Assembly (NCBI GenBank): GCA_963662285.2
Contig: CAXXMV010000001.1
Location: 192,001 to 256,000, forward strand
Reading direction: 5' to 3'
From: a bacterium
Lineage (GTDB): Bacteria > Hinthialibacterota > Hinthialibacteria > Hinthialibacterales > Hinthialibacteraceae
Length of the DNA: 64,000 nt
Below are positions 1 to 64,000 of the stretch, one piece after another. The translations under genes and the position numbers were made by a program. A model generated the notes under the pieces. That model was not told the DNA's origin. It searched no databases and saw nothing but the letters and a program-made list of their open reading frames with translations. Position 1 is the first letter of the stretch. Each line of letters begins with the position of its first letter.

Positions 1-448
1 GAAAAATTAAATACCATTTCTTATGCGGACGGAAATAGAACAAATGCGGAGCACAATGATATCCGGTTAAATATGGATTTTGATCGACAAAATGTAATTT
101 GGCATTAGGTGCATCAGACCAATCTTTAAAATTCAGGTAAACCATATTCCAGGTTTTGGCGGATGTTGAGTAGACCGTGGCATAGATGTGCCACAAATCA
201 TTGTAACGAACCACTGTAGGATCTTTAACCGATACTATACTGTGGGTTTCATCAGAGACAGGCTTGACCAGGATATCCGAAGATATCCATTTCAGCGGTG
301 TGTCAAAAGGCGCTTCGACCGTGGTTTTATTTTCTGCTTCGGGAGCATCCGCTTGGTTTTGTGATGCTGAATCTAAAATATAGGTAAAAAGAACACAGCA
401 GACGAACGCCATTGAGACCGCAAAATGATTAACTTTTGATTTTTTCAT
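1..448 (-). CDS. GH62 alpha-L-arabinofuranosidase, N-terminal part (runs off window)
   Basis: Manual translation from ATG 448: signal-like N-terminus, then SVKDPTVVRYNDLWHIYAT and HCAPHLFYFRPHKKWYLIF, typical GH62 motifs. Not in the ORF track. Confidence 0.85.
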   Translation of the reverse strand, partial: MKKSKVNHFAVSMAFVCCVLFTYILDSASQNQADAPEAENKTTVEAPFDTPLKWISSDILVKPVSDETHSIVSVKDPTVVRYNDLWHIYATVYSTSAKTWNMVYLNFKDWSDAPNAKLHFVDQNPYLTGYHCAPHLFYFRPHKKWYLIF

Positions 449-485
449 TAGTAGACCTTTCAATAAAATTATTTTAGTTGTTGAT

Positions 486-1199
486 TTATTTCCCGTTTTC
501 TTTAAGGCTAACAGTATATCCCTGTAAGGGCTCATCATTCGCATCAAGAAATCTAGCGCAGAAATCTGTGGCTCCACCGCCATTAATTACGGCGCATCGT
601 ATAATATTCGGGCCCTTCTTGAGCGTCAGGCGTTTGGAAATACCATCGTCAATGACCGTTTGTCGGTCATTATAAATGCCAATAACCTCTTGCCCATTAA
701 CCCACCAAACCGATGCTGCGTTAGAGCCGATCGCCAAACGAACATCTTTCATCTCCTGCGAGCAATGGATGATTGTGACGCCCCAGAATAGGACGTTTGA
801 TGTAGGTTTGCCGAAACTCTTGGCGAAATAATAAAGATTAACGTTATATTCATTCGTTTGCACGGTATGCCAAATGAATTCCTTACCGTCGATCGTAACC
901 TTGTCTCCATCGTTTGGAATCACCGTAAACTGATTGGGAAAATACTCGCGCTTTACAGATGCCTGGACCGCGCTATCCGTTAGGCCGATAACGCTGATCG
1001 GATCAAGAATAATCCATTGTTGAATAAAACCATCAGCATGAGGAACTATTCCAACTGATGCTGAAAGCGAGTCTGGAGTTATCGGTCCGCGACTTACGCA
1101 ACCAGTTGCTAATATCAGCAACACGGCTCCTGTTAAGATGATAAATACTGATGTTTTTTGGATGTATGGAAAAGTATTCATGAGAATCCTTCTTTTCAT
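486..1199 (-). CDS. Putative lipoprotein with beta-sandwich (PA14-like) accessory domain in CAZyme cluster
   Basis: Lipobox LATGC; GSNAASVWWVNG and LKKGPN motifs of beta-sandwich domains. Confidence 0.55.
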   Translation of the reverse strand: MKRRILMNTFPYIQKTSVFIILTGAVLLILATGCVSRGPITPDSLSASVGIVPHADGFIQQWIILDPISVIGLTDSAVQASVKREYFPNQFTVIPNDGDKVTIDGKEFIWHTVQTNEYNVNLYYFAKSFGKPTSNVLFWGVTIIHCSQEMKDVRLAIGSNAASVWWVNGQEVIGIYNDRQTVIDDGISKRLTLKKGPNIIRCAVINGGGATDFCARFLDANDEPLQGYTVSLKENGK

Positions 1200-1237
1200 T
1201 ATTGTTACTAAAACTCAGATGATCTTTTTCTCGATTG

Positions 1238-2758
1238 TCAGGGAGTCTTCAATAGCCAACGATGTTTATCCGATTGGGGATCGTATTTAGAAAGCGTAGC
1301 GAAACTTGAACCGATCGCCGAAAGCGCTAGCGTCTCCTTGGAATTCGGAATATTTTTGGCCATGATTCGCCAGGAGCCATCGGCAAGTTGATCGAGACGC
1401 CAGAGTTGTTCGGGTTTACCAGTAAAAGCGGGGATGGCGACCAGCTCGGCATCTTCGTCAACCGCTAACGTTCGGCCTGTACCAGCAACAGTAATCTTAA
1501 AATAGGGTGAGCCGAAATAGCCTCCGGCATCAGCAACGGGTTCAATGTTCCATTTTTGTTGTGCTTGGCACATATAATTGGCCATACGCACTCCAACATT
1601 TCCGGAAGGCCATTTTGCTGATACTTCCATAACATCTTGTGGTGGAATCACACCACCGCTCCCGCTGAACATACCGCCTCCAGGTCTTCTACGTAAGCGT
1701 CTACCTCCAACCGGTACGCCCTCAACGGCCAGTTCGAGCGCTGTACCTGTGCGCACTGATTCGATCTCATACGTACCTTCTTTGCAGTTTTCACCTGCGA
1801 TGGGCCATCCGTCTCTCCATAGTAATGGACGAATATCCATTACACTGGCACCACCTCTATCAAGGTCTGCTTCATAATGACAGGAGAATTTCTGAACGCC
1901 ATCGCCTTGATCGATCAGACCAAAATGACCTGGACCAATAACACGGCCACCGGAGCCGACAAAGAGTTTACCGCCGCCCAGGAGCATATCGATACCCAGA
2001 TGGTCGATGTATGGACCTGTTACTTGCTGAGCACGACCCGCACGAATATTGTAACCTGAGTCGGCACCACGGCAGCAACTTCCATGAGTTGCAAGTAAGT
2101 AATACCAGCCTTCGTGATAAATTATGATTGACGCTTCACAGTTAATTGCAATATCGAGAGGTGTGTCGTTCGGATCAATACGCTTACCAGTGGCTGGATC
2201 GAGTTCGACCAAGCGTATATACCCAAAATATGAACCATAAACCATCCATAATCTCCCATCAGTAGGATCGAGAAAGAGTCCTGGATCAATGGCGTTGCAA
2301 AACTCTTCTCCATTGGACGAAGCGATAAGTCCTTCTTCCACCCATTCATAGCCGGGAGAATTCGGATCGAGGGTCTTGTTCGATATCAAATTGATTTCCG
2401 CTCTGGGTTGTCCTCCCACATTTGCAGATACGTACATATAGTAGCGATCACCAAGGTTTATGATGTCGGGGGCCATACCTCGACGAGATGGCGTTTCTCC
2501 TCGACTCCAAGTCCACCCATCGTCAGAGACTAAACAAGTGCCTCCTGTACCATAGGTGTAGAATTTCCCATCGCACTCAACGATTGTAGAGGGATCATGA
2601 ATTTGAACCTGCCCGTCAAGAGAGTACGATTGTGATATCAAGATAAGTGAAAATCCTATCAAACATACGCTAATTTTCATGCATTGGATAGACGGAGTAT
2701 TATTCATTGCTTTCATAGTCAGTCCTCTATTTATGTTTTGTATAAAGAATCGTGTCAC
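1238..2758 (-). CDS. GH43 arabinanase-like glycoside hydrolase with C-terminal ricin-type domain
   Basis: IHDPS, MAPD, NAIDP, YGSYFG and GPGH beta-propeller motifs; Q-x-W repeats at the C-terminus. Confidence 0.85.
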   Translation of the reverse strand: MTRFFIQNINRGLTMKAMNNTPSIQCMKISVCLIGFSLILISQSYSLDGQVQIHDPSTIVECDGKFYTYGTGGTCLVSDDGWTWSRGETPSRRGMAPDIINLGDRYYMYVSANVGGQPRAEINLISNKTLDPNSPGYEWVEEGLIASSNGEEFCNAIDPGLFLDPTDGRLWMVYGSYFGYIRLVELDPATGKRIDPNDTPLDIAINCEASIIIYHEGWYYLLATHGSCCRGADSGYNIRAGRAQQVTGPYIDHLGIDMLLGGGKLFVGSGGRVIGPGHFGLIDQGDGVQKFSCHYEADLDRGGASVMDIRPLLWRDGWPIAGENCKEGTYEIESVRTGTALELAVEGVPVGGRRLRRRPGGGMFSGSGGVIPPQDVMEVSAKWPSGNVGVRMANYMCQAQQKWNIEPVADAGGYFGSPYFKITVAGTGRTLAVDEDAELVAIPAFTGKPEQLWRLDQLADGSWRIMAKNIPNSKETLALSAIGSSFATLSKYDPQSDKHRWLLKTP

Positions 2759-2810
2759 TATTCAATTTCCACTTCCTTGCATTACTTTGAATGATTCTCT
2801 ATCAGCATTG

Positions 2811-5132
2811 TCATTGAATTATGTTCAAATCATGATCCAGTATGATTTTATTCCCTGCATCAATCTGCAGGTTTTTCGTTTGTTCGTTATACCGGATATT
2901 GCACTTATTACCATTTTTACTATGGATTATGGCTTTTGCCAGTTTTTCGTTTTTCCACTCCAGGTCAATTTCAAATCCACCTTTGGCGCATAAACCTTGA
3001 ACTGATCCATTAGCAAAAGTTTTTGGTAAAGCGGGAAGAAGCAAGATTTCATTTTGCATGCACTGTAAAAACATTTCTGCTATACCGGATGTACCGCCGA
3101 AATTACCATCGATCTGAAAAGGCGGATGAGCATCGAACATATTTGGATACGTCCGCTGAGGGTGTATCAGCATCGTGAGTATTTTATAGGTGTGTTCAGC
3201 ATCGTGGAGGCGCGCCCAGAGGTTTAAACGCCAGCCGATTCCCCAACCGGTAGCGTTGTCACCTCGAATCTCAAGTGATTCACGAACCGCTTTGGCCAAA
3301 TCCGGTGTATGGATGACATTGATCTGGTCGCTGGGATAAAGCCCATAGAGATGGGATACATGGCGATGGTGAATATCTCTCGCTTCCATATCCCAGTCTT
3401 CAATCCATTCCTGAAGTTGACCTTCTTTTCCGATCTGATTTGGCGCAAGCCTTTCACGAGCAGACGCCAATTTACTGCGGAAATCGTTATCTTTCTTCAG
3501 GATTTCTGAGGCATTGATACAGTACGTAAACAGATCGCGGACGATCTGCATATCCATAGTTGGACCGGCGCAGATACTCACACCGTATTTGTGTCCGTTT
3601 TCCGGTGAAAGCGAAGGGCAGGTAACAAGCCATTTGAATTTTGGATGTTCAACTAGCGTATCAAGGAAAAACTGCGATGCGCCTTTGAGTACAGGATAAA
3701 TCTTTTTTAGATATTCATTATCTCCGCCATATTCGTATCGTTCCCAAAGGTGCTTGCATAACCATGCACCGCCGGTTGGCCAGAATCCCCATGCGGGACC
3801 ATCGATAGGGGCTGTTGCACGCCACAGGTCCGTATTGTGATGGCAGACCCAGCCGCCTGCGCCCCATTGCACTTCTGCTGTTCGTTTTCCCGTTTCAGTG
3901 AGATCCATAACCATCCCGATCAACGGTTCAGTACATTCCGCCAAGTTGGTTGGTTCAGCGGGCCAGTAATTCATTTCTGTATTAATGTTGATTGTGTATT
4001 TACTGTCCCATGGCGGTCTCATACTTTCATTCCAGATTCCCTGCAAATTAGCAGGCTGACTACCTGGTCGTGAACTGGAAATCAGCAAATAACGTCCAAA
4101 CTGAAAATACAAACTTGCCAGTTGGGGATCATTACCATTGGCAAATTTCTTTATGCGTTCATCGGTTGGAAGTTTCATCGCATCGCTGGTACCCAGATCA
4201 AGCGATACACGGCGAAAAAGTCGTTGATGTTCAGTGATATGTTCTTGTTTGAGGTCTTGATAAGACTTTAAATTTGCCGACTTGATAGTTTCTTTTGTTA
4301 GTTCCGCTGGATTACCACTTACATCGTTGTATCTTTTGAAACTAGTATTGACGGCAATGAAAAGTATGGCCGAATCAGCTTTTTCTACGGTAATTAGGTT
4401 CTCATTTTCTATCAACTCGCCGCCGGTCTGTTTTACTCTCACACGAGCCTGGAATGTCAACGCGCCTTTTATCCCCATAGCATCACCGTTGACGCCATCC
4501 AGGAGTAACGTCCCTGGTGATTCAACAGAAACAGATGCAGACTGAGGTGTTTTCATTCCTGCTGAAAATGAAATGCAGCCTGGTTTATTGGCTTTTAATT
4601 GAATAACGATTACCTGATCGACCGGACTGGAAAAAAATTCTCTGGAGTACTCAACATCATCTTGAGTATATGAAACGCTGGCGATTGCTGTATCAAGATT
4701 GAGAGTTCTCCGATAATTTGTAAGCGAGTTTCCTTCCGGAAACGTAAGGAGCAGGTCACCAACCACTTGATAGGGCAACTGCTTTAGTGGTTTCGCCATC
4801 ATTTTCTGACCAATCAGGCGATCCGCTTCTCGATACTTGCCTTCAAAAATTAGTTGCTGCGCTTTGGGCAATGCTTCCAATGCTTCCGAATTATTCGGAT
4901 CGTATGGTCCACCGGCCCATAAGGTGTCTTCATTCAGTTGAATTCGTTCTTGACTGACGCCGCCGAAAATCATTCCACCCAAACGCCCATTACCGATTGG
5001 AAGCGCTTCCGTCCATCGTTTAGCTGCTTGTCGATACCAAAGGCTGAGCGGTTCAGATGGGGCCTGCGCGAAAATCACATTACTTGATAGAAGGAAAAAT
5101 AATACAAGGAGTGTAACACGTCTTGATTGCAT
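2811..5132 (-). CDS. GH95 alpha-L-fucosidase/alpha-L-galactosidase
   Basis: ALPIGNGRLG, LNEDTLW, FQFGRYLLISSSR, NINTEMNYW, HRHVSHLYGLYP, PPFQIDGNFG; likely start MQSRR at 5132. Confidence 0.93.
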   Translation of the reverse strand: MQSRRVTLLVLFFLLSSNVIFAQAPSEPLSLWYRQAAKRWTEALPIGNGRLGGMIFGGVSQERIQLNEDTLWAGGPYDPNNSEALEALPKAQQLIFEGKYREADRLIGQKMMAKPLKQLPYQVVGDLLLTFPEGNSLTNYRRTLNLDTAIASVSYTQDDVEYSREFFSSPVDQVIVIQLKANKPGCISFSAGMKTPQSASVSVESPGTLLLDGVNGDAMGIKGALTFQARVRVKQTGGELIENENLITVEKADSAILFIAVNTSFKRYNDVSGNPAELTKETIKSANLKSYQDLKQEHITEHQRLFRRVSLDLGTSDAMKLPTDERIKKFANGNDPQLASLYFQFGRYLLISSSRPGSQPANLQGIWNESMRPPWDSKYTININTEMNYWPAEPTNLAECTEPLIGMVMDLTETGKRTAEVQWGAGGWVCHHNTDLWRATAPIDGPAWGFWPTGGAWLCKHLWERYEYGGDNEYLKKIYPVLKGASQFFLDTLVEHPKFKWLVTCPSLSPENGHKYGVSICAGPTMDMQIVRDLFTYCINASEILKKDNDFRSKLASARERLAPNQIGKEGQLQEWIEDWDMEARDIHHRHVSHLYGLYPSDQINVIHTPDLAKAVRESLEIRGDNATGWGIGWRLNLWARLHDAEHTYKILTMLIHPQRTYPNMFDAHPPFQIDGNFGGTSGIAEMFLQCMQNEILLLPALPKTFANGSVQGLCAKGGFEIDLEWKNEKLAKAIIHSKNGNKCNIRYNEQTKNLQIDAGNKIILDHDLNIIQ

Positions 5133-5426
5133 AGTGATATTCCGGACACCTTTCAAAGAGATTACTTTTATTTGTCTTCGATTGTATAGAAAAAGTTGCA
5201 AATTCTCTATATAAACGAGAATCGTGAAACTCAATTCATCCCATAAACGCTCAATTTTTCAGTATTCGTATGATATTTGCCAAATATCCAGAAAATACCA
5301 GTTAATATTGCAATGTGTATTAAATATGTATTTTTTGTTTTAAATCAGTTAATGATTCTCATTGCATTTCACTTTCAGATTGATGAGATATATTAAGAAA
5401 TTCCAATGCTTTCACCTATCAATTGA

Positions 5427-8117
<2,691 letters not shown>

Positions 8118-8150
8118 ATACACATCTTACTTGAAGAATGGGAGTAGTCC

Positions 8151-9269
8151 GTGAAAACAAAACGAATAATCACACTAATGAGCGCATTAATTCTGTTGAA
8201 TTGCGCACTTTCAAATGCGGCTGAACAGGATGTCCCCGTGTTAAAAGAAGTATTCAAGAATCACTTCCTCATAGGCGGGGCGATGAATCGATGGGTGATT
8301 GCTGGACGAGATGCCAATGCGGCAGCACTCGCCGAAAAACATTTTAATACTGCGACTGCAGAAAACGCCATGAAATGGCAGCGCATTTATCCCCGGATCG
8401 ACCAATACAACTGGGGACCGGCTGACGAGTTTATGGAGTTCTGCAAGAAAAATAAAATGGCAGCCATCGGCCATTGCCTAGTCTGGCATAGTCAGGTTCC
8501 GCGCTGGGTGTTTCTTGATAATGAAGGAAATGACCTAACGAGAGACGCGCTTTTAAACCGCATGAAGAATCATATCGACACAGTCGTCGGTCGCTATAAA
8601 GGCAGAATCAAGGGTTGGGATGTTGTCAATGAAGCGCTGGAAGGCGACGGCTCGCTAAGGAAAAGCAAATGGCTAGAGATCATTGGTGAAGATGCTGAAG
8701 AAAAGAAATACGATTACATCGAAAAGGCTTTTCAATGGGCTCAGGAAGCCGATCCCGACACTGAGTTATACTACAATGACTACGGTTTGGAAACCTCAAA
8801 AAAGAAAACCGATGGAGCGGTCGAGATCGTAAAGCATTTAAAGTCCAAGGGCATCCGCATCGATGCTGTTGGTATCCAACTGCACGGGGGATTGGAGTAC
8901 CCCAGCGCAGAAGGTCTTGAATACGCGATCACCAGTCTGGCAGCAACCGGCGTCAAAGTAATGATTACGGAATTAGATATCCGAACACGGCGGCGAGGAT
9001 ATCGCGGTGCCGATATCAGCCGGGTCAACCGGCAAAGCACGACCGATTCAAATGCGAATTCCGAGGAAACTCAGAAAAAAGTTGCAGAGAAATATACCGA
9101 GATTTTTTCGATCCTGAACAAACACAAAGACGATGTTAAACGGGTCACGTTTTGGGGCATCTATGATGGCGCATCCTGGATTGGAGGCTCTCCCTTGTTG
9201 TTTGATCGGAGTTACCAGCCCAAGGAGGCGTTTTTTGCCGTAGTAAAGACAGCACAGGATAACAAGTAG
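8151..9269 (+). CDS. GH10 endo-1,4-beta-xylanase
   Basis: AENAMKW, GHCLVWHSQ, WDVVNEA (acid/base), YYNDY, ITELD (nucleophile). Confidence 0.93.
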   Translation: MKTKRIITLMSALILLNCALSNAAEQDVPVLKEVFKNHFLIGGAMNRWVIAGRDANAAALAEKHFNTATAENAMKWQRIYPRIDQYNWGPADEFMEFCKKNKMAAIGHCLVWHSQVPRWVFLDNEGNDLTRDALLNRMKNHIDTVVGRYKGRIKGWDVVNEALEGDGSLRKSKWLEIIGEDAEEKKYDYIEKAFQWAQEADPDTELYYNDYGLETSKKKTDGAVEIVKHLKSKGIRIDAVGIQLHGGLEYPSAEGLEYAITSLAATGVKVMITELDIRTRRRGYRGADISRVNRQSTTDSNANSEETQKKVAEKYTEIFSILNKHKDDVKRVTFWGIYDGASWIGGSPLLFDRSYQPKEAFFAVVKTAQDNK

Positions 9270-9311
9270 ACACACTTACGATAAGCGGGGAACACTGTTT
9301 ATTGTATTTCA

Positions 9312-10571
9312 TCAAAAATCTGTTTTGATACGGTAAGTGACTTCACCATTTTCATTGGAAATGCTACCGCCGTTTTCAAGAATCGCAATCTCTGCTATTG
9401 CTACTAATCGGTTAACTATATCCGAAATTTTGTTGAAATTTGGAAGGTTATCCCTTGAATAATTAATGTAGGTATCGTTGAAAGGCTTTTCCCATTTTCC
9501 ACGAGAAGGTAGTTCTTTGGTAAATTTATCTGGAATTGAAGTTCCACCATTAATGACACCGAGTAATCCTCCAAATGTCGCCGCCTGGTTGTCGCAGTCA
9601 TAACCGGATGTGGTGGCAATTCCAACAGTCTTGGTAAAATCTCCATCACCATATAAGAGCGCCATGACGCCATTCAATCCATTGATCACGGCACCACCGA
9701 CCGGATAGGGAATTTTAAAACCACCCACTTCATTGAAGTATTTATCATGAATTAACTGCCTTGTCACTTTCCAGTCGTCATTCTCCTTTGACCATTTCAC
9801 TAAATCTTTAAATGCTGTCAAGTATGGACTGTCATCAGGTAATTTACTCATACCTATTTTGAGCAATTTGTATGGATTTTTTTCAAAGAATGCAGCGCTG
9901 TACATCGTGACGATTACTTTCGTACCATGCGTCCCCCAACTGTCATTGTTGATTCTGGCACCCCATTCAGCTCGTTCGGCTGCTTTGTCGGTCATACCCG
10001 GATAAACAGCTCCCCAGATCTCGTTAGTGAGTTGAGATGAAATACGATACCAGTAATCATTGAATTCTTTGCTCCCGGTTTTTGGCGGTAAATATCCTTG
10101 GTTAATCAAATCTCTCACTCGGGCATTAGACGACCAGATGAACCTTTTAACATGTTCTTTTCGCATCGCGGCAATTTCTTCATAATTTAAGTCAAGCCCA
10201 TATTTTTCAATAGCGTGAAGGGTTACAAATTCAATATCCGTGTCATCATCGCTCCAGGAGCCGCCCATCGCATCGGCCATGATGTTGACAAAACTTCGCC
10301 GGTCGTTGAGGTTCATCTTTAAACCAAGGCTTTCAGCGTCTTTGTAATTGAAATAATGGTCAATAAAAACGGGGATGGGTTCATCGGTGTAGAGGTTTTC
10401 AAAAGGAAATCCAACGTAATTTCCTGCGAGTTGCCCTATCCAGTAGCCATGTATTTTATCAGTAAGTTCAGCCTTTGAAATAGTCCGATAATTCTGTGAA
10501 AAAGAGAAATTATCAGCCATGAAACAAACGAAAAAAGCAAGGATTAGTAATTTTAAAAAAGAAATTTTCAT
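9312..10571 (-). CDS. Secreted ADP-ribosylglycohydrolase-family protein
   Basis: Signal peptide; SDDDTD and GYDCDNQAAT metal-binding motifs. Confidence 0.75.
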   Translation of the reverse strand: MKISFLKLLILAFFVCFMADNFSFSQNYRTISKAELTDKIHGYWIGQLAGNYVGFPFENLYTDEPIPVFIDHYFNYKDAESLGLKMNLNDRRSFVNIMADAMGGSWSDDDTDIEFVTLHAIEKYGLDLNYEEIAAMRKEHVKRFIWSSNARVRDLINQGYLPPKTGSKEFNDYWYRISSQLTNEIWGAVYPGMTDKAAERAEWGARINNDSWGTHGTKVIVTMYSAAFFEKNPYKLLKIGMSKLPDDSPYLTAFKDLVKWSKENDDWKVTRQLIHDKYFNEVGGFKIPYPVGGAVINGLNGVMALLYGDGDFTKTVGIATTSGYDCDNQAATFGGLLGVINGGTSIPDKFTKELPSRGKWEKPFNDTYINYSRDNLPNFNKISDIVNRLVAIAEIAILENGGSISNENGEVTYRIKTDF

Positions 10572-10840
10572 GATTGCATACTTTCAATAGTATTTGATAT
10601 TATTGGATTTGTAGAATCTCCAGTAAACACGCTCTGTTAAAAAGGATTTCTATTCAACAGCGTCCTTGATTTTTATGTAAAATTACCCTGATAGACAGGA
10701 ATAATTTTTACTTTCACCCATTCATTTGATCAATTTATCAAATAATTGAATCATGAACAAGGTGGTGCAGAGAGTGAGAGGTAACTGTGTTTTGTAGGAT
10801 TTATGATAAAAACTAATAATCCAACTTTACACAAAAAATC

Positions 10841-11440
10841 GTAAGCATTTAGCGGAGTGAAGAGAAAGGAGGGAGCGAACCAGAGAAAAGCGAGTCATGA
10901 TGGGCGGAGAAAAGAGTGTCAACGGGGTTGAGATCCCGCCTTTTGAGTGTGCGGAAGATGGACATCAAAATGGCCTGAGTGTGGGCTCCGGTCATGCTAC
11001 GGTTGCCTTGAATTACTTTGCGCATGATGACCGCAGGCCGGATTTCCCGCTCGGCATGGTTGTTCGTCGGTGGAACGTTGGGATATTCCAGAAAGGTCAA
11101 CAATTCGTCCCAATATTTTTGCAAGCGCTTGGTCAGCCGTTGAACATCGCCATCGTTCGATGGAATCAACATAAGATCAACCAAGCGCTCATAGAGCCGT
11201 TCGATCCGGGATGTATAAGTGTCCGGTGAGAAATCATCCCGCTGGCGTAAGCGTTAGGCGTCTTTGAACAAACGTTTGGTTTTCTTGGAAAAGGTGGGCC
11301 ACTCCGCTGACGAGTTGGAAACATCGACCTTCTCGAACTCGCGCAACAGATCGACCAGACAGAATTGCCGTTTTCCATTGGCGATGGAATCGTAAGCGGC
11401 CCAAAAATCGGTGACCAAGCCGCCTTCGCTGATCGGGAAA
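10841..11440 (-). pseudogene. IS66-family transposase 3' remnant (frameshifted) with one terminal IR
   Basis: LVTDFWAAYD and VPPTNNHAEREIRPAVIMRK spread over several frames; GTAAGCATTTAG end at 10841 resembles the IR of the intact IS66 at 32417. Confidence 0.85.
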
Positions 11441-11447
11441 TGAAGAT

Positions 11448-12322
11448 GGGAGTGGAAGGATGGCGATACAGTTGATGTGAACTTACCCATGCGCACACAC
11501 GTTGAACGTCTACCTGACGGTTCTGATTGGGTGGCTATTCTAAATGGCCCGATTGTACTCGCCAAGCCTGACGGGACAGATCAATTGGAGGGGTTGTTTG
11601 CTGACGAAGGCCGAATGGCGCACGTTGCCAATGGCCCGACGAGACCACTCGATAAAGTTCCGGCCTTACTGACCAATGAAAAGGAACTTCTCAATCATAT
11701 CGTTCCCGATCTGGCTGCCGGATCGCTTCACTTCCGTATTAAAGATGTGATCGAGCCACCTGAATCAGAGGGCTTACCTTTAATACCGTTCTTCAGAATA
11801 CATGAATGTCGCTACCATATGTACTGGGAACTCACCAGTATTGAAAAGATCAAGGCCCGCAAAGAAAAAATCGCCGCTCAGGAACGTGCCCGCGCCGCAC
11901 TCGAAGCAGCTACACTCGACGCTGTCGCTGTGGGAGAACAGCAACCCGAAGTGGAGCATGACCTGAAAGGCGAAGGAATGGAGTCGGGAACTCATAATGG
12001 TCGACGCTGGCGGCATGGAGACTGGATTCAATACACCCTCAACACACAAGGTGTGAAGGAAGTCACTTTAGCCGTAACCTACTCCGGTGACGACCGGGGC
12101 CGGGAATTCGATATCTTGGTTAACGGAACGGCAATCGCTACACAGAAACTGACCGGGGAAAAACCAAACAGTTTTATTGAAAAGCGGTATGCGATTCCCT
12201 CTGAGATCCTTGAAAAGGCAAGCACTGGCCGACTAACGGTTCGGTTTTCTGTAAAACGGTGGCTCGCTGGAGGGTTGTATGATGTGCGTCTGCTCAAGCC
12301 AGGCGCTCCGGAAACAAAGTAG
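11448..12322 (+). pseudogene. C-terminal fragment of GH127/GH146 beta-L-arabinofuranosidase
   Basis: WKDGDTVDVNLPM, GPIVLA, LIPFFRIHECRYHMYW, GEQQPEVEH; catalytic N-terminal domain absent, replaced by the IS66 remnant. Confidence 0.8.
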
Positions 12323-12362
12323 TATTTTCTTAAATCATCAAAATAAACCATAGGAGATCGCT

Positions 12363-13241
12363 ATGGTTCAGAAAATTAAAGCCGCTTTACTAGTACTGAT
12401 AGCCTTACCCCTGTTCATTGTTAGTGTGTTCGGCGATCCCGATCCGAATTTTTATATTTTCCTTTGTTTCGGTCAATCCAATATGGAGAGTGGAGGAAAA
12501 ATGGAAGAGGTGGACCGAACCGTCGATTCGCGTTTTCAGGTCATGGCTGATTTTGACAATCCAGAACGCGGGTGGAAAAAGAATAACTGGTATGATGCGA
12601 TCCCGCCTTTATCTGCACGAGGCAAGGGGATTTGTCTGGTCGATTACTTCGGGAGAACGTTGGTCGCCAACCTGCCGGAGAAGTTTCGCCTGGGGATCAT
12701 TTAAGTCACTGTCCCAGGTTGCAAAATCGAACTGTTCGAGAAAGATACGTTCATGACGTACCTTGATACAGAGCGGGACTGGATGAAGAACATTGTCAAG
12801 AACTACAACAATAATCCCTATCAATATCTTCTCGATATGGCCAAAGCGGCGCAGAAGGATGGTGTGATCAAGGGAATCCTGCTCCATCAAGGGGAGTCTA
12901 ATCCCAACGACAATCAATGGCCGAACAAAGTGAAAGGCGTTTACGACAATCTGATCAACGATCTTCATCTCAAGGCTGATGATGTTCCGTTGCTGGCGGG
13001 TGAAACCGTGAACGCCGATCAGGGAGGCGTTTGTGCAGGTTTCAACAAAATTATGGCGAAGTTACCCACGGTTCTTCCCAATTCTTATGTCGTATCTTCA
13101 GCGGGTTGCACATGCCATCCAGACCATTTGCATTTCAATTCAGCAGGATCAAGAATGTTTGATAAGAGATATGGAAAAACTATGCTATCGTTGCTCGCAA
13201 GCAAGACTCCCGATTCAAGCCAGCCTGTCCCATCAATATGA
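12363..13241 (+). pseudogene. CE6/SASA-family acetylxylan esterase with in-frame TAA at 12702-12704
   Basis: FGQSNMES, GILLHQGESN and DHLHF motifs; the two ORFs are in the same frame, joined by GII*VTVPGCKIELF. Confidence 0.85.
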
Positions 13242-13568
13242 TTAAGAGATTTCTCGTGAGTAAGTCGAAGACTTATTCAAAAGACTTTATGCAAACATCA
13301 TCTCCAATTAATAAAGATATGTTCAGATAACTGACTCAAATTTCTATTTATAGGTTTTTAAGGGAACCCTCAGCTCATTGAGCTGATGCTCCCCCTCATG
13401 ATAAAAAAGGGCTTTTTCGTAACTTAATATTTTTAAGGGGATTACGAAATTGAGTATTTCAATCAAATGCCGGAAAATTGCCGATATTTTTTTAAAAGGG
13501 TTCCTGAAAGGGTTCCCAGGGCAGATTCTGTTAAAATAAAAATTTTCGTAAGTCCAATAAAATCAGTA

Positions 13569-13620
13569 AGCGGGAGACGGGGTTCGAACCCGCGACCCTC
13601 AGCTTGGGAATCTGTTGCTC
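13569..13620 (-). mobile_element. att site: 3' fragment of tRNA-Gly(CCC)
   Basis: Reverse complement reads TTCCCAAGCTGAGGGTCGCGGGTTCGAACCCCGTCTCCCGCT (anticodon loop, T arm, 3' acceptor strand); no 5' acceptor strand or intact D arm; about 200 bp from an integrase. Confidence 0.85.
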
Positions 13621-13815
13621 CTATATAAAAAATTTACTTATCTACTTGATTTTTCAATACTTTTTTATTATAATAACGTATTGAATATACTAGGTATAAA
13701 AAATTAATAACTACCTGTATTTTCTAGTTTTTTCTCTTGGTTTCTTATGTGTTCCTGTGGTCTAAACATGACAAAAACATGACAAGGAGGCCATCAGCTT
13801 GAAGCTGATGGTAAT

Positions 13816-14946
13816 TTGAGAATTATGGTTCGAAAACAATACCCTTATACTCTTAAACAAGAACGTGGATTTGGCTCCTTGAAACAAGAAGGGCCAAAAG
13901 CGAATTTTAGAATTTTTTATACTCAATCGGATGGAAATACGGGGAAAAAATCGACCAAAACAAGTGTTCCAGAAGAAGCCATTGAAATTTTTGATAGATG
14001 GATAAACGAACAAAAAGCGGGGCGTTATGGAATTCATCAACCTCAATTTCGTCCTGTTATCTTAAAAGAAATCGTCCCTAAATATTTAAGTGAAAAGAAA
14101 GAGCGAGTTAGTGAGAGATACTTTAAGTATGAAGAAAGCACATGGAAAAAAATTATCATGCCCTTCTTTGGTGACGATTCTCTAATAGGAAGCATTTCAG
14201 AAGAATGCATTGAAGAATATCTCCGTACTCGAAAAGAAAAAGGCTTATCGGCTTCAGCAATAAACCATGAGTTGCAATGGATTGACCTATTATTTAAATA
14301 TGCCATCCGAAAAAAGTGGTTACCGGATTATCTAAAACCAACGGTTCGGAAACTACCTTTAAAGAAGACTCTTCCAAATGTACTCAAATCCCCTAAGGAT
14401 TTTATCACTTTACTCGAAGCAGCAAAAAACCAATCAACTCACATGTATTATTTAATTTCATTTGCTCTTTATACGGGAATGCGAGCCGGAGAAATTTTGA
14501 AACTTGATTGGGAAGATATTGATCTAAGTAATGCTTCTCTTATAGTACGCGATCCAAAAAACAAGCACGACCGCATTGTATACTTAACCAAAACACTTTG
14601 TTCTATCTTAGAAGAAACCACTACAGGGAAACGAACAGGCCCTATCATTAAGAATCCACAAACCGGAAATCGTTTACAAGAATATAAAAAAGCATGGAAA
14701 ACTATACGAGAAAAAGCAGGTATCCCAACAACCGGGTCCAATCGAATCCGCTTTCACGATCTGCGTCACTCCTTTGCTACAATTAATCACGCTAACGGAG
14801 TCGATATAAAAATCATCAAAGATCTCATCGGCCACAAGAAAATAGACTCAACGTTAATTTATACACACCTTGTTGATCAGGTTCAAAAAGATGCTATAGA
14901 AAAAATGGATGAGATTATAAGTGACCGGGATCAAAGAAAAACTTAA
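13816..14946 (+). CDS. int: Tyrosine recombinase/integrase
   Basis: Catalytic R (TGMRAGE), K (DPKNK), HxxR (FHDLRHS), H (LIGHK), Y (TLIYTH). Confidence 0.95.
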   Translation: MRIMVRKQYPYTLKQERGFGSLKQEGPKANFRIFYTQSDGNTGKKSTKTSVPEEAIEIFDRWINEQKAGRYGIHQPQFRPVILKEIVPKYLSEKKERVSERYFKYEESTWKKIIMPFFGDDSLIGSISEECIEEYLRTRKEKGLSASAINHELQWIDLLFKYAIRKKWLPDYLKPTVRKLPLKKTLPNVLKSPKDFITLLEAAKNQSTHMYYLISFALYTGMRAGEILKLDWEDIDLSNASLIVRDPKNKHDRIVYLTKTLCSILEETTTGKRTGPIIKNPQTGNRLQEYKKAWKTIREKAGIPTTGSNRIRFHDLRHSFATINHANGVDIKIIKDLIGHKKIDSTLIYTHLVDQVQKDAIEKMDEIISDRDQRKT

Positions 14947-14954
14947 GATGTATT

Positions 14955-15146
14955 TTATTTTTGCGGAATTTCTTGTGAATTTATTACCCAGTTTTCAATA
15001 TCTGATAATTTGAATCGAATATATTTACCACTATTTCCTCCGATTTTGATGAAGGGAATCCGTTTTGCATGCGTTAGTTTATATATATACGATTTAGGGA
15101 CCTGGAGATATTCTGCTACTTGATCAACAGTCATTAAGGTTTCCAT
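14955..15146 (-). CDS. xis: Excisionase-like HTH DNA-binding protein
   Basis: LMTVDQVAEYLQVPKSYIYKL...IPFIKIG...IRF; convergent with the integrase. Confidence 0.85.
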   Translation of the reverse strand: METLMTVDQVAEYLQVPKSYIYKLTHAKRIPFIKIGGNSGKYIRFKLSDIENWVINSQEIPQK

Positions 15147-15229
15147 TTTTATTTCCCAATCCTTTACATCTATTCCGTTTCGCATCAGGATTGGCGAGAA
15201 AACCTCACCAATCCTCATTCGGACCGGAA

Positions 15230-15613
15230 CTAGGATCGATTGGATGGAGTACCGCGTCCTTTAGATTTCGGATTTAACTTCGCAAACATGTAAAGATCGT
15301 CTTTGGACGTTGAACTTATTCCATACAGAGCAAGCAAACTCTCAGGAAGTTCGCTTCCAGGTATTTGGATTAAGGATTGGATCTCCTTCCCAATCTTTTT
15401 GAAGACATCACCGATGGGATTTCTTTCATAGTGGATTTGCCCCTGTTCACTTTGTACTTTTTTCGAAACGCCGACAAAAACCATAGTCTCATCCATTATC
15501 AGATTCCTTTCTTTAAATGAAATTATTTGATGAATACAAACTGAATTCTGATTTTTACTACTGAAAAGGTCTTTAATCTTTTGATTGATTGTTTTTGACT
15601 GTTGCTGAAACAT
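15230..15613 (-). CDS. Hypothetical protein
   Basis: ORF in a co-directional gene run. Confidence 0.45.
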   Translation of the reverse strand: MFQQQSKTINQKIKDLFSSKNQNSVCIHQIISFKERNLIMDETMVFVGVSKKVQSEQGQIHYERNPIGDVFKKIGKEIQSLIQIPGSELPESLLALYGISSTSKDDLYMFAKLNPKSKGRGTPSNRS

Positions 15614-15619
15614 CGCCTT

Positions 15620-16003
15620 CTAATCTTTTTGCATGGTATAGCGAGGATCGTTATGGGAATAAACATTTACAACATTGGCAAAAACACGATCATCGGACTC
15701 TCTGTGTCTGATCTGAATGAAACAATGCGCTCCTATAATACCTTCGAAATCAAGGTTTTTCCCAAGTTCGAAATCTTGATTCGTAAGTTTTAGAGCCCAT
15801 CGAACCAAACGAGAGGAACGATTCATTTCTACTTTACACATCCCATTAACATAAGGATTTTGAAGGTCTTTTTGTAAAATGCGAAAATCGTATTGGGCGT
15901 AATCATTAATGATTGACATTCCAATACATTCTGCTGGATAGACGCCTTCTGGAACAAGTTTGTCTTCTTGCATGATAATGGTTGGGAATTCACTATTTTC
16001 CAT
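15620..16003 (-). CDS. DUF669-like/phage-type OB-fold ssDNA-binding protein
   Basis: VPEGVYPA...IIGAHCFIQIRH...FANVVNV pattern; AGGAG RBS. Confidence 0.55.
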   Translation of the reverse strand: MENSEFPTIIMQEDKLVPEGVYPAECIGMSIINDYAQYDFRILQKDLQNPYVNGMCKVEMNRSSRLVRWALKLTNQDFELGKNLDFEGIIGAHCFIQIRHRESDDRVFANVVNVYSHNDPRYTMQKD

Positions 16004-16030
16004 GATTTTGTCTCCTTAATTTAAATTGTT

Positions 16031-16546
16031 TTACCATTCATTACGGATATGATTTTTAATGTAAGGCGGGAACTCATTCATGACTGGAGATTGCAAAAGT
16101 GTTGGTGATTTAGATCTGGCAAGCCCAATCCATTTATTAAAATCGAATGGACGTTCCAAAAGATAAGATAAAACAATTAAATATGCGTAAGCTTGTTCTC
16201 GTTCGAATTCAGATAATAAATCATGCTGGAGGTTCGATAAAACAGTAATGGATTCCTCATAATTTCCTTGATGATAGGATCGAATCCCTGATTGCATTTT
16301 TAATCTGGATATTTTTAACATGTAAGAATTATTACGAGTGTTGCTATTTGATGGACTGACCGGAACCACGACAGGAAAAGACCTTGATATGGAGGAAATA
16401 GTAGATACTCGGTTCCATGATGATTTTGTTGAACTGGTTCTACATCCACTTGAGAGGATTAACAAAACCAAAAGCGTTCCTGCCATAAGAAAACGAAATC
16501 CCGCCGGAATGGAAATTGCTTTTTTATTGCGTTCCAAGTGATTCAT
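16031..16546 (-). CDS. Lipoprotein with TPR-like helices
   Basis: Lipobox LSSGC; GIRSYHQGNYEESITVL; 4-bp overlap with the upstream gene. Confidence 0.6.
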   Translation of the reverse strand: MNHLERNKKAISIPAGFRFLMAGTLLVLLILSSGCRTSSTKSSWNRVSTISSISRSFPVVVPVSPSNSNTRNNSYMLKISRLKMQSGIRSYHQGNYEESITVLSNLQHDLLSEFEREQAYAYLIVLSYLLERPFDFNKWIGLARSKSPTLLQSPVMNEFPPYIKNHIRNEW

Positions 16547-17403
16547 TTTTTCACCTCAATGATTTGAAATGTTCCTAAAGATAGGTTGACAATGATTCGT
16601 AGATTCTGTTGATCCAAAAGGAGAAAATCACGTTGCATGGGTCTATAGCCTTCTTTTTGAATTGAAAAGTGATGTTTTCCTTCTGATAACGTGAATCTTC
16701 GTGTTGGTACTTCTTGGCTTATTTCTAAAACACCATTAGCGTCTCGAATTGTGAACGAAGCCCAGGGATCACTATGAACCTGCAAAAAGCCAAATCCTTG
16801 TTGATGTGAAGTCCCTTCACTAGGAGTTACAGGAGAGGGAGTTTTGAAGTATTTTTTTTGGGGATTTTGGGAATTATTTTCTTTTTGTGTGTTTGGTTGA
16901 TTTGAATGAGGTAACGAAGCATACAAAAACAAAACCGTTATTCCAAGAAAAGTAGTCAAGGAAATGATATGTAGCAATTTGATTAATTTGAAATTAACAC
17001 TTTTTCTAAATTCCTGAAACCACTTCTTGTAAGAATGAAAATTGAACCTGCGCTTATAATTTTGTATCAGTTCAACGAATTCTTTGAAATCTTTCTTTAA
17101 TTGATTCCAGGAAAAGTTCTTGTCACCTGAATTGCTTTGATAAATTTGATCCCAATTTTTTTTAACAACATCGAGATTTTCCTTAATTTTCGTGTAAGCC
17201 ATTTTCAAGGCATTTATCTCGACTCTTGATGATATTTCATGCAGTTTACGATGAAACGCGCTATCTAAATGCTCTGGAGTCAAAGGCGATGCATCGACAT
17301 CAATGTTCAACGTATCCAAATATTGGCGTAATTGGATGAATTGTTTTTTCATAATCGCCTGCCCATAATACAGGAATGGGTCAGATACGGTGAACGGATT
17401 CAC
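16543..17403 (-). CDS. Membrane protein: degenerate J-domain-like N-terminus, one TM helix, C-terminal PEGA-like domain
   Basis: YLDTLNI...AS...LDSAFHRKL...LKMAYTKI (no HPD); TM IISLTTFLGITVLFLYA; GFLQVHSDPWA...LSEGKHHFSIQKEGY. Confidence 0.55.
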   Translation of the reverse strand: MNPFTVSDPFLYYGQAIMKKQFIQLRQYLDTLNIDVDASPLTPEHLDSAFHRKLHEISSRVEINALKMAYTKIKENLDVVKKNWDQIYQSNSGDKNFSWNQLKKDFKEFVELIQNYKRRFNFHSYKKWFQEFRKSVNFKLIKLLHIISLTTFLGITVLFLYASLPHSNQPNTQKENNSQNPQKKYFKTPSPVTPSEGTSHQQGFGFLQVHSDPWASFTIRDANGVLEISQEVPTRRFTLSEGKHHFSIQKEGYRPMQRDFLLLDQQNLRIIVNLSLGTFQIIEVKK

Positions 17404-17427
17404 CGTATCTCATCCAGGCCGGTATTA

Positions 17428-20400
17428 TCATTGGCGGAAATCAATATTTTCAATTTTATGAGTTAGGATTTCGACTTTGCCAGTAGCAAGATCTTTGACT
17501 TCGACAGTTAAAAGAGCGTCGTTATCAATATTGGCTTGAAGTTCAACCTGCGGAGTAGCGTTTTTTTCGAGAGGTTTCAAGTTAATTGTTGCTTGTAAAA
17601 GGATGGCATCTACATTTTCCTCAATAAATTTAGATTTAGGCTCAGAACTGGTAATGGTTATTTTTACTTGTTGCTGTCCTGGACTTTCCGTTCGATATTG
17701 TCCGATTTGTTTATGAGTAGGAATCGGCGTATTTCGAAGGAGAATTGGATCGTTTAACATATCACCGGAATATATATCTTTAATAACAACGCAAATGTCC
17801 CAGGGAAGTACATTATCAATTTTGGGTTTAGGAAGACACTTTTCTGTTCCTTCCGGTTTGATCGTCTCCTCCTCACGCCACAAGCAAGCCAAAACATTGC
17901 CTAAAGCTACATCATGTTGTGGATAATCACTCATCACAATTTCTGCATGAGGAAACATTTCTGCAATTGAACGAATAAAGAGAGGAATTCGTGATGTTCC
18001 ACCGGTTAAAATTACGGTTGAAATATCCATTGAAGAACATTTTGCATTTTGTACGGTCAAACCAACATCATGAAGAATTTTGTCAACAAGAGATTGGAAT
18101 TTTTCTTCGACCTCACTTAAAGATATATCACAGATTAAAAGATCTTTGCTAGATAAAACCACTTTTGCTTTTTCCATTTCTGTCAATTGATGCTTTGCAT
18201 CTTTAGCCGCATATTTAATTTCCGAATTAAGATGGGGATCTTTGGGTGTTTGACCATTAAATAGTTTTTCGACAATTAATTCACAGATGGCATTATCAAA
18301 GTCGATTCCAGCAATGGAGACAGCATGAGTTGATAGAATTTGAAAATGCTTATTGATGGGATCATGCGATCCAATATCAGACCTCCTGATCTGGTGGAAT
18401 TTCATCCGATACCAGTTTGTAGATTAGTCGCAATTCCGTGCCGGGGTAGATGGTTTCTGTGGCGTTGAGATTCGCTGCTAAGTTGCGGGCGGCTTGATCC
18501 GATAGGTGGTTGGTCAAATGGTGCAACTGCACCGTTAAGGTTTTGTTTTCCTCATCCGGAATGAGATCCGCTTCCGTCGCAAATATTTCCCGGATCAATG
18601 AGCGGGCATCGTCGCTTCGGGCCAATTTTGTTCGCACAATCATCGCCATGGCCGTCTCCGCCCGATAGGCGATCATTTTAATCGCATCGAGAAATTGTTT
18701 GCGCGTCGGAGCGAGTTGCAAAAACCGTTCCGGCTCCGGCAGTTGATTAAGCGGCAAGTGCTTGTCAACCGTTTTACGTTCCTCCTTCATCCCGGCCAGT
18801 TCATGCTCCAACTGCTCGATATCTTCTTTGATTTCCCCCTTTTTTTGTTCAAAGGATAAGATATCTTTCTCCTCCACCTGGGATTCCGTCAGCGCCAAAT
18901 TTCCAAACTCCGCCTTCTTTCTTCCCAATCGTCCCGCTTGTTTTTTTATCCGGCCTTCCAAAGAACGATAGGCGGGATTGACCACTTTCACGGTATCATC
19001 CGGCTTGACGAGATCGTAGTCGATAAGCCGATCAATTCCATAGTGTTGCATCATATAACGGAAAAAGTTTTCCTGTGACCATCGCGAGAACATATGCGCC
19101 GCAATACGGGTGAAATCAGAGGCGTAATCCGTACTGATCACCGAGGTTTGGTGACCGCTTTCTGTGAGTTTCCGGATTTCCCTTACCCACAAAACCCGGC
19201 CCAGGAACACCCCTCGCTCAGCCAATTTCATGCGGGATGAATGGCCGCCGGGCATCTCCACATTGACCTCGGTGAATTCCGCTTCCGGCCAATCTTCTTT
19301 GGGATACTTGTTGTAGGTTTGGCAGGCGATGCGGAGCGTCCGCATCTCCGCGAAGAAGGTTGGGCTGTATCCCTCACGGTCAAAGATCATGACAAACCGA
19401 TGGCAATAAGGATTCGCTTCGAGTTGTTGCGGGCTGGGCTGGTTGGGAACATCCTGCAGCAGTTGCGGCGCGATCTCGCGTTTCAACATATCCAGCAATC
19501 CCGCGGTGAACGGCGTGCTCACCACGAAGAACGGATCGCCCTGCTGATCGTTTACCCAATAGTCGGTCGTGCCCCGCATGCACAAGCGGTCGCGCGCCAC
19601 GTACCGTTTGGGGAGCGGAGTTTGCGAGCCGTGATAGACGCGTACGTGTCCATCGATATACAGAACTCCCGCCGCCTCTGGATTGTTATCCATCCAATGC
19701 CGTGACAAGATGCGGCTCCATTGCGCGACCGATTCGGGCGCCGCCAGGATTTTGATCTTTTCCCGCAAGGTCCGCACTTCGGGGATTCGATCCAATCCCA
19801 GCCATTTGCCCCCTTCTCCCGCCGGAAAATAGCGCAACTGTTCGTTGGTCTTGATCCGGATCAAGGCCATGAAAGCTAACAGCAGGAAAATATGAATGCA
19901 GGAATAATAACCTTTGGGCAGGGAGAACAAGGCTTCTGTTTTGGTCAACAATCCATTGGCCGATAACGCCGGCAGCGCCCAAAGCACGCCGCCATTGCAG
20001 ACGTCCAGCGAGGTCTCGAAACGGGTGGGCGCTTCGCTGAGTTGCCCCGTCGCCGCACAGACCCGCTCCACGACCCGCGTACATCCCATCCCCATGGGAG
20101 CGGCATGATCCGCCGCGCTGCGCTGGCTTTTGTTGCTGCCGTTCAGGTCTTTTTTTTTACCGGTTCGGTCAAGCGGCCTGCGCAGATCGCCTTCGACAAG
20201 GTATTCGATTTTAGATTCATTTGCTTCGCTGCTTCGGAACGGCTCACGCCCTGCGATAAGAGGTCTTGGGTTTTTTGCAACACCTCCGGCGTCAGGACAT
20301 GTTCGCTGCGTCGGCGCTGAGTTTTGAAGAATGCTTCCGGGCCTTCCTCGCGGTATTTCTTGACCCATCGCTTCATACTGATGGCGCTGATGCCAAAGGC

Positions 20401-21330
20401 TCTAACGATGTCAACTTGGCGGCAGACTCCACTGACCGCCAACTGGCTGGTGAACATGCGAAAACTTTTAAGGTCGGTTTCCCCATGACTGAAAACCGGT
20501 AATCCGGCATGAAAGTAGTACACCGATCCATCTTTTTTTTGATAGGAAATCAACTCGGATATGAATCCTTCGCCTGATGCGAATAGAGGTAATAAGGTCT
20601 GCGGCATTTTTTTAACTCCCTCATACTCTGCAGGATTGGCCTTCCCTCCAGTATCCTAACAAAATCCCGCGAGAACCGCAAACCACGGGTGAGCTCAGGA
20701 GGTCTGAATATAATTGTCACTCGTTCCTGCTCCGAGATCGATTACAAGCACGTTTCCTCGATTCTGGAGATCAGCCATGAATGAGAGCATCGCAGCAGTA
20801 GGTTCTTCTTGCATACCTACAATGTTGAATCCTGCCTGATTCATAATCTCATTGAGAGTCCTACGCTCATTGGAATCAAAATTAGCAGGATAAGAAAAAA
20901 AACAAGGAATGTCTTGAATGGATATTTTCAAAAGGTTTTCAATCCGCTTTTTTATTTCTTGAAGAAATAACAGGAGTGTTTCATTGGATGTAAAACATGC
21001 CGATTCGCTTGCAGCGTACGTTATTTCGGTATTTTTCAGCCCATTCTTGCCAATAAGAGAAATAATCCCATTACCTAATAACGCGCTGTTTTCGGCTTCA
21101 ATACCTATCAGGTACGAATCCTTTTCCTCAAAACTAATCAAACTGGGTATCAAAAGGTGCCCATTAAAAGAAAGGATATAGAAATAATGCGTTCCATTTT
21201 TTTCAATTGCGAGAATAACCTTGAGACCGCCGTTGCCGATATCGATCCCAAGCCACATTTTACCAATCCCTGAAAGATCAAGCTCCGGGCTGAAGATAGA
21301 CAGATTATCGCGTTTTTTACTGGTTATCAT
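17428..21330 (-). pseudogene. Divergent Hsp70/DnaK-family protein interrupted by an IS (about 520 aa when rejoined)
   Basis: GIDIG, YPANF, EEPTAA, DLGAGTSD | AGIDFD, LTGGTSRIP and SBD motifs; removing the IS and one TSD copy restores the frame (GTSDNYIGSHDP). Confidence 0.9.
18378..20706 (-). mobile_element. Insertion sequence (unclassified/IS1380-like DDE) with OrfA 20143-20607 and OrfB 18377-20158 joined by a probable -1 frameshift
   Basis: TIRs CAGACCTCCTGA / TCAGGAGGTCTG; TSD AATAT (18373-18377, 20707-20711); A9G run at 20149-20158; YIDGH, FDREG and RWSQENFF motifs. Confidence 0.9.
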
Positions 21331-21886
21331 TGTTTTCCTCCTCTTTTGGGGATTCATCTTTGGCAAGAATTACGAGGGTTGGTTGAAAATAATGATTTCC
21401 AACGGATGCCCCAAACTGATAAATTTCGACAATAGAGCCCTCTGTGTGATTCTTGTCTGATTCAACCGTATCAAATATCTGTTGGTTCGTAGGATCGAAC
21501 GGATTTTTTTCCAATTCAAATGGATCAGGAATGATAATGCCAATCTGATTCAGGGAATGGAGAAGGATGTCGAGCTGTTTTTTTGCTGTCTTGTGCTGAT
21601 TGGAACGCATATCCTTGGTTTTAACAATCTTATAAAGATTCGTTAAGACTAAACAAAGGTTATGAATACCTATTGTTGCTTCCAGAAGCCGGTCAATATC
21701 TTCACGAATTCGAGTGATCGAGTCGGCGTAACTACCCAAATCATTGATTTGCTTGGAAAATCCATTTTCTTTTATTTCCAGAAGCAATACTTTCATCTCT
21801 TTCAAGAGTTGGATCAGTTGATTGTTTTGATTGTCCGGAAATGCTGAATTGAGTAATTGTTCATCTTGGGAATTCTTCTGACTCAT
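21317..21886 (-). CDS. GrpE-like nucleotide exchange factor
   Basis: Long N-terminal helix, then PFDPTNQQIFDTV...GSIVEIYQFGASVG...QPTLVILAK; overlaps the Hsp70 start. Confidence 0.75.
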   Translation of the reverse strand: MSQKNSQDEQLLNSAFPDNQNNQLIQLLKEMKVLLLEIKENGFSKQINDLGSYADSITRIREDIDRLLEATIGIHNLCLVLTNLYKIVKTKDMRSNQHKTAKKQLDILLHSLNQIGIIIPDPFELEKNPFDPTNQQIFDTVESDKNHTEGSIVEIYQFGASVGNHYFQPTLVILAKDESPKEEENNDNQ

Positions 21887-22148
21887 TTTCTTGGTCCTTT
21901 CTTTATTGTTTATTCGAGAACACGCCCTACGAATAAAAGCAAAATATTCCTTCAATCTTCATTGTTTGAATCCACGTTTTACTTTTTTTAAAAAAAATGA
22001 GCAAAACCTGGAAACTAAAAGTAAAAGGTGAAAAGAAAGTAAAAATTGAATTCTCTTATCACTTATAGGAATCGGAGGGTGGTTTTGCTCAAAAAAACTT
22101 TTTGCTTTTCAAAAAGATAATTACTGAAGTAACAGGAATGGGAATGCT

Positions 22149-22613
22149 ATGAACAGATTCAAACGAAACATACTCAAAGAGGTATGCGAGTCTACGGGTA
22201 TTGATGTCGAGAATATATGTGAATCGAAGTTATATCTGGCTATCGTGCAACTATCCAAAGAATTTCGAATGGAAATTATTGTTGGGAGTATAACAGCAGA
22301 AGCCGGTGATTCCGGTGAACTGACTTTGATTATCCAACCCAAATTTCCTTGTGCGACTTGCATGCGGCTCATGGACAAACCTCAGACACAAATTATTGGA
22401 TTAACACAATGCTGCAGAAGAATCTACTGCAAAAGTTGCGTTTCTTCTCATACAACCTGCCGGAAGTGTGGAACAAAAGTATGCGCATACTGTGGTGAAG
22501 ATTTGCGGCCAATACGAAGAGGATTGGTGATTCACAAAGGGAAATGTTTTGATGAAATGATAAATTCTTTGGAAAACGGCGGACATCTGAATTGGATAAC
22601 CTATAAAAAATAG
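22149..22613 (+). CDS. Cys-rich zinc-finger protein
   Basis: CATC, CC, CKSC, CRKC, CAYC and HKGKC motifs. Confidence 0.6.
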   Translation: MNRFKRNILKEVCESTGIDVENICESKLYLAIVQLSKEFRMEIIVGSITAEAGDSGELTLIIQPKFPCATCMRLMDKPQTQIIGLTQCCRRIYCKSCVSSHTTCRKCGTKVCAYCGEDLRPIRRGLVIHKGKCFDEMINSLENGGHLNWITYKK

Positions 22614-22624
22614 AGCGAGTATCA

Positions 22625-24598
22625 ATGATGAAATTTGATACACCTGAATTCCAAAAAGCAATCGAAAAAATTCGTTTTTTACTCTCGACTCCAGCAGCAC
22701 AAAATGATTGCAGATTGCAACGATACTACGCTCAATTTATCAAACGGCAATCAGAAAAAAAACTAAAGAGGATATTAGAGTATATTAAAAAGAAAGGTTA
22801 TGACAATTATAACCCACATGGAATTCGTATCGTCGATAAGAACGATCCAATTTCTAAGGGAGAGATTCCTCTTGGACATGATTCGGATTATAAAAATCCG
22901 GTTTATTTGACGCTGGATGAAATGGTCAGAAGTGCTTTAATCTGCGCTGAACCAGGTGCGGGGAAAACCTCTGAATTAATCCCACTCATAGAATCAAGTA
23001 TACACCATGGAATCAATCCATTAATTTTTGTAAAAAAACTGCATCAATTTGAATATATTGCAGATCCAAATAACGAACCATTTACTGTATTTGGATTGAA
23101 TGAGTTACGGTATTCAATGTTCGAATGTGATGATGAAACGGATTTTACTTTGTGGTGTCAGTTTATTGCCGGTCTTATCGTAAACATTTACAGTTTACAA
23201 AACAGTGCGGGATATTTGCTGAAAGCGGCAAAACTTTTAGCAGCGGATTGGCCTTTGGAGCGGCGGTTACAAGAAGGATTTCCAACCTGTTTTGATTTAT
23301 CTCAAAAACTCACCTCTCTGAAAACACCTTATCACGACAAAAAATATATTCATAGCGCTAACACCATTTTAATGACTATTTCGGAATCAACAGACCTCTT
23401 TCATGCAAGAAATGGAATGTACCAGTCCATCCTCTCACGGCCAACAATTGTCTATTATGAACCGGGAAAAACACAACTGGTTGAATTACTTCTTTCTTTA
23501 ATGGCGTATCGCTTTAAAAATGAGAATCAGAGATTACAACATGATCAGCGAAAATATTGGCTGATTATTTGGGATGATGCACAGGAATTTTTACTGGGCC
23601 GGATCAGTGATCGACTACCACCGATTGTGGAACTTATTTCCATCTTACGTGAGTTTTTGCTTGGATTTATTTTTTCATTTCAAACATTAAAGCAGATTGA
23701 TCCTCAAATTGCCGCGATTCCATGTACACGGATTGTTGGACGATTATCTGATGCTCACGAAGCCTACAACGCGACCAAAATTTTGGGGATTGACGAAACG
23801 TATGCGCCCCATATTTCCATACTGAACGACGGCCAATTTTTGGTGAAATCGCCGAACAGCCAAGGTGTTGTTTTATTTAAGGGTATTTATAAACCAATTC
23901 CGTTCCCTAAAGATCTGCAACAATGGATGTTGGATAATGAGCAAAGGAAAAGCCTGTATCAATGGACGCCATTTGAATTACAACAAGATGAATCTTTTAG
24001 CAAAAATAATGAAGATATATCAGAACTAGAAACCCGAATTTTCTGGCAGATTTTGAATCATCCTTTTGACACGAGAGACGAACACCAAAAATCTCTTAGC
24101 CTTTCTTCTTCAACAATCAATAAAAACACTCAAAAACTTGTTGATCGGCAATATCTGAAAAAACATAAAATTTCTCATTGGGTTGCTTATGAAATTTTGG
24201 AACAAGGATGGATCTTTTCCAATCAAAAACCGACGGTGCATAAAGGCGGTTACCCGCATGAATTCGCTGTAGATAGAATCCAGCGCATGTTGAACGCAAA
24301 TGGATTCACCGTTCAACGAGAACAAACACTGCCCCCAACAAACCACCCCATCGATCTTGTCGCAATAAAAGATGGCATAATCGTGGCTGTTGAAATCGAA
24401 ACGGGGAAATCAAATATTGTTTCAAATATCTTAAACTGCAAAAAAACAACGGCAAACCAAATTGTTATCGTCGGAATTACGGATATTACAACGAGAAAAA
24501 TTTGTAAAGACATTAAAGATAATCCTGAATTGGAGCCTTCAGTCATGACCAATCGTCTCCAAGTAATCAGCCTGTGGAATTTTTTGCATGAAAAATAA
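22625..24598 (+). CDS. HerA/VirD4-like P-loop ATPase fused to wHTH and PD-(D/E)xK-like domain
   Basis: Walker A AEPGAGKT, Walker B IIWDDAQ, LREFLLG...FQ; C-terminal H...IDLV...VEIETGKS. Confidence 0.75.
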   Translation: MMKFDTPEFQKAIEKIRFLLSTPAAQNDCRLQRYYAQFIKRQSEKKLKRILEYIKKKGYDNYNPHGIRIVDKNDPISKGEIPLGHDSDYKNPVYLTLDEMVRSALICAEPGAGKTSELIPLIESSIHHGINPLIFVKKLHQFEYIADPNNEPFTVFGLNELRYSMFECDDETDFTLWCQFIAGLIVNIYSLQNSAGYLLKAAKLLAADWPLERRLQEGFPTCFDLSQKLTSLKTPYHDKKYIHSANTILMTISESTDLFHARNGMYQSILSRPTIVYYEPGKTQLVELLLSLMAYRFKNENQRLQHDQRKYWLIIWDDAQEFLLGRISDRLPPIVELISILREFLLGFIFSFQTLKQIDPQIAAIPCTRIVGRLSDAHEAYNATKILGIDETYAPHISILNDGQFLVKSPNSQGVVLFKGIYKPIPFPKDLQQWMLDNEQRKSLYQWTPFELQQDESFSKNNEDISELETRIFWQILNHPFDTRDEHQKSLSLSSSTINKNTQKLVDRQYLKKHKISHWVAYEILEQGWIFSNQKPTVHKGGYPHEFAVDRIQRMLNANGFTVQREQTLPPTNHPIDLVAIKDGIIVAVEIETGKSNIVSNILNCKKTTANQIVIVGITDITTRKICKDIKDNPELEPSVMTNRLQVISLWNFLHEK

Positions 24599-24872
24599 AG
24601 CATTTTATTCATCCATTTATTTTCGAGAAAGGATATTGATCATGAACAGTGCAGAACGATTTGAGTATTGGGTATCGATGGCCGTTGCCTTAGCACTTAT
24701 TTTGGTAGGTGCAAACTATTACCCCGGCGTCGAAAAAATCTTCTTTGAGCGGGGAGGTATTTTAATCTTTATCATTGTGGCTATTTGGATACCGTTTAGG
24801 ACTCCTTCTTCCAATGAAAAAGGAAAAAAACCGGTCTTTTTCTGGGATGATGACAACGATGAAAAGAGGTAG
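24588..24872 (+). CDS. Small two-TM membrane protein
   Basis: Two hydrophobic segments; directly follows the ATPase. Confidence 0.55.
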   Translation: MKNKAFYSSIYFRERILIMNSAERFEYWVSMAVALALILVGANYYPGVEKIFFERGGILIFIIVAIWIPFRTPSSNEKGKKPVFFWDDDNDEKR

Positions 24873-24875
24873 AAA

Positions 24876-25103
24876 ATGAATGGTTTCGATAAACAAAAAA
24901 AGATGAATTCAGAACACCGTGATTATCATAAAAAAATTGTTCTGGACAGTTTTTGCGATCCATTTGTGCGGATTGTGCAGGAAGACCAAGAGTTTTCGGA
25001 TAACTCACAACCTGGCCCATCCCGCTGGTCTATTGAAAGGAAAACATTTTATGCGATCCTCATTTTTGCTCTACTGGCACTTATACTTGTTCTTCGGCTA
25101 TAG
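24876..25103 (+). CDS. Small protein with C-terminal TM anchor
   Basis: FYAILIFALLALILVL; GAGG RBS. Confidence 0.5.
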   Translation: MNGFDKQKKMNSEHRDYHKKIVLDSFCDPFVRIVQEDQEFSDNSQPGPSRWSIERKTFYAILIFALLALILVLRL

Positions 25104-25152
25104 GAAAAACAAGTATTGTCGTGAACATTTTTTGCCATAAGCAACCATAGTT

Positions 25153-25190
25153 AACGCAGAACAGAAATTGTTCTGCGTTTTATTTTTATT
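25153..25190 (+). terminator. Rho-independent terminator
   Basis: AACGCAGAACA-gaaat-TGTTCTGCGTT followed by a T-rich tract. Confidence 0.75.
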
Positions 25191-25630
25191 TCCCAGGCTC
25201 ATATAACTCTAAAAAAGAAAATAAAATCCATCATACAACGGTCGATTCAACGAAATGACCACTAATGCAATTATTGCAAACAAGTACCCCACTCTCAGAA
25301 TGAAAAGGAAGGGGAAACTTGAAAATCAAAAACCAAATATCCGGTCCAATGGGTCGGATTCCCAATCAATAAAAGCCCTCAAGGGCTATCATGAAAACAC
25401 ATCATATCGCCCGTTCCGAAGGAACGGGCCTCAATAAATGAGTCCGAAGGACCATCATGAGGTCAAAATAAATCGCTCATCCAAAAGAACAGGTTTCAAA
25501 AAATGAGCCAATACATTCATCAATTATTCTAATATTCTGCATCATCTGTGCTGAAATAAATAAGTTCGATACACATCTATTATCCATTAATGGATCGAAC
25601 CAATAATCGTAAAAATGAAAAAAGAGGGGA

Positions 25631-25975
25631 TTATCCCCTCAATATTTTCACTTTTCGACAGAACGCCTGAACACGTTGTTGCTCCCATGGGTGAATAACA
25701 CGGGCCTTACGTTCCCGTTCAATCTCCTTATAAACCTCGGTAGCCGCACGAGGATTTATATCGCAAAACTCCTCTTGGAGATCAGGATCGCTTGCTCTTG
25801 CAAGACTCCTTTCTTGCTCAACACCGTCGAGTCCCAAATCGTCCGATTCGTCACTGCTGTTGTTGATGCTAAAACACAATTCAAATTCTCTTATATCCAT
25901 TTTCATTACCTCCGAAGGAGACCATCTTTGTTGGCTCTTCACATCTCGAAGAGCCACAAAGGAATGGACTATCAA
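25631..25975 (-). CDS. Hypothetical protein
   Basis: Acidic ORF; likely start near 25907 after GGAGGT. Confidence 0.4.
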   Translation of the reverse strand: MIVHSFVALRDVKSQQRWSPSEVMKMDIREFELCFSINNSSDESDDLGLDGVEQERSLARASDPDLQEEFCDINPRAATEVYKEIERERKARVIHPWEQQRVQAFCRKVKILRG

Positions 25976-26151
25976 ATAATCCAGCGAAATAGAAAGAGTC
26001 GGAGCGTTAAGTGGGCCACAACGATAAATGTTTCGTTCTCGACTATCAAAAATTGTGAATAAATCGAAGAACGAACCATTTACGTTTGTGGACTGCGGCT
26101 CAGACCAAACCTTAAAAATCGCGGATTCTTTGATCTATAAAGACTCAAAAA

Positions 26152-26553
26152 TCACTTTTTCTTCTCCAGATCAATTCCAACATCATGAAAGAAACGCCTG
26201 AATAAAACAAAAGATCGCTGTAACACATGTAAATCAAAAGAGATGTTCCCATCCTTCGTTTCTTCTTCCACAAGTTTCTTGTGGTAATAACTCAAAACCT
26301 TCTTTTCTAAAAGCGATGCAAACTGCGACAATCGAACAAACTCAAAAAAATCGAGAACCAGCGGTTCCCCAAGATACTTTGCATATGTTTTCTCGTAATA
26401 TCGCTTTTCCTGGTTATAGGGTTCAAGCCCGGATGAATACAATCCGGTATTGTTCGTATAGCCATTGAACTTGTCATATTTCCCTTCAATGGGAGAGTTA
26501 AAATACTTATCAATGTTGATACTCATTTTTCCATCCTCCTGTGAACCACTCAA
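26152..26553 (-). CDS. Hypothetical protein
   Basis: GGAGG RBS before ATG 26526. Confidence 0.5.
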   Translation of the reverse strand: MSGSQEDGKMSINIDKYFNSPIEGKYDKFNGYTNNTGLYSSGLEPYNQEKRYYEKTYAKYLGEPLVLDFFEFVRLSQFASLLEKKVLSYYHKKLVEEETKDGNISFDLHVLQRSFVLFRRFFHDVGIDLEKKK

Positions 26554-26618
26554 TTCGGTGGTTCTCCTATCAATGGAGAGAAACCACCGAAAAACAGTAT
26601 TCTAAGAAAACAACGCCC

Positions 26619-26912
26619 CTATTGGAGCGTTGTTTGAAGCAATTGCTCTTCTTCCAGGTTCAACTCTGGATTTCCCTCATTGAACAGATCCATGACGGAA
26701 AAAAGACTGCGCAGATCGTCTGCTTGACACCAGATTTGCTGATTGTTCCATTCACCAGTTGAGCGATTCTTCTGGCTGTATTGAATACACACCCGGAATG
26801 TTTCGATTATCCTATCGGTCTGAAATGATTCATTCCGAATTACTTTCTCTTGTTTCCAGAGACTGATCTGGAAGCGGCCATTTCGCGTTTTGTATATAGG
26901 TTTTGTTTTCAT
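26619..26912 (-). CDS. PC4-like putative ssDNA-binding protein, paralog 1
   Basis: KP...GRFQISLW...IQYS...TGEW...DDL pattern shared with the ORFs at 27753 and 61918. Confidence 0.5.
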   Translation of the reverse strand: MKTKPIYKTRNGRFQISLWKQEKVIRNESFQTDRIIETFRVCIQYSQKNRSTGEWNNQQIWCQADDLRSLFSVMDLFNEGNPELNLEEEQLLQTTLQ

Positions 26913-27036
26913 TGATTTCACCTCTTGTCCAATCGGACGTTTCTACTCAGTAAAACGTTCGATTCTAGAGAGGTGAAATATTCAATGAAACAATCCTATC
27001 AAAGAGCGTTTGACGCTTCAGCTGTGTCGTTGGAAT

Positions 27037-27357
27037 TCAGGTGGGTGAATAATGATCGGGGGAATCGGGCCCTCGTTTGAATTTATCAATTGGCAAAAAA
27101 CCCATTTCAAGGAAGATCTTATCCAAAATAGAAAATCCCTTTCGAGCGAGCCTCCATCTACAGCGCAATTCTGCGATATGATCCCGATTTGGCTTTTCAG
27201 AAAGTCTCTCTTTTCTGATCCGATTTCGAAAGTACTCATCGATTTTCTTTTCTAAATATCCTTGGCGTGAATAGCATTTCCAAAGGAAATGATGTTCAGC
27301 CATTTTTTCATTTATCTTCTTTATGATTTCATCTTCTCTTTTTTCATTCACTCTCAA
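27037..27357 (-). CDS. Hypothetical protein
   Basis: Overlaps the upstream gene stop. Confidence 0.45.
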   Translation of the reverse strand: MRVNEKREDEIIKKINEKMAEHHFLWKCYSRQGYLEKKIDEYFRNRIRKERLSEKPNRDHIAELRCRWRLARKGFSILDKIFLEMGFLPIDKFKRGPDSPDHYSPT

Positions 27358-27752
27358 TCACCTTTGTTGTGACCGATCATATTTAATGGCCGGTCGCATT
27401 CATACCTTAAGGAAAACTCTCGTCTGAGATCTTCCCAATTGTCGTCAATAAACACAAACCGATTGTTCTTTGGAACCAGCAATACTCCAAAACATTTCGA
27501 ATCAAACACAAAAAAACCTAAATGAGAGATGGCATGCGGATTATCTCTTACGTAGCATTCAATTACGTTATCTTTGGGATGAAAAAGCGTATGTCCTTTC
27601 GTTGGTTGAAGAATGTACGCTCCATCTGGGTCATCAAGGCGCCTGATCTGGTCAAATCCGGTTTCAGCAAGCGCCTGAATGGCGGGAGCCGGGAGAAAAT
27701 CAAACTCCCGGCTAATCCAATCCCCAATGGGCTCTTTTTGCTTGGATTCCAT
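27354..27752 (-). CDS. Hypothetical protein
   Basis: GAGGTGA RBS; translationally coupled. Confidence 0.5.
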   Translation of the reverse strand: MESKQKEPIGDWISREFDFLPAPAIQALAETGFDQIRRLDDPDGAYILQPTKGHTLFHPKDNVIECYVRDNPHAISHLGFFVFDSKCFGVLLVPKNNRFVFIDDNWEDLRREFSLRYECDRPLNMIGHNKGD

Positions 27753-28064
27753 TTATATCACCTCAAGCCACTCATCACCTTGCATTTCTGCGTAGTATTG
27801 ATCCGTCTCTTCAATTGGCTGCTCGGAGCGATAGTTTGATAGTTCCAGGTAAGTTTCTGCCCGCATCAAGACATAAAGCGCCTTTCGTATATCTCTTGGT
27901 TCAAATACCGTACTTGTCCGCCATTTTCCATCCTTCTTGTATCGTTTGCCAAACGATATTTGAAGGGTTCTTATCTCTTTCCCATCCTTCTTGAAACTCA
28001 CCGGAAATAACGATGCCCGGACATTTTCTCTATCAAATACCTGTACTGGTTTTTTCTTTTCCAT
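27753..28064 (-). CDS. PC4-like putative ssDNA-binding protein, paralog 2
   Basis: KPVQVF...VRASLF...ISFGKRYKKDGKWRTST...DI; acidic tail. Confidence 0.55.
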   Translation of the reverse strand: MEKKKPVQVFDRENVRASLFPVSFKKDGKEIRTLQISFGKRYKKDGKWRTSTVFEPRDIRKALYVLMRAETYLELSNYRSEQPIEETDQYYAEMQGDEWLEVI

Positions 28065-28250
28065 GTTTTCACCTCGCAACGATGGCGATACCCGATTGTC
28101 CATCGTTGCACAAAGCTTAAATAGAAGTTCATGCACTCTTTATGAGTCCTAAGTGACAACGATTTTGACCGGCTACAGAACCCGCAACATGCGCTAATCC
28201 AACAAAAAAGAGCAGCGATATATTCGAACGCTAATGGAAAGGAGACGTCT

Positions 28251-28388
28251 ATGGTGCAATACTCAAGCCCACCAATAACCGACATCTTTCAGGATTTGGA
28301 AGTTTGGGTGATTCATCACCCATTAGGAGCAGTATTGCTCGTTTTGATAGCATGGGGCCTCTGGTTCCGCAAAGATCGCGGGTATTAA
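28251..28388 (+). CDS. 45-aa single-TM peptide (below ORF-track cutoff)
   Basis: AGGAG RBS; MVQYSSPPITDIFQDLEVWVIHHPLGAVLLVLIAWGLWFRKDRGY; followed by terminator-like hairpin 28411-28449. Confidence 0.55.
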   Translation: MVQYSSPPITDIFQDLEVWVIHHPLGAVLLVLIAWGLWFRKDRGY

Positions 28389-28920
28389 CCAGTGATCTGG
28401 TCAAAATCAGGCGATGCGAGGATTCATCTTCGCATCGCTACTTTCTTTTAGGGGTGAATCTTTTGCACAAAAGATTGGGTGGGTGGGATTCAATTAATCA
28501 AAAAAAGCCGCATCAATGAATCGGCAAACTAACGCTCATTTTGTTCCATATCGTAAAAAAAAGGTCATCTTTGAACGTTTCAACGACCTCACCGTTTATT
28601 GAATCACTTATCTTGGACTTCGGGCATTCTTGGTCATCACAGTATGCGCAATCAAGGTACTCATTGTATTTAGAGCAATATTTTCCTTCACTCATTTCTT
28701 TTTTCCTTTCAAAACCAACTATCTGAATGACTTATATGGGCAACAAAATTCGCCTTCTGGAAATAGAAGAGAAAATATCCTTTCTATATACACACGGTGG
28801 CAGATGATTTTGAATAAAAAATTCTTCAAAACTCTGATCTGAAAAATATATATAGAAGGCACAAAACAATTTTTTGGTGGTATTTCTCCGATAACTTTAA
28901 AGAAAATAAGGGGTTATGTC

Positions 28921-29292
28921 ATGAATTCCGTGATTCTTTATTCCCGGTGTGGAATTACTCGTGAGGTATTCTTGATTGTCTTTTGTCCAAATCAATCAAA
29001 CGGTTACGACTTTATCGAAACGAGAAAGGCCTATAGTTCACAGAATGGAATTACAAACAACAAGAGAATAGTGATTGGGAACATGAATTGGACCAATTAT
29101 AGCGGCTGTCCCTATTGCGAAAACCTCTGGCTTGTGAAGTGTAATCGATGTAGCTACCTGACCTGTCTAGGTCATATTATTGGCAAAAATTTTGTTTGCC
29201 AGTGGTGCCTAAGTCCTGGAATTATTGATGGCGTCTTTACGGAATTGGAAGGAACTCAACAACAAATGCCAACCGGTATTACGAGGTTTTGA
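28921..29292 (+). CDS. TerY-C-like metal-binding (Zn-finger) protein
   Basis: GCPYC...KCNRC...TC...VCQWC...G pattern. Confidence 0.55.
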   Translation: MNSVILYSRCGITREVFLIVFCPNQSNGYDFIETRKAYSSQNGITNNKRIVIGNMNWTNYSGCPYCENLWLVKCNRCSYLTCLGHIIGKNFVCQWCLSPGIIDGVFTELEGTQQQMPTGITRF

Positions 29293-29295
29293 ATC

Positions 29296-29880
29296 ATGCA
29301 AACAAATATTGTAGGAGTAGAGGAATCTTGGAATCCTGTGACCGATTGTAACAAATCGAGCTTTGGAAACCAGAATAACCAGGCAGATCAAATGCCTTAC
29401 CGGCTGCAGGCTAAGGGGAAACAGGACAATTCAAAAAGATTTCAAGTGACTTGTCACAGTGCCGAACTCAAACGCCCGTTTTCGTGGAAAAATCCCCGCT
29501 TGGTGTTCGTCAATTCTACAGTTGATCTATTTCATGACGATGTCCCTTTGAATTTCATTTACGGAGCATTTCTTGTCATGTCTCATACGAGACAACACAC
29601 TTATCAAATATTGACGAAGCATTCTGAACGGCTTCTTGAACTTAACTCCGAACTTCGCTGGGAATCGAACATCTGGATGGGAGTTTGCGTGGAAGATCAA
29701 GAACATCTTTACCGGATTGAACATCTCCGTAGAACCGGTGCTACCAATAAACTTGTATCGTTCAAACCAACGTTTGAATCAGTGACAGACATTGATCTGA
29801 CCGGTATTGATTGGGTGATATCTGGTGGTGAATCCGGTCCAAGATTCCGGCCAGTAGATCGGAAGTGGGTGCGAAGATGA
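29296..29880 (+). CDS. Phage Gp37/Gp68 (DUF5131) family protein, degenerate/C-terminally truncated
   Basis: SWNPVT, FVNS..DLFH, HTYQILTK, IDWVISGGESG; lacks the usual FFFKQWG tail. Confidence 0.75.
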   Translation: MQTNIVGVEESWNPVTDCNKSSFGNQNNQADQMPYRLQAKGKQDNSKRFQVTCHSAELKRPFSWKNPRLVFVNSTVDLFHDDVPLNFIYGAFLVMSHTRQHTYQILTKHSERLLELNSELRWESNIWMGVCVEDQEHLYRIEHLRRTGATNKLVSFKPTFESVTDIDLTGIDWVISGGESGPRFRPVDRKWVRR

Positions 29881-29920
29881 AAATTGTCGGTCGTAATGTT
29901 CAAGGAAAGGATAATAAAAA

Positions 29921-30235
29921 ATGAAAAAGCAAGATATTAAATTAGGGAAATTTTATGTGGTTCGAAGAAGAGGATATCGGACAATTGCAAAAATTGTTAG
30001 AAGAATGCCAACACAAAAGATGTTTTTCTTTTCAAATCACCCTCCACGCCAATATTTACTTGTTGGCGGTTATGACTTTGCAATTGGGAAACAATTTGAG
30101 GTTTTACCTCAAAATGCTCTATGCGAAGTAACAGAACAACAAGCAAAGGACTTTGCAAAAACGAACGGGATTAAATTTGATTCTTGCCCAGAAGTAAAAC
30201 ATTACGACGAAAACCGGAAAACTTCTCTATTTTGA
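29921..30235 (+). CDS. Hypothetical protein
   Basis: ORF with AGGA RBS. Confidence 0.45.
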   Translation: MKKQDIKLGKFYVVRRRGYRTIAKIVRRMPTQKMFFFSNHPPRQYLLVGGYDFAIGKQFEVLPQNALCEVTEQQAKDFAKTNGIKFDSCPEVKHYDENRKTSLF

Positions 30236-30260
30236 TAAAAGATAAGCATTCACAAAGGAT

Positions 30261-31601
30261 TTGAAAATGACAATTCATATTCGACACGATGAAGAAAAAA
30301 TTATTTCTTCGCTTTTTTCGCATAATTCGCATGGTGAAGATGAGATTAACTTACCAAGCAAACCATCTTTATCACCCGATGCGATTCCAGGAGAACTGGG
30401 TGATTTCATCCATAGCGCCACATGTAATAGTGAAGCAAATCCGGCAGCTGTTCTTGCCACTTTTCTTGTGCGATTCAGCACTGAAATTGGAAATGGACCA
30501 CATATTTATGTTGGAGACGAACCACATTTCGCGCGTTTGTATGTGGCAATCGTTGGAACCAGTTCAAAAGCACGCAAAGGAACATCAATGGCTTCAGTTC
30601 GAAGCCTTTTTGAATTAAAGGATTGCACCCATTGCCAAATTACTCCCGGACCACTTAGCACGGGAGAAGGGCTTATTTACTCCGTACGCGATCCGATAAA
30701 CAAATGGATTCCTGGCGATTTAGCCGATGAAGGCAGATTTGAAATGATTGATCCCGGTATCGAAGATAAAAGAATCTTCGTTATTGAAGAAGAATTCGCA
30801 GCCTCTCTTGCGAACGCACAAAAAAAACAAAATACGCTAAGCCCTATTTTAAGATTACTTTGGGATAGTGGCTCATGCTCACCAATAACAAAAACCAACA
30901 AAATTTCAACAACCAATGCGCATGTTGGGATTGTTAGTCACATCACTACAACGGAATTGCACTCACGGCTTGGAAATACCGATATACACAATGGTTTTGC
31001 GAACCGGTTCATTTGGATTCTTTCATATAGAAATAAAAAAGTTTCGTTTCCCCGCTCCATCCCGGAAGATGACATGAACCGCTACAAACAGTGGTTATTT
31101 GAAACACTGAAAATCGCCCAATCAAAACAGAAAATTGAATTTAGTGAAGACGCAATCCAATTATGGGATGAGATCTATGAACAAATATCTGATGAAAAAC
31201 CGGGGATCATTGGCTCCATTTGCAATCGGGCCGAAGCTCAACTGATCCGCCTTTCTTTGATCTATGCATTAATTGACCGCAAATCAATTATTGAGCCAAA
31301 CCACATTAAATCTGCATTGGCATTTTGGAAATACGCTGAAGAATCCGTCAAATATATATTTGCCTATAAATCACAAAATTCGCTCTCTAATCGAATCATG
31401 GACTAGATGAAAGAAAAAAGAGAATCCTCGTTAACCGATATTCACGCACTTTTCCAAAGACACGAAAAAGCGGAACACATCAATCTTACAATCCAAGAAC
31501 TCGAATCAAGCGGATTTATTGAAATCGTTAAAGAACAAACCAATGGAAGGCCTAAAACCATTTTTAAATTAAGCGAAAAATGCGAAGAAAGAGATAATTG
31601 A
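30261..31601 (+). CDS. DUF3987-family helicase-like replication protein; wHTH tail separated by in-frame TAG at 31404
   Basis: IVGTSSKARKG, LSTGEGL, EEEF, NGFANRF, RLSLIYA; next ORF (GRPKTIF) starts in frame immediately after the stop. Confidence 0.7.
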
Positions 31602-32189
31602 GAACAAGTATTTTTTTCTATATGGTAATTTATGATTTATCAGCGGGTACTTCGAAATATCAAGCATTTGTAGCAGAAAACCCGTATGATGATATATTGA
31701 TAAATCCACATCGCTTGCGATTATTTTCCAAATCTGGCTTATTTTATTACTCATTGGTCTGTGTTGTGAAGGGAACTCAGCCTTGGAGTAAAAAGATAAT
31801 GTTTGAATAAAAACAAATTAGTGATGAAACATTTTGGGCCGATAATTCCTTTCTACAAGAATATTAAACCTGATTCAAATTGAACAACAACCCGTTTTCA
31901 ACAGGATTCAGTGGACTGACCATACAAAATGAGCCGAAATTGATCTTTTCTATGGCTTGGTAAATAATAACGCTTTCACTCGGATGAGGCGAATCAGGTG
32001 TGACTAACGGAAATTACCCACATACTGACCCAGGAATAGTGCTTGTATTTGGAGGCGGTTTTGAATATAAACAATCGTGAAATAGTGAGATAGTCTATGA
32101 GTTATTCATTTTCTCCTACCGTGGCGATCTTTTTCCAGGCGGTGGATTATTGAGAAGACAATTTTTTCTCGAATGTGGCGACTCTGTTC

Positions 32190-32336
32190 TCAAAATTCTC
32201 TTTGCCAGCAGTAGAAGACGGTCGGTTGTAAATTGAATTCTACTCAGACATCAGAGAACGGCTTGTGCTTCAACAGATGGCGATGAAGGATTGTCCCTTG
32301 CTTTTCCGGGGTGTAATGCTTTGTACTTTTCTTCAT
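32190..32336 (-). pseudogene. IS3-family OrfA remnant
   Basis: Manual translation MKKSTKHYTPEKQGTILHRHLL...DV*VEFNLQPTVFYCWQREF*. Confidence 0.65.
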
Positions 32337-32416
32337 GAAACTCTCCTGCATTTGAATATCTAACCCAAACCAGAGTAAAATCCATTTCCGATTGAAATGG
32401 GACAATTGAATTCTAT

Positions 32417-33954
32417 GTAACGATTTAGTTGTTTGAAGACAGTGGAGGAGGTAAAGGGGGCAATTGCCCAGTGCGGATAGCGGTTTTCAGGGCGTCCACG
32501 ACGGTGTCCACCGGATTGTAGCCGCGGCGTTTGAGTGTGCGAAAAACCGTCATCAGGATCGACTGCGCTTTCGCGCCCGCTTCGCTTTGGTTCCCCTGAA
32601 TCGTCTTGCGCATAATCACCGCCGGGCGAATTTCCCGTTCGCCGTGATTGTTGGTGGGAGGAACATCCGGATGGCTCAAAAAGACCAACAGTTCGTCCCA
32701 GTATTTTTCCAGGCGCGCGGCGATTCGTTTGACGTCCCGGTCTGCGGATTGAATCAGCATCAAATCAATCAATCGTTCGTGCAGCCGGTCGATGCGCGAT
32801 TGAAACATCTGGGGATCGTATCCTTCCCGATGGTACAATCGAAGCGCGTCGCCGAACAACCGCTTCGCTTTCTTGGAAAATTCCTTCCAATCCGCCGACG
32901 CGTTGGCTCCATCCACCTTCTTGAATTCGCGCAACAAATGCGCCAGGCAATACTGATGCGTCGAGTCGACGTGCGCGTAACACGCCCAGAAATCGCTCAC
33001 CAGAACGCCCTCGAAGGTCTCCCGAAAAAATTCGAACAGCGCCGGATCGCCCCGGCTGGGATGAATCATGTAAAACGTGGCGTCCTGGTTGGTGAAACAC
33101 CAGAGCCAGTGCGTTTTCCCGTTGACGCGCCAACCGGTTTCGTCCGCATGCAGGACCGCGCTTTCCAGCATTTCATCGATCAATTGCTCGCACCATGGTT
33201 GCAGCCAGTCGGCCAGGCGCTTCCACATGCCGAACAATCCTCCCGGAGAGACGACGGTGTTCAGGTGTTCGCTCAGGAGGTCGACGATCTGCCGGGAGGG
33301 CATTCCCAGTCCATAGTGCCAATGGGCGGACAGGGCCAACGCTCGATTTCCCAGTCGCGCGTTGGGCAGCGCGTCTTCGACTTTGGGCTCCACCAGTTTT
33401 TTGCAGTGCGGGCAATAACTGCGGGGAATTTCGTGCGCGGTGACCTCCGGTTCGATATTCGCCGGGATGTCTTCGATCACGCGGGTTCGTTTGGCTTTCT
33501 CGCTCTGGCAAGGAGTGACGGGACCTCCGCAATCCGGGCATCGTTCCAGCGGAGGATGTTGGACGGTTTTCGTGATATTGGGATTTTTCTTGCGTCCGCT
33601 TCCCGGATGGCCGGGTTTTCGCCCCCGCTTATCCTTTTTTCCCTTTTTATCTTTGGCGGGTTTCTCGTAGGGAGGAACCATCCCGGACGGGGTGCTGGCT
33701 TTCTTGGCCTCTTGGGCCGCCAGAAACTTCTTCAGGCGGAGAGCCTGTTCGAGGATAAGAAACACCGCCGCTTCCGGGTCCTCCTGGACGAGGGCGCGGA
33801 TCGCCTCTTCGTTCAGTGCCCGGACGCCCTCCAGGATTTCCCGGAGGATTCTCTGAGCGGTCTCTCGGTTTCGGTTCATACTACTACTAACTTCGAAACC
33901 GCCTCCGAAGTAACGCTTGGTGTAATTTATTTTTTCAGAAAACTAAATCGTTAC
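32417..33954 (-). mobile_element. IS66-family element with a single transposase (32425-33879)
   Basis: 14-bp perfect TIR GTAACGATTTAGTT; 8-bp TSD AATTCTAT (32409-32416, 33955-33962); HADETGW, SDFW, TNNHGEREIR; high GC. Confidence 0.95.
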
Positions 33955-34231
33955 AATTCTATTACAACCGATAGCGACTATACTCTGCATTGAGTTATCT
34001 ATGCCCAGTGGAGTACAAAAACGCTATTTGTTCCACTTTTTTTGTTCACGGCAATGGGGTAAATTCATTCCCTTTTACTAAAGACTCATGGAAACTGAAT
34101 ATGGACTTAAAGAGATTGCATCTAATCATTTAGGCTAGACAAGACTAATGTTTGTATGAGAAAATTGGATTTAATGGAGAAGATAAGAAAATTACTCACT
34201 TTAAATAGAGAATTTTGTTAATCAAAAAATA

Positions 34232-34750
34232 ATGAGGGCAAAACCAATGGAATTGAAATCTTTAGTTACAATTAATGAATTCGAAATGCTATCAAGCATT
34301 GATCCTATTCCAAGTAATGGACTGCTTGTGATTCTTTTGATGAGTGAATGGGATACACCTGTTAATCGTTGGTTAAATAGACATGTAAATATATTTGCTG
34401 ATAAAATTAAAGATAATTTATTCATGCCTATCCAAAATAATGAGTTAAGAAAAAAACTTCGTGATTTACTGAATACAACAGAAAATGATGAACCAATTAT
34501 GATATTAACTCCTATACATCCATCTAATTGGGAGACACAACTATCCAACCAAAGAGGTGTACAAATTAGGCTTGGTTATGTTCGTGATGAGAATGAGTTA
34601 ATAAAATTTTTGAAGAAACTAACCGAAATAATTTGCAGTACTTCTGATAACAAATTAGAAGATATTGCCTTTTCATCCAAGGTTCACCGAATTATAAGTT
34701 TTTGTAAAAAAATACCAGTTCTAGGTATTTTAGGAGTAGCATTATCATGA
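34232..34750 (+). CDS. Hypothetical protein with hydrophobic C-terminal tail
   Basis: AT-rich ORF, ATGA-coupled to the next gene. Confidence 0.6.
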   Translation: MRAKPMELKSLVTINEFEMLSSIDPIPSNGLLVILLMSEWDTPVNRWLNRHVNIFADKIKDNLFMPIQNNELRKKLRDLLNTTENDEPIMILTPIHPSNWETQLSNQRGVQIRLGYVRDENELIKFLKKLTEIICSTSDNKLEDIAFSSKVHRIISFCKKIPVLGILGVALS

Positions 34751-36213
34751 ATTTGTTTTCTACCACTTTAGGTTCACTTTCCTTTAAAACTTGCACTAGA
34801 AGTATTGGTATTGCTCCTCCTGTAGGTATAAAAGAACATTATTTAAATGCAAACAATAATCCTGAAGGCTTAACTAATTATCTACAAAGAATTCCTGAGC
34901 AAGAAAGAAATATAGCTCTGAAATGGATGATTGTAAACTTTCACGAAGTATCACATTATCACCAACTAATAAGCACTGTTTGTGGTTTACAAGTTTTTGA
35001 AACAATGTCTCGCATTTCATCCATTCTGTTAAATTTTTTCAATCAATCTACTAATTTATCGCTTCCGTTAATTGAAAATAACAATTTACCTGATTGGGCA
35101 GAAGAATTAATGTATACTGAAATGGAACTTGATTATTTATATAATGGAATCCCACCTAAAAGATTATTGATTAATACTGAAAAAGGTGTTCCATATGTTA
35201 AATATGAAATGCTAAATTCCTTATTTTTAATGAAGACAAAAATTGATTATGTAGAACCTGTGTTTTTTAAAGCAAAAAATGGTGGTTTAATACCAATTGG
35301 CTCTAATCATTTTTTTGAGTGTGGCTCTACATTTATGGAAAGGAATTTCGGTGCATGTATTATTGACAAATACACTAATGGTGCAATACCTGGTTATCCA
35401 TTTCCATATCCCGATAAATATTTCCTTTTGGATGATATCGCAAAACAAGAATTTCCTCAAATATATCACAAGAGATATGATATTGTTCTTGAGATAATCG
35501 CATTTTTATTATCTGTGTTAGTAAATCCTGGTGGGACAGATACTACAAGAAAGAACAACAAGAACCATTCGCCTGTAAAACTATTGGATGCTTTATTAAT
35601 CATAAAACTATATATAAAAAATAATGGTTTTAATGATATAGACTATAATTCAATAAGTGAATCGCTTGAAGATTTAGGCTATGCAACAGAGGAAGAATCG
35701 ATTGGTTCTCTTATAAATAATGCTAGTGATATGGTAAATAAAGGTGCTCTGGATTTTCAAACTATAGCAGTTCAAGATTACTACAAACAGCAAATATCTA
35801 TTTTAGAAACCATAAAACCGTCTGATTTGTTCTCTTTCAATTATTATGAAATTTGGAGAAGATTACCAAAGCCACCTTTAACATTTGGTTATAGTGATAA
35901 TATAATACCAAAGAAAATTGTAATTGGTAATGATCTTGAAAGATCTCCAAAATGGTTAAGGTATGTTTTCTTTATTGATATTGCAGAAAAGGCTTTATAT
36001 CAGCATAATATAATATGCCCATTAAAGGAAGGTGATGTTTATTGTCCATTCAAAAACGAAACATGTGGGAATGTACGACAATTAGAAAATTTTAAAATAA
36101 AGAACAATTGCCTATTTGAATATATGATTTCTTTTATGATTAAAAAAGATGTATATGATACATCTAAAGATGCGGAGCATATCGCAAATTTATTATTTGC
36201 AGAGCCACAATAA
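34747..36213 (+). CDS. Putative HExxH zinc metalloprotein with C-terminal Cys cluster
   Basis: FHEVSHYHQ; ICPL...YCPF...TCG...NCLF. Confidence 0.6.
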   Translation: MNLFSTTLGSLSFKTCTRSIGIAPPVGIKEHYLNANNNPEGLTNYLQRIPEQERNIALKWMIVNFHEVSHYHQLISTVCGLQVFETMSRISSILLNFFNQSTNLSLPLIENNNLPDWAEELMYTEMELDYLYNGIPPKRLLINTEKGVPYVKYEMLNSLFLMKTKIDYVEPVFFKAKNGGLIPIGSNHFFECGSTFMERNFGACIIDKYTNGAIPGYPFPYPDKYFLLDDIAKQEFPQIYHKRYDIVLEIIAFLLSVLVNPGGTDTTRKNNKNHSPVKLLDALLIIKLYIKNNGFNDIDYNSISESLEDLGYATEEESIGSLINNASDMVNKGALDFQTIAVQDYYKQQISILETIKPSDLFSFNYYEIWRRLPKPPLTFGYSDNIIPKKIVIGNDLERSPKWLRYVFFIDIAEKALYQHNIICPLKEGDVYCPFKNETCGNVRQLENFKIKNNCLFEYMISFMIKKDVYDTSKDAEHIANLLFAEPQ

Positions 36214-36622
36214 TTATTTGCTTGATATTCTATTGACAATCTCAAAATATTATTTTGTTCATTTCGATCCTTTTTTATAAGTCAAGTAGCATGTATGATA
36301 ACGTCGATCTATAATGATCTAACGATATTTAATTTTATTGATTGAGTGATGATGTGTATTATTAAATAAATCTTTCAGATCGTGATGGGAAGGTGATCCG
36401 TGTCCTTTTTTAATATGATAAAGGAGATGTAAATCGCCAAATCTATTAGATAGCCGACATTGCAATAAAAAAATATGATTACGGAACAATATTTTACAAA
36501 TCTCTCCCCCTTTTCCCTAAATTCAGTCGCTTACAGGATGAGAATAGTTTTAATTCCAGAACCGAGACCAAGAAATTTGAATCTATTAGCAATTCCGCTT
36601 TGAAACTACTCTATAGTTAATC

Positions 36623-37324
36623 TTATTTTTTAACAAAAATTACATGCTCTCCATTCCAATTTTTGTCAATATAGAAGGGATTGTGGAGAACAAAACTCAC
36701 CGTAGATCGCGAAACACCTGTAAGACGAGCAATCGATCTCAGCGATTTCATGTCTTGGGCAAGTCTGAATATGTGCTCAACAATTGGTCTTGTCTTCTCA
36801 TCTATAACGATCCGCTTGTTCTGCATCCGGTAGCCAAGAGGAGGACGGTTCATAAACTGGCCCTTCTCTTTGGCGAGTTGTACTCCTCGTTTGATTCGTG
36901 CTTGACGAAGTTCCGTTTCGAATTCAGAGAAAACGCTTCTGATTTTGGCAAACGCCTTTTCTGATGGCGATTCTACTTTACATTCATTAACCAGGAATAT
37001 TTCAACACCATGCATGGAGAGATGTGTTGTCAGCCAACCAAACTGGAATAGATCGCGTGAAAGTCGGTCTGATTCAGTCGCGACAATTCCTTTTATAGGC
37101 GTTTTGATGTGATCGATCATATCGACGAGACCGGGACGCTCGAATAATTTCGTCGCACTCATTTTATCCTCAAAGAATTTAATTAATACTAAATCCTTTT
37201 TAGCGCAGAAGCGTTCTATTTCCCGCCGTTGTCCATCGAGAGAATATCCTTTGCCTTGCTCGCCGGTTGAAACGCGGACATAGCCAAAAACGTTTCGATT
37301 TATTTGCGACTGATCGGTCGTAAT
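36623..37324 (-). CDS. Serine recombinase with short recombinase domain; non-canonical start
   Basis: In-frame upstream extension gives FGYVRVSTGEQ..GYSLDGQ; also DRLSRD and PPLGY. Confidence 0.85.
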   Translation of the reverse strand: MTTDQSQINRNVFGYVRVSTGEQGKGYSLDGQRREIERFCAKKDLVLIKFFEDKMSATKLFERPGLVDMIDHIKTPIKGIVATESDRLSRDLFQFGWLTTHLSMHGVEIFLVNECKVESPSEKAFAKIRSVFSEFETELRQARIKRGVQLAKEKGQFMNRPPLGYRMQNKRIVIDEKTRPIVEHIFRLAQDMKSLRSIARLTGVSRSTVSFVLHNPFYIDKNWNGEHVIFVKK

Positions 37325-37608
37325 ACGATATCACCCCGCTCGATGAATATTTCTATGTTGTCTCCCCCCTGGAGACGAACAGCTTTCGCCACTCCCGAGG
37401 GAATCGTAATTGAAAATTGACCGTTACTCCTTTGTTGTCGTAACACAACAACGTTTTGTGAGAGTCGTTTTCCACGCTTGGCCGAAAAATAGAGGATAGA
37501 TTTATCTACCTTGTCCATCATAATATTATGAATGAAATCATTAATAAACTTATCGTTAAACTGTTCAATTTGAAGGCGGTCTAAAAAGTCTACCTTCTTG
37601 GACGCCAT
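37300..37608 (-). CDS. AbrB/MazE-type DNA-binding protein
   Basis: GQFSITIPSGVAKAVRLQGGDNIEIFIERGDIVLRP; true start probably downstream. Confidence 0.7.
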   Translation of the reverse strand: MASKKVDFLDRLQIEQFNDKFINDFIHNIMMDKVDKSILYFSAKRGKRLSQNVVVLRQQRSNGQFSITIPSGVAKAVRLQGGDNIEIFIERGDIVLRPISRK

Positions 37609-37620
37609 AATTGGAAAAGA

Positions 37621-37995
37621 TTATTTGTGGAGGTAGGACGCAATCGGTTTATATTCATCTTTCAGATGGCTATGGGGCCAGAATCCTGTAACTGGGCGAC
37701 ACATCCAAATATTTCCTTTCTTCTCATATTGCCATTCAGGAAAGTCAACGTAATGGGTATCGTTCTTGGAAAAGTGAGAGTTGGTATTTTTAGCTTGTGT
37801 TTCACGTTGGAGATAGAATTTCATTTTGGCCGATAGAAAATCTATGGAATGCTTTTTCCCCAATTCATATATATCCGTGTAATTCTTGCAGTGAAGGAGT
37901 TCTATTCCAAAGCTTTCAGGATAACCATCCCAATGTATCGCGATCAATACCTGATTACTTTCAGTCACAATTGCTCTCGTTCCTATTTTTATCAC
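37621..37995 (-). CDS. Phage/ICE-type hypothetical protein (GTRA...HWDGYP)
   Basis: GTRA and HWDGYP motifs. Confidence 0.55.
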   Translation of the reverse strand: MIKIGTRAIVTESNQVLIAIHWDGYPESFGIELLHCKNYTDIYELGKKHSIDFLSAKMKFYLQRETQAKNTNSHFSKNDTHYVDFPEWQYEKKGNIWMCRPVTGFWPHSHLKDEYKPIASYLHK

Positions 37996-38291
37996 CTTAT
38001 TTTTCTGGAGAAAATTGTATCAAAAAAGAAAAAAATCAAATAAAGTGTTTTGCGGTTATTTCTGCAAGTTCTCGGCTCTGCTTCTCATTAGCGGCTTCGA
38101 AATAAGGAAAGCAGGCAAAGCAATTCCAGAATGCATGACCGAATTCTGAGCTATAGGCTGCTTCCAGATCGTTTCCACAAATACAGGTCTTTGTAAACCT
38201 CACTTTTGCTTCATTTTCTTCTTCCATTTTTTATCCTCCAAGAGACCACATTGCGGCTCTCTCACCCCCAAGAGAGCCGCGATTGCCTCTA

Positions 38292-39104
38292 TCATGTTTC
38301 AATGACGAGGGCGCAGTTTTCAATGGATTGAATAATTGTGGATGCGCATTGCCTGATCCGCTCAAGCCGCTCAAAAAGTGAGTCTTTATTTCCATCCCAG
38401 TTTTTGATGTAATCTGCCGATGACTGGATCGCATCGATGCCAAACCGCTCACAAACAACACAGGCAACAGCATCCGCCTCAAGTTCTTCGATTGGACGAG
38501 GCGTTTTTCCATTATTAAAATGGAGATGAATATGAGCCCATTCATGAATCAGAACCGAGAAATTTTGCCCAGATGTCATTCCTTCTTTGAGTACAATTCG
38601 GTTTTTAGTTGAATAACCGTAGGCGCGTCCCGTTTCCCCATATTCAAATTCAATTCCGTTTGCTTGTATGGAGCTCAGCGCCATCTCAAAAACTTCTTCA
38701 GCATCTCCCTGGGCGCCAGAGAGATATGGAATCTCATCACCGTCAGTTTGGGAATAGTCAAATACATACGCGGGCCTGAATCCAATGACCTTATCTTGTT
38801 CGTCATCTTCATCCGCTTTTTTCTTAAGGCAGGGAGCCAGAATCCGAATTCCTTTTTGGCCTTTGCGGACACACCGATTCAATTTATTCCAGGTCCGAAA
38901 ACCGGCAACTCGGGACGCTTTGGGGAATTGGCTGAATATGAGCAGCTGGTTTCCGATAGAATAATGATGAAATCTCGACATTGCCTTCAGATACTCGATC
39001 ATTTCAGCGGAGTAGCCCTTCTCTAATTGATCCGCGAGTTTATCCAATGTCTCATCAATGGTTTTCTTTGTCTCCGAAATCAGATTTTTTGTTTTTTCAT
39101 TCAA
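38292..39104 (-). CDS. ardC: ArdC/LtrC-like antirestriction protein (ssDNA-binding domain + zincin domain)
   Basis: YSIGNQLLI, VAGFRTW...VRKGQKGIRILAP, VFDYSQT, HEWAH, ELEA, SADYI; probable TTG start after GGAGGTG. Confidence 0.85.
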   Translation of the reverse strand: MNEKTKNLISETKKTIDETLDKLADQLEKGYSAEMIEYLKAMSRFHHYSIGNQLLIFSQFPKASRVAGFRTWNKLNRCVRKGQKGIRILAPCLKKKADEDDEQDKVIGFRPAYVFDYSQTDGDEIPYLSGAQGDAEEVFEMALSSIQANGIEFEYGETGRAYGYSTKNRIVLKEGMTSGQNFSVLIHEWAHIHLHFNNGKTPRPIEELEADAVACVVCERFGIDAIQSSADYIKNWDGNKDSLFERLERIRQCASTIIQSIENCALVIET

Positions 39105-39375
39105 ATATTTCACCTCCGGCCAACTGGCCAATTGCTACAAGTTGACGGAGCACAACTCTAAGAAAACCGGAAAGTATAAATAGGAGGAGTATTTTCATCA
39201 CTTCAAAATGGTAAAAAGACACATAAAGCGATTAAAATCAGATTGTTTGAATGATATTGGGATACTTTTAGAGGATATGCGGGAGGTAAAGATGCTCTTG
39301 CACGAGATTAATGCAAAAGTTGAGCATCTAATTTATTTCAAAATCTAATGATAGCATTCAATGTATAATATTCGG

Positions 39376-40011
39376 TCATTCATTGAGTTGATCTAATTCT
39401 TTTTTTAATTCCCGTATTTTACGAAATATCTTATCATTTAATTCAGTTGGATAGACAAAATTTTTATATTTTGACAAATCTTCTGTTTTAATTTTACCAT
39501 CAAAAGCGAGTTTAAGAACACGGAAATGAGTAATTGCTATAGATAATAAACTAAGTCCTTTAATATCAACATCCGTCTTTGTAGGGTCAGGTTCATAATA
39601 AAACATTAACTCTTGATCATCAATCAAACCACCTTTGTCTATTATTAGCTGTTCTATGTTGGATTCTACAGAAATGATTTCTTTAAGAATATTACTATCA
39701 TTATCACTTAATCCCCTATGAGTCTCAGTTGTATTATTTATATGAGATTCAAGTATAAACTCTAAAGTTCTAAAATTATTGGGCTTATCAGATTTCAAGA
39801 TTTGATATAATGCTTTTGTTGTGTTTATATAAGACATCAATGGTCCATAAAATTCGTTCAATTGCTGTGAAATTATTTGTCTTTTTTCCCTTATTTTTTG
39901 TTCTTTCAAGCTAGATTGATTGTTCATATATGTTATACGACAAGTAATGAAACCTACAGCAATTACTGAAACAGCTGAAATGATAGCTGGGATAAGTGTA
40001 TTATAATCCAT
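39376..40011 (-). CDS. N-terminally membrane-anchored hypothetical protein downstream of dndE
   Basis: TM LIPAIISAVSVIAVGFI; QLNEFYGPL; AT-rich. Confidence 0.6.
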   Translation of the reverse strand: MDYNTLIPAIISAVSVIAVGFITCRITYMNNQSSLKEQKIREKRQIISQQLNEFYGPLMSYINTTKALYQILKSDKPNNFRTLEFILESHINNTTETHRGLSDNDSNILKEIISVESNIEQLIIDKGGLIDDQELMFYYEPDPTKTDVDIKGLSLLSIAITHFRVLKLAFDGKIKTEDLSKYKNFVYPTELNDKIFRKIRELKKELDQLNE

Positions 40012-40050
40012 TATAATCTCTCCCTGCGGCTGTGAATCAGATTATTAAAC

Positions 40051-40434
40051 TCAAGGTGTTGCAACTGCAATTCTCATCAAATCCAAAATATTATTCATAT
40101 CTTTCGTACCAAATAAGAAAGAAATCCCGCGATGGACATGCAGTCGGAATTGTTTGCTTAATGTCTCTTCGTCTAACTCAAGCCTATCGCGCCAACAGCG
40201 TTCTTTAAGCAAGGCAAGATACACTGTCTCATACTCGCCTCCAAAAGTTCTCCATGACATTTCGACACCTCCCTCTAAAGGGATTTGGATATCACGTGGA
40301 GGAGAATTATCTGCTAACGATACACAAAACGCCCAGCGACATAGGATGTTCCAATTTTCGATACCAGTACGGCGCTTAAGCATAATCAATTGATCGCGGC
40401 CTTGTTTGGAAATTCGTACAGTTTCTAATGTCAT
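40051..40434 (-). CDS. dndE: DNA phosphorothioation protein DndE
   Basis: LKRRTGIENWNILCRWAFCVSL, EMSWRTFGG, HVHRGI. Confidence 0.95.
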   Translation of the reverse strand: MTLETVRISKQGRDQLIMLKRRTGIENWNILCRWAFCVSLADNSPPRDIQIPLEGGVEMSWRTFGGEYETVYLALLKERCWRDRLELDEETLSKQFRLHVHRGISFLFGTKDMNNILDLMRIAVATP

Positions 40435-40445
40435 AAACAGCCTTC

Positions 40446-42422
40446 TTACCAGAAATAGTTTTTCTTGATTGATGATGTCTGTTTGCTTTCATCATACTCC
40501 AGCAAATAAGTATGCCCGATCCACTTTTTCAAATGTTCGTGATATTTATTGTTGATTTCTTCATCAGTAGAAAGTAAAATCACTTGGTGGCTAGCAAATG
40601 GAAAATAGCGTTCAACCAAATGCATCCGGTGCGACGCATCCAATCTCCCAAGAGGTGTATCAATAATCACCGGTATAGGTTTGCCAGATGCCCTCCCCAG
40701 AGCCCATAGCATCGAGATCGCCAAAAGTTGTCGTTCTCCTGCCGATAAATCATCGGCCTTGATTTCTTGGTTGTTACCATTATATAAAGATAAGCAGTAA
40801 TCCTGCGGATCAATCTCAATCTGGTTGATGAATGCCCTCTTGCGTAGTAACTGGTTGTAACTCTCTAATATAAACTTTGATAGTTTCTCTGCATTACGCG
40901 CAATTACTTTTTCTTTAAACACATTCATTGTTTTTTGCAAACGTTGTGAATGTTTGATTACTCTCTCCATATCAGAACGTCCAATTTCAACTTGCCAATT
41001 GTCATTATATTTTTTGTCTAATAGACGTTTCTTTTCATCACGCTCACGACTCAAACGTTCGTAATCTTGGTTGATTTCTTGGTATTGGATATTGAGTTTT
41101 TCTAAGTCTTTTTCTGTTTTGCTTTTCTCTTCCACAATCTGTGCTAAGGCATCCTCATCGGGTACCGCTGCCAGTTTTTGATTATATTGATCAATCGTGC
41201 GTGAAAACCTTTCTGCCTGTTTCAAGATTGATTTCACGTTTTGAGATTCTTGCTGCAATTCTTTTCCTAAAAGCACATCGATTTTGAATTTCGTTTTCTC
41301 ATCGGCATCTAAATACACATTAATCTTAGATGATTGCTCAGTCTTGTTGATGTCTTTCAGCAATTCTTCTTTCACAAGTTTGATCGTCTCTATATCCACC
41401 TTTTCTTTTTTCAATTTACTCAACAAAGATTCTTTTCTATTTGTCAAATGGTTTACCAAAACCTTGGCTTGCTGGGCTTCGAGTTCTTGATCAATTTGTC
41501 TGCGTATATTCTGAAGCAAATTCGAAACCAAGTTTAATGGTAATGCTCCCGAAGCCTTAATTATCAACTGTTTATCCAATTCTTCTTTTTGTTTCTCATT
41601 TTCCTTTTTCTTTTGTTCATACTCATGTCGACACTCATATAACTCGCCACCCTGTTGGGAAAATTTTATATTTAGATCACTCAGGCCTTTTTCAACTCGT
41701 CCTATTTTTGTATTCAAACTAGCCATTTCTTGATATTTGTTTGAAACATCTTTGTCTTTCTTTTCGATTTCTTTTTGCAAAGAATCAATCTCTTGAATTT
41801 CTTTTTGTTGTTTAAGTTTTTTTTGCTTATTCCGTTGCAATATGGCCAAATCAACCTTCAACTGTTCAACCAAATCTACTCCAAACAACGCATTGATCGC
41901 AGTTTGAAACAATTTGTTCGAATGAGTTGATTCTGCTAGCATTTCTATCTGCTCGCCATCAAAAAAGAAAAGATGAGCCAATTGCGTAGGCACAAAACGG
42001 TCAACTTGTTCTTGCCAGGAATCGGAAAAGAAAGACGAATACTCTCCATTTATATAAATATCTAGATTTTCCGATATGCGTGAACTGGATTTGGCAAATG
42101 AACGGCGCAAAGTATAGATTTTTTCTATGCCGTCTTCATAACTGCGGAAGGTCAATTCAACGAAAGCACCAAGTTTGGGATTCACATTTTTATTGATGCG
42201 GTTTTTTAAATACTCCTCATAACCGATATTTTTATTGCGTACTATAGGAGAAAATTTTCCATACAACACAAATTGAATGGCTTCGAGTAATGTGGTCTTA
42301 CCCACACCGTTTAATCCCCCAACCAATACTATTGGTTTTTTTTCTGAAGGTGGAGTTAGGTTCACAGATTGTTCACCGTGAAATATCCCAAAATTAGATA
42401 TAGTAATATTATCTAAGATCAT
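40446..42422 (-). CDS. dndD: DNA phosphorothioation SMC-like ATPase DndD
   Basis: GGLNGVGKTT, LFFFDGEQI, coiled coil, LSAGERQ, IDTPLGRLD, SHQVILLSTDEE. Confidence 0.95.
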   Translation of the reverse strand: MILDNITISNFGIFHGEQSVNLTPPSEKKPIVLVGGLNGVGKTTLLEAIQFVLYGKFSPIVRNKNIGYEEYLKNRINKNVNPKLGAFVELTFRSYEDGIEKIYTLRRSFAKSSSRISENLDIYINGEYSSFFSDSWQEQVDRFVPTQLAHLFFFDGEQIEMLAESTHSNKLFQTAINALFGVDLVEQLKVDLAILQRNKQKKLKQQKEIQEIDSLQKEIEKKDKDVSNKYQEMASLNTKIGRVEKGLSDLNIKFSQQGGELYECRHEYEQKKKENEKQKEELDKQLIIKASGALPLNLVSNLLQNIRRQIDQELEAQQAKVLVNHLTNRKESLLSKLKKEKVDIETIKLVKEELLKDINKTEQSSKINVYLDADEKTKFKIDVLLGKELQQESQNVKSILKQAERFSRTIDQYNQKLAAVPDEDALAQIVEEKSKTEKDLEKLNIQYQEINQDYERLSRERDEKKRLLDKKYNDNWQVEIGRSDMERVIKHSQRLQKTMNVFKEKVIARNAEKLSKFILESYNQLLRKRAFINQIEIDPQDYCLSLYNGNNQEIKADDLSAGERQLLAISMLWALGRASGKPIPVIIDTPLGRLDASHRMHLVERYFPFASHQVILLSTDEEINNKYHEHLKKWIGHTYLLEYDESKQTSSIKKNYFW

Positions 42423-43945
42423 GAGGATTTTGCCAAAGAATCAAACAAAGGTGCATCTTTGTCTTCTTGTTTAGTACTGGACTGTTTCCAACTCGCTTTT
42501 AATCGAGCCCGTTCTTTCGCATCATCAACGTCATCATAAAAACATCGTTCAATTATATTTTCCATCTCAATAAATAGCCCTCGACGTGTTGCTAAGGTCC
42601 GGTATCGTCGCTCTGTATCCAAAAGATTTCGTGCAAGTTCAAAATGTAATTCATCTCCGTTGCAGGTTTCTTTCAATAATTCCAAAGTTTCTGCATCAAA
42701 AATAAAATTGTCATCGATTAATTTACCAGGATACTCGTCACCCACAATTCGCTCATAAATTTTAGGAAGAAAATCTTCAATTTCGTGCTTTTCTGCTATC
42801 CAAATACGGCGAATCTCTTCCAACTCTTCCAATGTGATTAATTCAATGGAGCCCACTTCATTTGGCCCGTTTTTCCGAATAAATTGCTGGATTTCCAAGA
42901 CTCGTTCTAACCAATAGGCCCGTGTCTCTTGTTTATAAGGACCCGGAACCAATTGAAATTGGCCGTTTGTATCAGTATATGAAGATACTTGGCCGGTAAT
43001 ACGTCGAAAATCTCGACGTTCGCGATCACGTTTTTTATCTTTTTCTGAACGAAAATCTAATTCATTCCTAAGTTCTAGAAGAGGTGTCATCCATTCTTTT
43101 TCTTCATCATTTTGGATCATCGCATCCATTGATTTATCTTTTTCAACCAGGGTACAAACCCAACATCCAAAGCGGCTATTTCCACAACTTGATGTAGAAT
43201 TATCGACAACTAATGGACATTCACCATCTGCACTGGCTCCTCGGTACATACTCATCAAATCTTTATTATTATGTCCCCATGGATTCTTTATCTGCATCAA
43301 AAAAGTCCAAACATCATCGCTCGACCAGTCTTCTATTGGTGTATAAATGAGTGAATTAGGTAAACTTGAACTAGGTACGAGTCGATCACGTACTGCTTTT
43401 TTACGATGCTCTGCCATTGTACGAGCACGATTGGAACTTTCGGATTTCCTAGTTCCCAACACCAATACTGTTTCACCGTTTTCTTTCACAACATCACGTA
43501 CAAATTTGTTGGATGGATTAATCTTCAAACGCTCAGTGCACCAACGGAACCGGTGTCGAGGGGCAGGATAACCTTTTCCGATTAAATTAACCCAAAACGT
43601 ATCTTCAATGGCAGGCTTTAAAAGTTGGGGTTTAATAGGTAAACCATGTTCATTTGCATTTTTTCCCATTATTAACAATGAATTGCGTACCCATGAAGAA
43701 ACAATAGGATTCTCTACTAAAGTGTCTGTACTTATTGGGTATACAGGTTTTTCACGGTGTTTTTTGGGCAGTTCAGAAATGGCCAACCACACTAATTGCA
43801 AGGTCGCTGTAGAGTCTTTTCCTCCACTGTAACCTACAATCCAAGGAACTTCATCCGATAAATAAAGATCTTGAATTTCACGCTTTAGGAATTCAATCGT
43901 TGAAGAAAATCCACTTTTTGCAAATATAGATAATGGACGATTCAT
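42419..43945 (-). CDS. dndC: DNA phosphorothioation sulfurtransferase DndC
   Basis: YSGGKDS, DTLVENP, RWCTERLKI, SCGNSRFGCWVCT. Confidence 0.97.
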   Translation of the reverse strand: MNRPLSIFAKSGFSSTIEFLKREIQDLYLSDEVPWIVGYSGGKDSTATLQLVWLAISELPKKHREKPVYPISTDTLVENPIVSSWVRNSLLIMGKNANEHGLPIKPQLLKPAIEDTFWVNLIGKGYPAPRHRFRWCTERLKINPSNKFVRDVVKENGETVLVLGTRKSESSNRARTMAEHRKKAVRDRLVPSSSLPNSLIYTPIEDWSSDDVWTFLMQIKNPWGHNNKDLMSMYRGASADGECPLVVDNSTSSCGNSRFGCWVCTLVEKDKSMDAMIQNDEEKEWMTPLLELRNELDFRSEKDKKRDRERRDFRRITGQVSSYTDTNGQFQLVPGPYKQETRAYWLERVLEIQQFIRKNGPNEVGSIELITLEELEEIRRIWIAEKHEIEDFLPKIYERIVGDEYPGKLIDDNFIFDAETLELLKETCNGDELHFELARNLLDTERRYRTLATRRGLFIEMENIIERCFYDDVDDAKERARLKASWKQSSTKQEDKDAPLFDSLAKSS

Positions 43946-43949
43946 TTTA

Positions 43950-45047
43950 TTATTTACCGTTATTCTTACTTAGAAACGCAGATTCAAACCGATTTTCCTC
44001 ATCTGTCAAAGGCAAGTTCAACGTCTTTTTAAGGATATTTGTTGTTAAAATCACATTTTGATTTGTATTGGATACGCGGCCTCCATTCATCGCCCGGCCT
44101 TCCCATAATTGATAATTTGAGCGTGACCAATCTATTTTTTTCAATGGGCGTAATTGAGATTTCCATTTTTGGGGATATTTATTCATTAAAAGATTTCCAA
44201 TTACACCAAGAGATTCGAGGATAACACCATGAGAATGAATGAAATCAGTACGTATTTCACCTGAAGTGACTTTTCCATCACGAACGAGTTGCCATTCATT
44301 CATTTGTTTGGCAACCTCTTCCCAGTATTCATTCGCAATAATTGATCCTTCATTAATATCAACTATATCAATATTCGCAAGCAATGCTGATGTCGCCTTA
44401 TAAATGGCGCTTAATGTAAATAGTTTACGTGAACGCTTCGATAAACTGCTTTTCTCCATTTCAACAATATCACGGAACAAATTAGAACGTAGAATCATCA
44501 AGCGGCACAAATTGGCTAAATCATCACGATAATCATATAAAACTCCTAGTGACCGGCTTGGGCGAATCGCATATCGATTTAGATCAGCAAACATTTGCTG
44601 GCATCTTTCTAAACCGATATCCAAGAAAAAAACTACAGCAATTGTTTCTTCTCCTAATTCTGGATTTTCCTCCAATGCTGATTCAATTGCTGCTCGACGG
44701 TGTTGTCCATCATTAATCAGGAATTTTGAATCCATTGGAACATGTAAAACTCCGACTTTCCCACCATCAACTTCAGGATTTAGAGGTGTGAAGACTACAT
44801 CTCCATCAATAGATGCGGTAATTGCTGAGAAAACATAATCATTTGAATTTTTCAGAATATATCGAGTAATATCTGGGATACGGTTTTTATTAAGTGTTCT
44901 CTGAGCTCGGAGTTCGGGCTTTAATTCAATTTCATTGTATAGGAAAATACGAGGGATCAATCGTAATGGGCACATTGAGACATAATATTCACGCTTTGCT
45001 TGAATTCCGCGAATTGCGGGGAAAGTATAGCCGAATCGTGTATCCAT
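43950..45047 (-). CDS. dndB: DndB (DGQHR-domain regulator)
   Basis: FPAIRGIQA, RAQR, INDGQHR, QMFADLN. Confidence 0.95.
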   Translation of the reverse strand: MDTRFGYTFPAIRGIQAKREYYVSMCPLRLIPRIFLYNEIELKPELRAQRTLNKNRIPDITRYILKNSNDYVFSAITASIDGDVVFTPLNPEVDGGKVGVLHVPMDSKFLINDGQHRRAAIESALEENPELGEETIAVVFFLDIGLERCQQMFADLNRYAIRPSRSLGVLYDYRDDLANLCRLMILRSNLFRDIVEMEKSSLSKRSRKLFTLSAIYKATSALLANIDIVDINEGSIIANEYWEEVAKQMNEWQLVRDGKVTSGEIRTDFIHSHGVILESLGVIGNLLMNKYPQKWKSQLRPLKKIDWSRSNYQLWEGRAMNGGRVSNTNQNVILTTNILKKTLNLPLTDEENRFESAFLSKNNGK

Positions 45048-45169
45048 TTGATTTCAATTGAGATATATCATAATTTTAAAATTGAATTTTAATTTCGCTC
45101 TGTCAATATAGAGAGATTTTAGCAAAAGTTTGTGGAGGAATCAACAAACATACGTTGATTTATAAGAAA

Positions 45170-46300
45170 ATGCCAATTTATCTAGACTGTAATGCGACAA
45201 CCCCCATTGAACCTCGTGTTTTGGATGAAGTCATTAAGTACATGAAAGATGAATATGGTAACGCCGGTAGCAGAACTCATGAATATGGGACAAGGGCTCA
45301 AAAAGCGGTACAACTAGCTCGCGAACAAGTAGCAAAAGTAGTTGATTCGAAAAAAGATGAGGTGATTTTCACGAGCGGAGCCACCGAAAGCAATAATATT
45401 GCAATTCTTGGTTTGTGTGAGTATGGTCTGAAAAAAGGACATAAGCACATTATAAGTTCTCACATTGAGCATAAAGCCGTACTCGAACCTTTAGAACATC
45501 TTAAGAAAAAGGGATTCGATATTACACTACTCCCTTGTACTCCAGGAGGTTTTGTTGAAGCCGCATGCATTGAGAATGCTTTGCGTGATGATACGCTGCT
45601 AGTTTCGATCATGCATGTAAATAACGAAACGGGAGTCATTCAGCCACTTGATGAGATATGCGAAGTTCTCCTGGATCATCCGGCATTTTTTCACACAGAC
45701 GCAGCGCAAGGTTTCGGAAAAGAAATGAAGATGCTTAAATCTAACCGTATTGACCTCATCTCGATAAGTGGGCATAAAATTTATGCCCCTAAAGGAGTTG
45801 GGGCTCTCATATGCAGACGTCGTAAATATAAACGCCCACCACTTTCTCCTCTTTGTTTTGGAGGAGGGCAGGAAAAAAGTCTTCGTCCAGGTACATTGCC
45901 GGTTCAATTAATTGTTGGATTAGGAGTAGCCTCTGAACTAGCTCAAAAAGAATGGAAAAAACGAGCGGAAAAATGTTCGAAATTCAAGAATGATTTACTT
46001 GAGACTTTGGCTTCTTTGAATCCTACTCTCCATGGAGATCAATCCCGTACATTGCCTCATGTTATAAATCTATCATTCGGCAATATAGATTCCGAAGCAA
46101 TAATGATTGCTCTAAAAGATGTTGTCGCTATCTCAAATGGCTCTGCTTGTACATCAAATAGTTATGATCCTTCACACGTTCTTCTTGCTATGGGATTATC
46201 TGAAGATGAAGCACAAACAGCGACTAGATGGTCCTGGTGTCATAAGACAGATTGCAAAAATCTAGATATATTAAGTCATATTCAATTGTTATTAGAATAG
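45170..46300 (+). CDS. dndA: Cysteine desulfurase DndA
   Basis: YLDCNATT, GNAGSRTH, SGHK (PLP lysine), SNGSAC; divergent from dndB. Confidence 0.93.
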   Translation: MPIYLDCNATTPIEPRVLDEVIKYMKDEYGNAGSRTHEYGTRAQKAVQLAREQVAKVVDSKKDEVIFTSGATESNNIAILGLCEYGLKKGHKHIISSHIEHKAVLEPLEHLKKKGFDITLLPCTPGGFVEAACIENALRDDTLLVSIMHVNNETGVIQPLDEICEVLLDHPAFFHTDAAQGFGKEMKMLKSNRIDLISISGHKIYAPKGVGALICRRRKYKRPPLSPLCFGGGQEKSLRPGTLPVQLIVGLGVASELAQKEWKKRAEKCSKFKNDLLETLASLNPTLHGDQSRTLPHVINLSFGNIDSEAIMIALKDVVAISNGSACTSNSYDPSHVLLAMGLSEDEAQTATRWSWCHKTDCKNLDILSHIQLLLE

Positions 46301-46315
46301 AATTTTGTGTTAGTA

Positions 46316-48683
46316 TTACCCTAAAACAATTTCCATAAATGATGGATAGTATCTGTAGATTCGTGAATATGCCTCGATATCAGAATCTATAATGCCAGGT
46401 ATTTTAATATCATTAATATCATTTATTTTGGGTAATTTCGAATTTATTTCACGTAATTCTTTATGAGTAAACATCGGTGCTTTTATTTTGTATGGATCAT
46501 CCTTTTCTCTAACAAAATCAAAATCTTTTATTTTACTCTTTATTATTTTTTCTTTGTCAATTTCATTATAGAAAATCCAACCCAATGTCATCATTTCTGA
46601 TCCATCCGAGTACTTAAAAAATAGCCTCTTCAAAAAAATCTGTGGGTGAAATTTGGTTCTGGTAAATCGCCAAGTGTATGATATAAGGCGATTTCCAGCG
46701 CTTTGTAGGTTCGAAAACCGTACGCCATTTTGGTAGTCACTTTGGCCTTGTTGTTTAAGCCTTCCACCACTCCAGAAGAAAACTCCTTTTTCGCCCGAAA
46801 CCAGTTCAAAATCAGTTCGCGATGGTTGCGCAGCATCTTGGCCACTTTCTTCATTGGTTCGATTCGCGAGCGCATGGTTTTAGTACACCACTGATCCATG
46901 AAGCGTCCAGCCCACCATGCTGATTTATATTCCCAGAAAAATTGAAATTCCTCTTTGAGAAGATAACTTCTCACCGTGCGCAGATTATATCGAACCACGT
47001 TGGCTAATTTATCGACCTGCTTGACTGTCAAATTATCCGGGCGTTTCAGAAACCACCAGCGACTTCCTTTTAATACCGGTTCTAATCCCTTGGCCTTCAA
47101 TTCACGGGATTCTCCAGCGCGGACTTGATCTATGGCTTTGTTCATATGAGCCATGATGTGAAACCGATCCAATACATTCAGCGCGCTTTTGGCTTTTTTG
47201 CGAATGACTTTGAGATAAGCTTTCCACATATCACTGCACACAAATTCCAATTTTTTTGAACGCTCTTCCCCGAACCATCTGAAGAATTTCAACAGTGTTT
47301 TGATCTTTCTTTTTTCCCCGATCCACAGCAGCCGTTTGCAATTCTCATTGATTTGATATACCACTGTCACATACTGATGGCCGCCGCCCCATTGCATTTC
47401 ATCGATTCCAATGGCGGTGATTCCTTCCAGGTTCACATGCTGGCGGCCCCATTCTACCGCCCGTTCAACCGAATGAAAAACATTGTACCAACTTGTTTGA
47501 AATGCTTCCGCCACTTGGCTCCAACTCATCCGCTTGGCCCAGCTCGCCAAGAACCATTGATAGATATGCGTTAATTCATGTTTACCATCGGCCCAAGGTA
47601 CCTTTTCAACTTTCACTCCACAGCGGTGACAATTCACGCGGCGCATGGCATAGATCAGGAATACGGTTAATCCCCATATCGGGATAAACTCAAATCGGCG
47701 CGCATCTAATCTGTCATAACCTGATCCTTTTTCTCCGCAGCATGAACATATCGGGCGGCTTTTGACATGAGCACGGACTTTTACCTCTATGGATGTTTTA
47801 CCATTCCATTCACCAAATTTGCTAGAAGCATATACATACCCCTTGATTTTATGAACACGATTGAGGATTCTAATGACATCCATCCGGTTTCCTCCTGGTT
47901 GATGATTTTTCGCTGATTTCATTCTTTCAGGATAAGAGACCGGATGTCTTTTTTATACCTCTACTATTCGAAGTATTTTTGCTATCATTCACCCACAGAT
48001 TTCTTTATAGAACCAAAAAATAATAACTGTTCATAATAAATTTTCTGCTTTTCTGCAGCATTCCTATTATCAATTGTCTTTTTTAATTGTGTGATTATTA
48101 TCCTTCTATATGTTTGTGATATATTTTCCCCAATTAAATCTATTGGTTTTAGATTAATAGGTACATTTTCTTCGCCAACATTCTTATCAAGCATTTCTTT
48201 TCTATATTTTTTAAGATCATTATTATTCATTCCCTCTTTTCTCATTTGAGCACAATTGACAGTAATAATTAAAAAACCACCACTCAGAATTCGAGTACAA
48301 ATAGTATTTAGATCATTCAATACTTCACTAGTTAATGTAGAATCATAATCAAGCCAAATGAAATAATTCTCTTTTGATATAATTTCTGGAAGAATATCAT
48401 TAGAATTTCCAATTTTTAAATCTATACAATTGAAAGGAATATTAAATTCAAACCTTTCTTTATATTTTTCTTCTTTTTCAATACTCACCATTTCATTTAT
48501 ATTTAATACTTGATGAAAAAGAATAAAATCTTTGAAATAAATAGAACCAAATCCAATATATTTATATTTTGATAAATCATTAAATACATGAAATTCTTTA
48601 AAAATGTCACATATCATTTTTCTCTCAATTACTTTTGATGGTCTAATGGAATAATTAATTCTTCTATATGTACTATTCATCAT
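46316..48683 (-). pseudogene. Putative SAM-dependent O-methyltransferase-like protein interrupted by ISL3
   Basis: INYSIRPSKVIERK, YIGFGS.YF.DF, WLDYD; removing the IS and TSD rejoins YEQLLFF-KYSDGSEMMTLG in frame. Confidence 0.75.
46624..48014 (-). mobile_element. ISL3-family IS (transposase 46630-47883)
   Basis: 27-bp imperfect TIRs sharing AAATCTGTGGGTGAA; 8-bp TSD AAAAAATA; IGIDE, SDMW, DRFH, VEGLNNKAK. Confidence 0.95.
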
Positions 48684-50024
48684 CTAAACCTTCATAAGTT
48701 ACAAAGTAATCAAAAGTATTCTCACCAACTTCCTTCCACGTACAGGCATGTAAATGATCTTTAACTTTTTGTGCTAAGTCTATCGTTTTTTTATATTGAA
48801 TTGTTTGAAATCGAATTCTTGGAATCTTGGGTTTGATGATATCTGGGAAAATAAATGTATCTGTTGTTTTAGAATTTTCAATGAGCACTTCTTCCTTTGC
48901 ATTATCAATTAGTGCGTTCAATGGATTATCTTCAATTTCATCATTATCAAATTGTTTTTTTTCCTCAGCTCTACGCCTGAGAAATTTAGTAAAAGGTTGA
49001 GTTATGATTATCATTTCTCTTTTTATCGATCTATAGTATTCATTATCGGAGTCAATACCAGTTTTTGTTGTAGTCCAGGGGAGCAATGAAGAATCATCTG
49101 AGTCGAAATAAACCATTCCACGGAAATAGGCAAAATCTGGATGATATTTTGGAGTACCTTCTTCTCCCCAAACAGTCAAATTAGTTTGGTCTGCTCGAAC
49201 CACCATTCTACCATTGCAGAATATATACCATCCCCCATCCTCTTTTTCTCTTCTTGACAAACCAGCATATATCTTCACTTTTACAGGATTTTTTTCTTTA
49301 TCATAAGTGATTTCTCTATGTACAGATTTTAGATCATCCGATTGGATAAATTTCATTGGTTCGTATCCTATCGGAATGGCGTTTAATGTAATGCTTATTC
49401 CATTATTTAAGTTTAAAAGATGGGCGTTTGATATTTCATCAGATAGTCTTTTTATAAAAGTATCAAGTCCAAAACTTTCTGAAACACTAGGGTGGATATC
49501 CGTGATCTCAATAATAGTGCCTTTATCTTTGGAGGAATTATCAATTTCTTCTTTTAATTCACTGAACTCGAAGTGCCAGGAATTAGCATTTTCATTTTTT
49601 TCTTTTAACCATTCATCTAAATCGATATCTATAATAAAATAAGATGAATCTGTAGTAGATTTCACATAATATTTTTTCCCTACTTTGAAAAATGTTCTTT
49701 TCATACCTACGCCAAATTGACCAATTGAAGCATCACTAGGTGGGGCGTCGGGAGGTCTTCCAAAGCGAAAAGCATAATTTCTTGCAATGTCTACTGAAAT
49801 CCCACCACAGTTATCAGATATTTTGAATTTGTTTTGATCTATTTCAATTCGTATCCAAAGCTCATTGAAGTTCTTTACTTCATTAATTCTTCTTGCTCCA
49901 TCAACAGAATTATCTACTAAATCAATAATAGATCTAATAAGAGGGGCATCACGCGTTAACATATAAATAAAGAATTCTTTAGTAGGAGATGCATTTATTT
50001 TTTTGTTTTGAATATTTTCGGACA
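48673..50024 (-). CDS. GHKL (MORC/MutL-like) ATPase
   Basis: DLVDNSVD, ISDNCGGI, IGQFGVGMK, GTIIEI, GWYIFCNGR, LPWTTTK. Confidence 0.85.
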
Positions 50025-51512
50025 TCACGAAGGATTCCCCATATCTCGCCAAAACTGTCGAACTTTTCCTAAACTCACATCATTTTTTAATCGTAAAGAT
50101 GCTTCACCAAATTGCAGTTTTTGATGTAATGCTTTACCAATGATCTGCTTTTGTTGTCTTTCACTTAAAGTCTCCGGGGAGAAGTGGATTCCACATGTTG
50201 CGAGTTCTGCAAAATTTGTCGCATTATTACCAGAAGTTACAAAGGCATCTGCATCCTGAGAAGCAAGCCAAACTGGAAATCCCCATGATCTACCTTGCCT
50301 GGCAAGTTTTCCCAATAATCCAGCCTTGCCTTCCTTCGGAAGCAAATGATGGGCCTCATCAACAAATAGAATCATCTTTAAAGGTTGTACATTGTTTGTA
50401 ATGGGGAGATTTTGATTGAATTTATTCATAAGAAAATTAAGGATTAACGCAACAACCAAACTCTTTGTGTCATTATCATTTCCAAAATCCTTAAAATCAA
50501 TCACAAGTGAATCTTTAAAAAATTCTTCATGGCTTGCAGAGGTGAAAGACGAAGCGAATAAATTCAAATCGACAATTTTCTTAATAATCGAATACTCAAC
50601 TCCTGTTGCTCCATTTGATTCAAGTTCATCTAATAGCCTAATAAAATCAGGCGGATTGATACGTTGATAGGCATCTGCAATTGTTCTTTCCTGTTTTGCG
50701 CCTAATTGATGAGCATAAGCGCGTATAAGAGAAGCAATTTCGTATGAAATTTGTGCATTAGCAGATGGATTTGGACTATAGATTAATGGATTAATCGGCA
50801 AATCTTGTTGGATGAGACGAATATATTTAGCATTTGTTATTTTGAAAAAATTATTGCGGTTTTCTTTTTGTTGGGAATTCGTGGGATCATTTTCAAGTTC
50901 ACCTTTTAAATCAAAGAAAACAAACCTAAGTCCCTGATTCGCTACCTGAGCGAGAAGATCAAGTGCAAGTTGACTCTTGCCTGTCCCTGGCTTTCCCGAT
51001 ATAACTAACAATCCGTTTTGACCGGGATCGTTTATTATCCAAGGTTCACTGCTTTGAAATAATTTCAATTCTACGGGATGATTCACAATGGGCATCGATT
51101 TAATACCCTCTTTGGTTTTTCTGGTGATTTCTATATCATCCCCGATTAGATCTAGAATTTTTGTAACAAAAAGAGTTTGATCATTTGAAGATTCTTCCCA
51201 GATTTGTTGTAACAACATGCATCCATATTCAAAATGTCTTCGGAATTCTCTTTTATAACTTGATTCATCGAGTGTGTAACCTGCCCGATAATTCAATGTT
51301 GCTTGAACGATGTCTCTCAAATCATCACCAACAACGGTTTCATCGTTTAACTCTTTTCCTTGTTGATTCTTTGGTTCATATTCCTTTGGTACACCTTGTC
51401 CTAATGCAAGAAATAAACCGGCCCGGCCTAAAACAGCTTTATTCCTGGCTCCAACTCTGGCGTGTACTGATTCAATAAATGATTCTGTTTCAGAACTTGG
51501 GTGAAATCTCAT
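50025..51512 (-). CDS. DndE-like N-terminal domain fused to HerA/DndH-like ATPase
   Basis: N-terminal VLGRAGLFLAL...KELN...HFEYG resembles DndE; GKPGTGKS, FFDLKG, FVDEAH, RQGRSWG..VWLASQ. Confidence 0.75.
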   Translation of the reverse strand: MRFHPSSETESFIESVHARVGARNKAVLGRAGLFLALGQGVPKEYEPKNQQGKELNDETVVGDDLRDIVQATLNYRAGYTLDESSYKREFRRHFEYGCMLLQQIWEESSNDQTLFVTKILDLIGDDIEITRKTKEGIKSMPIVNHPVELKLFQSSEPWIINDPGQNGLLVISGKPGTGKSQLALDLLAQVANQGLRFVFFDLKGELENDPTNSQQKENRNNFFKITNAKYIRLIQQDLPINPLIYSPNPSANAQISYEIASLIRAYAHQLGAKQERTIADAYQRINPPDFIRLLDELESNGATGVEYSIIKKIVDLNLFASSFTSASHEEFFKDSLVIDFKDFGNDNDTKSLVVALILNFLMNKFNQNLPITNNVQPLKMILFVDEAHHLLPKEGKAGLLGKLARQGRSWGFPVWLASQDADAFVTSGNNATNFAELATCGIHFSPETLSERQQKQIIGKALHQKLQFGEASLRLKNDVSLGKVRQFWRDMGNPS

Positions 51513-53572
51513 AATCTTTTTCCAAAATAATCATTCTTAAGTGATACTGTATAAAATTGACTTGCTTGCTCACCCTGCGGCTCTAGTGTATAAACACGGG
51601 CTAAGTTTCCCATGATTGAATCATATAATGGGCCTTGAGGATCTATTTCAGAATTAGTTGCCAACATAATTGATTGATGTCCGCAAAGATACAATTTCTT
51701 CAAGACTGATCGCCGGATTTCTTGATCTAAACGACCTAGAGGTGTATCAATCACTAACGGTGGAACTAATCTGGCAAGTCTTCTTAATGCCTCATTGAAA
51801 GCCAATGCTCGAACTTGTCTTTGTCCAGCTGATGTATTAGCATCCTCCCAAGAGATCTTATTTCCATTTTGTCGCATAAGATAACAGTTCCAGTTATTAT
51901 CAAATTCCATATTCGAAAATTCTAATTGTCTATCGGTAATATCAATCCAAAGATCGCCAACCATTTCACTAATATCACTACGAAGTTGAATGGCAGCTTG
52001 TTGCTGGATATCTTCCACTGATTCTCGAAAACGAATAGCATGGGTTGTCAGACTTGCTCCTTTTTGCGCTTTTTCAACAACCCGGCGTTGATTCTCTTCT
52101 TCTCTTTTTAGTTCTTTAATTTTGTTTTCAAGGATTTTGATCTCAGACGGAATTTGTGATAATTTCGTCTGCCATTCCTCAATTTGTTTTCGAAGATTTT
52201 TTATCTGTTCTCTTATTTCCCCGCTTCGCTCGTAATCAGATTCATTTTTTCTTTTATGTTTAAACCATAAGTCCAAGTCATTTATTTCTAAACTCTTACT
52301 TTCAATATCTTTCGTTAAATCTGAGAGTGATTTAATTGAAAGAGTGCTATGTAGTAATTGCTGTCGAATTTGTGCACTTGAATCAATACGCTTTACAGCA
52401 AATACACGATCTGACATACCGTCAGGCGGGGGGTGAAATATACTGCGAAGAGCTTTATCTAATCGTTCTGTGTAAAAATTGAGCGTCTCTTCAGTAAGAG
52501 AGTATTCTTGAGGAATATTTTGAAAAACATCGGATTTTATTTGAGGTATTTTGGGCTCAACTGTAGCCTTGCTTCTTTCCCATTCATTTCGCTTTTCTTC
52601 TTTCAATAAATAATCATGTAATTCGTTCCTTAAATCTCCCAATAAAGCTATCGGCAAATTCGTTTCCCATGATGCGGCCAGTTCCGATTCAAGCTGATTT
52701 CTTGCAGCTTTAATTTCAGCATATTTTTTCCTATTTTCTTCCAATTCGTCAGGATCAATTTCCCCGAGTGTTCTTAATTCTTCTTCTTTTTTAGCTAATT
52801 CAGATTCTAAGTCACGAAGTTGTTCTTTATATTCATTTTCTTCATACTGTTTTGACTGAAGTTCGCCTTGATATTTACTAATCTCTGAAGATATATCACT
52901 TAGTTTCTTTGATTCATCTGCCAGCGCTTTCGATTTAAACTGTTGTGGAATTTTATTTCTAATTAATTTTCTCAATTCATTAGCAAGTTCTTCATAAGTC
53001 CATAATCCGAGGATCCGACTGATTCCATCAATTATATCACGATCTCTTAAGTGTAAACTCTGGCTTCTTTCTGCGTCAAAGAAAAAGAATCTTGCTAAAT
53101 GTCTTGGTAATAATGAATCTCTTAATTTTTGAATTCTTGTATCGTCATGGACTGTTTCTTCTGGAGTTGCAACATGGGATTCCCATCTTGGATGAGAATT
53201 AGGTCTATGATGAATTTTTCTGATAAAGGTAAATTTTCTTTTTCCATCAACATTTGGATCATTTTGTACGATTTCTATCTCAAGACTAGATAAATTATGC
53301 CCTTCAGATTCTGCTTTACGATTAAGTGATTTATCAAATCTGAAACCAGATGAATTTGGATCAGATTTTTCGATGTTTGTTAAATCATGAACACCAGTTT
53401 CTCCAACAACTGCAAGATAGATAGCACGTAACAGATGTGTTTTTCCTGATCCATTTTTTCCTCCAACAAGAATACCACATCTATCTTCGACAGGATGCAG
53501 ATCAAAGGTCACACGACCGTAAAAAGGGCCGAAATTTTCAACTGTTAGACGATCAATATAAACTTCGGCCAT
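51509..53572 (-). CDS. Second DndD-like (PbeC-like) SMC/ABC ATPase
   Basis: NFGPFYG, GGKNGSGKT, FFFFDAE, SAGQRQ, IDTPLGRLD, HQSIMLATNSEI. Confidence 0.88.
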   Translation of the reverse strand: MAEVYIDRLTVENFGPFYGRVTFDLHPVEDRCGILVGGKNGSGKTHLLRAIYLAVVGETGVHDLTNIEKSDPNSSGFRFDKSLNRKAESEGHNLSSLEIEIVQNDPNVDGKRKFTFIRKIHHRPNSHPRWESHVATPEETVHDDTRIQKLRDSLLPRHLARFFFFDAERSQSLHLRDRDIIDGISRILGLWTYEELANELRKLIRNKIPQQFKSKALADESKKLSDISSEISKYQGELQSKQYEENEYKEQLRDLESELAKKEEELRTLGEIDPDELEENRKKYAEIKAARNQLESELAASWETNLPIALLGDLRNELHDYLLKEEKRNEWERSKATVEPKIPQIKSDVFQNIPQEYSLTEETLNFYTERLDKALRSIFHPPPDGMSDRVFAVKRIDSSAQIRQQLLHSTLSIKSLSDLTKDIESKSLEINDLDLWFKHKRKNESDYERSGEIREQIKNLRKQIEEWQTKLSQIPSEIKILENKIKELKREEENQRRVVEKAQKGASLTTHAIRFRESVEDIQQQAAIQLRSDISEMVGDLWIDITDRQLEFSNMEFDNNWNCYLMRQNGNKISWEDANTSAGQRQVRALAFNEALRRLARLVPPLVIDTPLGRLDQEIRRSVLKKLYLCGHQSIMLATNSEIDPQGPLYDSIMGNLARVYTLEPQGEQASQFYTVSLKNDYFGKRL

Positions 53573-53574
53573 GA

Positions 53575-53763
53575 TTAATCCATGCTTTCTTTCATGTTAA
53601 GATTAAAATCATCAGTAATAATATTAAGTAATTCATCTTGCAAACCAACTGCTCTATGACTATCCCCATATTGTTCAACCAAACCAAGGAGTTGCCTTAA
53701 GGTTTTAGAAGACACGCTCTTTTCGGTGCAGATTTTCTCTTGCAATTGATTTAATTTTTCCAT
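53575..53763 (-). CDS. Small helical protein heading the DndD-like operon (PbeB-like position)
   Basis: Short ORF ending 2 bp before the SMC ATPase start. Confidence 0.55.
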   Translation of the reverse strand: MEKLNQLQEKICTEKSVSSKTLRQLLGLVEQYGDSHRAVGLQDELLNIITDDFNLNMKESMD

Positions 53764-54044
53764 ATGTTTTGATTGGTTCATTTTGATATATAAATTACAC
53801 CTAATTATTTTTTGAGGCATTTTGCAACGGTTTTATTTCTTTCAAATCATCCAATTTACCAGTTATTTCTAAAAGAGATGCATATTTTGTAATTTTCTCA
53901 TATCTAAACTTTTGTTGTCAACCTTCAATACCGAATAGTGCTTTTTTTGTTAAGGGTTCTTATGTGATCTATAACTAGCAGAAATATATAGATTTATGAA
54001 CTTGTATTAATCGTATTATCTTCAATATAGCAAACAATTCCTTA

Positions 54045-54071
54045 AAAAAAGGGGAATCTTTCATCCCCTTC
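54045..54071 (-). terminator. Rho-independent terminator of the CobS/CobT-like operon
   Basis: Minus strand AAGGGGAT-gaaag-ATTCCCCTTTTTTT. Confidence 0.65.
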
Positions 54072-54090
54072 AAAGCATGAAATGACATTT

Positions 54091-54438
54091 CTATCGCAAA
54101 TACAGATAATACCAGCGCCGTTTTGGCTTGTGGATCTCTCGTTCACGCTGAATCCGTTGCCGTTCAAGTTCAGTGAGCTTACGCCCAATCTCTTCAGTCG
54201 TTTCTTCTTGGGATACGGCTCGATAGACAGCCACGCTCTTGAAGATTACCGGTTGATACTTGGCTTCGACGATATCGATGAGTTCGAGTATTGCGGCTCC
54301 AATGCGGGCGGCTTTGACGTGCTCTTGTAGATCGTTGAAATTGCTGTCAAAGATCGATTGCTCGGTAAGGATGTCGCGGAGGCCGGGGCCTACGTTGCGG
54401 TTCGATTTGCTGATTGTATTGTTTCCGTTGTTATTCAT
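54091..54438 (-). CDS. Hypothetical protein
   Basis: AAGGA RBS before MNNNG. Confidence 0.5.
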   Translation of the reverse strand: MNNNGNNTISKSNRNVGPGLRDILTEQSIFDSNFNDLQEHVKAARIGAAILELIDIVEAKYQPVIFKSVAVYRAVSQEETTEEIGRKLTELERQRIQREREIHKPKRRWYYLYLR

Positions 54439-54460
54439 GGACTTGTTCCTTTCAATTGAT

Positions 54461-54931
54461 TTAGGCTTCTTGCCAGACCGATCCGGAATTGATTCCGGGG
54501 GAGATGGCGTGAGCTGCTGCGGTGAGGGTTCGATAGACAGTTCCGTTGAACAGAATCGATCGACCTTCCATACGTTTGTTCGATGGATCGTCCACAATGA
54601 CGGCCTCAAAGGTCTGGCCTCGGTAGGTGGTTTGGATTTTCGATCCGACTGGAGGGATTTCCAGCGGCTTGCGGGTATGTTCGGGAATGAACTGAGCGTC
54701 GCCCGAACGGTTAACTTGATTCTTTGTTTGTTTCTCCTTTCTTTCTGGGATTGGATTTTGTTGAGTTGCTACATTACTGTTGGCGTTTTGATTTGAGCGT
54801 TCAGAAACTTGGCTCTGAATGTGCTTTTCCTGGGCTCTCATACAATCTGTTTGAATCCCGCATGAAGCGCATTCCGGCGCGAGGGGATCAAACAGGGCGA
54901 AACAATGCGGATTATGGACAGACGTATCCAT
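54461..54931 (-). CDS. Protein with N-terminal Cys cluster and C-terminal DUF2924/RAMA-like domain
   Basis: CF...ECASC...C; GSKIQTTYRGQTFEAVI...FNGTVYRTLTAAAHAI. Confidence 0.6.
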   Translation of the reverse strand: MDTSVHNPHCFALFDPLAPECASCGIQTDCMRAQEKHIQSQVSERSNQNANSNVATQQNPIPERKEKQTKNQVNRSGDAQFIPEHTRKPLEIPPVGSKIQTTYRGQTFEAVIVDDPSNKRMEGRSILFNGTVYRTLTAAAHAISPGINSGSVWQEA

Positions 54932-54967
54932 AATGGATTCTCCTTTCGGTTTGATTTTGATTTATGC

Positions 54968-56860
54968 TTATTGGCGTTTTTGGCGTAGGAGTTCCGAAAA
55001 CTTGGCGTAGAACGCTTTGGGGAGTTCCGGTAGGTTTTGAACGACGACATGTTCTTTGAAGAATCGCTTGACGTATTCAGTCTGGATGCCGATCGCCACG
55101 CACTCGATTCCCGCCTTCTCGCATTTCAGCAGGTTGTCTTCGAGATGCCGGATGACGGTTTGCAGCATGGTTGGATTGCCGCTGTAGGGCTCGCCATCGG
55201 TCAGGATCAGGATGATCTTTCTGGTCTCTTTTCTTATGACGATCCGCTTAGCAGTAAAAAGGATGGCGTCATCGATGGGGGTGTACTCTAGGGCGTTCAT
55301 GGAGGGAATGCGCGGTTTGAGTAACCGGAACGGTTCATCGAACGCCTTGAAAATGGAATAGACGCACGGGAATATCCTGGCATAGAGTTTGGAGAGTTCC
55401 TGTATATCCATGCCGGTTTCTTTTTGCAACCTGGGAAACGTCCGCTTAGCCGGTTCGGTTGTAAAGCCGATTACCTCCGAGGGGACGCGCAGCTGGTTGA
55501 GCGTTTCGGCGAACAGTATGGCGACCTGGCGGGCGAGTTGAATCCGGGCTCCGTTCATCGATCCGGAAAGATCGATAAGCAGCGACACGGCTACGGAGTC
55601 CGATTCACATTCCTTGATCTGCCGAAATACCTTGTTCGATCCTTGGTTGAGCAGAGCGTAGAGTCTTTTGCAATTGATCTGGCCTTCTTCCTGCTCGCTC
55701 ACCCAGAATCGGGTATCTCGGGATCGCAACGTGCGTATCAATTGTTGCCGAAGAGATCCAACATGGGGCCGAACGGCGTTACTCAGGTTCTGAAAGGTCT
55801 CACCGTTATCCCGCATTGGCGGTACAACGACTTTGTCCAGCGATGGATCGTATACCCGGTAGGGGCGATTGACGCTCTGACTCAGTTCATCCTGGAGATG
55901 GTCCTTGATGTTTTGCTGGAGCTCGAATGGATGCCCGTTTGACGTGTATTGCCCTGAAAACGCCTGGTCCATGGCGCTTTGATTCTGATCTCCAGAGTTG
56001 CCTGGTTGATTGCTGTTCGAGCTCGAATCGGCGCTTTCCGATACATCTTCATGCTGATCTCCAGGATTTTCAGAAATATCTGGTTTATTCTCAGAATCAT
56101 CTGCTTTATCACCAGAATCATTATCTTCACTCGGTGTATCGTTTTGTGAGGATTGCTGGTTCTTACTGGGATTTTGTTGATCGTCATCACCGGAATTGGA
56201 TTGCGACGATGAATCCGGCTTTCCTTGTGAATAATTTGAAGGTTGTTGATCGCTGGATGGCTGATCTGCTTGTTCTGCCTGATGCTTTAGACGTTTTAAA
56301 ATACCCTCCGCCATATTGCAGGCTTCATCGGTCGTATTGAGGGATTTAAATTGCTCCGCTTCACGGCTGAACTGTTTCACTAATAGGCAGGCGTCTTGGC
56401 CATACTGATCGTAGGAAATATCCATTCCGGCCAGGAAAAGAGCACAGAGGAACCGAACGGGCAATGGCATTTGATCGATTGGGTGTTTCTCAGTTATCTT
56501 ATCAATGCTGTGCATGATGTTTTGCCGCGAGCCGGGGTATTCTTTCTGCATGGCGTAATTGACGCGGACGTCTTCGATGACATTGAGCAGATCAAATCCA
56601 AATTCGCCCCATTTCTGCTTGAATCCTTTCATGCGGCCATTGAAGTCGCTGTATAGGATATGGGCGGTCTCGTGATCGAGCTCGCCGCGAATCAGTGTCC
56701 AAAGCGACTCCGAAATGCTATCCGGAAGCGCCGGCAGCCAGATGGTGCGGCCATCGGTCTTGCATTCATTGGCTTTGCATCGAACGGTGATGTTGTATTT
56801 ATGGGACAATATCCGCCCGACGCGCTCCAAGGTTGTTTCTAAGCCATTGAGATTTCTCAT
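54968..56860 (-). CDS. CobT-like protein (HExxH N-domain, acidic linker, VWA domain)
   Basis: DHETAH, NVIEDVR, DLSGSM (MIDAS), LTDGEP. Confidence 0.85.
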   Translation of the reverse strand: MRNLNGLETTLERVGRILSHKYNITVRCKANECKTDGRTIWLPALPDSISESLWTLIRGELDHETAHILYSDFNGRMKGFKQKWGEFGFDLLNVIEDVRVNYAMQKEYPGSRQNIMHSIDKITEKHPIDQMPLPVRFLCALFLAGMDISYDQYGQDACLLVKQFSREAEQFKSLNTTDEACNMAEGILKRLKHQAEQADQPSSDQQPSNYSQGKPDSSSQSNSGDDDQQNPSKNQQSSQNDTPSEDNDSGDKADDSENKPDISENPGDQHEDVSESADSSSNSNQPGNSGDQNQSAMDQAFSGQYTSNGHPFELQQNIKDHLQDELSQSVNRPYRVYDPSLDKVVVPPMRDNGETFQNLSNAVRPHVGSLRQQLIRTLRSRDTRFWVSEQEEGQINCKRLYALLNQGSNKVFRQIKECESDSVAVSLLIDLSGSMNGARIQLARQVAILFAETLNQLRVPSEVIGFTTEPAKRTFPRLQKETGMDIQELSKLYARIFPCVYSIFKAFDEPFRLLKPRIPSMNALEYTPIDDAILFTAKRIVIRKETRKIILILTDGEPYSGNPTMLQTVIRHLEDNLLKCEKAGIECVAIGIQTEYVKRFFKEHVVVQNLPELPKAFYAKFSELLRQKRQ

Positions 56861-57954
56861 GATTGATTGGCTCCTTTCGGTGGATTTGAGCTCATCAGGT
56901 CTCCCAGATGCCGCTGGGCAATCTCTTGGACTACTCGCCGGTCATCCCGAGAGAGTTTGTTGAGAACGGTGAGTTCAAGAGCTTTTGCGAGGTTGCCGAG
57001 GTGATCGTATTTCCTGGCGAATGCGAGTAATCGTCTTGTGGAAAAACTGCAATAACACTCCTCGCGCTCCGCCGCTTCTCTTACCTGGCGTGCACATTTA
57101 ACGAACCGACGTATTTCGGTCTTTTTGAGTTTGGATATTTTCTTGGCCAGAATTTCGGTTTCGGTCTTCTCATCCGGGTAATCCAAGTAAATAACCGTTG
57201 CAAACCGGTACTTGAAAGCCTCATTGAGGATTTGTGTTCCGGTATAGAGCCCGGATTCATCCCCGTTGCCGATGGTATTGGCGGTGGCGATGATGCGAAA
57301 ATCGGGATGGGGAGCTACGACCTCTCCGTCCTTTTCGAGGAGCACCAATTTACCGCATTCTTCGAGTACGCTTTGAAGTACGAACAGGATTTGCGGTAAT
57401 GCGGCATCGATCTCATCGAGAAGCAACCAATCGCCGTTTTTCATGGCGGTTGGCAGGATGCCTTCGCTGTAGACCATCTCTTTTCCGCGCACCGTCCAGC
57501 GGCCCAGGAAATCAGACACCGTGGTTTCACCATTCAGGTTGCAGCGGCGTAAGGGGGTATTGGACTGGGCAGCGAGCTGCATGACCAGGGAGGATTTCCC
57601 CGTGCCAGTCGCTCCGACGATCATGACGTGTTCTTTATGATTGATGGATTGGATCAGATAGGCTGCTTCGGGAGGGAATTGATAGTGCAGATCGAGGTTA
57701 GGCACTATGGGGCTGGCCCCATTTCTTTTTCTCAGAACCGCATCGTGAATGCGAAATTCTTCGCTGGCTTGAACCGGCGTTCGTGTGACGGTTTTTCCGG
57801 ATTGGATCTGGCTGAGCAGTTCAGGAGCAACCAATGGCGCGCCTGGATACTGAGTCAGGTACTCTTGAGCTGCAAGATTGTGTTGTTCACCAAGGTGGCC
57901 ATACAAGGCGCCTTGGATCGATTCTCCACAGAGTTGACAGGTAACAGTGTTCAT
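56857..57954 (-). CDS. CobS-like MoxR AAA+ ATPase with N-terminal C2H2-like finger
   Basis: CQLC...HL...H; GATGTGKS, LLDEID, FRIIATAN, STRRL. Confidence 0.88.
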   Translation of the reverse strand: MNTVTCQLCGESIQGALYGHLGEQHNLAAQEYLTQYPGAPLVAPELLSQIQSGKTVTRTPVQASEEFRIHDAVLRKRNGASPIVPNLDLHYQFPPEAAYLIQSINHKEHVMIVGATGTGKSSLVMQLAAQSNTPLRRCNLNGETTVSDFLGRWTVRGKEMVYSEGILPTAMKNGDWLLLDEIDAALPQILFVLQSVLEECGKLVLLEKDGEVVAPHPDFRIIATANTIGNGDESGLYTGTQILNEAFKYRFATVIYLDYPDEKTETEILAKKISKLKKTEIRRFVKCARQVREAAEREECYCSFSTRRLLAFARKYDHLGNLAKALELTVLNKLSRDDRRVVQEIAQRHLGDLMSSNPPKGANQS

Positions 57955-58058
57955 AACGATATTCCTTTCTTTAAAATAAAAAATCCCGGCCAGTGCCGGG
58001 TTCGTACTAACTTGTGGGCGTAATGCCCTATGTCTTGTTTTCGATGAGCGGTTTCAGA

Positions 58059-58295
58059 TCATGTGATCTGAATTCCCGGATCGGAAAAATCCCGTTCGCA
58101 TTGTTTGCAGTAGAGATACTCCGATACTGGATCGATGCCGTCATCAACGGTTTCGATTTCCTCTTCCGCCCAGATCAAGCCTTGTTCGTCTTGATAGAGA
58201 TTTCGGTAGAGGCTGGAGGGAAGCACGACGCAGAGCTGAATTCGCTTTACGTCTTGGTTCCCACAATGCGGGCATTGGATTTCTTTGATACACAT
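58059..58295 (-). CDS. Small zinc-ribbon protein
   Basis: CPHC...CKQC. Confidence 0.55.
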   Translation of the reverse strand: MCIKEIQCPHCGNQDVKRIQLCVVLPSSLYRNLYQDEQGLIWAEEEIETVDDGIDPVSEYLYCKQCERDFSDPGIQIT

Positions 58296-58355
58296 GGCGT
58301 TGTTCCTTTCTTTACGTTGAATGGATAAATCTTGAGGTTTTTAGGTGGGATGGAC

Positions 58356-58778
58356 TTACTGGTTATTCCAGATGGCGACAACACAGGGATTGCCTTCATC
58401 ATCCGGTTCGGTTTCTTTGAGGAGTTCTTCCTCGGTGAGGTTGTCGATATCGTAATCCCTTACGCGGATCGTTATTCCATCGGGAATGTGTTGGATATCC
58501 TGAATGACGCCGCCGCGAACGATAACGGTTATCGGCTCAAATTCTTGGACAAATATCTTCTTGATGGCTCTACCGCCAATCATTGCTATGCCTTCAGATT
58601 GCAAGGAGGCAATGATTTCCTGCTTGTCTTCTTCATCATAAACGTAGAACTCTGCGAGCTCGCGAAACGCTTGCTCTCGCTCGTTACCGCTTTTAGCGTT
58701 GAATACGAACGAATCCAGATATTCATGCTCTCCATCGACGATGGTGTATTGAACTTGCATTGGTTTTGTTTGGTTCAT
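58356..58778 (-). CDS. Acidic hypothetical protein
   Basis: GAGGTGA RBS; VRGGVIQD...VRDYD motif. Confidence 0.55.
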   Translation of the reverse strand: MNQTKPMQVQYTIVDGEHEYLDSFVFNAKSGNEREQAFRELAEFYVYDEEDKQEIIASLQSEGIAMIGGRAIKKIFVQEFEPITVIVRGGVIQDIQHIPDGITIRVRDYDIDNLTEEELLKETEPDDEGNPCVVAIWNNQ

Positions 58779-58792
58779 GGTTTCATCACCTC

Positions 58793-59044
58793 TTAGTAAT
58801 CGCTAGGAAAGAGGATCGTGAATAGGTCAGATCCTTGAGGCCCAGCGCCCTCATCCAATATTCCCCATAGAGTTTTTTCCCCGATTTCAACCGACCACAA
58901 ATTAGGGTTATCCGGATCGGGTGTTTTCATTTTCTCCATGAGTTCGGTGAAAGCCGCATAGATCTCCTCGGGAGTCAATTCGCTTTTGACATGTTGTGTG
59001 ATTACCGTGTGCATTTTGTTTCTTTGGTTTGCTGGTTGAATCAT
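58793..59044 (-). CDS. Small plasmid/ICE-type protein ending TILFPSDY
   Basis: GGAGGT RBS; C-terminal T-I-L-x-P-x-D/E-Y motif. Confidence 0.55.
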   Translation of the reverse strand: MIQPANQRNKMHTVITQHVKSELTPEEIYAAFTELMEKMKTPDPDNPNLWSVEIGEKTLWGILDEGAGPQGSDLFTILFPSDY

Positions 59045-59326
59045 GGTATTACCTCCAAATTTTTTATTGCATGGACCGACAGGTCAGAATTTTCCTGGCG
59101 AGTCCAAGCTGATTGGTTGATACAAAAAAAGCCCGACAGTATTGGGCCGATCTATTCAAAACAGGCGTTTCCGCCTTTGAGAATCCTGATTCCGCTTTAT
59201 GGGATTGTTTTTTGAGTCGGATAGAGAATTCGAACTATTAAAAGCTCGGGTCAGATTCCAGATCGTCTGGAATAGATGGGGTTAGGTGCTGAAATCACCG
59301 GAAACAGACTTGCGCCCGTATCCGGC

Positions 59327-61384
59327 TCATTCAGCGGTGGGTTTTTGTTCTGGAAAGGATGCCTTGCGGCATGGATCACTTTCCGATTTTTTATGTCTTA
59401 TAACATCGGCGCAATGTCCGATGAATATGTTTGGATGTTCGGCTTGTAGTTTGGTAAGCCTTGCATGAATGTGATAGGTCGCTTCCGCATCAGTTCCGAG
59501 TACGTATATTCGCTCGTATCCTGCTTCCAAATTTTTCGAAACATTCTTTATATAATCGGATTTTGCGGACTCGATTTCGACGGGTATCTTTTCATTGTCT
59601 TTCATGATCATGAGATCGACATAATTCCCCGATGGTAATTGGTATTCTGGGATGACAGTGTATCCCTGTTTTTGAAAGTACTCCTTGACTTTGCTTCGCC
59701 AGTACTCATGAACCAGTCCGGGATTCCTTTTTGCATTTTGTTTTGAATCATTGACATCAAGCAAAACCACCTTGCCCTGATGGGTCAGTATATCAACAGG
59801 CTTGATGATGCCTCTTGCTTGCAATTCTTCTTTAATTAAATTTCCTTTTCTTCTACTTAGCGATAGTCGCTTGTACCTTTGTACTACTCCAGTTAGTGGA
59901 TTTTTCCGCACATCCTCTAGAAAAGCCTTTTCCATCTCCGATAAAGGCTTTTCCCATGCCTTTCTATCACTTGGCGATTCCTGCGAAACCGGTATGGAAA
60001 CGCCTTCAAAGGTCTGATTCTGGCTGGAATGGCCGGAATAGGCCTGCATATAGTCTTGGATGAACTGATCAGTTATGACTTTGTGTTTTTGCATGATGTG
60101 GGGAACAACGATCAAAAATGGTTTGGTCCAACGGCCTTGCAATTTGACAATCGCTTGCCCCACCTCTAACCGGTTGAGATATTGTTTCTGTTCTCCATCG
60201 AACATGAGATAGGATGACGATGCATTGACGTCTTCACGTGATTTGAGATTCATTGAAAAGGTGCAATACGTATTTCCAATTGCTTGTAATGAGGTTTGCG
60301 AGGGGTGCTGATCCACCAAAACGATTGCCTCACCCAGTTCACGAATTTCACGCAGGAGTAGATCGGTTGTACCTTCGCTACTCCCCGTGGTTTGCTTTTT
60401 GAGTAAGTGATGTGCTTCTTCGATGAATATGGCGTGGCGAAACTCGTCACGGGTTTCGTTTTTGGCTAGGCGGTAATGGTGAATCCACAAAAGTAGAGAT
60501 TCAATGAAGAATATCTTATCCGTTGAGGTCAGGGAATCGAGTTCCAGGATCACCGGTTTGTCCAAGATATCCGCCACAGAAGCGTTCGATTGCGTGGTGA
60601 GAACTTCACCCATTGCACCAAACGATAAGGCGGAAAGGGCACGTTGGGTGGATGCCATCCAGTTAGCCGCTCTCCCCTTAACGCTCATGTCTTGAATGAC
60701 TTGTACGAGATCTTGCATGGTGGGATACTGCTCGACATCGCCCGCATAAACGCCGCTTTCACGGTAGAGTTTATCGAGTCCCTGCTGGAGTAAAAACATG
60801 ACGCCCTCGCCAACGAATGTGGCTTTAGCCAAAATTTCAATCAGTTTTTTGAGCCATGCTGTTGGTTCGGTTTTTGGGGGAGGGATGAAGGGATTGAAGT
60901 GGAATGGAACAAGGTTGTTTCCAACCGTGTAGATCATTACGGGGAAATCACTGTTTTCTGTGATAATGCTGCGGTAATTGCGTTTCCAGTCAAAGATCAA
61001 AAACGGCTTTTTCTTTTGCAGCAAGTTGGCGATTAGCATGTAGACAAGGTTTGTTTTGCCACTACCGCTCCTTCCGAATACAGCCAGATGCTGCACCCAT
61101 TCTTTCTCCCGTAAACCAAACTCATCCCGTATTTGTCCATTGTATAAAACGCATCCCACGGGATACTCACCCTGGATCAAATCATTGGGTGGCGGCGGCA
61201 ATAAGATTCCTTCGTCATCAACTCGACGGCGAAGTGATTCAATGTACAGTTGCTCCACCATGCTCTCAATTTCACGCTTGCCTTCTGCATCCTCGATCTT
61301 ATACGCTCTCCAAAGTCGATCAATAATTTCTCCATAGATAGGTTTGAGGGCTTTCAAAGTTTCTTCATTGAGGATAACGATCAC
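59327..61384 (-). CDS. HerA/VirD4-like ATPase fused to wHTH and PD-(D/E)xK-like domain (second copy)
   Basis: HLAVFGRSGSGKT, IFDWK, IEEAH, REIRELG..DQ; C-terminal HEYW...VDL...VEIESAKS. Confidence 0.8.
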   Translation of the reverse strand: MIVILNEETLKALKPIYGEIIDRLWRAYKIEDAEGKREIESMVEQLYIESLRRRVDDEGILLPPPPNDLIQGEYPVGCVLYNGQIRDEFGLREKEWVQHLAVFGRSGSGKTNLVYMLIANLLQKKKPFLIFDWKRNYRSIITENSDFPVMIYTVGNNLVPFHFNPFIPPPKTEPTAWLKKLIEILAKATFVGEGVMFLLQQGLDKLYRESGVYAGDVEQYPTMQDLVQVIQDMSVKGRAANWMASTQRALSALSFGAMGEVLTTQSNASVADILDKPVILELDSLTSTDKIFFIESLLLWIHHYRLAKNETRDEFRHAIFIEEAHHLLKKQTTGSSEGTTDLLLREIRELGEAIVLVDQHPSQTSLQAIGNTYCTFSMNLKSREDVNASSSYLMFDGEQKQYLNRLEVGQAIVKLQGRWTKPFLIVVPHIMQKHKVITDQFIQDYMQAYSGHSSQNQTFEGVSIPVSQESPSDRKAWEKPLSEMEKAFLEDVRKNPLTGVVQRYKRLSLSRRKGNLIKEELQARGIIKPVDILTHQGKVVLLDVNDSKQNAKRNPGLVHEYWRSKVKEYFQKQGYTVIPEYQLPSGNYVDLMIMKDNEKIPVEIESAKSDYIKNVSKNLEAGYERIYVLGTDAEATYHIHARLTKLQAEHPNIFIGHCADVIRHKKSESDPCRKASFPEQKPTAE

Positions 61385-61386
61385 CT

Positions 61387-61860
61387 TTAAGGTATACGTG
61401 ACTGTAAAACATAAGGTTCTATTAATGCATTACGCCGTTTCACCGATTCTGCCGATTCCATATTGGAAAGAAGGTCTTTCGAGAGATTGTGAACATCCTG
61501 CCAAAACGACAATTGCCCTTGACGATCCTCACGTGATAAAGCAATTAGGTTTTGTTCCAAACTCCATCGCATTGAATCCCTGGCCTGATTAATCCCAAAC
61601 GGCTCATCATCGAACTGAATTAGATGATTGCGAACACGCTGTACATCATATTGTCGTGAACGGGATTGTTCCCTTTCAAGAGAAACTCTTGTTAAAAGAG
61701 CCTTAGCCGTATGGTCCAATAAGCGATCAGACTGACCGATTTTCTCATGATGAAGAATACTTAAGGGATCGAAATCACTTTTTGGATATGAGTGTTGCTG
61801 TTCTGTTTTTGCTGGAAGGGATATATTCATATACCAAGGAGGGTTGGAGGAGTTTTCCAT
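61387..61860 (-). CDS. Hypothetical coiled-coil protein
   Basis: ORF ends 2 bp before the ATPase start. Confidence 0.5.
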   Translation of the reverse strand: MENSSNPPWYMNISLPAKTEQQHSYPKSDFDPLSILHHEKIGQSDRLLDHTAKALLTRVSLEREQSRSRQYDVQRVRNHLIQFDDEPFGINQARDSMRWSLEQNLIALSREDRQGQLSFWQDVHNLSKDLLSNMESAESVKRRNALIEPYVLQSRIP

Positions 61861-61917
61861 TACTTATCACCACTGATAAGTAATAGTTCTACTCCTATAT
61901 AAATGTTTCGAAAAAAA

Positions 61918-62181
61918 TTAAGACTCAAACTCACTGCTGAAATTTTTTTTCTCGGTATCGACCTGTGTCAGATACATGTATGCACTTTGCAAGGCGGCAA
62001 TCATTTTGGGTATTTCATTGATGTCCAAACTATTGGAATTTTTCCACTCATCTCCATCCTTATAACGCTTTGCGAAGTTTACTTTCTTGATTACATAGTT
62101 TTTTTCATTTTTATTGACCGTGTTGGCAAAAATTGCACAACGGCATGTTCCATGCTGGAATACTTTTTCTGGACTTGTCAT
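61918..62181 (-). CDS. PC4-like putative ssDNA-binding protein, paralog 3
   Basis: PEKVFQHGTCRCAIFAN...FAKRYKDGDEWKNSNSL...EIPK. Confidence 0.6.
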   Translation of the reverse strand: MTSPEKVFQHGTCRCAIFANTVNKNEKNYVIKKVNFAKRYKDGDEWKNSNSLDINEIPKMIAALQSAYMYLTQVDTEKKNFSSEFES

Positions 62182-62351
62182 TTCATATCACCTCATATGG
62201 TTTTTGTTACTTATATAACAGGAACAAAAACCAGAGTAAACTTAATTGTTCATAAAAATGTTTAGGTTAAAGAGCAAAGAAATAATGCCGTAATAAAAAA
62301 AGAAAAAAGCAGAATGGATAATATATGAAGACTGATCATTTGAAATAGAAT

Positions 62352-62957
62352 TCATTGGATAGAATTGAGGGATGAATTTCCTGGAATTTCAATAAGAATA
62401 TCACCAACACTATGAAGTCCATTTGAAGAGTCGTAGATCATTCCTTGATATACAATGGTGCTTTTTGGCGGTTCTAAAAGTTGATCGGGACCTCGGCTTA
62501 CTAAAATGCAACCGGGAGTTTTTATTTGCTTATTTCGGATTAATGAGAATAACTCAGATTTTCTTATCGATTCAAAACAGGTTGTTCCTTCATAGTAGTC
62601 GATAAAAGGATCGATAAAGGCGTTTTGGGTCATATTCAATCCAAAACTATATCGGAAAAAATAACGGGCTTGGCAATCATTCCTGAGGGATATAGAAACA
62701 TCTTTTCCTTTCGATGAATCATAACGAATGTCTTCCGGATAAATTTGATGGTCTGCGTAAAACCGCATGTACTCGTAGGAAATTGTCTTGCTTTTCATAA
62801 AAACAGTGGAGAGATTTGCTCGAATCAGAGCGTGTTGTAAACAAGGGTAAGAGATCAAGGCAAGCGTAGATAGAATCGCGATCGAAATCAACAATTCATT
62901 CAACGTAAACGCGTTGTTTTGTTTTCCGTATGCTGTTGTTTGATCCAGGCTTTCCAT
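62352..62957 (-). CDS. Prepilin-type N-terminal cleavage/methylation protein
   Basis: AFTLNELLISIAIL; SRGPD; YDSSNGLHSVGDI. Confidence 0.8.
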   Translation of the reverse strand: MESLDQTTAYGKQNNAFTLNELLISIAILSTLALISYPCLQHALIRANLSTVFMKSKTISYEYMRFYADHQIYPEDIRYDSSKGKDVSISLRNDCQARYFFRYSFGLNMTQNAFIDPFIDYYEGTTCFESIRKSELFSLIRNKQIKTPGCILVSRGPDQLLEPPKSTIVYQGMIYDSSNGLHSVGDILIEIPGNSSLNSIQ

Positions 62958-63027
62958 GTATCACACACCAAGAAATAAGTTAATTTACCACCTTATTCCC
63001 TTTAGTGTCAACATGAAAATCCGTTTG

Positions 63028-63777
63028 TCAATTAGTATTAAACGCTTTTGTCCATGGGGTGTAAGCCGTATCGGGCCACCATTGGCGATGGGGAGTTGTC
63101 ATGGATTTATCTTCTATCGCATTCGAATTAATGTCAGCTTCATACCCGGATTCGATAATCCGTTCAACATTATTCAAGGATACAGCAACGGAACCATCAA
63201 AGACTTGGATATTGTTTTTATCGGGTGAAACTTCTAAGTCGAAGATCGTTCCGATCGGCTGGATAATCCCCAATGGCGTGTGAAAAGATATTTCAGAGGA
63301 GCCGTTCCCTGAATGATTATAATGTAGACGGCCTTTAGAGACAGAGATTCTTTTTCTGGAATCGTAAGTAATACGGCTCTGTTTATCGAGAATGATGAAT
63401 GTTGTATCTGAAAGAGATAATTTGACTTGATTCTCCATCGTTTCCAGAGTATCACCTAGAGAAAAACGCTTGTTATTCTCTCCTAAAACTCCCGCGCGGC
63501 CATTTAAGTCAATTTCTCCATTTCCAGCCAATAAATGGATTTCACCGCTCGAATTGGGATAAATATATAGAAACCATCCTGCAGTGAGCAGTATAATGAG
63601 AAAAGAAGCCAATACAGCCGTTCGTCTCATCCAATAGTGGTTGCTATTCAACGAATTGGAACCGCGTATTTTTCTTAGAACGTACATTTCTAAATCTCTT
63701 GAAGAGATTTTATTGCTTAATTCTTCAGGCAATTGATTTTTTAAAAAATCATCCACATCGGGAGGGAGATTATTCAT
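63028..63777 (-). CDS. FecR-domain anti-sigma factor
   Basis: TM with AVLAS; TPLG...GTIFD...VFDGSV; coupled to the sigma factor. Confidence 0.8.
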   Translation of the reverse strand: MNNLPPDVDDFLKNQLPEELSNKISSRDLEMYVLRKIRGSNSLNSNHYWMRRTAVLASFLIILLTAGWFLYIYPNSSGEIHLLAGNGEIDLNGRAGVLGENNKRFSLGDTLETMENQVKLSLSDTTFIILDKQSRITYDSRKRISVSKGRLHYNHSGNGSSEISFHTPLGIIQPIGTIFDLEVSPDKNNIQVFDGSVAVSLNNVERIIESGYEADINSNAIEDKSMTTPHRQWWPDTAYTPWTKAFNTN

Positions 63778-64000
63778 GATTTAACACTCCATTTGCGGTA
63801 AAATTTTTCTTTTAGCCGACCCCTGGCGCGTTTCAAACGGCTTCGTACGGCATCTTCAGTCATCGCCATAATGTCCATGATTTCCTCGATTCGAAACTCT
63901 TCAACATAATATAGAGTCAGTATGCTCTGATCTCTCTTTGAAAGAGTTTGAAATTCATTAAAAGCCATGTTGCTCCTTTCCTGTTGATAACAATGATCAT
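63774..64000 (-). CDS. ECF sigma factor, region 4 (partial)
   Basis: LTLYYVEEFRIEEI...AVRSRLKRARGRLK. Confidence 0.85.
   Translation of the reverse strand, partial: DHCYQQERSNMAFNEFQTLSKRDQSILTLYYVEEFRIEEIMDIMAMTEDAVRSRLKRARGRLKEKFYRKWSVKS

Follow-up and report, generated by a model that had tools for sequence, protein, structure and literature searches.

By what route genomic islands spread in phyla that lack recognisable conjugation genes is still an open question. The 64,000-nt stretch of DNA analysed here (the window) poses it at a single locus: does an operon encoding an ATPase–nuclease fusion serve to move the island that carries it, or does it do something else for that island? A sequence-only reading had taken the fusion for a single-chain coupling protein and relaxase.

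Operon organization

A tight operon of four + strand genes occupied positions 22149–25103 and was followed by a terminator. The sequence-only reading had listed a zinc-finger protein, an ATPase fusion, two small transmembrane proteins and a terminator; the open reading frames, the hydrophobic helices and the terminator were all found again:

22149–22613, + strand: Cys-rich partner protein of the two-zinc type (154 aa)
22625–24598, + strand: ATPase–winged helix (wHTH)–PD-(D/E)xK fusion gene (657 aa)
24588–24872, + strand: first small membrane protein, ORF as listed (94 aa)
24642–24872, + strand: the same protein with revised start, a small two-helix membrane protein with an acidic-aromatic tail (76 aa)
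24876–25103, + strand: small tail-anchored membrane protein (75 aa; C-terminal helix 57–75)
25153–25179, + strand: intrinsic terminator (12-bp stem, 3-nt loop, T-run)

The stop codon of the Cys-rich gene and the start of the ATPase gene were 11 nt apart. Based on the homologue alignment and an AGGA 10 nt upstream, the first small membrane protein probably starts at 24642. Hydropathy indicated two hydrophobic helices in this protein and one C-terminal helix in the second. Homologues of the first followed the ATPase directly in two related loci (L010 and L021), and single-helix proteins were present at the position of the second in L010, L021 and L018. A terminator scan of the region gave 8 terminator-like sites, compared with 3.8 ± 1.7 in shuffled sequences. 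The four-gene cassette was found again elsewhere in the same genome with 36–39% identity, and thus represents more than a chance association.

The Cys-rich protein contained 13 Cys in 154 aa, of which C68, C71, C88, C89, C94, C97, C104, C107 and C115 (also C112) were invariant in three aligned homologues. Pfam, PADLOC, NCBIfam and PHROGs assigned it to no family, and it matched only 4 proteins among 5.8 billion searched.

Domain structure of the fusion protein

The 657-aa protein consisted of three domains:

22847–23974, + strand: HerA-clade P-loop ATPase domain (PADLOC mad8, Foldseek HerA, profile against PDB)
23987–24229, + strand: MarR-type winged helix, residues 455–535 (fold matches, Replic_Relax wHTH HMM matches)
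24254–24595, + strand: PD-(D/E)xK nuclease domain, residues 544–657 (H545, E566, D577, E590, E592)

The order ATPase, wHTH and restriction-like nuclease, as previously read from the sequence, agreed with the fold matches and with an AF2 monomer model (pLDDT 94.3), in which helices 171–255 lay between the core strands as a helical bundle inserted in the HerA-fold ATPase core. The features that define an FtsK-HerA ATPase were present, namely Walker A (GAGKT, residues 111–115), Walker B (WDDAQE, 316–321), an arginine finger (R342) and a HerA profile match. G113, K114, D577 and E590 were invariant in 50 full-length relatives, and H545, E566 and R342 were conserved in at least 90% of them.

By profile comparison the ATPase was assigned to the HerA clade and not to the VirD4 clade, contrary to the earlier description as VirD4-like. 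The family profile searched against PDB matched HerA with 8.6e-32, compared with approximately 1e-8 for coupling proteins; TdpA, a Thermus-type HerA, was matched with 3.3e-12, DotL with 1.1e-7 and FtsK with approximately 1e-7, STIV B204 was also matched, and TrwB was absent from the best 60 of 99 matches. Foldseek aligned HerA (4d2i_A) with 1.4e-14 over 389 columns and TrwB with 5.3e-11, and the fold neighbours included Sir2-HerA, DUF4297-HerA, DptH and TdpAB. The window protein itself had no Pfam match, but DUF87 (PF01935) was matched by 36 of its 50 relatives, with weak matches to TrwB_AAD_bind in 17 and to P-loop_TraG in 11. The PADLOC model mad8, which spans the ATPase core only, was matched at residues 80–416 (9.3e-12) and by 50/50 relatives, of which 40 also matched a HerA defence model; none of the other mad models was matched among 21 neighbouring proteins scanned. 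The protein itself lacks a membrane anchor: the hydropathy scan found no N-terminal helix, and the sole segment over the threshold (331–349) was inside the ATPase core.

The winged helix aligned with MarR proteins at Z 10–12 over model residues 1–81 (VIA-align). The nuclease aligned with AF1548 (1y88) at Z 9.8 (rmsd 3.4, 102 residues), and fold searches also matched it to Bax1, Hjc, NucS and R2 endonuclease. It had the alpha-beta-beta-beta-alpha-beta core with conserved acidic residues typical of the PD-(D/E)xK superfamily, and H545, E566, D577 and E590 were at least 90% conserved across 150 sequences. The catalytic motif proposed earlier was real, but its spacing was H545 ... D577-x12-E590-x-E592-x2-K595, with x12 in place of x11. 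E592 replaced the usual PD-(D/E)xK lysine and K595 followed three residues further.

The sequence-only reading had also called for a comparison of the C-terminus with MOB_C and Replic_Relax relaxases. Replic_Relax (PF13814) is taken as MobC by CONJscan, as stated in the part of PMC5357655 that describes it. In hhalign, the wHTH-nuclease module was colinear with Replic_Relax (probability 77.2%, E 2e-5, 190 columns, 38 sequences; 61% with 4 sequences), with EH, D and ExE of the fusion opposite EH, PDG and ExD of Replic_Relax/MobC. Direct, reciprocal HMM matches reached only the Replic_Relax wHTH and not the nuclease part, and no family member reached the Pfam model (0/45 C-terminal homologues at E ≤ 0.01; 0/50 full-length relatives at E ≤ 0.001). 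These alignments point, with modest strength, to a module colinear with MobC relaxases, a likeness and not proven common descent.

Genomic island and divergent operon

An island of 72.4 kb, with 42-nt tRNA-Gly repeats at its ends, carried the operon 8 kb inside its left border. An operon on the opposite strand started at a common control region and ended in a xis gene next to the integrase:

13569–13610, − strand: 42-nt 3′ fragment of tRNA-Gly(CCC), left attachment-site repeat (repeat matches)
13816–14946, + strand: tyrosine integrase (Pfam Phage_integrase, 2.5e-31)
14955–15218, − strand: Xis/AlpA-type HTH_17 protein that ends the GrpE-Hsp70 operon (Pfam HTH_17, 3.3e-13)
15230–16003, − strand: two 127-aa proteins of the GrpE-Hsp70 operon (ORFs)
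16031–16546, − strand: membrane protein Y, N-terminal hydrophobic helix (hydropathy; homologues in L010, L018 and L020)
16543–17403, − strand: membrane protein X, central hydrophobic helix (hydropathy)
17428–18405, − strand: Hsp70-like gene, C-terminal piece (Pfam HSP70, 5.5e-21, profile positions 210–495)
18384–20593, − strand: insertion sequence splitting the Hsp70-like gene (Transposase_29, 1.5e-201, and HTH_28 ORF)
20695–21366, − strand: Hsp70-like gene, N-terminal piece (Pfam HSP70, 3.1e-14, profile positions 96–199)
21317–21955, − strand: first gene of the divergent operon, GrpE-like (sub-threshold Pfam GrpE match, 6e-4)
21956–22148, no strand: shared divergent control region with repeats, between the GrpE-Hsp70 and ATPase operons
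59327–61860, − strand: second, distant fusion copy (685 aa) and 157-aa coiled-coil partner (partner in cluster c1)

Integrase, xis and border repeats bore out the island setting that had been read from the sequence. Copies of the 42-nt repeat were found at C1:183091, 205569 (the window copy) and 277986, and within an intact tRNA-Gly at C1:299180–299252; the window contained no whole tRNA. The window also contained a large Dnd defence cluster and a DUF3987 primase/helicase-like gene (30261–31406).

From GrpE to xis, all genes of the divergent operon shared one strand and were at most 30 nt apart, except for the interrupted Hsp70 gene. The GrpE-like protein weakly matched seven NCBIfam GrpE models and had homologues in L010, L018 and L020. 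Proteins with a central helix were likewise present at the position of membrane protein X in L010 and L018, without a sequence match to it in the locus comparison. The product of 15620–16003 was 44% identical to a 135-aa protein at the equivalent place in the second island of the genome, and weakly matched an NGO0469-type rep-initiator HTH (2.6e-7, below cut-off); a xis homologue was also at the equivalent position there. The insertion sequence assembled as a separate contig with approximately 6x the depth of its flanks (runs X1 and X2). Since it breaks the Hsp70 gene, the island in the window may no longer be active. The control region contained the motif AAAGTAAAA at 22018 and 22036, and inverted at 21973–21986, as well as an 11-nt perfect inverted repeat (21998–22008/22081–22091); the region is AT-rich, so these repeats possibly arose by chance.

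The genome encoded five copies of the fusion (A–E), of which two islands carried two each and the fifth was interrupted by an insertion sequence; other genomes had 2–3 copies each. The second copy of the cassette was 6 kb from a tRNA-Lys and occupied the end of a 165-kb island with a 45-nt border repeat. The 685-aa copy in the window shared 21% identity with the 657-aa protein over 582 residues (E 1e-12), with all three domains colinear, and matched DUF87 (4.8e-12).

The arrangement of a Cys-rich protein, the ATPase fusion, small membrane protein(s), divergent GrpE-like, Hsp70-like and Y genes, and xis and/or integrase recurred at 27–37% identity in L010, which is the second island of the same genome, and in L018, from a related genome (G003). 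In the related genome G019, GrpE, Hsp70, Y and integrase were kept beside a truncated ATPase, and the exception, genome G004, had only a truncated ATPase among housekeeping genes; the arrangement was thus present in 4/5 loci with upstream DNA. As the syntenic loci all come from a single element family within one small phylum, core and cargo are not fully separable.

Search for conjugation genes

The profiles PF03135, PF02534, PF03432, PF13814 and PF19044 had no match in the genome, which is 92.5% complete. PF12846 matched only a Dnd-linked ATPase over the cut-off, and one sub-threshold ORF at C1:712745. In the genome as searched there was no profile match to VirB4, VirD4, MOBP or Replic_Relax, and a complete type IV secretion system (T4SS) with relaxase just outside the window, which would have refuted the sequence-only reading, was likewise not found. 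Among five other genomes with ArdC- or Replic_Relax-linked copies, VirB4 was found in none and VirD4 in one. No pore, origin of transfer or excised circle was found.

Distribution of the family

Related fusions with a coiled-coil partner were confirmed at 250 loci in species-representative genomes from other phyla, and zero members were found in 2.9 million viral contigs. The pair of partner and fusion was the sole constant part of this wider family. The gene neighbourhoods were counted for 72 loci with an ATPase of >300 aa, a census that the sequence-only reading had suggested as a check. Half of them (36/72) contained at least one gene for an integrase, Orc/Cdc6, ArdC, stand-alone Replic_Relax, resolvase, RadC, DUF6876 or Mu transposase within the locus, with integrase in 19, Orc/Cdc6 in 11, ArdC in 10 and stand-alone Replic_Relax in 5. 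An Orc/Cdc6 gene was also beside copy A. Restriction, GmrSD, TIR, HEPN or toxin-antitoxin genes were present in approximately 9 of the 72 loci (147 further neighbours scanned).

Proposed function

We hypothesize, with a probability of roughly 0.45, that the operon encodes a motor that cuts and pumps the DNA of its own island. At the same level, the operon would be a backbone module of a tRNA-integrating island family and not a classical coupling protein plus relaxase. Of the single-chain coupling protein and relaxase envisaged earlier, the integrase/xis island and the relaxase-like module remain, but the ATPase is not VirD4-like and the module is not Replic_Relax at the Pfam level. Since a HerA motor and a MobC-like nuclease lie beside an integrase, the operon may move island DNA without classical conjugation genes. 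The 657-aa protein would form a HerA-type ring pumping double-stranded DNA with ATP, and in each subunit the winged helix would read a DNA site at which the restriction-type nuclease cuts or nicks. The Cys-rich protein may be a lineage-specific adaptor or regulator, and the two small membrane proteins would hold the motor at the inner membrane. Because the control region is common to the GrpE-Hsp70-xis operon, the motor operon would be co-regulated with xis and act at island excision. Its likeliest job would be processing of the island DNA after excision and its export from the cell, or delivery to a pore, with no T4SS involved. A precedent is the HerA-like ATPase with a nuclease on a donating, T4SS-free integrative and conjugative element, according to the relevant part of PMC5365140. 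We consider it unlikely, and offer only as a speculation, that the integrative islands of this phylum, and by extension those of the 250-locus family in many uncultured phyla, move DNA by an unrecognised T4SS-free apparatus: one polypeptide joining a HerA pump for double-stranded DNA to a MobC-like site-specific nuclease, two tiny docking membrane proteins, an island-encoded Hsp70/GrpE pair that assembles or powers it and two further membrane proteins, all induced along with the excisionase.

The defence alternative of the sequence-only reading stays a serious rival, and we regard it as quite possible, if short of an even chance, that the operon is an island-carried anti-phage or anti-plasmid module. 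The HerA ring would load onto foreign DNA, which the fused nucleases would destroy, the Cys-rich protein would act as a sensor or restrain the enzyme, the membrane proteins would sit at DNA entry or act as abortive-infection effectors, and Hsp70/GrpE would be a regulatory chaperone layer. The intact nuclease residues, the HerA-clade ATPase with its relatives and fold neighbours from repair and defence, the mad8 match shared by all relatives, and the defence genes in the window (Dnd) and in the census are consistent with this, as are the sections of published work on the MAD7-MAD8 ATPase-nuclease module, which is required for defence (PMC13662399), on similar domain sets interpreted as immunity (PMC10853773), and on Hsp70 plus GrpE in predicted conflict systems (PMC7159879). 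However, cargo usually varies, and this module keeps its position beside xis and integrase at 27–37% protein identity; it shares its control region with an operon ending in xis, its wHTH-nuclease part is colinear with MobC relaxases, its partner proteins had no PADLOC match, and the ArdC, RadC, Orc/Cdc6 and Replic_Relax neighbours are mobile-element genes.

Improbable in our view is a motor that maintains the island by partitioning the excised circle, resolving its dimers or processing it in connection with replication; the winged helix would then recognise a site on the island, and a replication initiator would be activated by Hsp70/GrpE. DnaK and GrpE activate the replication initiators of some plasmids, and dimers are resolved with the help of FtsK-type motors whose winged helix reads sequence; the weak rep-initiator HTH match, the DUF3987 gene and the Orc/Cdc6 neighbours fit such a role. 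Yet partition does not need an active nuclease in each subunit or two membrane proteins, and a Pfam scan found no ParA/ParB-type genes in the module. Very improbable is a role of the ATPase in packaging the genome of a virus-like element that contains a membrane, with the small membrane proteins at a packaging vertex, where such proteins are located in PRD1: the operon has two of them, and FtsK/HerA-type packaging ATPases (STIV B204, A32-like ATPases) were among the fold matches, but these covered the ATPase only and were weaker than or equal to those of cellular HerA proteins, the viral contigs contained no family member, the four operon proteins had no PHROGs match and no capsid-like family was detected among 24 neighbouring proteins scanned. 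Least credible, and largely refuted, is a true VirD4-family coupling protein fused to a true MOB_C relaxase that hijacks a T4SS. The TrwB fold match and the weak TrwB_AAD_bind and P-loop_TraG matches of some relatives speak for it; the far stronger HerA profile match, the ranking of TrwB, the missing N-terminal membrane helices, the lack of a Replic_Relax Pfam match in all 95 members scanned and the lack of a T4SS marker in the genome speak against it.

With its HerA motor and relaxase-like nuclease beside an integrase and excisionase, the operon is a testable candidate for a T4SS-free transfer route. If it were a defence module, a MobC-type wHTH-nuclease fold would have been recruited into immunity and an Hsp70/GrpE pair tied to a HerA nuclease. 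Either way, hundreds of unannotated family members in species-representative genomes would gain a functional assignment.

Comparison with known systems

MOB_C relaxases, for example TraX of pAD1 and MobC of CloDF13, operate with a coupling ATPase. The fusion resembles MOB_C/Replic_Relax in that a winged helix precedes a nuclease of the restriction type and that the motifs EH ... D ... E-x-(E/D)-x-G come in the same order; in the relaxases this winged helix is N-terminal, whereas in the fusion the module forms the C-terminus of a HerA-clade ATPase, is Pfam-negative with a likeness only at the profile-profile level, and lacks a T4SS. Replic_Relax genes adjoin ATPase, excisionase and integrase genes in mobilisable islands, as described in part of PMC5357655.

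The closest relatives of the ATPase, which share the logic of a ring motor with a nuclease, are Sir2-HerA/Nezha, DUF4297-HerA, MAD7-MAD8, DndH/DptH, TdpAB and HerA-NurA. Unlike the fusion, the HerA defence systems and HerA-NurA have their effector as a separate protein or another domain. Sir2, DUF4297 and NurA were absent among the proteins scanned beside copies A–E (Pfam, NCBIfam, PHROGs), and PADLOC found no such partner beside the window copy. MADS is an eight-gene operon including a methyltransferase, a kinase, MAD3/4 and MAD7, according to the passages on its composition (PMC13662399).

HerA/FtsK-wHTH-REase neighbourhoods of a related kind have already been published. In section 22 of PMC10853773, mobile neighbourhoods with Orc/Cdc6, REase, HerA/FtsK and wHTH are interpreted as immunity, and they share with our family the domain vocabulary, a variable order of the fused domains, an ATPase with a helical-bundle insert and an association with mobile elements. 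That section's text on such neighbourhoods mentions no Cys-rich partner, membrane partners or Hsp70 linkage, and the Orc/Cdc6 genes of our loci, at approximately 350 aa, probably lack the inserted dead nuclease that it describes.

In TraB of Streptomyces plasmids, an FtsK-like motor, the C-terminal winged helix recognises clt repeats. Like the motor proposed here, TraB is a single protein for the transfer of double-stranded DNA whose winged helix reads sequence; it differs in having its own membrane domain and no nuclease, and in belonging to the FtsK clade, which matched the fusion family at approximately 1e-7.

In Thermus thermophilus, ICETh1 encodes TdtA, a HerA-like hexamer, and a NurA-like nuclease for T4SS-independent DNA donation, as given in the part of PMC5365140 that also mentions TraB of Streptomyces. 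TdtA was set beside the fusion by description, the PDB profile search having matched TdpA (3.3e-12). Both systems combine a ring-type HerA-clade ATPase and a nuclease on an integrative element, and TdtA is partly membrane-associated and needed for DNA export (PMC5365140, same part). In contrast to the fusion, the TdtA system has a separate NurA nuclease and is without a winged helix, Cys-rich partner, small membrane proteins or Hsp70 operon. The known parallels to the proposed DNA export are TdtA/NurA in Thermus and TraB in Streptomyces.

The operon and its genomic island

The operon at 22149–25103 comprises four genes on the forward strand. It is divergent from a second operon running from a GrpE-like gene to an HTH_17 excisionase-type gene, beyond which lies a tyrosine integrase.

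Features of the operon and its surroundings (positions in the window)
13569–13610: tRNA-Gly(CCC) 3' fragment, 42 nt, island border
13816–14946, +: tyrosine integrase, beyond the HTH_17 gene
14955–15218, −: HTH_17 excisionase-type gene (Pfam)
divergent operon, −, between the membrane protein genes and the HTH_17 gene: two 127-aa proteins
16031–16546 and 16543–17403, −: two membrane protein genes, divergent operon
17428–18405 and 20695–21366, −: Hsp70-like gene in two pieces, split by an insertion sequence
about 18384–20593: Transposase_29 insertion sequence inside the Hsp70-like gene
21317–21955, −: GrpE-like gene, divergent from the operon
22149–22613, +: Cys-rich protein gene, 154 aa (ORF call)
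22625–24598, +: ATPase-winged helix (wHTH)-nuclease fusion gene, 657 aa, starting 11 nt past the stop of the Cys-rich gene
24588–24872, +: two-helix membrane protein ORF; likelier start at 24642 behind AGGA, 76 aa
24876–25103, +: small membrane protein with one C-terminal hydrophobic helix, 75 aa
25153–25179: stem-loop (12-bp stem and T-run) after the fourth ORF
59327–61384, −: copy B of the fusion, distantly related (21% identical across 582 colinear residues) and accompanied by a 157-aa partner

The 42-nt tRNA-Gly fragment was noticed because of the very high depth of this stretch in one sequencing run. The identical 42 nt occurred on contig C1 at 183091, 205569 (the window copy) and 277986, and within the intact tRNA at C1:299180–299252. 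Based on these repeated copies of the tRNA 3' end, three islands lie in tandem at tRNA-Gly(CCC). The operon's island is the middle one, measures 72.4 kb and extends past the window. Its ends were found only via the tRNA fragment: no long direct repeat that could mark them turned up in a search within the window, and Rfam gave only a chance-level match for 13200–13900. A second integrase (C1:297928–298983) adjoins the intact tRNA-Gly. Immediately beyond the island border, a SASA-type carbohydrate esterase (12363–13241) appears as two ORFs of 113 and 162 aa, each matching half of the Pfam model, possibly due to a frameshift or pseudogenization.

The Transposase_29 insertion sequence formed a separate contig at roughly six-fold flank depth in the runs carrying the genome, and is thus multi-copy. 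Run X3, from another sample with the same organism label, covered only 3 of 30 bins of 12500–32499, namely the tRNA fragment and part of the insertion sequence, and contained no island-spanning contig; neither an empty site nor absence can be read from it. At 21973–22050, within the divergent control region, AAAGTAAAA occurred three times, twice directly and once inverted, together with a perfect inverted repeat of 11 nt. Judged from sequence, these repeats appear operator-like, though the region is AT-rich.

Farther right, the same island carries a resolvase, an ArdC-like gene, a Dnd cluster, a DndE-fused HerA-like ATPase and MoxR/VWA genes. The phosphorothioation cluster (39376–53572) encodes DndE, a DndD-like AAA_23 ATPase, the PAPS-reductase DndC and DndB, with a cysteine desulfurase on the opposite strand. 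It also contains a Methyltransf_35 gene interrupted by an ISL3 transposase (46316–48683), a HATPase_c_3 protein, the DndE-fused ATPase (50025–51512) and another AAA_23 ATPase. The island arm at 29296–31406 encodes a DUF5131 protein (PADLOC PDC-M41B/M30B, 2e-69) and a DUF3987 primase/helicase-like protein, a possible replication module.

Conjugation genes

The sequence-only reading had placed the operon on an island without recognisable mating genes, and this description held: no nearby type IV secretion system (T4SS) with a relaxase was found, and the window's genome (92.5% complete) had no match to PF03135 (VirB4), PF02534 (VirD4/TraG), PF03432 (relaxase), PF19044 or PF13814 (Replic_Relax), the last being a weak negative since the PF13814 control was positive in 0 of 14 control genomes. 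PF12846 matched only the Dnd-linked ATPase above the cut-off, plus one sub-threshold ORF. VirB4 was found in none, and VirD4 in one, of five other genomes with ArdC- or Replic_Relax-linked copies of the fusion.

Proteins encoded with the ATPase

None of the four operon proteins had a match above curated thresholds in Pfam or NCBIfam, or any match in PHROGs. The sole PADLOC match among them was that of residues 80–416 of the 657-aa protein to mad8, a model from the MADS defence system (9.3e-12). The Cys-rich protein has 9 or 10 invariant cysteines in the pattern C-x2-C ... CC-x4-C-x2-C-x6-C-x2-C-x4-C-x2-C, and its family had just four members among 5.8 billion proteins. It was unrelated to the coiled-coil partner family (cluster c1, below; hhalign 0.1%). 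Hydropathy indicated two hydrophobic helices in the third protein and one, C-terminal, in the fourth. A complex prediction for the ATPase and the two-helix membrane protein scored 0.00, run without controls, and speaks neither way on binding. In their cytoplasmic tails, the small membrane proteins have an acidic-aromatic motif in common, P-x-F-F/L-x-D-D-D (window 24800–24872; L010:8742–9008, in a second island of the same genome; locus L021:10204–10425). Similar FFFDEEE runs occurred in the second small protein of the related genome G012. The motif looks like a docking peptide.

A HerA-clade motor

With the 657-aa protein alone as the query, Pfam, PHROGs and phmmer against the PDB gave no useful match, and a word-indexed search of 5.8 billion proteins recovered only the protein itself. 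Scanning 1.84 billion representatives in full with HMMER yielded 223 relatives at E ≤ 1e-3 and only 8 at E ≤ 1e-30, many of them 640–720 aa long and aligning from one end to the other. Across 50 full-length relatives, G113, K114, D577 and E590 were invariant, and H545, E566 and R342 were at least 90% conserved. Pfam matches among these 50 were DUF87 (HerA) in 36, TrwB_AAD_bind in 17, HerA_C in 14 and P-loop_TraG in 11; in PADLOC, all 50 matched mad8 and 40 a HerA model.

An AlphaFold2 model based on 150 sequences (pLDDT 94.3, pTM 0.76) was closest in the PDB (Foldseek) to Sulfolobus solfataricus HerA (4d2i, 1.4e-14) and the DndH C-domain (7es4, 5.6e-14), then to HerA-NurA, Sir2-HerA, TdpAB and DUF4297-HerA, all ahead of VirB4 (8.6e-12) and TrwB (5.3e-11). 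Against a viral structure library, the model gave generic FtsK/HerA/A32 ATPase matches only. The family profile separated the clades clearly in PDB sequences: HerA (8.6e-32), the DUF87 protein 8yho (5.2e-30), Sir2-HerA (1.5e-25) and DptH (3.2e-23) versus VirB4 (3.8e-13), coupling proteins (about 1e-8) and FtsK (about 1e-7). The motor therefore belongs to the HerA clade and is not VirD4-like; the earlier assignment as a coupling protein was abandoned.

The C-terminal winged helix-nuclease module

The C-terminal 200 residues, modelled alone, reached a pLDDT of 93.1. Structure comparison identified residues 455–535 as a MarR-type winged helix (Z 10–12) and residues 544–657 as a restriction-endonuclease fold, with AF1548 (1y88) as the best match (Z 9.8, rmsd 3.4, 102 residues), followed by Bax1, R2 endonuclease, Hjc, NucS and XisH. 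The nuclease motif reads H545 ... E566 ... D577-x12-E590-x-E592-x2-K595. Among 45 stand-alone or fused C-terminal homologues, Pfam matches were to Mrr_cat (6), MTES_1575 (5), AHJR-like (2), Hjc (2) and NucS_C (1), with none to Replic_Relax.

Since stand-alone Replic_Relax genes were found near distant family members, a Replic_Relax profile was built from 38 database proteins, every one with a precomputed PF13814 match; PF13814 is MobC in CONJscan (PMC5357655, in part). In a profile-profile comparison (hhalign), the module aligned to it over 190 colinear columns (77.2% probability, E 2e-5), pairing the winged helices, GG-EH with iEH, VD with PDG, and A-EIETGKS with FLEVDmGTES. A four-sequence Replic_Relax profile gave 61%. 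Plain HMM searches in both directions reached at most 22 bits and covered the winged helix alone. The proposed MOB_C identity of the C-terminus is thus supported as a likeness with colinear motifs and not as membership in the family.

Copies in the genome and the phylum

The window's genome (7.29 Mb, 8 contigs) contains five copies of the fusion family. Copy D (C8:1294486–1296516), 37% identical to the window fusion, is accompanied by a Cys-rich protein (36% identity), a two-helix membrane protein (38%) and a tail-anchored protein. Its divergent operon encodes GrpE-like and intact Hsp70-like proteins, two membrane proteins, a 135-aa protein (44%), a 75-aa protein and HTH_17, immediately followed by tRNA-Lys. 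At a distance of 165 kb from that tRNA, its end recurs as a 45-nt repeat next to another integrase, and the island also carries copy A. A group II intron reverse transcriptase/maturase (L010:6397–7659) was located 0.8 kb downstream of this second island's cassette. MoxR (AAA_5) and CobT-like VWA pairs occur downstream of copies A and B (L009:16848–19888; window 54968–57954). The fifth copy (locus L011, C1:166701–186690) lacks the N-terminal third and adjoins a DDE_3 transposase. Downstream of it, a TIR-domain protein accompanies a PNP_UDP_1 phosphorylase fused to EAD7 (effector-associated domain), a combination typical of conflict systems.

The close subfamily was present in 5 genomes among the 35 species genomes of the phylum searched. 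G003 retains the Cys-rich gene, fusion, tail-anchored protein, GrpE, Hsp70, membrane protein Y and two integrases. In G019, GrpE, Hsp70, Y and an integrase are retained next to a truncated ATPase, and an AEP-TOTE primase-domain gene (L020:5685–6857) takes the place of the Cys-rich gene, between the truncated ATPase and the GrpE/Hsp70 operon. The G012 contig ends within the ATPase, with both small membrane proteins downstream, and G004 has a truncated ATPase alone amid housekeeping genes.

The wider family

A search of species-representative genomes with a copy-B-type alignment confirmed 250 of 284 pattern matches, and 80 loci were kept. Hosts included Ignavibacteria, Phycisphaerae and other Planctomycetota, Latescibacterota, Aminicenantes, Zixibacteria, Chloroflexi, DPANN-type archaea and others, some with two or three copies per genome. 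Neighbours were counted at the 72 loci with an ATPase longer than 300 aa. The same-strand gene directly upstream encoded a roughly 200-aa coiled-coil protein (cluster c1) at 33 loci and a roughly 140-aa protein (c6) at 9. Neither partner belonged to a known family, and the c1 profile had no PDB relative. Other neighbours were tyrosine integrases (19/72), Orc/Cdc6 ATPases (11/72), ArdC (10/72), stand-alone Replic_Relax, DNA methylases and HTH_3 (5/72 each), and resolvase, RadC, MoxR, VWA and RHS (3/72 each).

At least one mobile-element marker was found at 36 of the 72 loci, a count that is not directly comparable with the scan of 147 further unclustered neighbours (up to three genes away), as the spans differ. 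The majority of these 147 had no family. Those with one were of mixed kinds: subunits of type I restriction systems (2 loci), GmrSD, TIR with HEPN, HepT/MNT and an Eco57I-type methylase; transposases, one more integrase and a primase of the NrS-1 type; and also kinases and surface proteins. None of 45 pattern matches to the wider family in 2.9 million viral contigs, and none of 596 to the close subfamily in JGI metagenome contigs, was confirmed. In PLSDB plasmids, tblastn matched only the ATPase part in 44 records, none reaching 80% query coverage.

Proposed role

We tentatively propose that the operon serves the island's own DNA handling (probability about 0.45). The place of the module next to the xis and integrase genes was kept over deep divergence, and its control region is common to the operon ending in xis. 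A relaxase-like winged helix and nuclease, membrane partners and mobile-element genes as neighbours are consistent with such a role, as is the presence of several copies per genome, here two in each of two islands. A T4SS-free precedent is TdtA with NurA (PMC5365140, in part). The evidence also fits a defence module, the alternative named in the sequence-only reading, to which we assign a somewhat lower probability. The relatives of the HerA-clade ATPase are defence or repair proteins, each subunit bears an intact nuclease, the constant core of the wider family comprises just two genes, and defence genes are nearby at some loci. Moreover, neighbourhoods of Orc/Cdc6, REase, HerA/FtsK and wHTH were published as immunity with mobile-element features (PMC10853773, in part).

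Comparison with known systems

In general terms, this set of domains and its mobile settings have already been described in print (PMC10853773). Within the limits of our literature search, no paper described the arrangement of Cys-rich, fusion and membrane protein genes with a GrpE/Hsp70-xis operon. The Cys-rich and membrane partners of the fusion appear to be new, as does the fixed pairing with the GrpE/Hsp70-xis operon at island ends. The profile-level link between the C-terminal module and MobC relaxases likewise appears to be new.
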